NCBI GenBank assembly: GCA_965153455.1
Contig: OZ234493.1
Span: 13,878,213 to 13,942,212, forward strand
Length of the DNA stretch: 64,000 nucleotides
From: Sphagnum compactum
Taxonomy: Eukaryota
Direction: 5' to 3'
Notes under the pieces: generated by a model
Databases searched by the model: none
What the model saw: the letters and a program-made list of their open reading frames with translations, nothing else
Told to the model about the DNA's origin: nothing
Shown here: in pieces, positions 1 through 64,000 of the stretch
How the letters are laid out: each line of letters opens with the position of its first letter
Position numbering within the stretch: the first letter of the stretch is position 1
Translations under genes and position numbers: made by a program

Positions 1-3000
1 CACATTTATATGTCAACACATGGCATCTTGTGAAGTGTCAAATTAATGTTCGAATTACCCATGGATGTACATGTTGCCAAAAAAGGGTTCATCGAAAAAT
101 TATTAACATGTCAAGATGAAGGAAATATGTAATTTGGGGTGGGGACTTTGAATGTAATACATAATTTGAAGATGGGGTCTTTGAGTGGTCACCATGTACA
201 TTTGAAGATAAAATATGACATAATTAAATTATGAAATGACCAATCTTTTAAAAATTGAACATAATTAATCCATGTAATGACTTGAGTTTTAAAAGTTGAA
301 CATATGTAATTTGTGTGGTGATTCATTTGATGATGTTGAGTCATTGGATTAACATTGGCAATTTGAAATTAAATTATTTATATTTGATAAAGATAGAATA
401 TTAATTAATAATTTAAGGTTGGGTGATTCACACTTGATGAGTCATGTGATGAATGCTTAAGTTAATTAATTTAGATGAAAATATAATTTTTGGATGATAC
501 ATTTGAAAGTTGATTGTTAACTTCCATTTATTATTAAAAAAATACTTAGGATTGTGATGAACAACAATTTGAAAGGTTGATGTATAAATAAATATTAATT
601 TTGATAAAACCATAATAAATTTAGAGTTTTTATATTAAAAATTTGAAGACTTGAAAAAGGAATTCATGAATAGGTTGAAAGGATGTAACATGCATCCTTG
701 TGTTTATTAATTTATCACATTTTTTTATTGTTTTGTTAATGAGAATTAAATTCAAGATTCATTAGTTTGGATAAAATGAACATATTACTTCATTCGGGTA
801 TATAATAATGTTGGGGTAGTTATCAAAATAAACCATAATTTTTAGTTTGAAAACCATTGAATAAAACCCAAAGGTGATAATTGGATTAAAAACTATTCAC
901 CATGGTTTTCACTAAAGTGAAAATTGCCCTCTGGAGAAAATTTGACATTTTTTAAAATTCAAAAATCTAAAAATTGCTTATAATAAAAAATATATCCAAG
1001 GATGGTTTCAAACAAAAGGGGTAGGTCTACCCCTTGGGTTCCTTTGTACTCCTAAATGAAAATAAAGTTAAAATGAATAATAGCTTGGACTGTTACATTT
1101 AAAAAAAATTAGATTGTAAATGAACTTAGAATCTAAAATCATATTGAACATTAATATTGTCAATTTTTTAATTATCCATTTTACAATAAACTTTAATGAT
1201 AATCGTACTTCATTTTTTGGATAAGTTCTAAGAAAGATAGACGCATAATGAACTTTTCAAATGATGACACTACATCTATCGTGTAAATAAAGTAAAAAAT
1301 GTGAATTCAAAAACATGTCATAGTAGTATCAAAATAAAAATTAAAAAATAGTTCATCATTGAATGAAAAATTTAAGAATGAAATGCATTGAAACCTTCTT
1401 AAGACAAGATATTTTCATTTAAAACATTTAAAATGTTGTTGTGACTTTTGTGATTTTAAATCATTTTTTCCATTTCATATTGAAATATTTAAGCTTCACA
1501 TGAAATTTTTTATCAATTACATGTCTAGGGATATTTATAAGGTGACCTACCAATATTTGTGAAAAAAAACATAAGTGATGATTATAGGATTTATAGTTTG
1601 ATAATTAGTACAATTGCAAGAATTGTAGCTAATGTAAAAATGTGAAGTTTTCAAAATGTCAAAAGTGAGCCACGTAACCATGTTTTTACCCTCCTTCCTA
1701 ATAAATAATCCCATATGCAATATATTGGTTATAATTTTAAGAGTTCCTTAAATAATGTCGATAATTAAGTCCAAATTTACATGGGGATGCTTGCCACCTT
1801 AGTTCCATAAGTAAATTGAAAAAAAATCATTAACCTAAAAAATCTAGATAGTCTAAATGGAAAGGCATCTAATCTCAAATTTAAAAGGTCAATACATGTG
1901 GAGACCAACTTTGAGATAGTAAAAAATTTTAAAAACTAAAAATTTGTCCTAGAAAGAGAATTTGTCCCAAAAAAGAAAGCATGCCTAGATTTTTCCCTTC
2001 AAGGCAAAGCCAACAAAGAGTGATAGGATGCTTGAAAAGGCAATGTGACATTTAATTTGAATTTTTTCCTTTTAAAAAAATATTTGAAAATTTAATTGTG
2101 ATAATTGTGTGGGAAACATAAATGAAAACTAATAATCATCACCTTTGTGAGAATCGCCAGTGAAAACCCAACTTAGATTTTTCTTTTGAAGATTTAAAAA
2201 ACCCTAGTTGGTTTTCTTAAGTAAAAAAATTGAAGGAACCAAGGCGGTTCTTTAAAGTTCTAAGAACCAAAATTAATTGTTCTCAAGAAAATGAAACAAC
2301 TACCTAACATTAGTATGCAACAAATTACATATCATCAATTCATGAAACTCATTTGTGTTTAAAAAGCCAATTGTCACCACTGCACAACATGTGTATGATT
2401 ACAAAAGATTAATGAAAATATTCCAAATATTCAATTTGGCACCATTGGTTTCTATGTTGTCACATGGTGTTAATGAAATGAATTCAATATTTGTAGTTGT
2501 CAATTATAAAAGTACAAGTAAAGTTGAAATGAACTACAATGCAAATATTACTAGAATAATCAAAACCTAGTTGAAAAAGAATTGGCAAGAATGTTAAGAC
2601 TAAATAATTTGAAAAAAAGTTAAATGACAATCGACATTTGCCATGCACATCTAACTAAAAAAGTTGAGAGCTAATAATGCTAAAATTTGCAAATAATCCT
2701 AATCAATTATTACAAAGTTATCAACTAGGATTGCAAAGCCAAAGATGTCCATTTGATGGACAATGCAAATTTTACAAGTCTAAACATAGTCCAAAAACTA
2801 ACCAATGCATCAATTACCTATAGCCCACATGTGTCCCAACCTACCTCAATTGTTGTGCTTATCTAAGAATAATGAACTTACACTTTCACAAAACACAAAA
2901 TGGTTGTCATGCTTCCATCTAAAGGCATTCCTAATGACTTATTCTAAGTATGATGTACTCATGGTCCCATCAATTCTAAAATATTATAGATGATAGCATC

Positions 3001-5870
3001 ATGGTAAAAATAAATTCCATAATTTCCATATTTTCTTCCCATCACCACCATTTGTGTCTAATAATTAGGACTGAATAATGTCATTTTGCTTCCTTTTTAT
3101 CCAATTTTTGTGTCCAACATCATGTACTACAATATGAAATGCAAAGTCTTGTAGCATAAATATTAAGTTTTCCTCCTATGTCGATGTTGTAACTTCATGA
3201 AAAAGAAGGGGAAATGAAACATACTAAAGAAATTGCTGCATACTCAAAAAGGAGAAAAAAAAGAAAAAAGAATGGAGGCAATTGAATGGCACCTATAATA
3301 ATGACTTTCATGTGTTGAATGTGATGACTTGTTAGATGCATCTTTTCTTGCATAAATGTAAGTACGAGTGTGAAAAAAGACACCATTGCTTGGAGTAACA
3401 AAGAAATGGAAAAACAAACACTACTTGGAGGAAGAAAGTAAAAGTGTAGGAAAGAAAAACTACTTAAAAATAATAGGAGTGTAGAAAAATAACACTTACT
3501 CAGAATAACAAAGAAACCTTGGACTATAGGTCTACTAGAAGAGGGATTTGCAAAAATAGAAATGAAAAAAAAGTTTGAGCACAAAGAGAAGAACATAGGG
3601 AAGATGGATTCATTTTGTCAAAATTTTATAGTTTTGAAATGTGTTTGCATCACCAATCCAAGGTCAACTATCATAGTTGAAATGTTGACACAATCACAAC
3701 CAATTTTCAAATATAATTCAAATTTTGAGTTTATTGCCAACACATTGCTATTAATATCAAATATTTCATTCATCCAATTTGGAAATCATTTCCTTAAATA
3801 TGATTGAAGATTAGCAACATATACTAACCATATACATGCATCTATTTACCTACTAACCACCTATTATCATACTTACCCTAGGTATCTACATACGAAATAC
3901 AAGATTGGTTACCAAGGTGAAACTCACCATTAACTCAATTCAGGTTCATCCACGATTGAATTGTAACAAGCTTTCAATGCATAATTGATCTTAATGTTTA
4001 TTTTTACTACTTGATTAATTATGCTTATTTTTCCTTACCTAGTAATCACCTATTATCCTATCTACCCTCCCTACTTACAAACTTGAGTTCTCTTTTATAG
4101 GATAGGTTATCAAGGTGGTTTACTACCTACCTACCAATAACCCATGACTAGTTCATATTCATGTACTAACCATTTACATGCATCTACTTACCTAGAACCC
4201 ACCTATTATCTTAGACATACAAACAAGATAATTGGAGCAACCTGCAAGACAAGATAAAAGAGGGTTGTATCTAGCATACAACATGCTTAGCCTTTCCATT
4301 AGTACTTGTTCATTATAATCACGCGATATAAAGGTCGACATGTCTCCATGACTTCACCAATTTGGATGCCAACAACTCTAAATGGAGCAAAAGTCCACTA
4401 CTGTGTTCATCTCCTGGCTTTTGTGTCACTTGTAGCACACATCGCAATATTGCATCTTCCATGTCGGCCTTGTTTCTAATTTGCCTAAAATTGAGCCATA
4501 TTTCCTTCAGAACCCACCCATTGTTTTGCAACCTAAAGAATGATTTATGACATTGTTTAGAACACTTCAGGAATTGATCTAGATCAAGAATTGATCTAGA
4601 TGTAAATCCATCTTTCAAAACTTTGCAAAACTCTTCAATAGTGATGCTAGGAGGAAAAGGGTTTTTCTTATTTTACTAATTACATCTTGATTGCATGTTG
4701 TCCTCAACTTCATTTCAACTATAGAATTATATTTATTTTCCAAAAATTTCACGTGAATAATTAATTAGACCTACCAAATAAGTTGAATTGTTTACTAAGT
4801 GTATGATGTTGGCCATTGAGTAGAGTTGAACTTCAAAACATTTTTTATTCTAAAAATAAATTCAATTGAACTATAGTCTAGACGTTAGAGGGTTGTTCTA
4901 GGTAAGTAGTAAAACTAGACATTAGGCTAATGTTGCACCTTGGTAACCTATCCTTTATAGGATAGATCTTGTATGTAGGTATGTAGGGTAAGGTAGAATA
5001 ATATGAGACTACTAGGTAAGTAGATGCATGTACATGATAAGTATGTAATATAGCCTAACGGTTTGTAAGTAGGTAGGTAATAAAAACTTGTTTTTAATTT
5101 TGTTTGAGTCGCACTTGTCTTCTTGGCAGTGGAGTTCATGAGTGCGAATTTTGTCATGGGGAGTGAAACTGCTAGGCCCTTGGTGAAAATTTTCTACAAA
5201 CAGCCTAAGACTGTCCTGGTCCATTGCTACAACGCCCATGTGCATTAATCCTAAGCAGAGCGTAAGCAAAATCATGAAGTAATCATTTGTAGACCATGAG
5301 TCGGTGATGGATGTGTAGATCTTGAGGTAACAACCTTTCTAGCTGCAGTGACACCTTCCACCTTCTATTTCAGTCCCTTATGCCTACTAAAGGGGTACCT
5401 CATGTCTAGTTGTAAGTGCCTCTGCACGTAGAGGAGGCATTATCATTGAATACAAGGTGCCCACCTCTAACACTAGAAACAAACAGCTTGAAATTTACAT
5501 AACAAAGAGCAAGCCCTGTACAGCAGACTCTGCTGAGTAAACAGTAAACCCTCAATGGGTGAACCTTATAGGAGCTTAATTGACAGGAATCAGCACTTGC
5601 TAACCTTTTACCACTTTCATTGACAGGATACAATGTGCAAATGGTAAACCCTTCATGTATCAAATCTTTTGACAAATACAAGAGGAATTTCGACTATGTC
5701 AAGAAATAGATCACTACACAACTGAAAATTGATGAGGTTTTGGAATGCTTTGCAACATCTCTATGGAGTGCTTTGAGACGCTAAAATCCACTTTAAATGC
5801 ATCAGAAAGTTTTACAGCTTCCTAATCAGGAAAATGAAGACATGCTAACCAGAAATGTGCTACATGTATA

Positions 5871-8800
5871 TTACAACACATAGTCTTCAGGACTATAGTA
5901 TTCTGCCACAAGCCTGTACACATATGATGGATTGTGGCCCCCGCTGCACAACACATTACAATAAGCATTAACAGGCATGAGACAATTTCTAGCCTTCGTT
6001 AAAGCAAGGCAAAAGAATCATATAGAACAGATGATGCTACGAGAGGGAGATACTTACGTGTCTGTTATAAAAAGGCTCACAAGCTCAGGTGGGACATAAT
6101 CAAAGGATGGATTGACAACATGTGTACGAGATCCACCAGGACTTCCATCCAAGCAATCTGAAAACTCCCCAAAATCGATGATTTCTGAAGGTGACTTCAA
6201 GTCATTGAGCAATGTGTCTGGATTATGTGGGTACTGTGGACAGAGCTGAGCCCCACAACATGCAGGTAACCACATGAAGTCAGTGGTAACCCACTGAACA
6301 TGGTTTCTTATTCTAGCAATCAGATCATGTAACAGTCATGCATAAACCTTACATAGTCGCCAAAACCCCACTCCTCAAACATGACTGTACTTAGGCAAAT
6401 CACTTACATATGAACCCATCTGGCTACACATTTTCTGGCTAAATAGCTGACAATTCTATGCTTCCAATTAGACTGCAGATTTTGTTCCTGAAATTCATTA
6501 AATTGATGGAGACCAGAGTAGGGTGTGTACCTTGTGCACTCCAGCAAGCACCACAAATGGTACTGCATGTCGTCGGGCTGCGAGTGCAACCATGTGTAGG
6601 CCTACTGGTGCTACAACGCCCCCATTTGCCATCACTGCATGTGCCCCTACTATTACCTTTCCACCCATGTCCAAACATAACTTATATCAACACAAGGATT
6701 TGATGAGTGGAATGAAAAACTATTATAAAAAGCTATAAATGGTACAATTTACATTCCACAAAGTTTTTTGGCATAAAGAACATAGGGCTTCTCAAAATTG
6801 GTTGCCTTTCCCAAACCAGAGAGTGGAGACACTGTAAATGCACAACAAGAAGAACTATCATCAGTTTTCAAAAGGCTTAGGCAGATATCACCTACCATAT
6901 TTACACGGGAAATCATTGCAAAGACAGCGGAATCAGTGATGACAGTTGTTTGTAGATCTACATCTGCCAGCTCCCTAGCCAACATGTGCCCTTGATACCT
7001 AAAATTAAGATAAATTTTGATGTAAGCAATGGTGCATTCAAGAGAATGTTTGGTTTGCATATGAAGCATACTCTCTAGACCAATATGGACAAGTAGAAAA
7101 AAATTCTGAAGATAAAAACCTTAGAATGGTCACAAGAAAATTTGAAACTTTCAGGCAATCTAGCAGTTTGACAAGCCAGTCTAGGAACTGAAAAGCCTCC
7201 AGAAGTGCATCAGCAATTCTACTGTAACTAAAGCTGTCAATAGGATTGTGTATAACAAGAGAAAGTAATCCTGGGTCATATACTAATGATGTAAGGTGGA
7301 TCTCACTAGCATGAATATATGCAATAATGAGTGATGAACCAGGAATACTGCCACCAGCACCGTACACTTGACTGTCCCCATGATCCTTCAGCATGCAAAT
7401 TTCTTACCTTGGTGCACCTTCTGCAATCACCACCTGAAATGACCTCTTCTTCTTAGCCTCCTTCAGAAACTCCCGCAAAGTGACTGACCGACCAAGTGTC
7501 AAAATTACTTCACTGCACAAACCTTGTCAAAACCTTGTCAAAAAATCTCACCATGAACTGCAATGATAGCGACACCTCTGTTTTTTTTTTTACACAGACC
7601 CAGATGTGGACATGAAAGATTTCTGTTCAGCATGAGAGTTCCAACATGAATTTGATTTTAAGAACAGAATAATGCAGGGTGAGATCATATCACAACCCCC
7701 CAGAACCAATTGGCAGAGAAGTGAAAGGCATAGATAACTCTGAAGGATTGCTCTTCAGCATCAATATGCAATATTCCTGTTGTACACCAATATGCAATGG
7801 CTGTACAACAGGAATTGCAAATAGCCAGAAATAAGGATAAGCCCATTAATTCCCAACTAAAGTCTCAAACCATCTCTTCATGACATTTTCTGCTCTGCCA
7901 ACCTAGTGCTCCAAGGAGTTATGAAAATGATTGCAAACCCTCAAATGAACAGAGTAGCTTGAAAACAGAGACATACTTCTGATGAATATGTTCCAGCGCT
8001 TGCTCAGCTACTTGAGAGTGACAGTTATCAATCTCCTGAAGAAGTTCAGTGATTGCCTCAATCACATTATGCTTCAACTTGCGGCTCATCAAGTTCCTAT
8101 CACCCGCTGAACCCATGCCCGTCTTTGAGATACCAGCTAATGTCAGCCAATTCACTCATCAGGCAGAAGGCGTCATCATCTGCCCACAATAAAATCTATA
8201 CACAAATGTTTTGATGGAAACAAGTAAACAACCACATGTTGTAAAGAAAGAGACATCAATCTCAGGGAGAAACAACAACAGGAAAACCAAAAGAAAAATT
8301 CCAATGAGTAACAGTGCAAAGGAACCTACAATGTTTTCAGCTAGCCCAGGTTACGAAACAATTCAACTTCTCTAGCTCAATGAAAATCAAAACCTAAGAC
8401 TTTAAAATCTTGTGTTAGTTTGAACAATGGGCTCAGTGCAATCTGTTTCTGTCACTATGAGAATACCAATGGGCTGCTGTGAGCACTTACATCGACTCCT
8501 TGCCTCTGACTCAGTGGCTGATGGCACTCGAGCAACCTGAGTTGCTGCTGTGCCTGGCACTGACTCCAGCAAGTTGTACAAGGAAGGTGCGCGCAAGGTG
8601 TTTCGAGTTGCAGCTGCCACAGAAACCGCAGACAAGGCTGATCGTCCTGCTGCATTCCCAAATTCATCTTCATCATCACTATCCAGTGTCGAATCCAGAA
8701 TTGAATCCGATGCCAAAGAGACATCTTCCTCGCGAATTATATGAAGTACCCTCCGTACTATGTTTCCCAGAGCCAATTCTGCAAACCAGACGACCAAAAT

Positions 8801-9424
8801 GGAGTCATTGAAACTGTTGCAAACTCATATCTCTCTTTGAAAAAACCAATCAACTCAAAAAAGAAGAAAAGAAACTTTGCTTTTGAAGAGTGGAAGGGTA
8901 AAGAAAAGAGAGAAACCTATAGGGTTAGCTGCAATTATGCGAACACCAACAGCTTTAACAGCTTCAATTAGTGCTGCTGCCTGGCCAGAAGACGGAAGTC
9001 GCTGGTGGGATACCACTAGCCGCAGCAGCTCCGCTGTCAGCTTCGCACTACTCTGAGAACCGACCACTTGCCTGATCTCGTTCATCAATCCCCCGCAAAC
9101 TCTTTTCCATCAGCCAATAGACAAAGATTCTTTCTTTGTAATCTAATCCGGCTCCCATGACAAAAAAGGATCCAAAACCTATCAGGGAAAGAGAAATGGA
9201 AAAAGAAAGCACACGTCCTTCTCTGCGAGCCAAATCCTCAACACAAGACAATGCCTCCCAGGGAAGCTCAAGAAGTGCCGATGGATTGCACAAAACTGAT
9301 TTGAAATAAACGAAAGGATTTTCAAAACTATTGCCAAAAAACGGAGAGATATTATACACCTGCGCCGGATCTTAGTAACGAATTGGTCCACGGCGGCCTC
9401 ATAGCCAGACGTAGTGCCCACCAT
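5871..9424 (-). CDS. EIF2B2: Translation initiation factor eIF2B subunit beta, 9 exons, about 410 aa
   Basis: Exons with GT-AG boundaries and consistent phases: 9424-9360, 9071-8917, 8778-8491, 8106-7977 (alternative in-frame acceptor at 8136), 7512-7408, 6998-6896, 6656-6531, 6245-6058, 5943-5871. Motifs [90 protein letters not shown]. ATG in GCCATGG context at 9424. Confidence 0.95.
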
Positions 9425-9426
9425 GG

Positions 9427-9460
9427 CTCCTCCTCCTCCTCCTCCTCCTCCTCCTCCTCC
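9427..9460. repeat. (CCT/GGA)n microsatellite immediately 5' of the eIF2B beta ATG
   Basis: About 11 CCT units are directly visible. They explain the poly-Gly and poly-Pro ORFs in the track. Confidence 0.9.
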
Positions 9461-9681
9461 TGCTGACACTGACTACAGCTTCACGGAACCCTTTGAAAGC
9501 CGGCTGGTTCCTCAAGTCCGATTCCACAAGAACCTCCAAATTCTACCGCTACTTACCTCGGATGTACAAGAGCGAGAATCTTCTTCCACAATGCCAGAGC
9601 TCCAAACTTCTGTGGAACCAGAGCTTCGCGGGACGCACAGAACACGAGCTTCGAGCTTCGCACTTCGCGCGGGTTGCGATG

Positions 9682-9709
9682 AAACCCTAGCGTCAAACCC
9701 TAACCCTAA
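9682..9709. promoter_or_regulatory. Telo-box motifs (AAACCCTA) in the eIF2B beta promoter/5' region
   Basis: AAACCCTA at 9682-9689 and AAACCCTAACCCTAA at 9695-9709, in GC-rich sequence upstream of a translation-factor gene, the typical context of plant telo-boxes. The motif is also common elsewhere in this window. Confidence 0.5.
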
Positions 9710-10087
9710 ATCCGCATCTTGGAAGTCTCGTGCGCAACGAGCTTGAGTGGGATAATTTAAAGTCCCTTTTTACACTTGAGACCGCTCGAGAGGACTCTTT
9801 ACAAGCATCGAGTAGTGGCAATTACCTTAATTGATGCCCCAAAAAGGTTCAAACCAAAAGAGGCCTTTTCACACTATGTCATGCCAATGGCCTGCATATG
9901 ATATTGCTACTATCATTTCAACACCTAATTGCTAAGTGGTAGAAAAAGGCTTAATTTTTTTTTCGAGGAAAATATGGAGGTAAAATACTCAAACCATTTT
10001 TAAAAGATTGTATGAGGGAAAAACTACTACACATGTGTTTTCTTTAATATAAAACATCAAATTCATTTCATGTGTTAATTATATTAT

Positions 10088-10092
10088 GTATG

Positions 10093-10131
<39 letters not shown>
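10088..10131. repeat. (TA)n microsatellite
   Basis: Visible TA run with a few interruptions. Confidence 0.85.
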
Positions 10132-13030
10132 GGCATTTAGTTTAGTGTGAAGATAGTTTTAACTTTTTTTGTGTTTTGGTCTTGAATTGTTGTGGTAACA
10201 AGCTCAGTTTATTTTGATTTGTCTACATGTTATGTTTTCATTGAGCTTTAACTTTGTTAGTTTTGAGGGTTTCTACTTGTAATTGAATTGAGCAATTCGT
10301 TTTCTAAGGCTTGGAAGGCTTTGTGGAATCACATTAGTGGAGAGTTAAAGGAGTGGGGGATTAGAAGGGGGTCATACCAATTGGAGCACGTATAACTTAG
10401 TTTCACTTGAATTGTCTTAGATTATTCTAACTTTGACAATGAGGTTTGATTGAGGATCTCAAGCTCATTGAATTAGGTTTTCGTTGCACAATCATTAGGG
10501 TTGCATTGTGAGATGAAACAATTGATAGACAATGAAGCTTGGATGACTTTTGACCTCCTATCCTTAATTTGTTAATTCTTTGATTGTTCATATGCATGGA
10601 GTCACACCACTATTTACACTCCTCCACAAAGTAATATGTTTGAAAATGTAAATTATTAGTATGATTCAATTATAATATTAGGAATGAAAAGTTGGCATTC
10701 CTTTTCCCATAAATTTGCTTTGCTTTAAGACCTTGTGTTGTTATTAGCCTTCTTGTAATTCCATACCTTTGTTTTGGACCTTCAATTGTTGTTTTGTCCA
10801 AAAATCATTTGCATTGTGTTATTTTCACTTCTTTTTTTTGTTAAAGACACTTAGTTCCCACTTCTTGGTTGTATTACTTTTGGTTTTCTTCATCCTTACA
10901 TAATTAATTTTGGAGTTGAGAACAAAATGTTCTCTTCCGAGGCATATTTTGGAAGACCACTCACCAACCCCATGCCATAGTTTAGTCCCTTTGCAACATG
11001 GGTTGTAAAGAAATCAAGACTCACCAATGTTCGGGTTTTATTTGAATGCGAAATGGTGAGGACAAGTGAATCTTTTGAAACTCCGGTTAATATTAAGCAT
11101 ACTTGGATACTTGACAAATTATTTTGTCATGCCCTTCTTGTAGTTGATCACACAGCAAGGAAACCTAAAAAAACATATTTGAGATTTTTTTTAAAATAAA
11201 AGAAAACCAACCTTTTTCCTACTTGTTAATTGATATTTAAACATATTATTTAAATGGATGGTAATTGTAGGATTTAGTAATTTCACAACATTTGTCATTC
11301 CATACGATTTCCAAACATGACATTCAAAAAAGATGGAAACTAGGAATTCTTACCAAATGATTATGATCAAGGCATAGATATTGGATGGTTTTTAGTAAGT
11401 GTATGATGATTGCATGATGGACTATTGGTGGTGATATAAATATGTCTTTAGAAAAGCAACCCTACTTCAAGCATAAGACCACACCATTGACCAATGTATC
11501 CTAAACCCTAAACACTATATTGGTAGTGTATATTTATATTGGTCTAGGATTTAGGGTTTAGGGTATAAATATTGGTCTAGGGCTTAGAAGTTAGGACATA
11601 TTGATACCCAAACCCTAAACCCTACAGTATATTTATAATGCCTAGAAACATTTTGTTATTTAAAAAGTCACCCTGGCTTTAGGTCCTAGTTTGACCCTCT
11701 AATCCATGTTTCATCCCCAATTTGAGTGTAGCCATAAAGTGAACAAAATTGGTATTGTTCCATGAGACTTGGTATCACTTCAAAAAACTTGCAAGATCTT
11801 TTGTTCTGACAAGGCTTTGATTTAATCAAGAATATGAGCAGCAATGAAAGTGAAAGTGCAGCAAAGGCAACAAATCCAAAACTGGGGGTGAAACTTCATC
11901 AGGGACCAATTTAGTGAGGAACCTAATTTGGTCCCCTGTAATTCTTTTACTTTTATTTTCTGTGCACTGTTTTCATCCTCACTTCTCATTTCATCTCCAG
12001 TTTGGGGTACTTTACTGTGTTATGATTGTGTGGTGATCAATCCCATCATAAAGTTGAGGGGATGTATGTGACAACATGTTGAGAAACACATTGGGAACTT
12101 GGGAACCTGTTGAAAAACCATGAGGAATTTCATGGGAACACATTGGGAACGGCCACTCTCCCCCAAAAATCAAAAAAAGAACCCAGGTCCCTTGAGTGCA
12201 TGCTGCCGCAGCTCATTCATTGGCTGGAAGATTTTATTTAATTTTTGCATACCTATGTTTTTTTTGCTAATTCTTGGCCTTGGCTAATTGCAGGGGTGTG
12301 AACTATGTAGGCCATATTGTTGGAGTTACTTATTCATGGTTTGTCACCATTTTCAACCTGGACCCCCAGTTTATAATGGAGGTACCTGTTCATTCATAAT
12401 TCTATTAATTAATGAGGGGATACGACCTAAGTTTCTCTTTTCTTTGTTTAAAAGGAGCCATTTGATTGGCCCATCACAAATATTTTTGAAACATGGGGCA
12501 CCCACCAACATAGAAGCTTTCCTCCCCAAAATAGAAGCATGTTTTGTCATGCTTCCCTTTGGCCCCCCTTTTACAAGTTATGTGCATGGAAGTTGAACCA
12601 TGGCCAAACAATATGGGATAAAAAAAAGGAGGTGCTAAATATTGGGAATGTCTTTCGAAGCACATTGGCAACTTGTGAGAAAGGACTTTGCTTTCATAAT
12701 GGAATCTATAACTAGGCTAGTGTGGAAGATAGAACCATTTGTATGGATTATTGAATGTCAACATGCATCCAAAAGTTCATCGAAAACGAATATATTGAAG
12801 CTCTAATATCGATTTCACCTAATTGGCAACTAGAGTTCCATGTTCATCCAAATATTTCTTTGTTGGCAATAGAGGCTATGTTGGTCGTAACTAAACAAAT
12901 AAACTTGATCAATCGATAGTTTATGCTTTCAATTTGTTGAACAAGGTAGAACAAAATTATACCATAACATAATGACATGGCATTCATGTACCTGGTGAAT
13001 AATCCACATGTATTTGGGAGGATTGTTAAA

Positions 13031-15546
13031 GGGTCTGGCTAACGCAACACACCTCGATGATAGAAAAACACACCTTCTAACCCAAATAGGCATTTCCCAT
13101 GCATTTCCCATGCAGCAGTAATGGATACGCCGCAGCAAAAATATGACGGTTAATAAAGCAAACTTAAATCTCAACAGCAAGTAGTGTTCACACTGGTATG
13201 GCGACCTGTTTTCGTGTTACACCAGCACTTCTACAGTTTCGCATGCAAGGCCTTCTTTCTCTCCAATTACACCTTTAGGATCGCCCCAAATGTCATCACA
13301 TACACAGCAGGCACAGGCGCAGCAGGCACAGGCACAGGCAGAGCTGATACAACAGCAACAGCAGGATGACGACTTGTTTGTTCCCGGTATAGGCGAGCCT
13401 GACGACCTGCTTGAGCGGATTGAACCCCCTTCAGAGGCTCCAATATGGCCTTCTCTTGCAACAGCTATGGCAGATCTGAACGCTTTCACAGGTCCTAATG
13501 GATGGGCACTTACTTCATTTCGCACAGAGAAGAAGAAAGATGAGGTTGTCAGGGTGTTTCTGCACTGTGACCGAGGTGGTACATACAGATGTCGTGTCAA
13601 TGAGGATTGCCGCCGCTATGGGACCACCACTCGCCAAGTTGGATGCCCATTTGACACAGTCCTTCGCCACTTCGTTGCTTTTGGTGGTTGGAAGCTGCGG
13701 ATCTGCAACGCTGATCATAATCATGGTCCAGCACCCCCGATCACGCATCCTTCGCTGTAGAGAGCAGCTATGAAGGAGCACAATGACGAGATCAGAGTAG
13801 AGGCTCATACGGGGTTGCAGAGTACGAAGATCATGAGGAGGCTAAGGGAACAGGACCCAGACATACCCATCCTTACCCGTAATATCCTCAACGATCGCCA
13901 ACATCAACGGATCGAGTTTCTGGCAAGTCGTACGCCGATCCAAGCGCTGCTATATACCCTTCAGGATGACGGGGATTGGGTATATCAGTACCAAACAGAC
14001 GACAACGACAAAGTGACCGCCTTATTCTTCAGTCACCGCCAATGCCTGGAGCTTCTTTGTTCGAATCCCTTCTTTTTGGTCATGGATTGTACTTACAAGA
14101 CAAACAAGTACAAAATGCCACTGCTTCAGATCATTGGTTCAACAGCTCTAGGATCCATGTTCTTCGTTGCTTTCTGTTTCTTGTCCTCCGAGACTACGGA
14201 GTCATATGGATTCGCCTTGCGCTGCCTCAAATCAATGTACCAGAGCATTGATTTGCAACCAGAGACCATGCTCAAGAGCGTAATCACTGACAAAGATGAC
14301 GCCCTCAACACAGCAATCCTCGCTCATCTACCTTTCGTGTACCACTTTCTCTGCATCTGGCATATCAATATGAATGTCATGAAGAAGTGCAAACCTATCT
14401 TCCGCCAGCAGTTCGACAACGAGCTCAGAGACGAAGAGATAGGCGACAATCAATACAAGGCAGGTGTGGATGAGCGCTGGAAGGCCTTTCTGCAGTTCTG
14501 GAACGCTGTGATAAGCACAACGACTGAGGATGCTTTCGTCCCCGCATGGATAGCTCTGCAAGGGGCATATCCAGAGCCTGAATTCGCCGCGGCAATTGCC
14601 TATCTTGAGAATGAGTGGCTTCGCCATAAGGAGAAATTCGTCCACGCTTGGACAGATCATCATCTCCACTTTGGCCATAGAGCCACCTCAAAGGCAGAAG
14701 GGGCTCATGCGTTGATCAAACGAGAGCTGATGGTGAGTACTAATGACGTTGTCACTGTTGTCAATGCCCTAGTACGCACCTTGAAGGATCAACATGCAGC
14801 TAGAAAAGGCAGCGCTTGAGCGTGTGAAGGTGAATTTGCCAATCAAGCTTCTGATCCCGTTGTTCAGAGACGTCGTGGGGAAGGTGGCACCTCAAGCACT
14901 ACACCGTATGCTGGATATCCGAGATAAACAGCTTTCTACAGGTGTTGCTACTGCTCTTCCTCCCTGTACGAATACGATGAAGGACTCTATGGGCTTACCA
15001 TGCGTACATGTCATCGATACGTACCTTCGTGCCAACGCTGGTTCTCTGCAGGTCACCGACTTCCACCTTCAATGGCACCTTCAACCAATTGCCACCCTTC
15101 CTCCACTTGACCCACGCCTACAGATACGAGAACTCGACGTTATCCAGCCTCGAGGTAGGCCCACTGGTGCTACCGCACGCCGCGCTCGCACTACTCGTCG
15201 TGAACCTTCTAGATTCGAAAATGAAGAGGCAAGCAGCCAGCAAACTCGTGTAAATAGACGCAGAGAACTGAGGGAACAGCGCCAGCAGGCAGTTGACGGG
15301 GTGGACAGTACACAGGGAAGCGATGCGGGTAGCAGCAGTCAGCGTGGAGGCCGTGGTCGTGGCCGAGGTGATAATACAACGATTGATACTGTTGTGGAGG
15401 GGATGCTTACATAATAGCAGCTTGGAGGTTCAACATTAGGCTATGGGAATTCGTGGATGTGGGAATCCATGGTACTGCTTACCTAGGCAGATCGGGTTAA
15501 GAGGTGTGTTTTTCTATCATCGAAGTGTGTTGCATTAGCCAGACCC
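13031..15546 (+). mobile_element. Mutator-like (MULE) DNA transposon, 2516 bp, 53-bp TIRs, 8-bp TSD TTGTTAAA
   Basis: Left TIR 13031-13083 (GGGTCTGGCTAACGCAACACACC...) and right TIR 15494-15546 match at 49/53 positions. TTGTTAAA occurs at 13023-13030 and 15547-15554. Encodes a MULE transposase. Confidence 0.95.
13290..15414 (+). pseudogene. Intronless MULE transposase (about 707 aa reconstructed) with one in-frame stop and one frameshift
   Basis: ORFs 13290-13760 and 13770-14819 share a frame and are separated only by TAG 13758-13760. An extra A near 14804 shifts into ORF 14794-15414. FAR1/WRKY-like N-domain (CDRGG..GCPF..HNH), catalytic motifs MDCTYKTN, VITDKD, LCIWH and SKAEGAH, a C-terminal C..MGLPCVH motif and an RGRP AT-hook-like motif. 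Confidence 0.9.
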
Positions 15547-16559
15547 TTGTTAAATGGTTGTCTTGTTCTTCGAATATGATTTTAAGGTAGTGTACAAACC
15601 TAGAAAAAAAACATGTGATAGTAGATGCATTAATTTTCAAAAACAATTTACTTCATTAACCAAAAGTTTGAAAAAAATCGAATCTTGGTGATGGTTTCCA
15701 AATAGGGAAGATTTATTTTAATATTTTTCTATTATCATATTTTTTATAATTTTTTGTTCTAATTCAATAGAATGTATTTAACTTTTAATGTTCTTTTCTT
15801 ATTTGGCTTATGTTATGAAATTATTCTATAATTTCTCAATATAAAATTATTTCTATTACAAAACATTAAAAACATATAAAAATAAAATTCTAGTTTAATT
15901 CTACAAAAAACTACAAGAATGTTTATTTCTCAATAATGAATGTTAAATCACAAAAAATTGAATGTTGAATGTTATGTTTCTTAAATCCATTTAAGTTCTA
16001 ATCAATTTTAAAATTGTCTTTATTTATAGTGATATATATGTTTATTGAAATATATGACCAATAAATGACCAATATAATATAGCCAATAACTAACCAATAT
16101 ACCAATCTAATTAATATTAGTCTACATATCATATAAGCATAAAAAATCATAAAAATATCAATTTACATTGATAGATATCTATCTTTCTAAAAATAAATGA
16201 AAAATAGTCATAAAGTAATTGAAATTATTATTCGTCAATATCAACATAAACACATTAATGTGAACAAAAAAAAGGGAAAAAAAGAAACAAGTCTTGAAAA
16301 AAAAGATTGTACCGTAATATATCAAAATTCACATGAATAAAAAATTGCAAAAAAATTTCAAAGCAATGAACAACCAAGTGAAAAATAAATAGTTTTTTTG
16401 AAAAAACAAGCAAACTTGAATGGCAAACTTGTAATGGTTACCTCCACACCAATTGCACACCTATTTCTACCTTTTCTTGTAATAAATATTTTTTCCCCAA
16501 TTATTTTGTTAGTGTATCAACAATAAATTTGAGCAATTTAAATTTAAAATTAGATGTTC

Positions 16560-17960
16560 AAAAGAAAATTTTGGCATTGGATCCACTACAAGATGATGTT
16601 TTCATGGAACTTGAAACTTTGTGGCAAGATTGACAAATAACAAATATAGTTGTGTTTGACAAATCTTGATTGCACTAACAAAATCACAAATGAAATTATC
16701 ATTCCCTTGAAAAAACTTGATCAAATTATGAAATGTTTCATAGAAAAGGAGGATACAAGCCAAGGATAACAAGACATCCAAATTAATCAAGTGACCAAAG
16801 TTGATTGTAACTTGAAAATTAGTGTCCATGCCCATTTTCATCAAAGGAGTTTGGTATTCAACCATCACCATCTTGGTAGGATTTAACATAAAAATTGTCT
16901 TCACATTCTTCAATATCATAATCCCTTTAATTTCCATGATATTAACCAATTTTGTGGCATTTGAGATTTTTCAAAGATATTGGCACAAAACTTGAAACAA
17001 AGTTTCCATTTGATACACCAAGGGAAATGTAGAAAGAATATGCACGACCAAATTAGTTCATGGTGAGAAACACAATCAACTTGTAAAATAAAATGGGCCC
17101 ATTATTGTTGAATTTGCATTGTGACCCTTAATTTGGTGCCCTGGAAAATGCTCACACCATCTACACAAAAAACAATGAACTTTGGTGTGATTTCATTTTG
17201 GCTTAAACTTCCTTCTAGCAACAAAACCTCCATAACGCAAGATGTTAGATTATCCACATTAAACCCATCCACCACTTGCACCATTGATCACAACAATGGA
17301 GTGCACACCCAATTGTTAACCACATATACATGTATCAATAACCAATGATGGTTATGAATGGATGTTAGTTCATCATAGTTAATTGATAAATATCGAACTC
17401 CCATCACACTCACCTTCAACACCTTCAAAATTTGGGAATGGATATGTTCACCCATCTCCCAGCCAAAAGCATCATTCCAATGCTTTTTGGGCAACTTTTT
17501 CAACTTCATAAATTGAAACAAGAGTTGCAGAACCTCATACTCAAGCATGGGCCTCCCATTTTGCAAAACATGGAAAAGGGAGGCAGATGGAATAACCTTA
17601 CATCGATTTTCTCCAACCACAACATTGTTTAATTGTTAAAGAATTGACAAAGGCTTGTGAACATTGAGTAGGACAATATTACAAACATGTTTGATGTTCT
17701 TGTTAGTAAATGTCAATTTTTTTTCAAGCCTTTGTTGGGGATGTCATATTCTACATGTAACTTGCCCATATGTTTACCCATATGTTTTTCCAATTGGCAT
17801 AATCTGTTTAGGTCAACTTGTAACAACTTCACAAACCATGCATTTCATAAATATCATCACACCATCAATGATGTCAACCTCTGCCCAAGCAAACTACACA
17901 ATTCAAGTGTCTTGCAATTTTTGAGTGGCATCATAATTTTCTTGTGCCTTCTTTGATAGA
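16560..17960 (-). mobile_element. Highly degenerate hAT-family (ZNF862-like) transposase relic
   Basis: Fragmented minus-strand ORFs: GRPMLEYE..KKHWND..WEMGE, YLSINYDELTS..WLLIHVYVV, VDGVSIFQGTKLRVTMQ and DNFICDFVSAIK. Many stops and frameshifts; no termini identified. Confidence 0.65.
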
Positions 17961-19429
17961 TATTCACTCAAATTGTAACTTGTTTCATTGAATTTGGAGA
18001 CAACTTGATTAGTGATTCAAGCAGCCCAAGTGTTGCATGTGATGAATGCAAAGGTGTGTAGCTATTCAATGCCACTAAACTTGAATCAACCATGACCTCA
18101 ACATCGTTGTTAGCATTATGAGTACTAAATAAAGCTTTCATATGAAAGTTCAGGAACAACTTCAATGGCCCCCATCACAAAGTACTGCCTTTGGCAAACA
18201 TTCAACCAAAAATAAATAAATTCACTAGCTCAATAAGAACTTTCCTTTTCATGGGGTTAGTCGTCTCCTACTTTCCTTTCTAGTTTTTCCCCACCTAGGA
18301 ACCTCTTCAAGAATCAACTAGTAATGTATGAAAACAAATGAACCTTCTTTCGAATGTTTTGCTTTGAAAAGCTTTAGAACTTCTTGAAATGGGTTGAAGA
18401 CCTTAAGTGGGAGGCTTGAGAAGGAGGGATGTCCTTAGGAGAAGCTCGACATTTGGTGCAAACTTTTGTCTTGAAATCTTCTGGATTCAAGTTCACATGT
18501 TGGGGCTCTTCTCAGGAATCCAGTACATGGCTCACAAATGTAGCCCCATATGAACCACTAATGAATTTCCCCCAGAAAATCCAAAATACATCAATTTCTA
18601 TTTTTCTATTATTATTATTATTAGTATTATTATATTGGGGATGAAATTATGATCCAGTTAGGGGTTTGTTGTTGAAATGTTTGCTCATAAGTGGATGAGA
18701 TCCAAATGTTACCCTAAACCCTAAAACACACATTTAACACTCTCTTACTGCACTTCTTCTACTGCTAAGGTTGAATTGAACAACATCAATGTTCAAATAT
18801 TTGACAAATGTCTCTTCTTCATTGATTTCATCCTCACCTATTATTTTACCAATCATCCCAAAGCCTTTGTTGGAATGAAATTCTCAAGTCGGGAAATGAT
18901 TTTCATCCCTAATGATTTTTTTGTTCAATAGTTTTTTTTCCAATTTATTTTAACAACCCATGAAACTTAGATATGACATTTTATTAATCTAATGTGTACC
19001 TATTCTCCTACTTGAATTCTATAGTTTGAATTGAACCACAAAAAAATTAAAATAATTGAAGCTTCCAAGACCAAAGAAAAAAAGGATTTTCAAGGTATAT
19101 TTATATTGCAAGTTCTTTGCCAATGTTATTCCTTTGATATTGAACTTCCTTTTTTTGCGAGTTTTAAAAAAATTAAATTTGGGACCAGAATCCAAACCTT
19201 TAAAAGGTGTATGCCTCATGTTGAAAATTTTACAAAGAATATGAAAAAGGGGGTTTTTTAATTTAAATGGTTCAATTTTTGGGATATAAAAATTTGGGGA
19301 AGCTTTCTAAAAAAAAATGCAAAATTAGTCTAATTTACACTAGCCTAGAAAAACAAAAATTTCCCCAATTTGAACGGCGCTGAAGTATGTCTGTGTCTAC
19401 ATTGTAATGTCTACGGTGTATGTATTTCT

Positions 19430-20193
19430 CTATCTTCGTCTTCGAGTATGGCGGCGTCTCCTACGGTGATGTCGCCTACGACGCACGCGACGCCGGCGAT
19501 GTCTTGGTCTTCTTGACTGCCGACGCCGTTTGCGTCGATGTGATCTGCGGCGATGTCGTCTTCTTCCTCCATGCGACCGAACAGACCTTCGCCGGCGTCC
19601 TCTGTTGCAATCACAATCAATGCCCACAACCCCATGTTAGAGACCTGCATTGCATTATAAGTCTTTTTACAACGGTACAGCTTCGAAATCCCCACTAATT
19701 TTGTCTAGGCATTCAACAAGTTTACTGCTGCTAGATTCGAGACTTCTGAGAGATCGAGAGATCAAGCTGCTGGAACATAATCAGGAACATGATCAGAACT
19801 ACAGGAACTTGAGTTTCTAAATCTAGAGTTATTAGTCTTCTTTGTATATGTAGTCATGGTTAATGCAAAATTATGTTATTGCAGAATCCCCCACCCGGCT
19901 CATGAGTCATGCAGAGATTAGAGAGCTTACAGTCTCGTTTCACAAAGCATGTATCTGTGGGTGGCGTCTTTGTCAAGTTTGCCTGCCCTCATGAGCCTTC
20001 GAAGAGCTCTGCCTAGATGCTTTCTGGAATCTGCGGGTAGAACGTGACCCCACTCTCCTTGAATGCTCTTCATGATCGATGCGAATTTGGATCCTCGAGG
20101 GTGATTCATGTCGTTGAGCGCCGTGGTAACCATCTTCGAGTAGTGAGGATGCAGCCGCTTCGACGCTTTGGACTTCCTTCTGCTGGACCCCAT
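19430..20193 (-). CDS. Linker histone H1-derived protamine-like sperm nuclear basic protein (H15 globular domain + Arg/His tail), 2 exons, 144 aa
   Basis: Exon 1 (20193-19931) encodes an H15-like winged helix (HPHYSKMVTTALNDMNHPRGSKFASIMKSI..LRRLMRAGKL..YML) and ends CT|GTAAGC. Intron 19930-19602 has a CTAAC branch-like site and a CAG acceptor. Exon 2 (19601-19430) continues in frame as a 56-aa tail with 36 Arg and 7 His, ending in TAG. Confidence 0.85.
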
Positions 20194-21232
20194 ATTGTTA
20201 CAATATTGGATACACTCAAATCAATTTTCTCTGATTAATTTTCCGTCAAAATTTTATGCGCTAAAACAAAGAGATCAGAAGGAGGTCGTGATCAATTCCC
20301 TCCTCCCCCCCAACCCACCCTCCCACCCAATTGCTGCAAAGACATCAGGACTCTTCAGGAGTTTCCGAGGAGCTTGAAACTCAGGAGATCATAAAAGAAA
20401 TTGGGATCATACAACAAGATCTGTGAAGAGTAAATTTGAATCTTTTTGCTTATGAAATAAGCTAAGACCCCAAGCGCAACTATGCAACTTGGCATCCCAT
20501 AGGCTTGATGGGTCCTCACACGGATCCTTAGTGCATGACTAGAGCTGCAGGCGCTAGTCTTATAGCTAGACGAGGCCGAGTAAATGCCTTTTCACAGTCT
20601 GAAATTACATGATCTCATGATCCTGGGATTCTCAAGGATACCAGCTGCAGATCAGTCTCGCATCCTTTACCGAAAAGTTGCGGAATTGTTACACGAGGAG
20701 ACATGTGCCTCATCGTATCTCGCTGCAGTACCCTCAGTAGTACCTGCAGCTCGTGCAATATTATTTATTTGTGATCACGTCCGCCGCTTGCTTCATCTCA
20801 TTCACCTCACACGGATCACAATGACAAGCTCAATGTGATCATGACATTAGGTTTTCTCTTCTTGTTCTTCTTGTTCTTCTTCGTCCTCCTCCTCTTCTTC
20901 TTCGCAGCAACTAGTGTGAACTTCAGAGCTTCTGCAAGCGCTCAAAGCTCTCTTGGCAGCAGCGGCAGCAGCAGCTAGTGTGAACCCGTTCTTTTCCCAC
21001 TCATTTCTCTCTCTACCTACCAGCGTTGGACTAGTATTGGTTTTGTTAATAACCGCCGGTTCCATTTTTCCCCCTTTTGAATATTTCAAAATCAGAGAAC
21101 CGCCAGTGTGATCCTAAATGTGATTGTGGTCGAGATATTTAATAAAAATATCTTAAATATAATTTTAAAAATTGTAATTAATTTATAATTAATATGATGT
21201 TCTAAATTGATTTTGATTTAATTTTGAACTAA

Positions 21233-21670
21233 TTTTCATCTAAATTTGATTAAATTTTTTGTGTCATCTATTTGATTTGTCTAGGTCACATTTAATTCAA
21301 AATGTTCATCCTAATCGATTCTCGATCTAAATGTAAAAACCTTGATTAAATCTTAAATGGGGATTTTAATAAGGTTAAGTCTTAAAAACCAAGTCAACCT
21401 TGTATACATATTTTTCATGCAATGTAGATGAAATGTATTTCATCCAAAGTCCTCCCTGCATACGGGGATTTGAAAATTGAAATTATAATGAACCAACAGT
21501 CCAGCTTTTAAAATTATTTCAAAATTAAAGAACAGTTGATCCCAGATATTTCAAAAACCTTAGAAGAAGTAAGGATTTCCATGCAAAGAAATTGGTAAAT
21601 TTCTTGACGGTTAATATTCGACTTTTTCAATTGTTTTCAATTCTTTTGCCAGGTGGTTAAATTCGTTAAA
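21233..21670 (+). repeat. Dispersed repeat A; the second copy at about 30600-31480 is interrupted by a Helitron
   Basis: Shared text TTTCATCTAAATTTGATTAAA...GGTCACATTTAATTCAAA and TGTTCATCCTAA...AGAAGAAGTAAGGATTTCCATG in both places. Confidence 0.85.
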
Positions 21671-21684
21671 AAACAATGTAAATG

Positions 21685-21687
<3 letters not shown>

Positions 21688-21722
<35 letters not shown>
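21688..21722. repeat. (AT)n microsatellite
   Basis: Pure AT run. Confidence 0.9.
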
Positions 21723-21724
<2 letters not shown>

Positions 21725-21759
21725 GATTTACATTGCTATGTAAAACAATGTAAATAGAC

Positions 21760-21950
21760 CTCCACTCTTGCTGCATATATTTTCAGTGCTCCTACTTGTA
21801 AAGCTGCTATAATTAGTCTTGAACCTTGTCCATCAAATGCTGATTTTCAGCATTTCATTCCCAGATTTAATAAAATTTCCTTACTTTATGGATACCCCTG
21901 AAAGAAGGGTTTGGGGCGAAAGGAGGCCCAAAGACAGGGTGACTTTACAA
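21760..21950 (+). repeat. Dispersed repeat B (further copies at about 30268-30460, 33770-34020 and 47040-47330)
   Basis: Shared core GAACCTTGTGCATTAAATGCTGAGTTTCAGCATTTC...CCTTACTTTG.GGATACC.CTGAAAGA..GG...GGGTGACTTTA in four places. Confidence 0.8.
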
Positions 21951-24416
21951 ATAATTTTAGTGTTTATACTTACACTTGCACACCCCCAAAACACATTTAC
22001 ATGGGGAGTGTAAGTGTATTTGACAAATATTTAAACTGGCCTCATGTAAGTGTAAAAATATATATATACACTGCAACAGGATAAGTGTAAATGTAAAACA
22101 ATTGGATGTGATTTACACTGGATTTACATGCTGTATATACGGCTATTAACATTTACATGCACAACACTGCTCCATACCCAATTGGAAGGGGATGCCTAGA
22201 CAACTCTCCTTCCTTGGCCCATTTGTTAATGGAATTCATCACCTGAGCTATGGCTTTTGGACAACTTCGTGAGCATCCATGAACACTAAGTAGACCATGG
22301 CAAAGATTTCTTCAAGCAAGCCTAGGTGAATAAGGTAATAAAAATAAAAGGCAGCAAGACCCCATCATATGATTTAGAGAAGTCTAATTTGGAAAAGACC
22401 ATATATCTTGTGCAAACTATCCCACTCACTTCAAGGTCTCGTGAAGGACTTATATGTTATTGAGAATGTATCCTGTGAGTAACAAAAAGAACTAATCCTA
22501 ACCAATGATCTCTCCTACAATATTACAATATTAGGTTGTCGGTTCTTCTGAAGAGCTTTTCAACGGTCCAAAGTTCTGCTTGAACAAAAATTGCAACCAA
22601 CTTTTTGCTAGAACTAGATGTGGAATTGGGTTAAGTATGGCGAAAAAACTTCTTGCAGCTAACGAATGAGCTGAGGTAGCATGCACTCACGGGGCCCAAG
22701 TTCTTGTTTTCTTTTGGGGGGAGGGTGAGGGTGTTTGGATTTTTGTTATTCTCAATGTTCTCATGAAAGTTCTCACTATCTATCGATGAAGTTCCCATTG
22801 AGTTCCTAACATGTTCCTCAAATTCTCAATGTGTTCCCAACATGTTAGCTCCTCAATTTATCCCCCCATATCCTTTGCCTTGAGTTCCACTTTTGTCATT
22901 TATATAGGAACCAAAAATTAGCCCTTCTTTTTAATACCTGTGTACATTTTTCGAATATGTGGTGTGTTTTTATAAATAAAGCTTTACAGGGTTTTTTTTT
23001 TTTTTTTTTTGGGAGATGAGCCAATCAAAGATTCACATCACCAAAAAGAAAAAATTGAACCTTTGGAGGCCCCCCCACAACTAATTAATAATATAAACGA
23101 CATATATATATATATGTTATATAGTGCTACCTATCTTTTGTCCATAGCCCAATGTACTTTAGTGCATCATTGCAGGGTTTCTTTTTTCCAAATTCCTCAA
23201 GTAGGTGCACTGGCTAGGATCCTCAGCATTAATTAGCAATAAATGGCGACTGTCATGGTGGACAAAGTAGATTTCTTTTTTGGGAATCTTGCCTAGTTCT
23301 GGCGACCTACAGGAATACAGTGTCTAAATCTGGCGACTTTTAAGTTTTTTTTCTTTTCGCCACACACACAAAAAAAAAAAAAAAAAAAAACACCGTTCAG
23401 CATCAAGCTCATGGTCCATGAGGGAAGAGTGATGGTACTAGGGACCCATTCTTTTCTATCTTATGTGAAAAGCATGTGCTGCTGACAACATAGTTACCAA
23501 CACAGTGCTGATCTCAGTGCTCACATCATATGGAATCATATTCAAATACAGGTAAACGAAAACAGTACAAAAAATTATTATTTTTAATAAATTTTTAGTT
23601 TTAAATTTTTTAAATTTTTTTTAAAAATAAAGAAAAGAATTGATTTTTGAGCTTTTCAATCGCCAGAAGTGAGAAAAAAAAGTTTAAAATCGCCATAGTC
23701 ATATATTTGGTTTTCATTGTGTAGCCAGAAATATAGAAGGATGATTAAAGATTTAGTATTTTGTTTTCTTTTGGGGTTTATTGCCTGATTTGCCCAAATC
23801 TTCCTAGGGATGGGATGATTGCCATATCTTCTACATCTTCCTATGGGATGATTGCCACTTTGGCTACAAAACAACAATTCCCAAAAAAAAAAAAACACTC
23901 CACGGTCCACAATATCTTTCACATAAATTTAGGATAAAGGGACATAGGGACCCATTTTTTCTATCTTTTGGTCTACTAAAGGACTGCATATGTACTACTC
24001 TGCAAATAATAAATAATAAATACTATCTGCAAATCCGGGAAACAAGCGACCCATGAGTAAAGGCTCTCTCTCTCTCTCTTGTGTAACAAGTTGAAAACCA
24101 CCAACTTCTTAAAATAAAAAATTGGAAACCGTTTCATGAAGTTTCCCAAACTAAAAAAATTCCTATTTCACGTGAACATTCCTTAAAATATGGACCAAAA
24201 AATACATAATGTCAACAAGAACAATACAAAAAAAAGATGGATAATTATACAAGAAATGCACATAAGATGTTATACTAAAGCCAATGAAGATGACTTCTAG
24301 AAGAATCTTTTCTATTCTCTAGTTGGGTCTAAGTGACAATGAGTGAAGTTTTTTGTGTTTCCCTTTTCTTTTTTGTTGTTGTTCTTCTTCTTCTTCTTCC
24401 TACGATTTCTAGGAAA

Positions 24417-24742
24417 CATGAATGCTACAATCTCCTAGATTGTGAATTGAGTGTTGAAAGCATCAATAACAATTGAATGCTACAAGGCCCTAGATTGCGA
24501 ATTGAGTGTTGAAAGCACCAATCACATGAATGCTACAAGGTCCTAGATTGTGAGTTGAGTGTTGAAAGCATCAATCACATGAATGCTTCAAGATCCTAGA
24601 TTGTGAGTTGAGTGTTGAAAGCATCAATAATAACATGAATGCTTCAAGGTCCTAGATTGTGAGTTGAGTGTTGAAAGCATCCATAACATGAATGCTGCTA
24701 CAAGGTCCTAGATTGTGAATTGAGTGTTGAAAGCCTCAATCA
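24417..24742 (+). repeat. Minisatellite of 6 units of about 53-56 bp, ending about 40 bp upstream of the P450 ATG
   Basis: Unit consensus CATGAATGCTACAAGGTCCTAGATTGTGAGTTGAGTGTTGAAAGCATCAAT(A/C)A, repeated head-to-tail. Confidence 0.92.
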
Positions 24743-24780
24743 GCTGACTCGATTGGTTTCCGTAGAAGGAAGGTCATACA

Positions 24781-26842
24781 ATGATGGCTGGATTAGAACT
24801 AGAACATCCACCAACAGGAAGACGTCTTGAGAGTTTGCAAGAGAAAGATGGACTTTTTATAGCTCTATTGCTTACCCTTTTGGCTCTTGTTGTGCACTTT
24901 GTCTTTTATAGAAGATTTCGGCACTTGCCTCCAGGACCATGGCCATGGCCTGTAGTTGGCAATTTGTTTCTATTGGGTAAATCTCCACATCAAGCGTTTG
25001 CACACTTGGCAAAGAAGTATGGGCCTCTCGTGTACCTTCGGCTGGGCTCTCGACACACAGTTATAGTGTCTTCTCCTGCGATGGCGAAGGAATTTCTCTT
25101 GACACATGATCATGTGTTTCAATATCGTCGACCCAGCACAATCACTGCGATTTTGAACAATGGTAAAAATATTGCACAATCAAGTGGTCCCTTGTGGCGG
25201 CAGTTGCGTAAGATTTGCATGACTGGGTTATTTTCTACCAAATGCATACATTCATTCCAAGCTGTGAGAATTAAAGAGATTAGGTCCACAATGAAAGACA
25301 TCAAAATTAAAGCGCAAGAGGGCAAGGTAGTGGACCTCGACTTTCAGCTGTCATTGCTTGCTACCAACATCATGACTGAAATGGCTTTCGGGAAGAGGTA
25401 AAAGAATTTCTTCCAAGTTACAACCCTCCTAGTATGGTCATTCAACAACTCTTGAATGCAAATTGTGGAGGTTACATGATGTTGGAAAACAGTTAGACCA
25501 ATTTTGGAGGGTACTCAAAGAAACCTTACAATTGTGATCAACATGATGTACCATAATCCTCTTCTCATGACTTTCTTTGCTATGTATAAGTGTTGCCACC
25601 ACTTTGTAGGGCTTGCAATGCATGATGCCTTTCTTCTTTGGCACCATCTTTGAAGTCATGCTTTACAATTTGATCATGCTTTGGTAAATTGATTAGGTAC
25701 TTTGGAGCAGATGAAAAAGGTGAGAAGGAAGCTCGTCATCTCAAACAAATTGTTGGTGATATCTTTGGTGCATTTGCCACTGTAATTATTGGTGACTATG
25801 TGCCTTCCTTGTGGTGGGTGAGCAAACTTCAGGGAGTTGAAGCTCCCTTGTATGACTTACGCAAAAGGATGAACCAAGTTGCTCAAGGAATACTTGATGA
25901 GCATAGACGGGACAATGCAACAACTGATCATCAAGATTCAACATACAATGATAAACCTAAAGACTTCATTGATGTGCTACTTTCTGAGCGTTTGGATGAT
26001 GGGTCTGGGAAACTTTCCGATGACACAATTCAGGCTGTTCTCTATGTATGGGAAACAATTTCTGCATTTCATCCACCCAAAGTTAATCATGAACAATGAG
26101 CTTTAAAAACTTGTTGTATGTTTTGTAGTTGATATCTTTTTCTTATAGCCATCCTAGCTAATAATTTAATCTAACATGATATAGTTATCTTCATACATGT
26201 GATGTGTTTTTGCAGGATCTATTGGCAGCTGGTACAGACACCACATCAGTCACCTTACAATGGGCAATGGCAGAGCTCATACGAAATCCAAAGCTTATGA
26301 AGCATGCTCAGGATGAGTTGGATACGGTTGTTGGAACTGATCGTGTGGTTGAGGAATCAGATCTCCAACACCTTCCTTATCTCCAAGCTATAATAAAAGA
26401 AACATTTCGTTTCCATCCTGCTGCTCCTTTCACACTTCCTCACATGTCACTGGAGTCTTGTCAAGTTGCAGGTTACTATCTGCCACCTAAGACTCGTGTG
26501 ATGGTGAACCTGTGGGCAATGGGCCGCAACCCTGATGTTTGGGAGAGACCCTTAGAATTTGACCCTGAGCGTTTCTTGGAACATCCTGAGATTGAGTGGA
26601 ATGGACGTAGCTTTGAACTCTTGCCATTTAGTAGTGGAAGGCGGGCCTGTCCAGGACAACCATTAGCAGAATTAGTAATTCAACTTGCCTTAGCACACCT
26701 GGTCCATAGCTTCAATTGGTCTCTTCCCAATCAACAAGAACCTCACACTCTTGACATGTCTGACAAATTTGGCCTAACTCTTCCAAGAGCACAACCATTA
26801 CATGCTATGGCACATCCTAGGTTGCCTACGCACCTCTACTAG
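24781..26842 (+). CDS. Cytochrome P450, A-type/CYP71 clan, 3 exons, 530 aa
   Basis: Exons 24781-25397, 25697-26045 and 26216-26842 (1593 nt, phases consistent). N-terminal TM helix, LPPGPWPWP hinge, AGTDTT I-helix, ETFR, PERF and heme motif FSSGRRACPG. Confidence 0.95.
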
Positions 26843-27479
26843 AGACTTTCTATTGTTAATGAAAACTATGTACATAGTTGCTTGTATGGAATGTAATGTT
26901 TATTTTGTTGTCCACATATTTATTTTGTTTTATTTTTCACAAATGTACTAAGAGTTTTGCCTAGTGGGTCTATAATATATATCTCTACAGATGCTCTCAA
27001 TATATGCAGACTGTGATTTCATTGTCCACTGCTATCTATGAGATATATAACATATTTACTGCATTCATAAGATGCTCAATCCATCACATTGAGGAACTAA
27101 TAAATTGTTTGAAGAGTCTGAAGAGGCTTGTGTTGCAGAAGATCTAATGTTGGAATTTGCAACCAAATTCACCTCCAAAGAGTTTGGACAGCTACTAAAT
27201 TGGGACTTCTTACTTGACAACAAGAGGTTAGGTGTGAGGTATATATGGTAACGAAGGAATTTGCTAGAGAAGTTCAAAATTGGAAATGGAAACCAGTGGG
27301 TGGAGATTGCCACAAAGGAGTCAAGACTCACAACTTGTAGATGGGAAGCCTGCTATGCCATGACAACAATGATTGCAATTGACAGTTCATAAAAAAAAGA
27401 GAGCAGAATAAGCAGCATATGAAAGACAAAAATAACCATGACCCAAAATCTCCTTCCCCATCAAAAGCTGCTGCCTAGT

Positions 27480-28060
27480 AAGTTGGAATTAAAATGCTCA
27501 TTGCATTGAAAATTGTTCTAACCTTGAGGTTTCTCTTTCAAGTTTCTCCCAGCATCCAAAGGGAGGATCTGATATATACCCACAAGTTTTTGGCTTGCAA
27601 AAGAGGCAAGCCATGACCAGCTCATTGAAGTACCATAAATAAAGACACAGAGGTTTTGTATTTCCTGTCAAAAGAAAAGGAGCACATCTGAAAAAGGTTG
27701 CAAAGCATCGGTAGATTCATGAGTCCATGGTTGCAAAAGAAGATGGAATTGAATATTAACTGATTTTACCAAATTCCTGAGTTGGTGAAATTTATGAAAT
27801 GTTGATATGTTGCTGCCTCATGATGGGTTCATTGGGTATATCAATTGGGAGAGTGTAAGTACAATGTCTGAGTTCCTCATGTTGTATCTGGATCCCAGAG
27901 TAGCTTGAAGAATTCCCAAAATTGCAGCAGCATCATCTGCTCATGGACCTCAGAGTACAGTTGTGAAGAAGTCCCAAAATTGCAGCAGTTTCTGCTCATG
28001 GATCTGAGAATACTTGAAATTGTCCCAAAGCTGCTGCAGCACTTTCTGCCTATGCATTTC
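27480..28060 (+). pseudogene. Possible decayed NLR-type LRR coding relic
   Basis: Short in-frame pieces CIENCSNLE and VHGCK, plus about three repeats reading PKLQQ..LLMDLR.L(EI)VPKL at 27910-28050. Many stops; no NB-ARC motif seen. Confidence 0.3.
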
Positions 28061-29599
28061 ATCTGGCAGTGAAATGGAATCGAGAGAAACCTTGCCTGTA
28101 GGGCATTAGATCATTACCTTCATGATAGGTAGGTATGTAGCCAGAGTGGTCCGTTGGACAATCGTATCAGTCGATATGCAGATATGTGTAGTGGTCTGCC
28201 CCTGCAATATCCTTCACAAGCCAATGCTGATGACCTCTCAACATATGTTTAACATACTAGCATACAGTAAGTTGAGAAAAAGAAAAGACTTAGATGCTTC
28301 CAATCCATTCAAAATACACTTCTAATTGGTGCAAACCAGCTGAACTTCTGCAATTTCATGAATAAACAAGCTTATGATATAATTGAAGGTGAAATTTAAT
28401 CCTGACTTCAACTACAAACTGTAACTTTCATGCCCCCCCTTCCCACCACTTCTGAACTTCCTCGGATTCAAGTCAGTCAGGGATACCCTGGTTAGACCAT
28501 TATAGCATATCAATTGGGACATAAAAGAGCTCTAGTGCAATAGAGGGGAGGACGATGAACCAGACCAGATTTGTGAAGTTCTGAGCTAGGCTTGATGATT
28601 TGCAGCTCCTTGCTTCCAGTTGCATCTGTCCATATTAAGAGCAGAAGAGAGCATACTGTGATGCAAAAAGCCCCTGAATGACCTCCTTTGTACCTTTACA
28701 TCGCCTCAACATCTTCAAGACATGGTATAGATGCATAAACAGTACAGATGCCGACCTTGAAGAATTTGTACAAGTAATTTATTGCAGGAACTGAAGAACA
28801 CAAGATAGAGATGAACCTCTATGACCTGACATGGGAGCCTGGAAACTAGCGAATTAGTGACTGGTATTGACAATAAGCAAGCTTGGATACACTTTGTTGA
28901 ATGCTATGGTATTAGATTACTATATGGAACAAGGTACAACCATGACAGCAAACCAGGGGCTTACTGTGTCTGGATTACTCTTCACCAAGTGTAATTATTT
29001 GTACATTGTACGAAGAATATCTAGGCCGACAAAGTTGCATCTCGATAGTCAGGCTGCTTCAAAGTTGATGATCTAAGATGGTCTTGGATTTCTAACTTAG
29101 GTCTCTGGTTTACAATTTGAGCTTCGAGTTCTCTGTAGATTGCAACCTCTGAACGTGGAAAAATATCCCAGGAAGACACCATCAGTATGCTCTGGTTTCA
29201 TTGACTGTACACAGACAAACTCTCCATGCTTGGCTTGATTGACTGGCTAAAGCAAAACCTTGCTAAGAAGGTGATGCTTCACATGATGTTACCTTGATGC
29301 TGGAGCCTCAACACCACAACCAGTCCTGGATCACCAAAATTTTGTTCTAAATGCCATGCAATAAGGATGCAAACAGCAGGGCATTTCTGTGACATAATTA
29401 GTATATGATATCTATATGCACATCTGAAAGTTTCCTGCACAACAGAAAAATCAAGATAGAATATTTTAGGCCAACAATCATTTTCTCAGGTTCTGCACTC
29501 AATCCAACATTTGCAAGTTTAAGCCGGTTGACATATTCTTCTAGATATTCTAGATAAATCTGCTAGAACTTCATCTAGGATAGAGATTGCAGACTTAGA

Positions 29600-30262
29600 G
29601 ATGCTTCAAATGTACCTATCTTGTTATTGCGGACTATCAAAAATTGGCAGTTGAGGTGCAGCTTCAACGTCAGTTGAGGTACTTCACTACCTGGAGTATT
29701 GTTGGTCACTATGAGTGGGTCTTCAGCTGTACACAGATTGGCAATATGCAGTACTTTTAGCATGCTTATCTTCCATGGCCCATTGGAGACAGTGGCATCA
29801 AGTGTCTCTTGGGCTGCTCCCTGCTTGATCATCTGCCGCACCCATCCAACCAGATTACCTCCATCAATGTCCTTGAAGTCCACTCCTGTTGGCTCCCTGC
29901 CAGTGAGCAGTTCTAGGAGTATCACACCATAGCTGTACACGTCTCCACAAGTGGTGGATCGCCAACTTTGTCCATATTCAGGAGGAATGTACCCAAATGT
30001 ACCTGCAATATCAGTGCTCATGACATGGGTCTCATATGCACTTATGAGTCGTGCAAGACCAAAGTCTGCTACTCGGGGTTCAAAATCAGCATCCGGCAAA
30101 ATGTTACTGGTCTTCACATCCCTGTTGCAGGAGGATGTGGGGGTATGAAACCATGGTGAAGGAAGTTGAGACCTCTTGCAGACCCCATGGCAATCTTGAA
30201 TCGTTTGCTCCAATCCAGAACCTCAACTGCATCTGCACGGTTCCCAAGCCACAGGTCAAAGG
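29600..30262 (-). pseudogene. EMS1: Truncated, frameshifted EMS1/EXS-type LRR receptor kinase fragment (kinase C-lobe only)
   Basis: FDLWLGNRADAVEVLDWSKRFKIAMGSARGLNFLHHGFIP, then a frameshift at about 30140, then RDVKTSNILPDADFEPRVADFGLARLISAYETHVMSTDIAGTFGYIPPEYGQSWRSTT.GDVYSYGVILLELLTG..GGNLVGWVRQMIK. The 5' end abuts dispersed repeat B. Confidence 0.85.
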
Positions 30263-30672
30263 CTATATTTTTTTTCACTGCTCCCACCTGTACAACTACT
30301 ATAATTACTCTCGAACCTTGTGCATTAAATGCTGAGTTTCAGCATTTCGTACTGAGTTGCAACATTTCATTAATAAAATGTCTTTACTTTGCGGATACCA
30401 CTGAAAGATGGGATAGGGGGTGAAAGGAGGCCCAAAGACAGGTGAAGACAGGGTTACTTTAGGGATAACTCTATGGCTACATTGATATTTAAGGGCTCCT
30501 TTTCATCTCCTTCAGATCCTTGGTTTTCTTCATCATTGCCTCCCTCCTCAGCAAGCGCCACCTCAGCACTACAAAAAGGATACTGTATTTCAATTTCATC
30601 ACAATTTCATCTAAATTTGATTAAAATTTTTGTGTCATCTATTTGATTTGTCTAGGTCACATTTAATTCAAA

Positions 30673-31115
30673 TTAGTGTGGCCTGTGCCATTGGCCCAAG
30701 TGTTACCACGTCCTCAACTGATTTTTCCTTCCAAAACCCGGTCTTTTTTAATTTATTTGAATTTCAGCAGCAGAAATCACTTACAAATCAATATCTCCCA
30801 CATTCTGAATCCAAATCTTACCAAATAAATTCTGTTAAATCCTGCTCATCAAGATCTTTCCAACAACACCAAAGGCACATTCCAATTCCTCCAAAGTTTT
30901 CAGCTACAATTTAATTTAATTTTCAATGAAGAAATCATTCGATATTCAAGAACTTTTGCACTGCAAGTCCAAACACCATGAAACCAAGCCAATGCACCCC
31001 TCCTACTCGAGAGCTTTCCAAAGAGACCAAGAATGTGATCTAAGCATCCTGGTTCGGTGGATCTCATAAGTACAAAACAAAACAAAATACCTTCTTTCAT
31101 AGATTCATACATAGA
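30673..31115 (-). mobile_element. Non-autonomous Helitron-like element, copy 1 (443 bp)
   Basis: On the minus strand it reads A|TCTAT...CCACACTAA|T with no TSD. It is inserted in repeat A, whose uninterrupted empty site is at about 21300. Confidence 0.8.
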
Positions 31116-32639
31116 TGTTCATCCTAATTTATTCTTGATCTAAATGTAAAACCTTGATTAAATTTTAGATGAGGATTTTAATGAGGTTAAGTCTTAAAAC
31201 CAATTCAACCTTTGTATTCATATTTTTCATGTAATTTCATCCATAGTCCTCTCATATGCCTGGATTTGAATTTGAATTTATAAAAAACCATTGGTCCAAT
31301 TTTGGAAATTATTTGAAAATTGAAGAACCATCGATACTAGTTATTTCAAAAAACATTAGAAGAAGTAAGGATTTCCATGAAAGAACTAGCAAAGAAATTG
31401 GCGGTTTTCTAAACAGCTAATATTAAACTTTCTCAATTCTTTTGAAAAAAAATTTGCCAAGTGATTAAATCTGTGAAAAAAAACTTGGGTGTGCACATTT
31501 GTTGAGAACCAAAGTTAGGAACCATATTGATACTTGGTGGAGGTTTAATGCCAGTTTTTGATACCCAACTAACCCTGGGTCTCCTACCAAAGTTGAAAAC
31601 TAGTCGAAACCAGTGTTGGACTAGTATTGGACTTTTGACATACCCATCTGGTACGAGTATTTTTTTAAATTTGTATACCATGGCAGTACAGGTATTGAGG
31701 CAAAAACATGAAAACTCATACCAAGTGGTATCAATATGTACAAAGTTTACAATTTCCACACAATGGTATGAATATCATGGTATTGAAATGTGTGATACCA
31801 AAGGGGTAGTGAAATTTTGCATAGTGATTCATGATGTCTCTAGTGGGTGGCAATTGTGGCGGTTCAGCCAGCTTTTTCTTGTATTTAGAACATGCTTGTT
31901 TTCGTTTTTATATCGGACACCCATGAGTGAGGGCATATAGACGGTGTTAAATCAGCCTTTTGGAAGTTGGTTCTAGAGATTCCCATCTTCGGAAAAGAGG
32001 TATACTGACCATTAACATTCAAAGATGAAAAGACAAATTTTTACCCATATTTTGCTTTTGGGCAAGCTTCATTTCTTCTTCTGGTTCCAAAGACAAGAAC
32101 TGGATGACTCTTCTATGATGCACAAGAACATCCCCATCCCCATGTAGATGCTCAAGCCCTCAGGATGTCTATTACCAGACTTTTGACATCCAATCAAAAT
32201 CACAAGATATCAAGAAGTCATTTAAGATCTGAACTCGGAGTGACCTGGGGTACAGGATGCACCAGAGGTCAACATTTTTTTTCGCAAATGCCCCCTTGAA
32301 AATGAACTTCCATGTGAATCTCAGCCAGAGTTAACCAGCACCCACCAGCACACCATGTAGGATGAATGACATGTGAATATGAAACACTTTTTCATCATAT
32401 TCATAAATCATAGCTAACCAGAGTGTTTAGCTGTGCATCAACCATCCGTGCATAGTGTGAGGCGGAAAGTAGAAGGTTTAGGGGATGCCGTACCAAGGGA
32501 TGGAGGAACCTTGGTCATTGAGTTATGTTCATCCAGAACTGATTCATAAGGGCTTCCCAAATGGTGCACTGGTGGATGATGGGTCACTTGTTATGATAGG
32601 ATGAGAACATATTTCGTCGACTGGTAATTGGTTCCACCA

Positions 32640-32952
32640 GGTCATGTTCTCACTCATATTTCTCCATTAATGATTCAATTCACAAGTGGAGCTGGTGCGA
32701 CCAAAAGTGGACTCAACAGACCTGTTCTCACTAATGTTTCTCAATGATTCCATTCACAAGTGGACCTGGTGGGACCAAAAGTGGACCCAACAGACCTGTT
32801 CTCACTAATATTTCTCGAGCAATGATTCCATTCACAAGTGGACGTGGTGGGACCAAAAGTAGATCCAACAGACCTGTTCTCACTAATATTTCTCTAGCAA
32901 TGAATCCATTCGCAAGTGGACCTGGTGGGACCAAAAGTGGACCCAACAGAGA
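32640..32952 (+). repeat. Tandem repeat of about 4 units of about 78 bp; related inverted copies at about 47610-47825
   Basis: Unit TGTTCTCACTAATATTTCTC..GCAATGATTCCATTCACAAGTGGACCTGGTGGGACCAAAAGTGGACCCAACAGACC. Confidence 0.88.
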
Positions 32953-33431
32953 ACAACCCTTTCGACCTAGGAATGTTTTTTTGTACAAACACTTAATCAG
33001 CTCTGGTAGTCATTTTATAAGTACAGAAATATCCCTTGTACAGGGATTGTTCATCATGGGCCAGAGTGAACCAGCAGCCACCAATGCACCAGTTGGCCGT
33101 TCTGTCCACTGGATGCCTTGCATTTTTTCATTCGGCGCCGGATGGGGTTCATGACAGTCCATTTCTTTTTGCTGCTGACCATTGTACTTTTTTTTTTGGT
33201 TCTTGATCGTTTTTCCCTGGACCTGACCTCACACATAGCTACCCTGCTCACTTTTCTACCTTCATAAGTACTGCACCAACGTTGGTACCTTATTTATTAT
33301 CCCTTACTGACACATCTACCCTAATATCTAGTTATCCTATTGACCTAGGTACTGTACTAACCACCTACCCTACTAACCTAGCTATCCTATTAATTACATA
33401 CCCTAATAACTTAACCCTACCCTAAAAACCC

Positions 33432-33714
33432 TACCCTAAATGCAATACCTGCATTTTGGGCCATTTCAAAAGTACGCATGTGAGGTTCAAGCTTCTTTAT
33501 ACGAAGATCTTACCCTAAATGCAATACCTGCATTTTGGGCCATTTCGAAAGTATGCATGTGGGGTTTAAGCATCTTTATACGAAAATCTTACCCTAAATG
33601 CAATACCTGCATTTTGGGCCATTTCGAAAGTACGCATGTGAGGTTTAAGCATCTTTATACGAAGATCCTACCGTAAATGCAATACCTGCATTTTGGGCCA
33701 TTTTGAAGAGTACG
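33432..33714 (+). repeat. Tandem repeat of 3.5 units of 79 bp
   Basis: TACCCTAAATGCAATACCTGCATTTTGGGCCATTTCGAAAGTACGCATGTG... starting at 33432, 33511, 33590 and 33669. Confidence 0.9.
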
Positions 33715-35162
33715 GCCAGTTTCTACATAATGGGGGCATCAAATGGAAATTTTACAAAACGAAATAATTGGGACCCAAACTAGGTTTTCCACCAATTTTG
33801 GTGGCAAAATGAGTTTCATCCCCTCTTTCTTTTTTCCTGAGCACCTCCATTTCTGCTTCATATATTTTCACTGCTCCACCTGTACAAGTATTATAATTAC
33901 TCTCGAACCTTGTGCATTAAATGTTGAGTTTCAAAATTTCATACTGAGATTTAATAAAATTTCCTTACTTTGTGGATACCAGTGAAAGAGGGGTAAGGGG
34001 TGCAAGAGAGGGTGACTTTACGGACAACTTTATTGTGATATTGAGTTTCATCCTTGATTTAGTTTTATAAATTAACTTTGTGAATAATGAGGTTTAAAAT
34101 AGAATAGGGAAAAGGGCGTGAAAGGGGTATAGGGTCACTTTATAAACTTCTTTATTATATTCCATGAGATAAAATCTATTTACGATAGCCCTAACAAAGG
34201 GGATTTTTTTTTAATTTAAAAAAAAACCAATGACTTGACCTCATACAACATTGAGAACATATTATGATTACCCCTAAAGTCACCTTGTAATTGAACCCTA
34301 GTTTGACCTTCCAATACATACTTCATACCCAATTTGAGTGAGAAAACTAGTTTGGTAGGCTCTTCAACCTTAGGGTTTTATGTAAGTCGTGCCCAATTGG
34401 CCCCCAATCTGGACCCCAATTTTCACCTCATCCCCTTTTTTATCTGGATTTCTCATTTTGTGCCCAGTTTAGGTTAAACTTTGGCCTAGGAGCCCCAGTC
34501 TAGGGAACTTTTCAGATTATTACCTAAATTAAAAATATCCAGTGCAACTTCCTTATTGGGGTTTGAGGGAAAGAAAATACACAAAAGTCGCCATATTTTG
34601 AGGGAAAGAAAAGATTGAAAAGTCGCCAGATTTAGACAATGGATAATGAGTTCTAGTAAGGTCGTCAAAACTAGGCAGGAATCCAAAATATTTCGGCCAC
34701 TGTCCTCTCTCTGCCCTTTAGCCAAATTTGGCTCATTCCTCTTGTGTGGATGATCACCAGTCCACCTGCTTCAAAAAAAAAAACACCGAATACCATGATG
34801 CCTATAAATGCTAATAATATACTTAGCAATGAAAAAAACTGAGATAAAATGGCGAGTTCTCGCCCAGGGTTTTCAGTTCAATCCCCAATAATTACTAACT
34901 TCTTTTTTTCAAATACAAGTTAGAGAGGGAAGTAGAAAAATATTTAATGATCCTGCTATATTTTGATGACCACTTGAATTTTTTTCAAAAGAAATCCTTT
35001 CTACAAATGGCACTGCATTTTTTGGGTCCTTAAATGGAAAAAAATGCCAAAAAAAAAAGGAGAAAAAAATGATGCCCCCACCCCAACTTTGCACAAGAGG
35101 ACAAGAAAAAATTATTGACCATGGAATTTCACATAAATTGAATTTTTTTCAGTATCGTAATA

Positions 35163-36134
35163 CCTTGTCAATTTCAACACAATCTATATTTTTTTTTAAA
35201 TGTTGAAATATTCAAGTATTTGTTTGTTTGCAAAGATCAAAAATTTGTGAAGGAAGATTTTGAATCTTCCACAAATTATTTTTTTCCAATGAAAAAGTCA
35301 AAAATAATTAATTATTCCACAAACATCGGTTGAAGTTGCCAAGATACTATAGTAGCCCACTATGTTTTCACAACTACATCTATCTCTGAAGGAAGGTTGT
35401 TTGTTTGTTTTGTTTTGTACTTATGAGATCCATGGAACGGGGATGATTTAAATCGTGTTCCTGGTGTCTTTGGAAAACTCTGGAGGAGGAGGGGTGCATG
35501 GGCTTGGTATGCAAAAGTTATTGAATATTGAATGATTTTTTCACTGAAAATTGAATTAAATCATAGCTGAAAATTTTGAGGAACTGGAAAGTGCTGAAAA
35601 TTCAAATAAATTCCAAGAAACCAGGTTTTGGAAGGAAAAAACGATTGAGGACGTGGTAACCCTTGGGCCGGGCCCAACGGCACAGGCCACACACTAGTTC
35701 CATACTAATTCATAGTTCATGATCCTACAACTCACGAGACTCCTTGCCGCTGCCACCAGGATAGAATTCATCCGATGAAGGGATCAAAGATTGGGAAATT
35801 TTGGATGAAGCAATTACGTTTTTGTTTTGTGGGCCAGGATTAGAACCCACGCTCAGTTTTCGAGGCACCTTGGTCATATTGTTTTGAAGCTGCACTTTGG
35901 ATGCCTGCCAGCTTCCCTTGAGCCAGAACCACAGTCACAGTACTCGTGTGCAATTTCTGTAGCGGTTCACTGCACCCCACCACAAACTTAAAATTGTTGA
36001 ATTATGTAAAGTTTTTTTTAATTTTTTGCTTGTGAGGAAGAGCGTGTTCTAGCTGGGTGACAAGAAATCCTCTGATCAAGAGATCAGGAAAGGTCGGACG
36101 AGGATTTTCCTTTTTCGTCAGGGTACATGTCTAG
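35163..36134 (+). repeat. Local direct duplication, copy A (pairs with 38629-39742)
   Basis: Colinear similarity from AAATGTTGAAATATTCAAGTATTTG to TCAGGGTACA.GTCTAG, including the same Helitron at the same position. Confidence 0.9.
35379..35697 (+). mobile_element. Non-autonomous Helitron-like element, copy 2 (internally deleted, 319 bp)
   Basis: A|TCTATCTCTGAAGGAAGG...TTGGGCCGGGCCCAA (hairpin)...CACACTAG|T. Confidence 0.8.
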
Positions 36135-37639
36135 ACCAGACTTGGGCGGTTCTTGAATCCTAACCTGGTTCTCAACCTAGTTCTCAGACTGGTTCTCACA
36201 GTGAAAACCAGTTGATATGATATCACTTGAACAAGAATTGGTGATGAGAACTGGTTCTCTTTTTCTTTTTTCTCAAGTACCGGACAAGTTCTCTCACAAA
36301 AACTTCCATCCAGTTCATGGTAATTTAGGGTTTAGGGTTCTTAAAAAGTTGCAGTTGCCAAGGGAGGCAAAGGCGTTGTTCAGGGTTAGGGATAAAGAAA
36401 GTGTATAAAAATGAAGCTCAGGCTTCATTTTCGTCGCAATGACTTTTATTTTGGTCTTCTACTGCTCTTGTTATGTTCATTTCGTGCTTGTTGGTTATGC
36501 TCTTTGTGCTCTTGTTGGTATTTTAGTTTTGTGTTAATGCTGCTAGATGTTAATTTTTTGTTTTTACACTTTTTTTAATGTTGTTGTGCTGTTGGCATTG
36601 CCTTCTTGTATTGTCGTTGGTGCTTGGTGTAGGCTACTATTGTTGTTTTTGTCACACTATTCTTCTCGCACTACCACTCTTCTACACTATTGGTCCTCAC
36701 ACTTCCATTGCTCTCTCAGTTGTTTTTCATGTTGTTGATCCTCTCACGCTACCACTCCTCTCATGTTGCCACCCATTTCGCATTGCTCTTCTTGCCTTGC
36801 TATTCCTTTTACGTTGCCACTCCTTTCATGTTGCTCCTTTAGCATTTTAGGCGCTTGCTAGCTAGCCAACATCTGTTGTTTTTCTCGCACTACCATTCAT
36901 GCTCCTTTCGCATTGTTGTTGTTATGTTTTGTTTGGTTAGTATCGTACTTCCCCGGCCCTTGCCATGTGCGGGTCGAAGCTCAAAGGTCCAACACCAATT
37001 CAATCACCAAAGGTGAATTCTTTTGCATATTTTTTATTTTTTTGAGTTTTATTATTATTGTCGTTTTGTTTTCTATTGTTTTTGCTCTATTTTTTCTTTT
37101 GTTGTTTTTGTTGTTGTTGTTACTTTTGCATTTTTTCTATTTTGTTTTTTCCACTTCATTTTTTTTTGTTTCTTTTCATTATGTACCAATTTTTTAATTG
37201 AAGTGTTTCATTTTTTTTTAGCAAATTTTTTTAAAACTTAAACATAAACTATAATCTTTTTTCACCCAAAACCCCATACTTTTCCCACCTTAAAACCCTT
37301 TCATTGTTTTTGAGAATATAGAAATATACATATCTTATTTTTGTAAAATCTTAGAAGATACATTGCATTTTTGTAATTCCTTGTAAATGTTAGTTTTCAA
37401 TCTTTGATAATATCATACAATTGTTTAGTTTTTTTCGCTACTCATTAGGACAATAAATTTTAATCACAAATCGAATTAATAATGGAATAATCTTTTGAAA
37501 ACGAAAATACATGTGATGTATTTATGAATGAAGTAAGAATATAAGATGAACGTTTGCCAAAACCTAAAGAAATGGGAAGTTTTCAAATAGGAAGGAGTAG
37601 GAATCTAAAAATGAATGAAAATTATTTTAAAAAGTTACA

Positions 37640-38625
37640 TGCACAAAAAGTATTTTGAAAAAGAAATACCTAAAATGCATTGTGTTGGGCATTTTATTGT
37701 GTTAATGATAACAAAGAAGTTAATGTAGCAATTCTTCAAATTATGCATTGTATTCTTTGTCACAATAATCCAATATTGAATGTAAATCCAAAAACTCAAG
37801 CCAGGAAAAGATTAATCATATATAGCACAACTAATGGCATAGCTACATTTAGGAAACATGTCAATTCACATCATTTTAATATTTGTTAAAATTTGGACAA
37901 AAAATTGAATTGTCCTTTTAGGCAAGATGAAAGAAAACCTTCCATAAAAAGACCAAACATTTCTTCTAACTCCATATCTAAGTTTTTTGCTACAAAAGAA
38001 CCTTTTAAAAAAGATGATGTATAATGCAAAAAAATTCTCGAAAATTTAAATCTCTTAATTGTTCAAAACCATCTTCTTTTACAATTTGTAGAAAGTAGTT
38101 GATTAAAAAGATTTAGTATGCATTTGAGTTCAAAAACTATTTTTGTTTCCATAAAATAATTTTCTAACGAACTATTGCCTGAATTAGTGGAAAAAAACTA
38201 AACAATCATATGTTTTACTAGCATTAATAGAATGTCATTTTGGAACTACAAGTTTTGATTTATGCATGTCAAAAGTTGGACATGATGTATTTTTGTGATT
38301 TATTTTTTAGGAGATGATTAGCAACAAAAACACATTACCTTTGTTCTGTTTGAGGCAATACATATTATTGAACAAACTTTGGCTACAAATTTGATAAAAT
38401 TGTTGGATAATTATGCATTAAGGTGAAAAATTATTGTTTATGTCAAGGATGAAGGATCTAATTTGAACACTATGACTATAGCCCTAAAAACAATTGTAAG
38501 TTGCGATATGTTGGGTTTGGAGGCAAGTTTCAGGGCACTTGTTTTGGGCATTCGTTTTCCAAGGCTTGCCAATATGCTACGAATAGAAGAAAAAGTTTGC
38601 AAAAACCTACGATATGTGTGAATAA
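37640..38625 (+). mobile_element. Degenerate hAT transposase relic with BED-type zinc finger, 3'-truncated
   Basis: CWAFYC..MHCILC..NGIATFRKHVNSHH (BED finger), SFDLCMSK.GHD, YVKDEGSNLNTM and CFGHSFSKACQYA, spread over several frames with stops. Confidence 0.75.
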
Positions 38626-38628
38626 AAT

Positions 38629-39742
38629 CTTGGCAGTTCCAACACAAATTATATTATTTTTAAAAATGTTGAAATATTCAAGTATTTGTTTATTTGCAGA
38701 CATCAAAACTTTGTGAACGAAAGAGTTGAATTTTCAACAAATTATTTTTTTCGAATGAAAAATTCAAATTTAATTAATTATCCCACAAACATATGATGAA
38801 GTTGGCAAGATACTACAGTAGCCTGCTATGTGTTCACAACTACATCTATCTATGAAGGAAGGTTGTTTGTTTTGTTTTGTAGTTATGAGATCCACCAAAC
38901 TGGGTGCCTCAGATGGTATTCTTGATGTTGTTGGACAGCTCTTGATGAGGGGGTGCATGGGCTTGGTTCCTTGGCGTTTTTTGAACTGGGCATGCAAAAG
39001 TTTTTTAATATTAAATGATTTCTTCACTGAAAATTAAATTAAATTGTAGCCGGAGGAAGTGGAATGTGCCTTTGGTGTTGTTGGAAAGATCGTGATGAGC
39101 AGTATTTAATGGAATTTATTTGGTAAGATTTGGATTCAACATGTGGGAGATGTGATGTTTAAGTCCTTTCTGCCACTGAAAATTCAAATAAATTCCGAAA
39201 AGCAAGGTTTTGCAAGGAAAAAATGGTTGAGGATGTGGTAACCCTTCGGCCGGGCCCAACCGCACAGTCCACACACTAGTTCCATACTAATTTATAGTTC
39301 ATGATCCTACAACTCATGAGACTCAGTGCCCCTGCCACCAGAATAGAATTCATCTGATGAAGGGATGAAGGATTGGAAAATCTTGGATGAAAACATTATG
39401 TTTTTGTTTTGTGGGCCAGCTTTAGAACCCACGCGCACTTTTGGAGTCACCTTTGTCATATTGGTTGGGAAGTGATCTGAAGCTGCACTTTTTGGATGCC
39501 ACGAAATTCATGCCAGATTCCCTTGGGCCAGAACCACAATCACAATACTCGTGTGCCACGTCTGTAGCGGTTCACTGCAGCCCCCTACAGACTTAGAATT
39601 GTTGAATTATGTCAAGTTTTTTTCATTTTTTGCATGTGAGGAACAGCGTGCGTGTTCTAGCTGGGTGACAAGAAATCCTCTGATCAAGGAATCGCGAAAG
39701 GTCGAACCACGATTTTCCTTTGTCGTCAGGGTACAGGTCTAG
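38629..39742 (+). repeat. Local direct duplication, copy B
   Basis: Matches 35163-36134 and ends about 460 bp upstream of the knottin precursor ATG. Confidence 0.9.
38845..39279 (+). mobile_element. Non-autonomous Helitron-like element, copy 3 (435 bp)
   Basis: A|TCTATCTATGAAGGAAGG...GC-rich subterminal hairpin region...CACACTAG|T. Confidence 0.8.
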
Positions 39743-40057
39743 GGTTTAAATAATGAATCATAAAGAACTAGTAATTTGCAAAAAGAATGTAAACCGGGTT
39801 GTGAAAATCGATTGTTATTATATATGCAAGAATCACCATATTTGAGAGGCGGTTGAGTTTGGAAAAAATAAAAATCTTGAGAACCTCTTCGCTTCTCACA
39901 AGCCCAAATATATATAGATAGATAGATTGGAAAAATGATCAGGTTCTCACAAAAGTGAGAACCGCCCCAACGCTGGTGTAGACGTATTTCCTTTGCTGAG
40001 AGTGAAGTGGGTGTACAGTAGTAACTATTCGGTGCAGGTGTGCTCCCCATGTGTGAA

Positions 40058-40063
40058 TATAAA
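40058..40063 (+). promoter_or_regulatory. Putative TATA box of the knottin precursor gene
   Basis: TATAAA about 145 bp upstream of ATG 40203, followed by a CT-rich 5'UTR-like stretch. AATAAA at 40637-40642 lies downstream of the stop. Confidence 0.55.
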
Positions 40064-40202
40064 CGCACAAGTTCTCACAGTCTCCTCACAATTTCTCTCA
40101 ATCTCTTTGCCGGTCGCGTCCGCCCTTCTGTCCATTCATCCGGTATACCGCTTGCGAGTGTTCTGGTTTGAGTGCTTGTTAAGAGAGAACTGTTTGGCGA
40201 TC

Positions 40203-40541
40203 ATGGCGATGACAACTTTCAAGGTTTCCACTCCTGTGCTTCATCTACTAGCCATTGCTTGCATCATGCTAGTGGTGGTGCAGGTGACTGAGGCCGCTCG
40301 TGAGCTTGACGACGGCGTTGGAGATGTACTAGTGAATCGTGAACACGTGGCATTTGCCCACACGAAGGCCGGGCTCACCGTTTTCCAGGCAGCTGCCTGC
40401 GAGCTTTTGCGCTTGCCCTGTGCCGTCCAGTCTTCTAACGATGCCAACTGCGGTCCAGCTGGTGGTTATTGCTTCTTCCCGCAGGATTGCTGCAGTGGAA
40501 AGTGCAATTATAATGGCATGCTTCCTCCTACGTGTGGCTAG
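40203..40541 (+). CDS. Secreted cysteine-rich precursor (signal + propeptide + C-terminal inhibitor cystine knot/knottin), 112 aa
   Basis: Hydrophobic signal (VLHLLAIACIMLVVVQVTEA|AR), then a pro-region, then C-terminal CGPAGGYCFFPQDCCSGKCNYNGMLPPTCG = CX6CX5CCX3CX9C. GC-rich coding-like composition, with TATA and polyA-like signals. Confidence 0.82.
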   Translation: MAMTTFKVSTPVLHLLAIACIMLVVVQVTEAARELDDGVGDVLVNREHVAFAHTKAGLTVFQAAACELLRLPCAVQSSNDANCGPAGGYCFFPQDCCSGKCNYNGMLPPTCG

Positions 40542-42477
40542 GACGCGGTCGCAGAACCTGAGAAGATCGTTAAGATCAGTGAATCTGACAATCGTTGTTT
40601 GTGGAGTTCATGTGTGCTTGCTTCTGTTTTTAAGCGAATAAACTCCCTGCAATCTGCCTTGCGATAGTGTTTCTTGTGCGGTGGAATGATGTAACACCAG
40701 AACGATAGGTATATAGTTCTGGTATATGGGAAGTCTATAAATCACAGTTATCGTCAGCTATTGTGCTCCCTAGCTCTGTTGGTCCACTTCTTGTATCATA
40801 TGTGACCGATACAATGTGGTGTGTGGAGATATATAATATGCGCATATATAGGCGCCCCAGTGTTTTCTTTATTTTGTCAATTTTGTGTTGTAGCTGAAGT
40901 GGCCATGATCCACAGGAAGATTCATCCAACTTTGGCTACAAGCTAATTTATATTATGAAAGTAAAAGTTTTAAGACATCTTCGTTGTTCTGGCTACCTGC
41001 TTGAACCATGCATAGAAATTTCACAAAGTTTCTGAAATTTTGGTTGAAGTCTGGCCATTGAGAATCAAAAAAACACACGATTTTAACACTTTTAATTTTG
41101 AGTACATCTTTTTGGCTATGAGTGCTCTTGTTTTATGCTGACAGGATGGCAAATTCGTGGTTGATTGAGCTACATATCCAAACTTAGCACAAATGCATTT
41201 GCGTTCGTGTCTGTGCTCTTTTTGAATTGCTGCTTGAACAGACAAAACCATGGAAAAGTGGTTTGATATTCAATGGCAAATTTCAACCGGAAAAATATGT
41301 TTTAGACTTTTCATGGAAAAACAATGCCCCAAATTCGCCAGATTTAGAAAAATAAAAGTTTTCAGATTTCCAGATTCTTATGATAAGTTGCACTACGTAG
41401 CTAAGAATATAGATAAGTTGTTTGTTTTCTTCCTACTCTCATATCTAGTCTGTAGCCAAATCTGGCTAAATCATCTCATCGGCGATCGTTACTTCAAAAT
41501 TGGAAAAAAAAACCCTGCCTGTTTCTTCTAGATGGAAGCCGATTCTTAGCCTAGATGCTTTGGCAAATTGGTGTAACTTCTTTTTTTCAGCAGGTTTTAA
41601 GTATGTGTGTCACATTTGTCAGCGCCTATACATGTTTAAATCACAATTCATGGTGGAACCAAAAAAACTGATCACCAAGGGCATGATTATCAAGGGGATT
41701 TATTCTATTATCAATCAAATTTCAACATGGGTAACTCTTTTTGTAAGAAGCAGGTTCAATATGCAGATATAAATAGAAAACTAAATGGCTACTAAGCAAC
41801 TAAATGGTTTACGGTTTGTACACAGGCCAGAGCTGAATTTACAACCTATCTACCTTTAGAAACAAACCCAACCCACATTTTTGCAGGCGAGGGACAAAAG
41901 AGAAAGAAAGCAAATGAGCTAACTGCCATGGTTAACTAGGGGACAGGAACCAACAGAAAACTGTTTCCTGACCAATTATCATCCATCCATCCATCTATCC
42001 ATCCATTCATGGTGCGCTCGTGGGTGCTCGTTTACTCTGGCAGAAAGGAAGCGCCTTCACTGTGTGTGTGTGTGTCTCTCTCTCGTTGCCACGTAACTAC
42101 AGAGGTGAAGGGGGAAGAACAACCCATCTTTGCTGCTCCTTCCCTCGCTCGCGCCAACACCTCAGTTTCCCAGGTCAGTGCACCGCATTACAGATCATCG
42201 ATCACCTCCCAGCTCTTGGTGCCAGTTTCTCGCTGTTGGGTAGTCCTAATAAACAAGCAAAGAGTTTTGGAGTTTTGATGTTTAGATATAGGGGTTTGTT
42301 TTGTGAATTGTGTGTTTTTTTCTGGGATCACCCATGCTATTGATTTCTAGATCTGTGTTTTTCGAGATGGGTTTTGGTGGCGGAATCTATGGGGAGGAGA
42401 AAACTTGTTGGGGACTGACTGACTGACTGACTTGCTGACTGACGTTGCATGGTGGGGGAGGATAGGGTGTCAGGACA

Positions 42478-43577
42478 ATGGCTGATTCACTGGAGGAAGG
42501 GGACTATAGAAAGGAGGGCTACTATGGCACCTTTCAGTCTGGGCTACCGCAACCTGTGCCTCCCAGTTCAGGCCCTGATTATTCTGGGCAATATCCATCC
42601 GTCACAGGTTTGTTTTTGCTCCTTCTTCTTGCTGGTCCTGCTGTGTTCATTTCTTTGCTCATGATTGGTTCTGAATGTTTTTGCAAACCCTAGAAATATA
42701 CATTGCTCTATGCTCCTCACACAATAAAGCACAACTACATAACTCTTAGTTAAGGGGCTGGAAAACCATCACAAAGAATTTAATATGTTGAGTTTCTTAT
42801 GTGGTGCGACTCACTGGATGCTGCTAACTCTAAGGAAACAATCGTCTGTATGTTGTAGATTCTTGTCTTTGAAACCAACTTTGTTTGGTCAGATTCCATT
42901 GTGCCTTTTTGTATATTTTGTTTGGGTTTCAATTGTCCAATCAGTGCAAGATAACGGGTTATGTGATAATTCTCCTTACAAGAGAGGGATTCAGGAGCTG
43001 AATTTTTGGTTAGATGTAGTTCTGATTTGCCTCTGCTATCTAAAATGGCAACGGATGGGTGGATGTGATTTGCAGGCTATCCAGTATAGGGTACCCCCTT
43101 AAGGGGAGAGTATCATGAGATGCATCAACCTTCCATGCTGTGGCCTTGGATTTGGCTGGTTCCTGTAAGAAATCAAACTTTGCCTCTCATTTGAGTCACT
43201 TTTTATCTATGGATCTTTTACAAGCTCAGCAAGAACGTCCCTGAGCTGTTGATTTCACCACTTGCTGAAGTTGGGCAAGTGATGATTATTATTGATGCAA
43301 TGATGTGAAATGAATTGAAAACAGGTCTACGAAGTTGTGTGTCCGATGACAGTCCATGGTTTGCTGCATGATTGGCTTACATTTCTGGATCGTAGTGTAC
43401 CAGGGTTTCAGAGGGAGTGTATATTATCAAACTGATTTTGTTGCTTGTTGCTTGATGAATAGGTTCATCTTGGGCTCCTTCATTGTCTCGATGCCATGGT
43501 ATGTTGGAGCATTCATCTTCTTCTGCCTGACTTATGACCCAAGGGAGCGTAGCAGGTTTGCATCGTGTGCAATTGCC
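42478..43577 (+). pseudogene. Pseudogene of the plant 'ribosomal protein L18a-like' small membrane protein family (LPCCG..GW/DPRER family)
   Basis: Exon 42478-42607 (YGTFQ..PQPVPP); exon 43076-43164 (in-frame TAG at 43087-43089 and a frameshift before LPCCGLGFGWFL); exon 43463-43577 (FILG..PWYVGAFIFFC..DPRERS..ASCAIA). The last donor site and final exon were not found. Confidence 0.75.
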
Positions 43578-46500
43578 TTAATGGACCACTTTTGTGCAAA
43601 TACTATGTTTAATACCAAGTTGAAACTAGGTCATCCCAGTTGCACTGTGTGGAAGAATTCTATGGGGCAAAGAAGCATTATTTCTCTTTATGGTCAGCAA
43701 CTTAGGGGCTTTCTGATAGATCTTGAGGCAAAAACTATTAGGATCCTGATCAGAACCTGAAAGGTTTTCTGATGGGTCTTGCTGGTGTCAGAAATATATT
43801 AGGGTTTAAGGTTTAGGCTGTTGTATGGAGAATCTTTCATCGTTAAACTAGTTGCAGACTGAGCTTTGAGGGTTGACTGAGGAGGCTCAAGGTCATTAGA
43901 CACCATTTCTGATGCTTTTATTTCAACCACTTTGGGGACTGCAAACCAGTGATGACATTTATGGGATTAAAAATAAAAAATGCTCACTTGAATGCAAAAT
44001 CTTGTTGTAGCAACCAAGCATGGGTTCTGAGATACCTAACCTGTTTTGCTTCACAAATGGTTGTAGCCTTATCCATTGTGTGGCTTTTCTAATGTAAGGT
44101 AGAACCAATTAACCCTTAAAATGCCTAGGGTTTCCAAGTGTAGGAGGAGACGTTTCAGGCCACAATTGTATGGTCATCTAGTATTGTTAGTTGTAGTAAT
44201 TAGTTGTGGGGGTGTGTCTGAAGTTATTTTATTTTTATTTTTTTTCCCTATGTGACACAGGAATACCTGAGAAAACACTTAGCCTAAAAGAACCCTCACC
44301 CGTAGTAGCAACACGGTTTGAAATAGAGATGGCTTGCACTAGTTGCAACACCACCAACACTGTCTACCTGTAAAACGAATGTAAAATACAAAAACAAGGG
44401 CCTCCAAAGCCCTTCACGCTCCATGCCATGTTGGCACATCCATCAAGAAGCCTCATTCAAGAAGGTCAAGACCCCAATGTGGCTGCTAGTTCACCCTAGC
44501 TTCTTCTTTCATACACCTAAAGGTTTACAATTGAGACGTGAGAGAATCATGGTTGGCATCTTGCAGCACCAGATCACCACCCCCCCCCCCCCCCCCAAAA
44601 CTAAGGAATTTACAAAGTCACACATAAAAACACGCTAAGTCATTGCAAGTATTGGTCAACTGACCTCTTCACACCATGCGTGGTACCACAGACAATAATC
44701 AAACTAACAGTATTAGGGTCATGAAAAACTGGTCAAACCTTGGGGGGGATTGGGCGCAGCCTTTTTTATGCTTGATACACATAGCCAAAAAGCTATATTA
44801 AAAAATTCAAAGTGCTAAATTCAATTATTTTTTGGAGATTTTCAATAACCAGAATTTCAACCTAAATTTAAGAAAAATCACCAGATTTCTATACTTTGTT
44901 CAATGACGTAACCAAGAATATAGAAAGGTTTCTTAAAAATTTTACTTTCATGTTAGTATTGATCCTTTGGGCATTGACATATCATAATCCAAAGTAATGT
45001 ACAAGCCATTATATTCCTAGCAGAAGCCATGTGTTTGACTCTCACTGAAGCCAATCTATGAGCAGAAGCAAGTGTTTGATGTGTGGAAATTTATACACCA
45101 TGAAAAAGGTCATGTGAGAATGTTGATACCACAATTCCGAATACTAAATTGTAACAATGATATGGTCCAAAATCTGGTATTATGAGGGCCCATCCTGTGT
45201 GTTATATTTATTACTAATATTATAGGTATTATGTGGGACTTGCTTGCATACTGTTTGACAAAAATGTGTAGCCCAATTGGAACCACCACTAATAATAATT
45301 TCCATGAATTCAGTCCACTAGGGCTCTTAGTTCTCAGTTTAGAAATTAAAGATAGCTTAATATCATTAAAATAAAATCAAAAATCTGCTTCACCTCTACT
45401 ATTTCAAGTGGATGTTATCCAATGGTGATGTAAAGGTAATCTTTTGGATGATTTCATGCAGGCTTTTTTCAGGGATGTCTCTGGTCTCTACACCAACCAA
45501 ACAATCTTACAATGGGGATGCCTTAGCTATGACATTCAAGTTTTTATCAAGAGGGCCCAAATGGTTGAAATTGTTAAAACCTCAATTTTTTCTAAACTCG
45601 GTGTGGCCACATGTGTAGCCAAGCAACATGCTTATGAATGTGGACAAAGCCATTTTACAAGTTATAAGGTGCCTCTTGAAGTTAATTTGATCTAGTTCCG
45701 GACGATAGATAATAACAGCCAAGTTCAATGAATGAGGTATGGTGGATGTGGAAACACAATGCAAGATGCACATTCCATTGTGCACCGCTTCTTGGTTTTT
45801 GCAAGACTTGTTGGGTCAGGGTTTAGGGTTTGTTTTTCCAAATTGAAGACCCTTTGGTTTTGGGTTTAGGGAACATTTTCAAAAATAAAACTCGATGGTT
45901 TTGAGAGAAAATCCAAGAGAAACGATAAAGAACAACATAAAGAATAGCTACCCAACAACAATCTCCACCCACATGGGCCTATTTGGGCCTCTATTCAACA
46001 TAGGGAACAACTTAGAAAGCATCACAAAAATGTTTCTGTAAACGTCAATTTAATGCTACAATCAGGGATGCCTCTTAAAGCTTGAGGCTAGGACATAGGA
46101 TCGTAAGACCATAGAACTTTAAAACCCTAAACCCAATCCAAATTTAGGACCTTGGCACCTGCTTAAACCTACGACACTCGAACCTTGTAAAAGACTCATA
46201 AGACTCATCAGGTCCAGTTCTTGCCCAGGTTCGGGTCTAGGTCCACTTGGTGAGTTTGTGTCCATGTAGAATTATTGGGTCTAGTTCTTGGCTGGTCTCA
46301 GGTCTATGTAGACTTGCTGGGTCTGGTTCTTAGACCCGTATATAAACCTGAACGTGGCCAACACTTGTATATTCCCAATTTTGAATATGAACAAAGATGA
46401 ACATGCAATTTAGAGAATATCAATCAACAAAAATCCTAGTTGGACACATCATGCCAGAATTAGATATTACATGTCACTCATATAAATAATATCGCACGAC

Positions 46501-47604
46501 ATGGGCCAATTTGACACTGATTACACTATTTTCAGAAATGTTGATAATTCTGAACAAAAATAAAAAATTTGATAAAAAATTTGAGTATATATCATTTCCT
46601 GAAATGAAATCCTCAAATTTAATTAATTATTCAACGAACATGTGCCAAATTGACCAAGGTACTATGGTATTAGTTATGGCCCACCAAAAAAAGATGAGTA
46701 GATCTGATAAATTGCATAACATACATGGGTTATGTGAACTTGATGGGTCGTCCTCGAAATTTTTTCAAGCTGTGCGATAGGCTCCCCTTGAGGTGACAAC
46801 CCCACATAAAGATTGAGCTGTAAGTAGCTGGGTGATCTTGCCCCAAGGCATGCAAGTTTCAAAAGTTTATTGGGGCCTGTGTGTGACATTTTTTATTTCA
46901 TTCAACCTATCTTTGTGTTTAAAAGACAATAGAGTGATCTGTAACGGCTCACGATTAGGGGCCGAAAACGGCCAGTTTCGGCATAGTAGGGCATCAAACG
47001 TGTAACTCGGAATGAAATTTTTACTAAGCAAAAAAACTAGGACCCAACTAGTTTTCCCACCAATTTTGGTTTGTAAACTCAGTTTCATCCTGTCTTTCCT
47101 TTATCCTGGGCGCCTCTTCTGCTGCTGCATATGTTTTCACTCCTCCTGCCTGCACAACTATTACGTACCATAGTTACTCTCTCCAACCTTGTGCATTAAA
47201 TGCTGAGTTTCAGCACTTCATATTGAGATTTTATAAAATTTCCTTACTTTGCAGGTGCCACTGAAAGAGGGGATAGGGGGTGAAAGCAGGCCCAAAGACA
47301 GTGTGACTTCACACAGGGTGACTTTACAAATACCTTTAATATGTTAAATACAACCATTTTACCGCTAGTACCATGGTAAGCTGCAGACGCCTATTTTCAG
47401 TGTGTAGATTCCTTATGATAGAACTGTGGGCCAATATCTCAGAAACACAATATAACTCTTCAAAAGATGTTGTTCGTTCTTTTTCTTGTTCTCTTCACTT
47501 GCACATGATGAACAATCGCTGCAGATGCGATATTTCTGTACTTATAAAATGACTACCGAGCTAATTGAGTGTTGTTTTATAATGTTTTTTTCCTACGTCA
47601 AAAG

Positions 47605-47920
47605 AGTTGTTCTCTGTTGGGTCCACTTTTGGTCCCACCAGGTCCACTTGCGAATTGAATATTTGCTGGAGAAATATGAGTGAGAACAGGTCTGTTGGGT
47701 CCACTTTTGGTCCCACCAGGTCCACTTCTGAATTGAATCATTGCTGGAGAGATATGAATGAGAACATGACCTGGTGGAACCAGTTACCAGTTGACGGAAC
47801 AGCTTCTCATCCTACCATAACGAGGAGGGCTTTGCGGGCCAGAGTGAACTAGCAGCCACCAATGCACCAGTTGTCCACTGGATGGGCTGCATTTTTTCAT
47901 TCGACGTCAGACGGGGTTTT
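47605..47920. repeat. Composite repeat: inverted copy of 32590-32952 joined to a direct copy of 33058-33150
   Basis: TTCTCTGTTGGGTCCACTTTTGGTCCCACCAGGTCCAC (reverse complement of the 78-bp unit), followed by GGGCCAGAGTGAAC.AGCAGCCACCAATGCACCAGTTG. Confidence 0.8.
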
Positions 47921-50900
47921 TTCATTCAAGCCCTTAACCTTCTAATCCTAATTATCAATTTATTAAGGTTCGCCCTAATTCATGGATGATGAACATAGGT
48001 CCCATATGTAATTATAACAAACAATTTATAGTGGAAACAATGTTATAATTACAACCATTTTGGTTTAATTAATGCATATTTTACTAAATTTTGTTTACCT
48101 AATTTATTTATGGAATAGACATTATAATACATCTTTCCATATAATTATTATAAATATGTACTATTGGATTATGGTTTAGGTTTAAGGTTGGAACACATAA
48201 ATTAGTTAGCAAGTTTTTTACAAATTTATAATAATTAACTTAAATTAGGCTAAATTGGGGGGTGGGGGGGGGGATTTTAGGGTTTTAATATGTGTGAAAT
48301 AATACAATTTCATTCTATATCTTTTACAAAGAGAGTGCAAAAAAAATAGTTTGGAGAGATCACGCAAAGGGTAAAAAACATTTTTTTTTTTTGTTCTTTT
48401 ACAAAATTTATTTTACTGTTTTTGAAGATTAAAGGTTTTTTCAATGAATAAAGTTTTAAAATTTTGTTTCTAAATTTTTTCCTATTTTTTTAATAAAAAA
48501 TTTGCATTATATAATTTGTATAATTTGTATAGTTTTTTGGGTTTAGGGCAAATTTCACTAGGATCATTTTTTGTTAGGGTTTGATAGTTAAGGTTGTAAT
48601 ATGGTTATGGCAAAATATCATTTGGATTTTTAGGGTTATGCCTTATGGTTTTATGTTTACGAATTTGGTTCATATATTTCAAGGCTTAAAGTTTATACTC
48701 TAGACATTGCTCATTGTATTGGTTTTTTATTTTATCACCTGTTTAGATCTATAACATAATTATGAATCTCCTTTATTTTTATACGTTCCATAGTTGTTAA
48801 AGTTCAATATTTCGTAACCCACTTTTGTTTAAATGTAATACCCATATCATATTGTGATAATTCATTAACCATGAAACATAGAAATATTTTAAAAATACTT
48901 GATCCCCCTCCAATACATCATGAAATTCATGTTTTCAAATTTATTTATTCACCTTACAGTATGATTTAACATACATAAAAATGAACACAATACAAAATTG
49001 GCCACATTGATGATACAAGGGGTTAGGGTTTAATGTAAAATTTACTACTTAATGTTCAAATTATGGTTTAGGTTTAAACTTTAGGACATATAAATTAATT
49101 AAAAAAAAATTACGAATCTTAATTAATTAAAATAAATCTAGGGTGCATTTTGGGCGAAATTTTTAGGGCTTAAACATATGTAAAACAATGCAATGTCATT
49201 TTATATTTTTTTAACGAAAGTGAAAGAACTGAACTTGGAAATTGATATACATTTTTTTGTGTTTCTTTAAATGCAATACCCCCATGTCAGGTCGTTTCAA
49301 AATAACCAATATGTAGTTTGGGTGACCTTTCCATGAAAACCAAAGCTTATATGCAATATTTGCATGCAAATTCATTTTGAAATAATCCATAGGTGATTTA
49401 TTTAGACAACCTTAGGTGAATAATCAACCTAAAATGCAATATCCAAATGTAAAGTCACTTGAAAATAAGTGGTTTGGGTACCCAATATATGTTTTTTTTA
49501 ATATTTAAATTAATTTTATAACAATTAATTATCTTGAATAATTATAAAAAATAATGATTTGAATAACATATCACCATAAAAAATGTCATAAAAATAATAA
49601 ATTAAATATCAAATTATTATTTTGATTTTTAAATCTAAATTTTAATTATCTGAACAATTAAGGTTCAACCAAATCATCAATTAATTTACATTTACAAATA
49701 TATGGTTGTTTAAATATGGTAATCAGTCATTTACATTATTTAAAATATTTTTTTATTAATTCCTTAATTATGACATTATTTGTTGATAGTTAAATTAGAT
49801 TATTATGTCATATGAGTCCCACAAATATTATAATGGAAACCTGTATGTAAATAATGCAAAAGGTGTTAAAAATCAATAATTATTTATGGACCTACATGCG
49901 GGTATTGCGATGGATGTAAAAAAACCAACAACCTCAAATATAATGTAACAGCTTCCCAACATGCTGATGAACAATATAACTTACAATTTACAACTCACAC
50001 CTTACACCCTAAAAAAGTTGATACCCATACCATGGCATCAATGCTCATAAATAGTTGTGTATGAATATAGATCATGGTACCTAAAATGTTGTTACCAGTC
50101 AAATATGATATGAATCGAAATATCCAATTTTCACATACCATGGCAATATGGTTTCAACCGCAGTACAATGAGCAAACCATACCCATCTAGTCAGATATTT
50201 TCATACTCATATTGATACCCAGGTTCATATATGAATACAACCTATATAACTAGTCCAACATTGGTCAAAACCCAAAGTTGATTGAACAAAAAAAACTATA
50301 GGTGGTAATTGGTGTTATTAGGACCTATTCCCGAGCCTATTCCCGATCAAAAATGGTGTTGTTTTGTATTATGAAAATAGCCCATTCCACCCAAGAACAC
50401 ATCTAACCAAGTTTGTTTTTCTTAGGTTGTAACAAGTTCTATTAGAACCTGTTTCCAACGTGTAATAGATACTATAGGAAGGATTCATCCATTCTACCTT
50501 GGAACACATCAAGTCAGGTCATTCTATTAAATGGCATTGATTAATGTTTTCAAGTTAGGGTCTGTTCCAATTTGTAATTTGTACTTTGGTGTTGTTTTAG
50601 AGTTGATTCACATCACAAGCAGAATGGTGAAACCAAAAGTGAAACCGATAATCAACGGTTATAGAATTTTTTTAAAAAACCCCTTCAAAAGTATTGGAGT
50701 AAGACACCAAAACCAATTACATACTATGGAACAAGCCCATTCCATGACCTTAGGAAGGTGACGAGCTTAGTATGGCAACTGAAATTCCATTTCCAAATAA
50801 AATCATTAGGAAATTATTATGTGGTGATAAATTTAATTATATATCTAAACAAGATGCAAGAATTAGATTTTTTTGAAATGCCCATTTATTGTCTTAGATG

Positions 50901-53900
50901 AAATATTATGGGTTATAAGGTGCCCTCCATCAACACTAGAAAAAATCCAACCACATGTCTCTTTATGTTATATTGGTAGTTGGTTATTTATCAATCATCC
51001 ATAAAGCATTTTTTTTTGTTTTGAAACACATGAATTAGAGAAGAAATTTTTTAATTTGGCACCTTTCTGTTATTATTCCACATGCTCAAACATTTGCACA
51101 ACATTATATACCATAGCACCCAAATGGATTTGACATTAATTTAATTAATTTTTTTAATTGTTAAAATGTCTTCAATTTTTTTGAATTTTTTAAAAACTTG
51201 AAAAATTTCAAGTATCCATTGTTGAAAGTTCATAAACCTAATGGGGCCACCACAATCCTTCTTTGATAGGTAGGTATGAGTTGTAATGCCTCTTCTACAT
51301 GCATGAGGAGGTGGGACGAAGAGCTTTTTCTCACACCAACTTGTCCTATTCTTGCACATTGTAATTAAACATTCTTACCTCAACATAGAAACAACCTGCA
51401 TCACCATGGCCGGAGTAGTATTTCCAAATTCATGGAGTTGGAGTGTAAATTTCAAAAGTAAAAAGAGGATAAAGAAAATTTTTCCCTTAGACAAAATAGA
51501 TGTTTATTGTTTTGAACAATTCTTGTTTTGCAACTAAGATGGAGGAGTGTGAGAGAATCATTCAAAGAAGCAACATTTCAAATTTTGCACACTCTTATTA
51601 TGACACTGCAACATGATGACAATATTGCAAACATTCAACACAATTCAAGAATTATCTCATCATTTGACGAGCAACCATAAATCCTCATTTTTTCCCCTTG
51701 GCTTTAAGGATCATACAAAAGAACCTTAAGGGAGCACAAGCTTTGAAGTAGTTCCAACAATGTTGTCATTGAATACATTTTGTTTTGGTTTCATCAACAA
51801 AGTTCTTTCTTAATGCAATTGCTCCATTTTCTGACTTTGGATTGTTTGAAGAAAGTTTCTTGAAAAAGATTTATATTTTGTCAAGTTGAATCATCATTTG
51901 AGGGCATTTGAAAGCAAGCATAGTTGTGCAACCTTTGGTAAGGCTTTAGCAAATTTGACAACCACACATTGTGAAATAATGTGTTTTCTAGTGCTTATCT
52001 AATATCCTTTTTCTCCATGTTTTCAAGTCTTGCAATTTATGTTTCATTGGTATAATGTTGAAGTCTTGGTAACATGTATAACTATTCTCTTAACTACTTG
52101 TGCAATCCAAGTTGAAAAGGGTCAAAACAAAACCCTTAAATCCAAAATCCTAAGCACAAAACCTACACTTTTATTTAATGTTGCATTAGATTTGTTATTG
52201 GGGGAAAAGTTAGGTTTGACCATGAGCTGAAAAGAAGAAAGATGGTGATGTGATGTGACAAGATTGTCCCTTGCAAACAATGAAGAGAAAATCCAAAACC
52301 ACAATGCTAAAATGAAAGGCAAATCTTTGGTATATTCTTTTATTCATGTTTTTTTTTCTATTCACAAAACTTGTGATGTTTTGAATATTGTTATATAGGA
52401 CCTCACATAGTGATTAATGTTTTTATGCTCAAAATTGCACAATGATTTTAAATATAATCTTATGTTTCTAGTTTTTAGAATGGGGTGATTGCAAGCTAGA
52501 GGGTCTATAAAATCGTGTACAAGGGCAACTATTTTCGCACCCCTTCAAGTTCAAATGCTTAGATAATAAATTTGTGCACACATATATTCAATTTCAATAC
52601 AATAAACAACTCTAGATATTAAACGAGAATATATATATATATATATGATTAAATACAATCTTTGGGGGACTTTTTTGTCTATAAACTAGAAGTGAAACTA
52701 TCTTGCAAAATTATGCATATGGATTCACTAAATTAAAAAAGTCCTCAATGAACAACATTTATATTTTTCTCAAAATTCAATGACATGTTGATGAACCATA
52801 GATGGAAGTTTCCATGCCATTTTGTATCATGAAATGTATTTTAATGGACTTTTGAAAGTCGCAAAATGCACCAATTATTTCCATTTTAAAATGAAAATGA
52901 AACCTTTATTATTATTATTTTCATGAAAAATGATTATATACATAAGTAAAATAGTGACCTAGGTCAATTTTTAAATATCAGATGTGGTTTAGGCATGGAT
53001 AACAATGTCACATTTGTTGCAATCAAAATACACTATGAAAATGTATTTTTATGGAAACCTCAAATGTCATTTTTGGTCCATTATAGCTTGTAGTTACTCA
53101 ATGGTGCAATTCAATTCACATTTAATGCCCTAGAAATTCACTCTTCAACATGAGGTTGGTTTTCAACATTTGTCTTTTGTACTTGTAGTCGAACTACAAA
53201 TTAATCATCATTAAAGATGAAATTTCAAGGTGCAATGCCCAATTTGATGTAAGAATTATGAAATTCAGATATGAAGAAAACACTATTAAAATTCACAATT
53301 TATTTGACCAGGAAAATCAATAGAAAAGAACCCATTTTAAACAACCACCAAAAAGTTCATCCAATCATTTTGGACGCGTCATTTTGTACACATCTAGCAT
53401 GACCAAGATGGTTTATTTGACTAGGCCTAAGGTGGTGTTTTTGACTAGTCATTTTGACCAGTGACTATTTGACTACTAGTCAAATTGAACATTATTAGCC
53501 CATTTAAAGTGAACGTTAATCAACAAAATGTGTTGATTGGTCAATGGGCAATCAACATTTGAAATGTTGGGATCAAAGTTTGAACCTTGTTCTCCTAAAT
53601 GGGACACCCTAAACTTTGCCATCCAACTACCACTTTTGACCTATTGCTTATGAAGCCAAATACTAAAGTTAATGGACATTGTATCAATTTGTGCTAAAAA
53701 TCATCAACTTTGAAATGTGATTTCTTTTTTATATTTTGCTCAAATGAAACAAATGAATTTTCAAATTTGGAATTTTTCATAAATGTACACATTTGTAATA
53801 AATGGAAACCAAAAATTTCAAATCATTTTGATTAAAAAATGTTTGAATGTTATTGTTTAGTAACAAGTCAAACAGAAAATTTTCATCCCATACTTTGGAC

Positions 53901-55339
53901 ATGTAACTATATATACGTAAATATGTATTTTTATAATAAAATTTGGACTACTATTTTTAATCAAAAATAAATAAATTTTATGACTTAATTTTTTCAAAGC
54001 TCAATCACTTTATATTAATTCTTCGTAGAATACTTATAAATTTCTTCAATAACATGTCATTAATATTACAAAATTGCACCATGTTACATCCCAACATGTA
54101 TTATATTTATTGAACAATATATATATAATCGTATGAATACATGTTGAAATGTATGTATATAACAAGTTTCATAATAATAATAATAATAACTCATAATAAC
54201 TACAAAAATTAACTTTAATTATCTATTTCAATCAATTTTTAATATTTCAATATTATGTCAATTCAATTATAGAGAAATTTTGTGTTTGAATATTTCAATA
54301 ATATTACAATATATTTAGAAAGTTACAAAAAATTATTGTCATTCAATACATTCAAATGTTTTTGTGGTTTAATAATTTCAACTTTTTATATAATTCCACA
54401 AATTATTAGACCTAAATATCTTTTCAAATAATAATATAATTGCTAAAATCATAAATAAGTTTTTAAACAAAAATTGTAATTAAAAAATTTCACAAAAATT
54501 TTATATAATTAATTTCAAGACGATAATGTAACTAAATCATTATAAAAATAATTATAAGTACATAATTTGAAATATATATATAATTAAATAATTACATAAA
54601 TTTAATGTAATTGAATTACAAACTACAATATTTCATAAAATAATCAAATAATTACAGTAATTTTTTATGAATAAATAATTTTCGAAATAAGAAAATATCA
54701 AATAATAGTTTTTGTTTTTGAAAAAATTGATTCAATATCTACAATAAAATATTATAAAATATTATAAAATAATTTCAGAAAAATTACTATAATGAAAGAA
54801 AATTTCTAAACTTATGTAATTAAGTACATTAAAAAACTATTGTAACTAATACTTTCAAAAAACATCAATTAATAAATAACATGATAATTATAATTAATTC
54901 TAATAATAAATTCTAATTCTAAAAACCTTAACATCACATCAATTGAAGATTTTGAAAACTAATATTTATAACATTTTTCCAAATAAAAATGTAAACAACA
55001 AATTGATTAAATAAACTTTGGTTTACATAATAATGTAATATGTCATATTGTTACTAATTGACATAATATGTAGGTTATAATAAATAATTTTATAGATGAA
55101 AGATCTTAAATATCAACTAATAACTAATTATTAAAAGATCAAGATTGAAATTTTACTTTTAATAATATCGAAACAAATATTAAAAATAATATGTTTTAGT
55201 ATGTACCAAAATAAACATTAAAAATGTTTGTTTGAACCAAATTTGGTATTAAACCAAAATGATGAAACATACATTATTAACATTGTATATGTTTAATTTA
55301 CCCAACACAAGACTTACGGCACCTAGTTAGTATACACAA

Positions 55340-55560
55340 TATTTATCCATTTTGCCGAGGCCAAGTGCCATTTTGACCAATGAGACCCCTAGGGTACTTA
55401 CATAATATACGTATCCCTTGTCACCTTTGATTAAGCCAAATGCCATTTTGACCAACAAAACCCATAGGGTACATAAGTAGTATAGGTACCCCTCGTCACT
55501 TTTGACTAAATCAAATGTCATTTCGACTGGGATATTCATTTTTAAGTACATTTTGACTAA
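55340..55560 (+). repeat. Degenerate tandem repeat with a period of about 75 bp
   Basis: CCAAGTGCCATTTTGACC, CCAAATGCCATTTTGACC and TCAAATGTCATTTCGAC at 55361, 55436 and 55511. Confidence 0.65.
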
Positions 55561-58500
55561 ATGTTCAATTTGACACCTGGTTGAATAGGTCATCTTGGTC
55601 AAATTGCTTAATCAAAAACTACACATGTCATTTAACACTTGAGCTTCCAATCAAAATGGATATGTTTAAAGGTCAAAAAGGATCATTTAGTCAAGTTGTA
55701 TGGTTTGATAATCCATGAATTCTAATAATGAAAAGAAAAAACATTCAAGTTGTTATGGCTAATCCATTTTGGAGATTCCACAAATTACTTTCAAGGGTTG
55801 AATTTTTAATGATATGGAATAATTGGTATCTCATCAATAAAAGTAAATTGTTTGTGAGCTAGGTACAAGTATGGATTTAACAAAGAATTCTAATGTTTGA
55901 AAAAATAAAGAACATAAGTAAAACCCAATGAAAAGTGTTCCACTTATGATGTGATGTCAATGAAGGTGTAAAGCCACCAATTATGAGTTTAAAAATATTG
56001 TCTAGTTGTGTTGGACGTATGAACTAAAAGATTGATAAGAAATAAGAATCAAGATTTGTGAAAACATGTAAACAAAATCAAGGAACAACAATTGATGAAA
56101 ATCAAAATGGATGAAAAAGTGTGCATGTGCATTCATTCATGTTGAAAATATAAATAATATTTTAGTCTGTGCTGAAAATATTGAAAAATCAACTATAATT
56201 TGCCAAAATGAATTTTTGAATTAATTAATTAATTGACATAATGTGTTGAATCTATTAACGTGTTATAATAGTCACTTGAAATCTTTTGACCTTAATTTGA
56301 ACTATTGTCACATGGTTCTTGTTTGTTTATTCAATAGGTTTAGGAATTTATCCCCATTTAATTCCCATTGACCTAAACATGAATATCTAATATAATAGTT
56401 CCAAAGCGATTTTTGGATTTAGTATTTTTCCAATGTTATGTTAAGGGAAACTCACATCAATTTTTGTGTAATTTTCAATTAGGTTTTGGTTAGCTCCCTA
56501 GTTAACAATATAATGACATGCATAATATATTTTGGATGGAGTATAACCATTTTATGGTGGAAAGTATCAATGACATTGATAAATGTGCACAAAATCCAAT
56601 TTGCTTTTAAAACACAAGTTGGGCAACTATAATGATTGGCCCACATGATTGCATTTAAATAAAAATTTGCTTTATATTTATCTATTTTTCAAATTGTGTG
56701 GTCACGAACGATTGCAAAACAATTAACACAATTAATTAGATGTGATAAATATTGTTAGAAACCCAAATAAGGGTTTTAATGGACAACCATTAAAAATGTG
56801 TAATGAATTAAATGTGGCATTGGGCTTGATGTAATTATAAGATAATATTCAATAGATAAAATATTTTTGAATTTTTGGGTTTTATTTTTATTTTATTTTA
56901 AGTGAAAAGATGATTTAAAATGTAATTATCTTTCTTGCACAATATTTTCAAAGAAAAAAATGATGTAATGGTTAAAATCCCCTCCCCCCTTTTCTCACAA
57001 AGGTCCAAGGTTTAATTATTTTCCCAAATTCTCCTTTTCTCCCACAAACAAAATGGGTGGGAAAAAATAGCCCTTGGGCAAATTCTTCAAGTTTGTTACC
57101 ATCAATGAACAACTTCCCCAAGGAAAAGTGGACAAAATGGCAATCTCAATCAAATTGCCCAAGGGAAAAAAAGGGACTTGGAATACTCAACCGAGAAGAA
57201 ATGGACTTGGAATTCCAACCAAATTCCTCAAGGAGTAATTTGGTTGAAGAGAAAGGGACTTTCCCAATGAGAAAAATGGATTACATCACAAACTTACTAA
57301 TCTTTCTAAGTTTGTATTAATTTTGTGCAAAATTCGATTTTCATAGGTTCGTACAAAAATCACATGAATTTCATGTTATGGTTAATATGAACCATATTTG
57401 TACATATTGAATATCTAATTATTCAAATGGATGAGACATTGTTTTTAAATGACATACGTGAATGTTCATGTTTAATACACAAAAATTACATAATTTTAAG
57501 GCAAAATTACTTCACAATAATTATAAGGGAGCAACTTCCTTGAAGAGAAGGGGACTTGACAATCCCAACCAAGTTACCCAAGGAACCATGTTTTGGACCC
57601 AAGTTCCCCATGGTTGGGGCTACCATGGTTCCCTTCTCCCCTAGGAACTTGCTTGAAGAAGTTGCCTAAGGGTTTTTATTTCATCCATTTCATCTATGGA
57701 AAAAAAGGAGAATTTGGGAAAAGAATCAAAGTTTAGACTTGTGTGTTGAAAGGGTGGAATTTTAACCACTACATCACATTTTTTTCCTTGAAAATATTGT
57801 GCAAGAAAGATACTTAAAAAGTTAATCATAGTTTTTGGGTATAGTAAAAAATATTTCAAAAATATTTTTCCTAGTATGCACTACCCTACAAACTATGTCA
57901 AGGTTAGTGCTACATTTAATTTGTTGCGTACCTATATTGCTTACTAGGGTAATAGGTGGAGCTACCTTTATGGGCTAAATGTGAAGAAATGCTTAAAGTG
58001 ATTCAAATTTAACTGCACCTTATACATATGTGCCAATATCTACCACATTTTTAAAATGTATAAAGTATTTCCCAACACTCCCCATAAACATAAAAATATT
58101 GGATAATGTAATGTAAAATGAAGATCACTTGAATTCCATCACATGGGTCAATCATTATGCCTAGTCAATTAACTATAATTATGTTATGTATTAGAATATA
58201 AGTCAAAGTTTCTTTTATTGCATTATTGGCATACTTGTCATCTACGATATGCTTTTGTTAGTGAGTAATTATACACACAAGAGTAAAAAATACATAGAAT
58301 GGTGCATGTACTCTATTGAATGAATAAAATGATACAAAAAGTTTGATATTATAGTGTTTAGGTGTAAGCACAAATAATTAATACTAATAACCTAACACTA
58401 ACAATGATATGACCAATAATTATTTAAATTAAATTTCAAACTAACTAGCCAATAATATAGCTAATATTAATTAAAAGCTACAAGTGATTAATATATAAGA

Positions 58501-59859
58501 GGATAAAAAAATACAAATATTCATTAACAATTTTGACTAAGTGTGACTCGAATTGTAGCTATTTTATTCTACCTTCATTGTATTATTTCATTAGATTACT
58601 TAAAGGAAGTAAACAATTATATTTTTCATTGAAAGGATTGTTAATTTGGTCTATCATTAGAAAAATTCTTGTCAATTTTAACCCTATGTTTGCAACTAGT
58701 GTGTGATTAGTGTTCAAATTAATTCATTTTGCAAATACACTTGTGGCAATCCTATGTCACTATAGTTGCAAGTGCTTGTAATTATGTATGCGACTACATG
58801 CTGATGAATCTAGATTTTAGTTGTACATGTGACTACAATTTGTCACTCATCGGGGCTAGGCTACGTAATTTGGACATGTGGCTCATGTGACTATTTATAA
58901 TATAACCACAAATGTAATTGCAAAGGTCAAGTTCTACATTGGCTACATGGGGACCAAGGTTCATGTGACACTTATGTTCATTCATGATAGTGAATAAGAA
59001 AATAGATTGTAATAACAAGGGTTTGCAATTGTTAGTGCAACTATGTGCCACCTGATTTTCTTGTGAATGATTGTTTTGATGACATTTGTGTTAGGTGACT
59101 AAAACATTTTGAAATCATAAATATCTATTACGACTCAAATCCAATCACTAATTGAGTGATTATTTTTTAAATTTCTTTTGGTGAAATCCTTCTTCAAATT
59201 ATATTATAAGAAACACACATGTTGTTTGCATCTATAATTCATTTTTCATTCTCATGAACTTGGAATTATTATTTTTCACCATGAGTTATTTCTAATTTAT
59301 AGGAACTTGTTGTAAAAGGCAAATAATCATATTTTTGCAAACTTTGGTTGTGAATTTTTAAATGCAAGATTCTTGAACACAAAGGTGATATTAATTAACT
59401 TCTATTCTAGTAAAAAAAGTTGCACATTTAAGCAAACTCTTCAACATGTTTATAGTTTGGATTTGACTACAATTTTTTTTCAATTTTTAATATTGGGATT
59501 TCTCGATTTCATGAAAATATTGAATTTTAAATTTTCAAATTTGAAATTCTAACAATGTTTTTGTATGAGACATGATAAATCTCTTTGATTGATAATTTTA
59601 TAAGACTTTTTATATATGTTGAGTCTCTATATACAAAATAAATTGGCTCCTCATGGAAGATTTTTTTTTTTTTTTTTTTGGGTTATTTTCTTATTAGCAT
59701 CTTACAAAATGTTAGGTCATAACCTTGAATTGACTTTGGAAATCATGTGATTGTAATTAGAATCGCTTTGTATGTTAGATTTCACAATTTAGAAAGTTGA
59801 AACTTGAAAGATGGTCAAATAAATGCAAATGATTGATTTTCTTTAAGTTTTTTGTCAAT

Positions 59860-62023
59860 TTAAAAAAAACTTGTCTTTTTCATGATCCTATAAAATTCTT
59901 CTTCATTGATTTCACCATCACCTGGTATTGCAATTTTCCAACCATCCAACCCAAACGCTTTTGCATGTCGGAATGTAATCTTCATTGTGAATTTTTTCTC
60001 ATCCCTAATTTTGGCCAATTGTTTTTAATAATAATTTCCAATCTTATATTCATGAAACTACTTTCATTAGAAATTTTATAGTTTGAATTGAATCTACAAA
60101 AAATTATATATCTACAATTGTAATTTAAAATGTTTTTGGGGTATATTTATATTACAAGTTTTTTACCAATTCAACCTTTGATATTTTTTGTGACTCTATT
60201 TTAAAATTGTGCAATAAGTCTAAACCTTAAATGTGTTTATAGTTTTATGGATTGAAAAACTACACCATCATGATCAGTTTCATCAATCATCTCTTGCAAT
60301 TCTTCATTAGTCATATTTTCACCAAGCTCTTCTGCAACTCGTTTAATATTTTGGAATGAAATCTTACCCTACAAAAAATGTGAAATGTGAAAAAAGAATG
60401 GAAATTTTGAATTGTAAAAATCAATTGAATAAAGTTTTTTTAGGGTTTATTGCTTGCATTTTATTTTATACATTATTTTTTTGGAAATTCAATTATTTAA
60501 ATTCATTCATTCATTCATTCACAAGGTTTATGTAAATAACCCACAGTTTCATCATCATCAAACAAACGAAATGTCTTCATGATTTCTTCCTTTGAATCCG
60601 GTTCACCCATCTTGGATGTCATTATGTGCAAAAACTCGTTAAAGTCGATTTTCCCACTACCATCCTTATCTATTTCAGCTATCATTTTCTTAATTTCCTA
60701 AATCCAAAAACTCAAAAATACAAATGTGAAGAGTTTTAACAATATTTGAAGATTAGGTTATGCAACGAATCCATGACAACTTTGACATATTTGAAACATG
60801 TGTGCATGGTATGTTTCATGATGAATTTAAGGCATTTCTCAAATTTTTCACTTATCAAGATCCTAAATTTTAATTAGGTTATTGGGTCAAATTAAAACAT
60901 TTGACATTACCTTGCAAAATGAAAAAGATGAGATCTCCCACGCAATATAAAGAACTTCAAAAATAAATTCAATCACAATGTTTCATGAGTTTAAAAGTTA
61001 AAGTTAATCACAACTTCTTTTACTAAACAAAAATGGGGTCATGTGTTTTGAATCAACTAACCTCTTTTTTTGGTTCAAATCCAAGAGCTCTGTAACATGT
61101 ACCCATATGTTTGTCAAATGTCAAAAATATATTGAACATATGTTGAATAGAACATATATTCTACCTATGGAATATATTTTATCTATGTTTAAATAATACA
61201 ACATCAACTTATGGTGTGGGATTTTCTATTCAACTATTTTAAAAAAAACATATATTGAATAGAAAATTCCACACCATAAATTGATATGGTATTATTAAAA
61301 CTTCCTAAACCAATTATGTGAATATGTGAGGTGTCATACCTCATTGCAATTCGAAGGTCATTACCATCAATTAATCCTACAAGAATTAAAGATGACACAA
61401 ATGACATTAGCATCAAATGACACGTCAAGATATAACAAAGAATCCAAATTTTAGTATCAAAAGTTGTGACAAGCTTCATCCCAAAGTCATGATTTTGGGT
61501 TGCAATTTGTTGGATTGCTTAATTAAAATTACCATGGAACTTCCAATTTCTAATGATCTTGCAATTTTTGACAAAATGTTTTGATTCAACATGTCACTAA
61601 ATTTGTTAAAAATTCCACTTCTTGTTAGACATTATTTTCATAGCTCAATATCATGATTTGTGAAATTTTTACTAATATTATAAATAGGACCAAAAGTTTA
61701 GTCCAATCTAATACCATTGCCATCCTTGTCAAAAAGATCAAAAGCTTCACGAATCTCTTGTTTTTGGTCTTCTTTTAAGCCTTGTGAACGAGCTTTGTTC
61801 TTGGCTTCTTTTTTTGAAGGCCCCGCTCCAAGGGAAGACTTCTATTGCCACACAAAAGATGCAAATTAAGAAAGCTAACATTAGACACAAAACTCAAAAA
61901 AAAATTTCACAAAATCCAATATCCATCTATAGGTCATTCACATAGAGTTACACAATGACCTATGTGAACACAACTTCAATAGTTTGCAAAAACACAATTG
62001 TAAAAATTCAAAGTGTTTACCAT
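59860..62023 (-). CDS. CETN: Centrin (caltractin), EF-hand protein, 7 coding exons, 170 aa
   Basis: Exons 62023-62021 (ATG only), 61841-61715, 61376-61340, 61089-61062, 60697-60545, 60368-60266 and 59921-59860 (513 nt, all GT-AG, phases consistent). Reads [103 protein letters not shown]. Confidence 0.93.
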
Positions 62024-64000
62024 GCTTGATCTTTCAGCATGGTAATCTTGTGACCTAAAGACAAAGTATCCCAATATAGATCTAATATCCAAATCACCTT
62101 CAAAAGGCCCAATCACACATCAAAAGGAATTATATAAATCCATGTCCAAACCTTAAAAGTTAATTCTAACTATGATATGAATGTTGCCTATTTCCCTTTT
62201 ATGTCAATTCAATGGCACTTTTAAGCAACAATGTAGATGGACAACCCCCTTGCAAATGGTTGTAACAAGATATAGAAAAGACAATTAAATGTTTGATATG
62301 CATTGCTCATCACAACTTGCAACCCACAATTGAACTACCCACAATTTTTGTTACTTAATGGGTGGCTAAATAAAGGTCTTGAACACAATGCCATAGATTC
62401 TTAAAATTTACATTATTGTTTTGAGGTTGCCATATATACATAAGACAATAGAAATTATAAAAACATTTGAATAAATATGTTATAATGATATTATTAGTAT
62501 TTTTTAAGCATCTATTATTATTCTATGTTGAAATGTTTAAAGTGCTAGTAAGAAGACATAAGGTGACAAAAACTTTCAAATGATTAATACCAAATGTTAT
62601 CAAAGCAACTTCCAATGGTTAGTACAATTTAAAACCCCGTTTTCAAATTCAAATTTATGTCCACATCTCATTCAAATAGGTTAAGCATTTACCTTGAAAT
62701 CTAATTTGTCGATACAAAAGATATGGGTAAAACCAATGGTTGAACTTTTGGCTCAATTCATTCTAAAGCACACAAGTTGTTGCATGGTTCAACAAAATAA
62801 TTCAAATTTAAATATTTACAAGAATGTGAATTCGACTAAATCAAGAAATAATTGTTTGATATTTCATGTCCAAACTATAAATAGCTTGTGGGTATCCTTT
62901 TTGAACAATTCAATGTGACAAATCAACAGTTCAAAATGCAAAATGTCTTGTTTGCTTGACAAAAATTACAAATTTTTATTTTCAATCTTTTTTGGTTAAA
63001 ATGTGAGCTAGTCAAGTGCATTGTGTGAGAACAATTTCAAAAACAATTTAATAAATGGCACTAAAGTTATGAATTCCCCTTTCCACAATGCACCCATTAG
63101 CTCTTGTATAATATGGTTCAACAATAAGGTGTCTAATAAAAATAAAATTGGTCATTTATGTTTAGCAACAAAAATAAAAATATTTAGTAACTCGACATTA
63201 GCCTAAATAATGAAGCTAGTGTGCTCGAAAGTTTCCAAAATTGGCAATTCCAAAAAGTTCATCCACAAGTCTTTTTAGTCATCAATAGTGTGGTCATTAG
63301 GGACAAGGGGCCGGTTAACACAAAAAATTTGTGGATCGTTAAACCTTGAGGTAAATAATAGATTGGGTTGCTTTTGTTATAGCAATTAAAAATTTTGCAC
63401 AAGCAAAAAGGGAATAAACATAATTTAATTGGCAACTTCATATCATTTTTCTTCTTTCCTCAATTTTATTGAGTCCTACACCAAGTTTGAATTAGAATCC
63501 ATGTGATGCAAATTCATTAAGGCAATTTCCACATGGAATTATCTAGTAAAACAACATATAAAAACATATTATGCAAAAAGCTTTCTATACTAGCTCAATT
63601 TTAAATATTTGCACGATTTCATAATTTGAGCTTTGCATTGCTACGCACTACTAGCGATGATCAATTATTTATTTTATTTTTCTTATGTTTTCATATGATT
63701 TTCAATAATTCATCATTATTTATGTCAATGACAAATTTTAATAAAAATAAATATACATTTCATGGATATGAAAAGACATATTTTAATTTGTTTTTTTTTT
63801 TAATATCCATGTTGGTGGATAGGGAAAAAGAGTGAGGTGGTTATATAATGGAGATAGTTATTACGAAAGAAATGTAGTTAGGGTTGAAAATGAGGTAGTT
63901 ATTTTCGACAAAAAACCCCATATAACAGTTTTGATTATTTATCACTGAAATTAATATGTAAATGTTATATTAATCACATTGTTCACCAAAAGGGGGGAAA

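Follow-up and report, generated by a model that had tools for sequence, protein, structure and literature searches.

A mis-annotated linker-histone gene of Sphagnum compactum with an arginine-rich tail as a candidate for an H1-derived protamine-like protein

In those portions of the literature that were accessible, mosses are described as using protamines or protamine-like proteins for the condensation of sperm chromatin, a repeated origin of sperm nuclear basic proteins (SNBPs) from H1 is stated, and the sole plant protamine gene that is named is that of Marchantia. In a search of the openly accessible literature, no moss or Sphagnum protamine gene was found. The locus analysed here, at positions 19430-20193 of a 64-kb stretch of Sphagnum compactum DNA (hereafter the window), raises the question of whether such a gene is present in a moss and is concealed in public annotation as two unrelated short open reading frames (ORFs), as had been suggested in an initial annotation of the locus. 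The gene structure, the two parts of the predicted product, its relatives in Sphagnum and the available RNA contigs were examined, and the proposed role in sperm chromatin was weighed against four other readings of the same DNA.

Gene structure, globular domain and tail

The gene is located on the minus strand and its coding sequence was assigned to two exons. The coding part of exon 1 (19931..20193) has a length of 263 nt, corresponding to 87 codons and the first two bases of a Leu codon interrupted by the intron. It is followed by a phase-2 intron of 329 nt (19602..19930), in which the donor is GTAAGC (19930-19925), the branch-site consensus CTAAC (19640-19636) and the acceptor CAG (19604-19602). 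The coding part of exon 2 (19433..19601) provides the last base of the Leu codon and 56 further codons and is closed by the stop codon TAG at 19430..19432, as read from the sequence. The ATG at 20193 has A at position -3 and G at position +4, and an in-frame stop is located upstream of it at 20221-20223. A 5′-leader of at least 37 nt (20194..20230) was delimited by a contig of the moss metatranscriptome run X4, which begins at 20230, and the minimal 3′-UTR (19381..19429) by a contig of run X1, whose RNA label is a guess and which is colinear with the window from 19593 to 19381.

The stretch between the branch site and the acceptor is T/G-rich and without any AG, the CAG being the first AG past the branch site. 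The intron phase keeps the H15 frame open into the Arg frame, and the splice 19931/19601, with its canonical signals, is the sole junction yielding the Arg frame. If the transcript is read unspliced, Leu is followed by an in-frame TAA inside the donor GTAAGC. Due to the fact that the Arg frame of exon 2 contains no ATG, the tail is expressible solely as a spliced downstream exon. The G+C content of exon 1 (0.52), intron (0.40), exon 2 (0.605) and flanks (0.28-0.43) fits an exon-intron-exon arrangement. On the scale of the window, the G+C content at the gene is 0.35-0.45 and the region from 48000 to 64000 is markedly AT-rich (0.22-0.33). The joined product is predicted to comprise 144 residues with a mass of 17.9 kDa and a pI of 12. 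The two-exon gene model, in which an H15 domain and an Arg tail form one protein, is considered likely.

Exon 1 encodes a basic N-terminal arm of 14 residues and, at residues 15-83 (19945..20151, minus strand), an H15 winged-helix domain recognised by Pfam, AlphaFold2 and Foldseek. The Pfam profile Linker_histone (PF00538) matched residues 15-75 with 35.2 bits and an E-value of 1.5e-8, the gathering cut-off of this profile being 22.4 bits, and the PDB sequence matches of exon 1 were H1.0 and H5 (E 0.012-0.05). The AlphaFold2 model, computed from an alignment of 8 sequences, reached a pLDDT of 78.5 and contains helices at residues 18-29, 37-48 and 56-69 as well as a beta hairpin at 73-83. In the Foldseek comparison the best 6 rows were all H1.0/H5 globular domains with target-normalised TM-scores of 0.56-0.83 (about 0.80 in four) and an rmsd of 1.7-2.5 Å; the E-values of merely ~2e-3 are normal for a domain this small. 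Judged by profile match and predicted fold, exon 1 is a bona fide linker-histone H15 domain.

The tail of 56 residues consists of 36 Arg, 7 His, 4 Ser, 3 Gly, 2 Val and one residue each of Lys, Gln, Pro and Thr, i.e. 64% Arg and 12% His, with no acidic residue, no Cys and no Ala. With this Arg content, and the pI of 12 of the whole product, it qualifies as an Arg-dominated segment of the protamine type. A long Lys/Ala/Pro-rich C-terminal tail as in H1 is absent, exon 2 encoding a single Lys, no Ala and a single Pro. The divergent H15 domain and the protamine-like tail had both been recognised in the initial annotation; the Pfam and fold comparisons agree with the former, a recount of the Arg and His residues gave the same numbers for the latter, and the coordinates and residue counts of both exons all proved correct when the sequence was read again.

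All six Arg codons are used in the tail (AGA 9, CGC 8, CGA 6, CGG 5, CGT 5 and AGG 3), which points to selection on the amino acid and not to slippage of the DNA. Moreover, Tandem Repeats Finder reported nothing across 19430-19601, and a simple-repeat artefact as the source of the tail was ruled out by this result together with the diversity of the Arg codons. A true triplet microsatellite, in contrast to exon 2, is present in the window at 9417-9485 and reads as poly-R, -E, -G, -P, -S or -L according to frame and strand; apart from exon 2, it is the sole source of Arg-rich tblastn matches in the window.

The surroundings of the gene were inspected as well. About 4 kb downstream of its 3′-end lies a Mutator-like transposable element on the plus strand (13185-15414), whose ORFs encode MULE transposase and ZSWIM-type RNaseH-like domains. 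Two ORF pieces on the plus strand (24766-26842) correspond to the N- and C-terminal parts of PF00067 and probably represent a P450 gene with several exons, and an ORF on the minus strand (29575-30222) that contains part of a protein kinase domain is presumably a single exon of a kinase gene. None of these neighbours (MULE transposase, P450 and kinase) gave a functional hint for the gene. The motif AACSGYY, which we take to be a DUO1-type MYB site, was found 23 times in the window versus 19 times expected; there is no enrichment, and with a match count near expectation the motif gave no evidence as a regulatory clue in the promoter. The matches nearest to the gene are two AACCGCC sites, at 21051-21057 and 21098-21104, which are located 47 bp apart and ~0.9 kb upstream of the ATG.

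Relatives in Sphagnum and public annotation

An exhaustive phmmer search with exon 1 against 1.84 billion representatives returned 11 proteins at E ≤ 0.001. After the cluster of the gene itself, the next two (P0009 and P0010, E ~1e-13, 40-42% identity) belong to a second Sphagnum gene, here named paralogue B. Its long models (P0009, P0020, P0022 and P0023) have lengths of 163-167 aa and are annotated in S. troendelagicum, S. jensenii, S. fallax and S. compactum; an example is S. fallax KAH8931771.1 (locus BDL97_19G038300; UniRef A0ABP0U4V3, 'H15 domain-containing protein'). The two genes are about 40-43% identical and have in common the MGSS start, the H15 domain (32 invariant columns), the junction residue and an adjoining basic tail. 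The tail of paralogue B is longer (66-70 aa), contains more His and Lys and has two Cys. Unlike the present gene, paralogue B is already represented by a single spliced model in four species, and no characterisation of it was found in the searchable literature.

Short copies of paralogue B with 97 aa (P0019, P0024 and P0032) end exactly at the homologous junction residue, which indicates an in-frame stop in the genome at this point, and therefore the long models must be spliced. As judged from the protein models, the intron of paralogue B would have the same position and phase 2, since only one placement of GT allows a Lys codon to be directly succeeded by a stop. Both genes, having drifted to 42% identity, retain a basic ORF downstream of this intron. 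When the codon interrupted by the intron is read on through the donor, a stop follows immediately in both paralogues (19925-19933 in the window), and retention of the intron in either of them would lead to a tail-less globular protein.

The nearest protein in the databases is an 89-aa 'unnamed protein product' of S. jensenii with 91% identity to exon 1, and its cluster also contains a model of S. balticum and metagenome calls. All members of this cluster stop at the residue preceding the donor TAA, from which it follows that they represent exon 1 read through. For exon 2, two wrong-frame ORFs were used as queries and 31 proteins were returned, 30 of which correspond to the acidic +1 frame of exon 2 (models of 74-79 aa). 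Among them are S. jensenii CAN5973443.1 and S. balticum CAM6010908.1, the accession numbers of which adjoin those of the respective 89-aa models, the underlying records being equal in length, and a further acidic-frame copy of S. jensenii bears the UniRef name 'Secreted protein'. The public records of two species thus contain an 89-aa H15 model and a separate acidic ORF in the wrong frame, in line with the two unrelated short ORFs of the initial annotation. The proposed in-frame joining of 19931 to 19601 is likewise supported by the canonical genomic signals, the fitting phase and the paralogue junction at the same residue.

A close relative of the locus (L001) was used for the comparison of the individual gene parts. 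It consists of two metagenome loci that are 99.9% alike and were counted as one, and over 1501 nt its identity to the window is 94.1%. No difference between L001 and the window exists at the donor, the branch site or the acceptor.

Proposed function and alternative readings

By analogy, a role of the gene product as a spermatid chromatin-condensing, H1-derived protamine-like protein is modestly favoured here, and male-specific expression may be inferred on the same grounds. This reading is based on the combination of an H1 globular domain with a tail of protamine composition, which is the architecture of protamine-like SNBPs, and on the bryophyte precedents. As cited in other publications, the protamines of Marchantia polymorpha derive from sperm-specific H1s, cleavage into protamines being reported for its male germ-specific H1s (Higo 2016; D'Ippolito 2019), and MpPRM is an Arg-rich protein of Marchantia sperm under the control of DUO1. 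As described there, MpPRM and the male H1s of Marchantia resemble the Sphagnum gene in being bryophyte and H1-related and in carrying an Arg-rich part for which a role in the compaction of sperm chromatin is presumed; in contrast to Marchantia, the tail of the Sphagnum gene is placed on a separate exon, and the likeness is drawn from published descriptions. No liverwort protein was returned by phmmer with exon 1 or by the profile search. A relative outside Sphagnum that combines H15 domain and Arg tail was found neither by phmmer (1.84 billion representatives, E ≤ 0.001; seven of the eight other matches inspected) nor among the longer proteins by the profile search.

Animal PL proteins and protamine precursors of molluscs, tunicates and spiders likewise combine an H1-type globular domain with an Arg-rich region, but have no detectable sequence kinship with the Sphagnum gene, and an independent origin of the two is likely. 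Canonical plant H1 resembles the Sphagnum protein in its H15 fold and in a basic N-terminal arm of short length, whereas its tail is long and of the Lys/Ala/Pro type, compared with 36 Arg and 1 Lys in the 56 aa found here; moreover, helix 3 of the Sphagnum domain is itself Arg-rich. Mammalian protamine 2 is His-rich and binds zinc. The occurrence of His among Arg is similar in the Sphagnum tail, in composition only; the latter is devoid of Cys, and no homology exists. The parallel to zinc-binding protamine 2 drawn in the initial annotation thus extends to the His content and no further.

In the proposed mechanism, the gene would be one of a small Sphagnum family of H1-derived protamine-like proteins with at least two old paralogues and would be expressed in spermatids. 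The globular domain would dock on nucleosomal or linker DNA in the manner of H1, and the Arg tail would neutralise phosphate charge far more than the Lys-rich tail of H1 does, leading to the extreme condensation of spermatozoid chromatin. By analogy with Marchantia, the tail may be freed by proteolysis, perhaps close to the exon junction as proposed in the initial annotation. An unspliced message would end at the donor TAA and would give rise to a tail-less globular protein of 88 residues.

The gene model may be correct and the protein nevertheless somatic, i.e. an H15 protein of general or stress chromatin, of the nucleolus or binding to RNA, with the Arg/His tail as a nucleolar-targeting or nucleic-acid-binding segment. 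Such a function, which we consider unlikely while still a serious contender, would be in line with the RNA contigs of exon 1 that come from field moss metatranscriptomes with no tissue given, and with the fact that plants have several H15 families with tails other than those of H1, for example the AT-hook cluster of the atlas, taken as a lead only. A tail with 64% Arg and no acidic residue, however, has the composition of protamines and not that of known somatic H15 proteins. The rate of change in exon 1 also speaks for a reproductive protein: versus L001, a Nei-Gojobori omega of 1.31 was calculated from few changes (9 non-synonymous and 2 synonymous). Fast evolution of this kind is typical of reproductive proteins, although an omega of ~1.3 also fits relaxed constraint. 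In a language-model look-up, again taken as a lead only, paralogue B adjoins animal clusters named 'protamine-like' and 'testis-specific H1'. The polyA run X11, which has the same species label, contained 0 reads of the gene among 11.9 million records, a weak point against somatic expression that counts as no test.

Regarding the spliced structure on which the protamine-like reading depends, it was considered that the intron might be kept, the product being the tail-less globular protein of 88 residues and the Arg stretch untranslated 3′ sequence. We regard this as improbable. It is in agreement with the 89-aa models of S. jensenii and S. balticum and with part of the RNA data. The 320-nt contig of run X4 (20230-19914) covers the leader, the whole of exon 1 and 17 nt of the intron, from which it follows that at least one molecule in the RNA library was unspliced, or was DNA. 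A contig of 151 nt from run X3 is located within exon 1, and the contig of run X1 (213 nt, 19593-19381) extends from 8 nt inside the acceptor through exon 2 into the 3′ flank. Both exons are thus present in RNA libraries, but none of the three contigs (X1, X3 and X4) crosses the junction from 19931 to 19601. The interior of the intron, on the other hand, is covered by no RNA-library contig (X1, X3 and X4), which argues against its retention. So does paralogue B, where, with the domains 42% identical, an Arg/His ORF is found behind the same junction; in S. balticum it is annotated with 97 aa, the same pipelines shortening both genes there, in contrast to the spliced model present in four other species.

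Additionally, exon 2 is the best-conserved part of the locus, with 97.1% identity to L001 and no gaps, as compared with 94.7% and one 3-nt indel in exon 1, 93.8% and indels of 1, 8 and 1 nt in the intron, and 90.0-93.6% with gaps in the flanks. The five exon-2 differences from L001 are distributed over the Arg frame as three synonymous and two conservative changes (H>Y and S>T), and the omega of exon 2, likewise based on few changes, is 0.27. In order to extend this comparison, exon-2 variants were inferred as the single-base changes behind the amino-acid differences in the 30 acidic-frame Sphagnum proteins, a set that is biased to copies without frameshift and in which about half of the variants are singletons and could be assembly errors. 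Of the resulting 30 variants, 16 are on third positions of the Arg frame (15 silent and one R>S), nine on second positions (three R>H and one each of R>K, R>Q, Q>R, G>V, H>L and T>I; five of the nine stay or become basic) and five on first or ambiguous positions. No indels or certain stops were among them, frameshifted copies being such as would escape retrieval. The excess of third over second positions (16 versus 9) has the direction expected for a translated Arg frame and is not significant (one-sided binomial p = 0.11).

A further reading takes the +1 frame of exon 2 as a gene of its own that encodes a small acidic protein, the 74-79-aa 'Secreted protein'. It would agree with the annotation of this protein in S. 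jensenii and S. balticum and with an ORF that is open in the 30 collected sequences. Any Arg-rich run of CGN and AGR codons is, however, automatically open and acidic in the +1 frame, no Pfam domain is on record for the model, and 30 distinct amino-acid variants across 55 codons in close relatives amount to no constraint; two of the five differences from L001 are synonymous in this frame and three are non-synonymous. Furthermore, P0042, P0046 and P0050 as well as the plus-strand ORF P0038, which is recorded on a contig equal in length to that of P0042, require the deletion of a single nucleotide, the G at 19614, located 12 nt upstream of the acceptor. Since this deletion is tolerated, the sequence upstream of 19602 is non-coding in every frame and the coding boundary lies at the proposed acceptor, whereas the hydrophobic N-terminus of the acidic model sits in the intron and is destroyed by the deletion in P0042, P0046 and P0050. 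An acidic-protein gene is for these reasons scarcely credible.

Similarly hard to believe is the use of an acceptor located 2 nt downstream (gAG, 19601-19600), by which the H15 domain would receive a 41-residue Lys/Ser/Thr/Pro/Ala tail of the ordinary H1 type. The corresponding frame has 41 open codons with a net charge of +9, contains three S/T-P motifs and lacks acidic residues. In a post hoc joint test its resemblance to H1 exceeded that of 99.8% of synonymous-codon shuffles (0.2% of 20,000 reach it), a result for which clusters of AGA codons produced by slippage could be responsible. Variation gives no sign of constraint on this third frame: all five differences from L001 are non-synonymous in it (A>E and V>D among them), and the variants accumulate at its would-be first codon position. 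The annotated tail of paralogue B, moreover, is in the Arg/His frame, and past the branch site the upstream CAG is the first AG encountered. GAG is the poorest type of 3′ splice acceptor, and the first AG past the branch site is favoured.

The same frame is of relevance for a possible origin of the Arg tail of the protamine-like protein. The tail might have been born from a Lys/Ser/Thr/Pro tail of H1 by a shift of the 3′ splice site by 2 nt within the tandem CAG-AG at 19604-19600, and the in-frame stop at the donor, conserved in both paralogues, might allow intron retention to hold back a toxic Arg tail until late spermiogenesis. This scenario is a long shot. A frameshift route from H1 to protamine has reportedly been proposed for tunicates. 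If the scenario is true, the splice-site shift would amount to a plant version, arisen independently, of the tunicate-type frameshift from H1 to protamine, and the old H1 frame would still be visible as a stop-free shadow ORF of 41 codons with a charge of +9.

Meaning for Sphagnum and other bryophytes

H1-derived protamine-like proteins as such are already known, and the Sphagnum gene is a mis-annotated candidate member in a new lineage. The public annotation can be corrected, as the gene is currently split into a short H15 protein and a spurious 'secreted protein'. Together with paralogue B, the locus provides concrete candidates for protamine-like genes of mosses, in the keystone peat-forming genus Sphagnum, and it opens a test of whether the transition from H1 to protamine in bryophytes was inherited or convergent. 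Moreover, owing to the tail on its own exon, the in-frame stop of the donor and the H1-like shadow frame, the gene offers a compact system for the change of a lysine-type linker histone into an arginine-type DNA condenser.

Follow-up and report, generated by a model that had tools for sequence, protein, structure and literature searches.

A hypervariable family of predicted secreted knottin precursors in the mosses Sphagnum and Ceratodon

Results

A single-exon gene encodes a predicted prepropeptide with a terminal cystine-knot-like domain

We analysed a stretch of 64 kb of Sphagnum compactum DNA (the window) that carries, on its plus strand, an open reading frame for a putative knottin precursor at 40203-40541. 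The frame starts with an ATG at 40203, ends with a TAG stop codon at 40539-40541 and spans 112 codons, which encode 112 amino acids in a single reading frame without requiring an intron. It forms part of a larger open frame (39993-40541, plus strand) that includes sequence upstream of the ATG. The gene is present once in the window.

The encoded protein can be divided into three parts. Residues 1-31 (40203-40295) constitute a predicted signal peptide with cleavage between VTEA and AREL, as judged from hydropathy, the residues at the cleavage site and conservation within the family. Its h-region (residues 10-28) has a mean Kyte-Doolittle hydropathy of 2.3, the predicted cleavage before A32 places threonine at -3 and alanine at -1, and the signal-peptide region is strongly conserved across an alignment of 36 family proteins. 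Residues 32-82 (40296-40448) form an acidic pro-region with a pI of 5.0. This region contains the motifs ARELDDG and FQAAAC-ELLRLP-C, both of which are common to homologs from the moss Ceratodon, and the second motif includes a cysteine pair of its own, C66-ELLRLP-C73 (40398-40421). The terminal 30 residues (83-112; 40449-40538) form a knottin, i.e., inhibitor-cystine-knot-like, domain, an assignment based on cysteine pattern, predicted fold and hypervariability. The domain reads C83-X6-C90-X5-C96C97-X3-C101-X9-C111-G112 and includes the motif CCSGKC; its six cysteines thereby follow the order C-C-CC-C-C that a knottin is expected to show within ~30-40 residues. With a net charge of 0 and a pI of 5.8, the knot core is nearly neutral. 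The preliminary description of this locus had listed the signal peptide, the pro-region pair CELLRLPC, the terminal CX6CX5CCX3CX9C domain with CCSGKC and a nearly neutral mature domain, all of which we recovered.

All 36 aligned family proteins retain C83, C90, C96, C97 and C111, while C101, C66 and C73 are kept in at least 90% of them. Since the reading frame and the six cysteines recur throughout the family, 40203-40541 is not a chance open reading frame.

Gene structure and neighborhood

Upstream of the gene we found a TATA-like box, TATAAA, at 40058-40063 (plus strand) within AATATAAAC; an RNA contig begins ~40 nt further downstream. Its ATAAA core is common to most of 22 aligned loci; it is absent from locus L027, and the sequence of L015 stops short of the region. 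From its sequence, we regard the box as a putative promoter element. The probable 5′ UTR (40101-40202) begins where a metatranscriptome contig, found in runs X1 and X2 and preceded by adaptor letters, starts at 40101. The 3′ UTR (40542-40735, plus strand), delineated by alignment, low diversity and RNA contigs, is conserved and contains an AATAAA signal at 40637-40642.

The gene is carried by a duplication unit of ~2.8 kb (38844-41620, plus strand) recognized by its matches in related loci. The unit is single in the 64-kb window. In six related loci (L005, L007, L009, L012, L030 and L043), it recurs in head-to-tail copies spaced ~2.7 kb apart: the match of five of them to the window ends at ~41608-41620 and restarts at ~38844-38849, and L007 carries two genes 2697 bp apart.

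The surroundings contain several further elements. An interspersed repeat of ~1.1 kb (38623-39742) lies directly upstream of the promoter of the knottin gene. It recurs at 35158-36134 and, inverted, at 31104-30676 with 78-85% identity, accompanies the knottin gene in many related loci and may represent either a transposon or a piece of a former array unit. Downstream of the gene, an inverted repeat of ~175 nt with 74% identity (40955-41123 and 44777-44951) is inverted in many related loci too. An open frame at 13761-14816 (plus strand) belongs to a Mutator-like element, encoding a ZSWIM-type RNaseH-like domain in addition to a MULE transposase domain (E 7e-24). A cytochrome P450 gene at 24766-26839 (plus strand) consists of three open frames that look like three exons and correspond to positions 1-161, 166-266 and 268-456 of the Pfam p450 profile. 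An open frame at 29578-30222 (minus strand) encodes a partial protein kinase domain (E 5e-16). The region from 48001 to 64000 is very AT-rich, with a G+C content of 0.22-0.33 compared to 0.35-0.45 in the middle of the window.

The family is transcribed

A transcript was one of three checks named in the preliminary description, alongside homologs conserving the six cysteines and a knotted predicted fold. In three moss or plant metatranscriptome runs, contigs with at least 96% identity and high word depth, which is a poor measure of abundance, covered 40101-40447 and 40550-40735. X1 and X2 contain identical contigs at identical depths and thus probably represent a single data set, which leaves about two samples behind the RNA evidence. 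A poly-A run labeled with the same species (X24) yielded 0 reads in the ~12% of it that was covered, a portion too small to count for or against transcription. The same runs contained no RNA contigs over 39800-40086, a region that is equally conserved in DNA and thus serves as an internal silent control. They also contained none over 40456-40537, the variable cassette of the window's own copy. The family is therefore transcribed, as seen through its conserved parts; the expected transcript was found for the family, while the variable part of this particular copy was left uncovered.

The terminal domain is predicted to adopt a knottin fold

In an AlphaFold model of the full-length protein, the pro-region was of low confidence and the last 32 residues reached a pLDDT of 79-85. 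Modeling the last 34 residues together with 19 family sequences gave a pLDDT of 84.3. When the PDB was searched with this model, Foldseek found 21 matches at E≤10, of which none reached E≤0.001. Spinach SOTI-III ranked first, and omega-atracotoxin-Hv1, Aps III and maurocalcin were also among the best, all at E≥0.1 and with TM scores of 0.55-0.71 for the first three; Aps III reached 0.71/0.65 at an r.m.s.d. of 1.8 Å. An independent comparison with VIA-align yielded 31 of 48,161 representative chains at Z≥2, with Aps III at the best Z of 3.9. SOTI-III ranked third (Z 3.6, r.m.s.d. 1.9 over 30 residues, 40% identity). Judging from their titles, we take 28 of these 31 chains to be small disulfide-rich venom toxins or cystine-knot peptides, among them the plant peptides SOTI-III, bidentatide, Ep-AMP1 and a tomato peptide; the three exceptions were LEAP-2, colipase and draxin. 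Scores this weak are expected from a model of 34 residues, and the list of matches is nonetheless specific. A sequence-profile search of the PDB with the knot domain pointed in the same direction, with Ado1 at 1.5e-4, SOTI-III at 2.9e-4 and atracotoxin at 4.9e-4; PAFP-S (1dkc) followed at 0.95. A knottin fold is thus well supported by the modeling, as had been proposed, with matches almost exclusively to inhibitor-cystine-knot peptides, and the expected disulfide bonds would be C83-C97, C90-C101 and C96-C111, following the I-IV, II-V and III-VI pattern of knottins, whose third bond threads the ring.

Membership of any named family is not well supported. In Pfam, every match of the full-length protein fell below the curated cut-off. 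The best was STIG1 (PF04885) with 19.7 versus 24.1 bits (E 0.0012; profile positions 23-65 of 85), and UPF0506 scored 17.1 versus 23.2 bits. The Conotoxin profile (PF02950) gave 10.9 versus 25.1 bits, covering only positions 44-70 of 75; the knot domain alone raised this to 16.5 bits, still under the cut-off, and 17 of 19 knot domains touched the profile at E≤1. Similarly, the knot domain scored 16.2 bits for omega-atracotoxin (PF06357; cut-off 22) and 14.6 bits for Spider insecticidal peptide (PF08091; cut-off 21). Other family members reached E-values of 1.2e-4 and 2.2e-5 for these two profiles, respectively, and one protein cluster (P0099) has a precomputed PF06357 label. The profile of trypsin inhibitors 1, 2 and 3 (PF17983) was touched by a single one of the 19 members at E 0.23. 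The nearest clusters in the Protein Atlas, to be taken as leads only with scores of at most 0.83, were spider and cone-snail toxin precursors and a cyclotide precursor.

The family occurs in two deeply separated moss classes

A word-indexed protein search identified 65 protein clusters at E≤1 among 73 candidates. The closest named protein, of 112 amino acids and 98% identity, comes from Sphagnum compactum, and all other named matches belong to Sphagnum as well (S. jensenii, S. troendelagicum, S. fallax and S. balticum), which bears out the seed-free plant deduced in the preliminary description. The remaining matches were JGI and ENA metagenome genes. Many metagenome members are 150-177 residues long only because gene callers included the open frame upstream of the ATG. 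A cluster from S. troendelagicum (P0038) bears the automatic UniRef label 'WAP domain-containing protein'; our Pfam searches showed no WAP match.

Among 240 pattern-matched JGI metagenome stretches, 57 encode a relative. On translation, 32 of these 57 loci proved to be intact single-knot genes, and L028 and L029 are probably intact too, starting at the third codon as in P0040. Seven genes are cut by contig ends, and ~12 loci (L030, L038-L040, L045-L048, L050, L054, L055 and L057) carry frameshifts or early stops, several of these disrupted copies being one locus sampled repeatedly. Four loci encode precursors with two knot domains (L031, at 3001-3453; L032, at 879-1331; L036 and L042) separated by a three-residue linker, and some of them have lost a cysteine. 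The shortness of these linkers bears on whether and where the pro-region might be removed, as does a conserved SSND-x-N motif before the first knot cysteine. We had considered this motif as a processing site for an Asn-specific endopeptidase and rejected it, as it is absent from the Ceratodon homologs.

Searching 1.84 billion representatives with a HMMER profile built from 36 proteins gave 33 matches at E≤0.001. Outside Sphagnum and peat metagenomes, the full architecture was found in two Ceratodon purpureus proteins and two Logan-contig proteins (P0080, P0086, P0078 and P0090), which have in common a signal peptide, A-R-x-L-D-D-G, QAAAC-x6-C and a CX6CX5-6CCSGxC...C end. A second group of matches, from Diptera, a mite, Phyllosticta and a bacterial-looking protein, was confined to the knot domain, present as repeats; by their sequences, these matches appear to reflect a widespread scaffold. 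The sand-fly and mosquito proteins (P0075-P0077, P0079, P0081 and P0083) and the mite protein (P0082) are polyproteins with four to seven knottin repeats, the Phyllosticta protein (P0087) has knot repeats flanked by Lys-Arg, and the bacterial-looking secreted protein matched by the knot-domain profile (P0085) has a twin-arginine-like leader.

A combined Sphagnum and Ceratodon profile, with which 8000 candidates of the word-indexed search were scored, yielded 87 matches at E≤0.01 and added seven named Ceratodon paralogs; no further named plant appeared among these candidates. A viral origin, for which baculoviruses had been a lead, found no support in the viral contigs: none of their 59 pattern matches encodes a relative.

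We thus define a moss knottin-precursor family by a signal peptide, an A-R-x-L-D-D-G-type motif, QAAAC-x6-C and a C-terminal CX6CX5-7CCSxxC...C. The window's protein has all four of these features in common with the Sphagnum and Ceratodon members. The family is found in two deeply separated moss classes and, as far as databases in which small open reading frames are often unannotated show, its sequences appear restricted to mosses.

Fixed scaffold and variable loops

The six cysteines were invariant in all 19 knot-domain sequences, so that homologs conserving them, as anticipated, do exist. Across 83 distinct knot cores, loop 1 always consists of six residues. Loop 2 has 5-7 residues, loop 4 has 3-4, and loop 5, which is often proline-rich, ranges from 5 to 20. 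The sequence CCS is present in 80 cores and CCSG in 59. The net charge of the cores peaks at 0 (37 of 83) and ranges from -6 to +3, i.e., most are neutral or acidic.

The pro-region cysteine pair is kept in 39 of 56 distinct motif segments, an alignment-based count in which eight segments are fragments misaligned to the signal peptide. Both cysteines are gone in four segments (S..S in three, S..Y in one) and one is gone in five; in one of these five, P0078, a cysteine is shifted five residues upstream. The joint loss, together with the intermediate L003 in the same clade, suggests that the two cysteines pair with each other, so C66 and C73 probably form a small disulfide loop. The paralogs of Ceratodon have near-identical prepro parts and differ in their knot domains, and one Ceratodon precursor (P0112) contains three knot domains, again with linkers of about three residues.

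The knot domain is a hypervariable cassette

To locate variation along the gene, we aligned 22 loci from -180 to +300 and determined mean pairwise diversity in windows of 30 nt. Diversity was 0.07-0.21 over 40023-40442, rose to 0.34, 0.33 and 0.54 in the windows of 40443-40532, was 0.26 across the stop codon and returned to 0.09-0.16 in the 3′ UTR. Nei-Gojobori means over 325 pairs from 26 distinct coding sequences showed the same partition: pS and pN were 0.14 and 0.10 in the signal peptide, 0.13 and 0.13 in the pro-region and 0.38 and 0.42 in the knot domain, next to differences of 0.15 and 0.12 in the 5′ and 3′ UTRs.

Codon models (GY+F1X4, IQ-TREE) were then fitted, with the caveat that all rates derive from short regions and mix paralogs and orthologs from several Sphagnum species. 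For the prepro part, omega was 1.24 and not different from 1 (p = 0.14), at a tree length of 3.1 substitutions per codon. The whole knot domain gave an omega of 1.53 and a tree length of 15.1. Its well-aligned non-cysteine codons reached an omega of 1.80 and a tree length of 19.3; this omega exceeded 1 (2ΔlnL 11.35, p = 7.5e-4), bearing in mind that it stems from 25 codon columns in a recombining family with uncertain loop alignment.

Individual pairs illustrate the pattern. Between L013 and L034, which have equal loop lengths, pS and pN were 0.09 and 0.37 in the knot core and 0.06 and 0.03 in the prepro part; between L008 and the window's gene, again with equal loop lengths, they were 0.27 and 0.45 as compared to 0.06 and 0.03. 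L001 and L008 have 3′ UTRs identical over 150 nt and a knot-domain pN of 0.50. Where knot types differed (17 pairs), the knot domain had a synonymous divergence of 0.31, as compared to 0.10 for the prepro part and 0.07-0.11 for the UTRs; where they were similar (11 pairs), it had 0.15, as compared to 0.06 for the prepro part.

Identical flanks combined with a tandem organization suggest that the flanks were homogenized by gene conversion or unequal exchange while selection diversified the cassette. Judging from the sequences, diversifying selection on the knot cassette of ~100 nt is the most likely reading, and gene conversion or unequal crossing-over has probably homogenized the flanks. Targeted hypermutation or a locally raised mutation rate could account for the fact that even similar knot types show elevated synonymous divergence. 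We do not favor hypermutation as the only source of the cassette, because some pairs combine identical 3′ UTRs with very different knot domains.

The prepro omega of 1.24 and the ~12 disrupted loci out of 57 also suggest that part of the family may be decaying. Both would be in keeping with a neutral passenger, i.e., a reading frame that was amplified along with the ~2.8-kb unit or a transposon-associated segment and now decays, the apparent conservation of its flanks being due to the youth of the copies; the interspersed repeat upstream of the gene and the MULE transposase within the window fit such a history. We consider it improbable, since the six cysteines and the length of loop 1 stayed fixed in 83 cores despite ~19 substitutions per codon elsewhere, the omega of the knot codons is significantly above 1 and not equal to it, Sphagnum and Ceratodon have retained common prepro motifs, and family RNA is present.

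Discussion

The moss precursors resemble several known systems without being firmly assignable to any of them. The O-superfamily of Conus (framework VI/VII) likewise combines a signal, a pro-region and a C-terminal C-C-CC-C-C mature peptide. Conus precursors pair a conserved leader with a hypervariable mature part in which synonymous and non-synonymous change are both raised; the moss family also has a conserved leader and a hypervariable knot part in which both pS and pN are raised. It differs in its host, a plant instead of a mollusc, and in the cysteine pair of its pro-region. Because only the cysteine region matches the Conotoxin model, the prepro parts are unrelated, which argues for convergence and against membership. 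The conotoxin likeness put forward in the preliminary description thus applies to how the precursors are built and how they evolve. It does not extend to membership, as the Pfam score is below the cut-off and limited to the cysteine region.

Mirabilis-type knottins such as SOTI-III are closer in host, being plant peptides with the same cysteine framework and a CCSG-x-C motif. Mj-AMP and PAFP-S belong to this type as well. These knottins come from Caryophyllales. The moss precursors carry a conserved pro-region of ~50 residues, and the moss cores are mostly neutral in contrast to the strongly basic Mj-AMP type. Among the ICK toxins of spiders and assassin bugs are the closest match in structure, Aps III, and the closest by sequence profile, Ado1. 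As animal venom peptides, these toxins derive from other precursors, and their likeness to the moss peptides is limited to the knot scaffold; the activity of the moss peptides is not inferable from it.

The NCR and other defensin-like (DEFL) peptides of legumes form large, lineage-specific, clustered families of secreted cysteine-rich peptides in which the mature part diversifies behind a conserved leader, and by analogy they are a possible functional counterpart of the moss knottins. They have a defensin-like fold with four or six cysteines without a CC doublet. Their genes, which are found in angiosperms, usually consist of two exons, unlike the single-exon moss gene, and our searches found no sequence similarity between them and the moss family.

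We consider it probable that the gene is a functional Sphagnum gene for a secreted prepropeptide, that it belongs to a moss-restricted family and that this family provides a diversifying repertoire of knottins for defense. Its signal peptide would take the prepropeptide into the ER, from where secretion is presumed. The conserved acidic pro-region would follow with its own cysteine pair as a small disulfide loop, and three disulfides would hold the C-terminal 30 residues in an inhibitor cystine knot. Arranged in part in tandem units of ~2.7 kb, the genes would keep promoter, UTRs and prepro part alike through gene conversion or unequal crossing-over, while the cassette of ~100 nt diversifies around fixed cysteines, a fixed loop-1 length and the CCS(G) motif. 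The variable loops of such extracellular target-binding peptides could then track changing targets, and defense might be exerted through enzyme inhibition or through antimicrobial or anti-grazer action. We favor defense because of the omega above 1, the size and tandem arrays of the family, its closeness to SOTI-III-type knottins and its abundant RNA in bulk moss. The mostly neutral or acidic cores are unlike classical cationic antimicrobial peptides; their neutral charge argues against a membrane-lytic peptide of that kind and fits an inhibitor or a ligand, as put forward in the preliminary description.

A ligand role could also be endogenous. The peptides might bind receptors of the moss itself, e.g., in reproduction or self/non-self recognition, similar to the cysteine-rich peptides of the EPF, STIG1 or SCR type in flowering plants. 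STIG1 is the best Pfam match, albeit one that misses the membership threshold, fast evolution with omega above 1 is also typical of reproductive proteins, and the peptides are neutral. However, 83 different cores, a loop 5 of 5-20 residues and double or triple domains are ill-suited to a receptor-ligand pair, and family RNA is found in bulk field moss samples, so we regard endogenous signaling as unlikely.

Slightly less unlikely is a role in managing the microbiome. Ceratodon purpureus is not known to keep symbionts of the kind considered here. Sphagnum houses diazotrophs and methanotrophs, according to two reports (PMC8941135, PMC10896819). In an NCR-like manner, the peptides might enter hyaline cells or the water film on the moss surface and there keep diazotrophic cyanobacteria, methanotrophs and other residents in check instead of killing pathogens. 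A large, lineage-specific, tandem family of secreted cysteine-rich peptides does resemble, by analogy, the logic of NCR and defensin-like families. Metatranscriptomes of field moss contain abundant RNA of the family, as far as word depth can tell, and the mostly neutral or anionic peptides are closer to the non-cationic NCR classes than to lytic peptides. Against this stands the family of Ceratodon purpureus, which expanded in the same mode, and we found no literature linking Sphagnum peptides to symbiosis. Defense remains our preferred reading of the repertoire.

Knottins are known from a few flowering-plant groups, and large hypervariable families of secreted peptides from angiosperms (NCR/DEFL, cyclotides) and animal venoms. 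Full-text searches over main texts and few subscription journals yielded no account of this family or of any other moss knottins, although a large cysteine-motif survey may list them; the earlier suggestion of an undescribed family accords with this. The main text of a survey of 1267 transcriptomes mentions neither knottins nor mosses (PMC7168108). A 2024 preprint on moss secreted peptides states that lineage-specific peptide families are so far found only in angiosperms (10.1101/2024.05.13.593875). Scaffold and evolutionary mode are each known from elsewhere; what is new is to find both in one moss-restricted family that has a conserved pro-domain of its own. A moss knottin family that expanded independently in Sphagnum and Ceratodon would extend arms-race gene families to bryophytes. 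It would also offer a clean system for weighing gene conversion against focal hypermutation and make an ecologically dominant plant a source of dozens of stable, naturally occurring mini-protein scaffolds.

More speculatively, and with about the same small likelihood as we give to the NCR-like role, the family could amount to a venom-like combinatorial peptide library that mosses evolved by themselves, a tandem array in which gene conversion keeps promoter, leader and 3′ UTR uniform and selection diversifies the cassette. Sphagnum would employ it, much as legumes employ NCR peptides, to shape the diazotrophs, methanotrophs and fungi in and on its hyaline cells. If true, this would be the first such lineage-specific peptide family among bryophytes, and plants would have their own counterpart to the evolution of conotoxins, in a genus whose microbiome matters for carbon and nitrogen cycling in peatlands.
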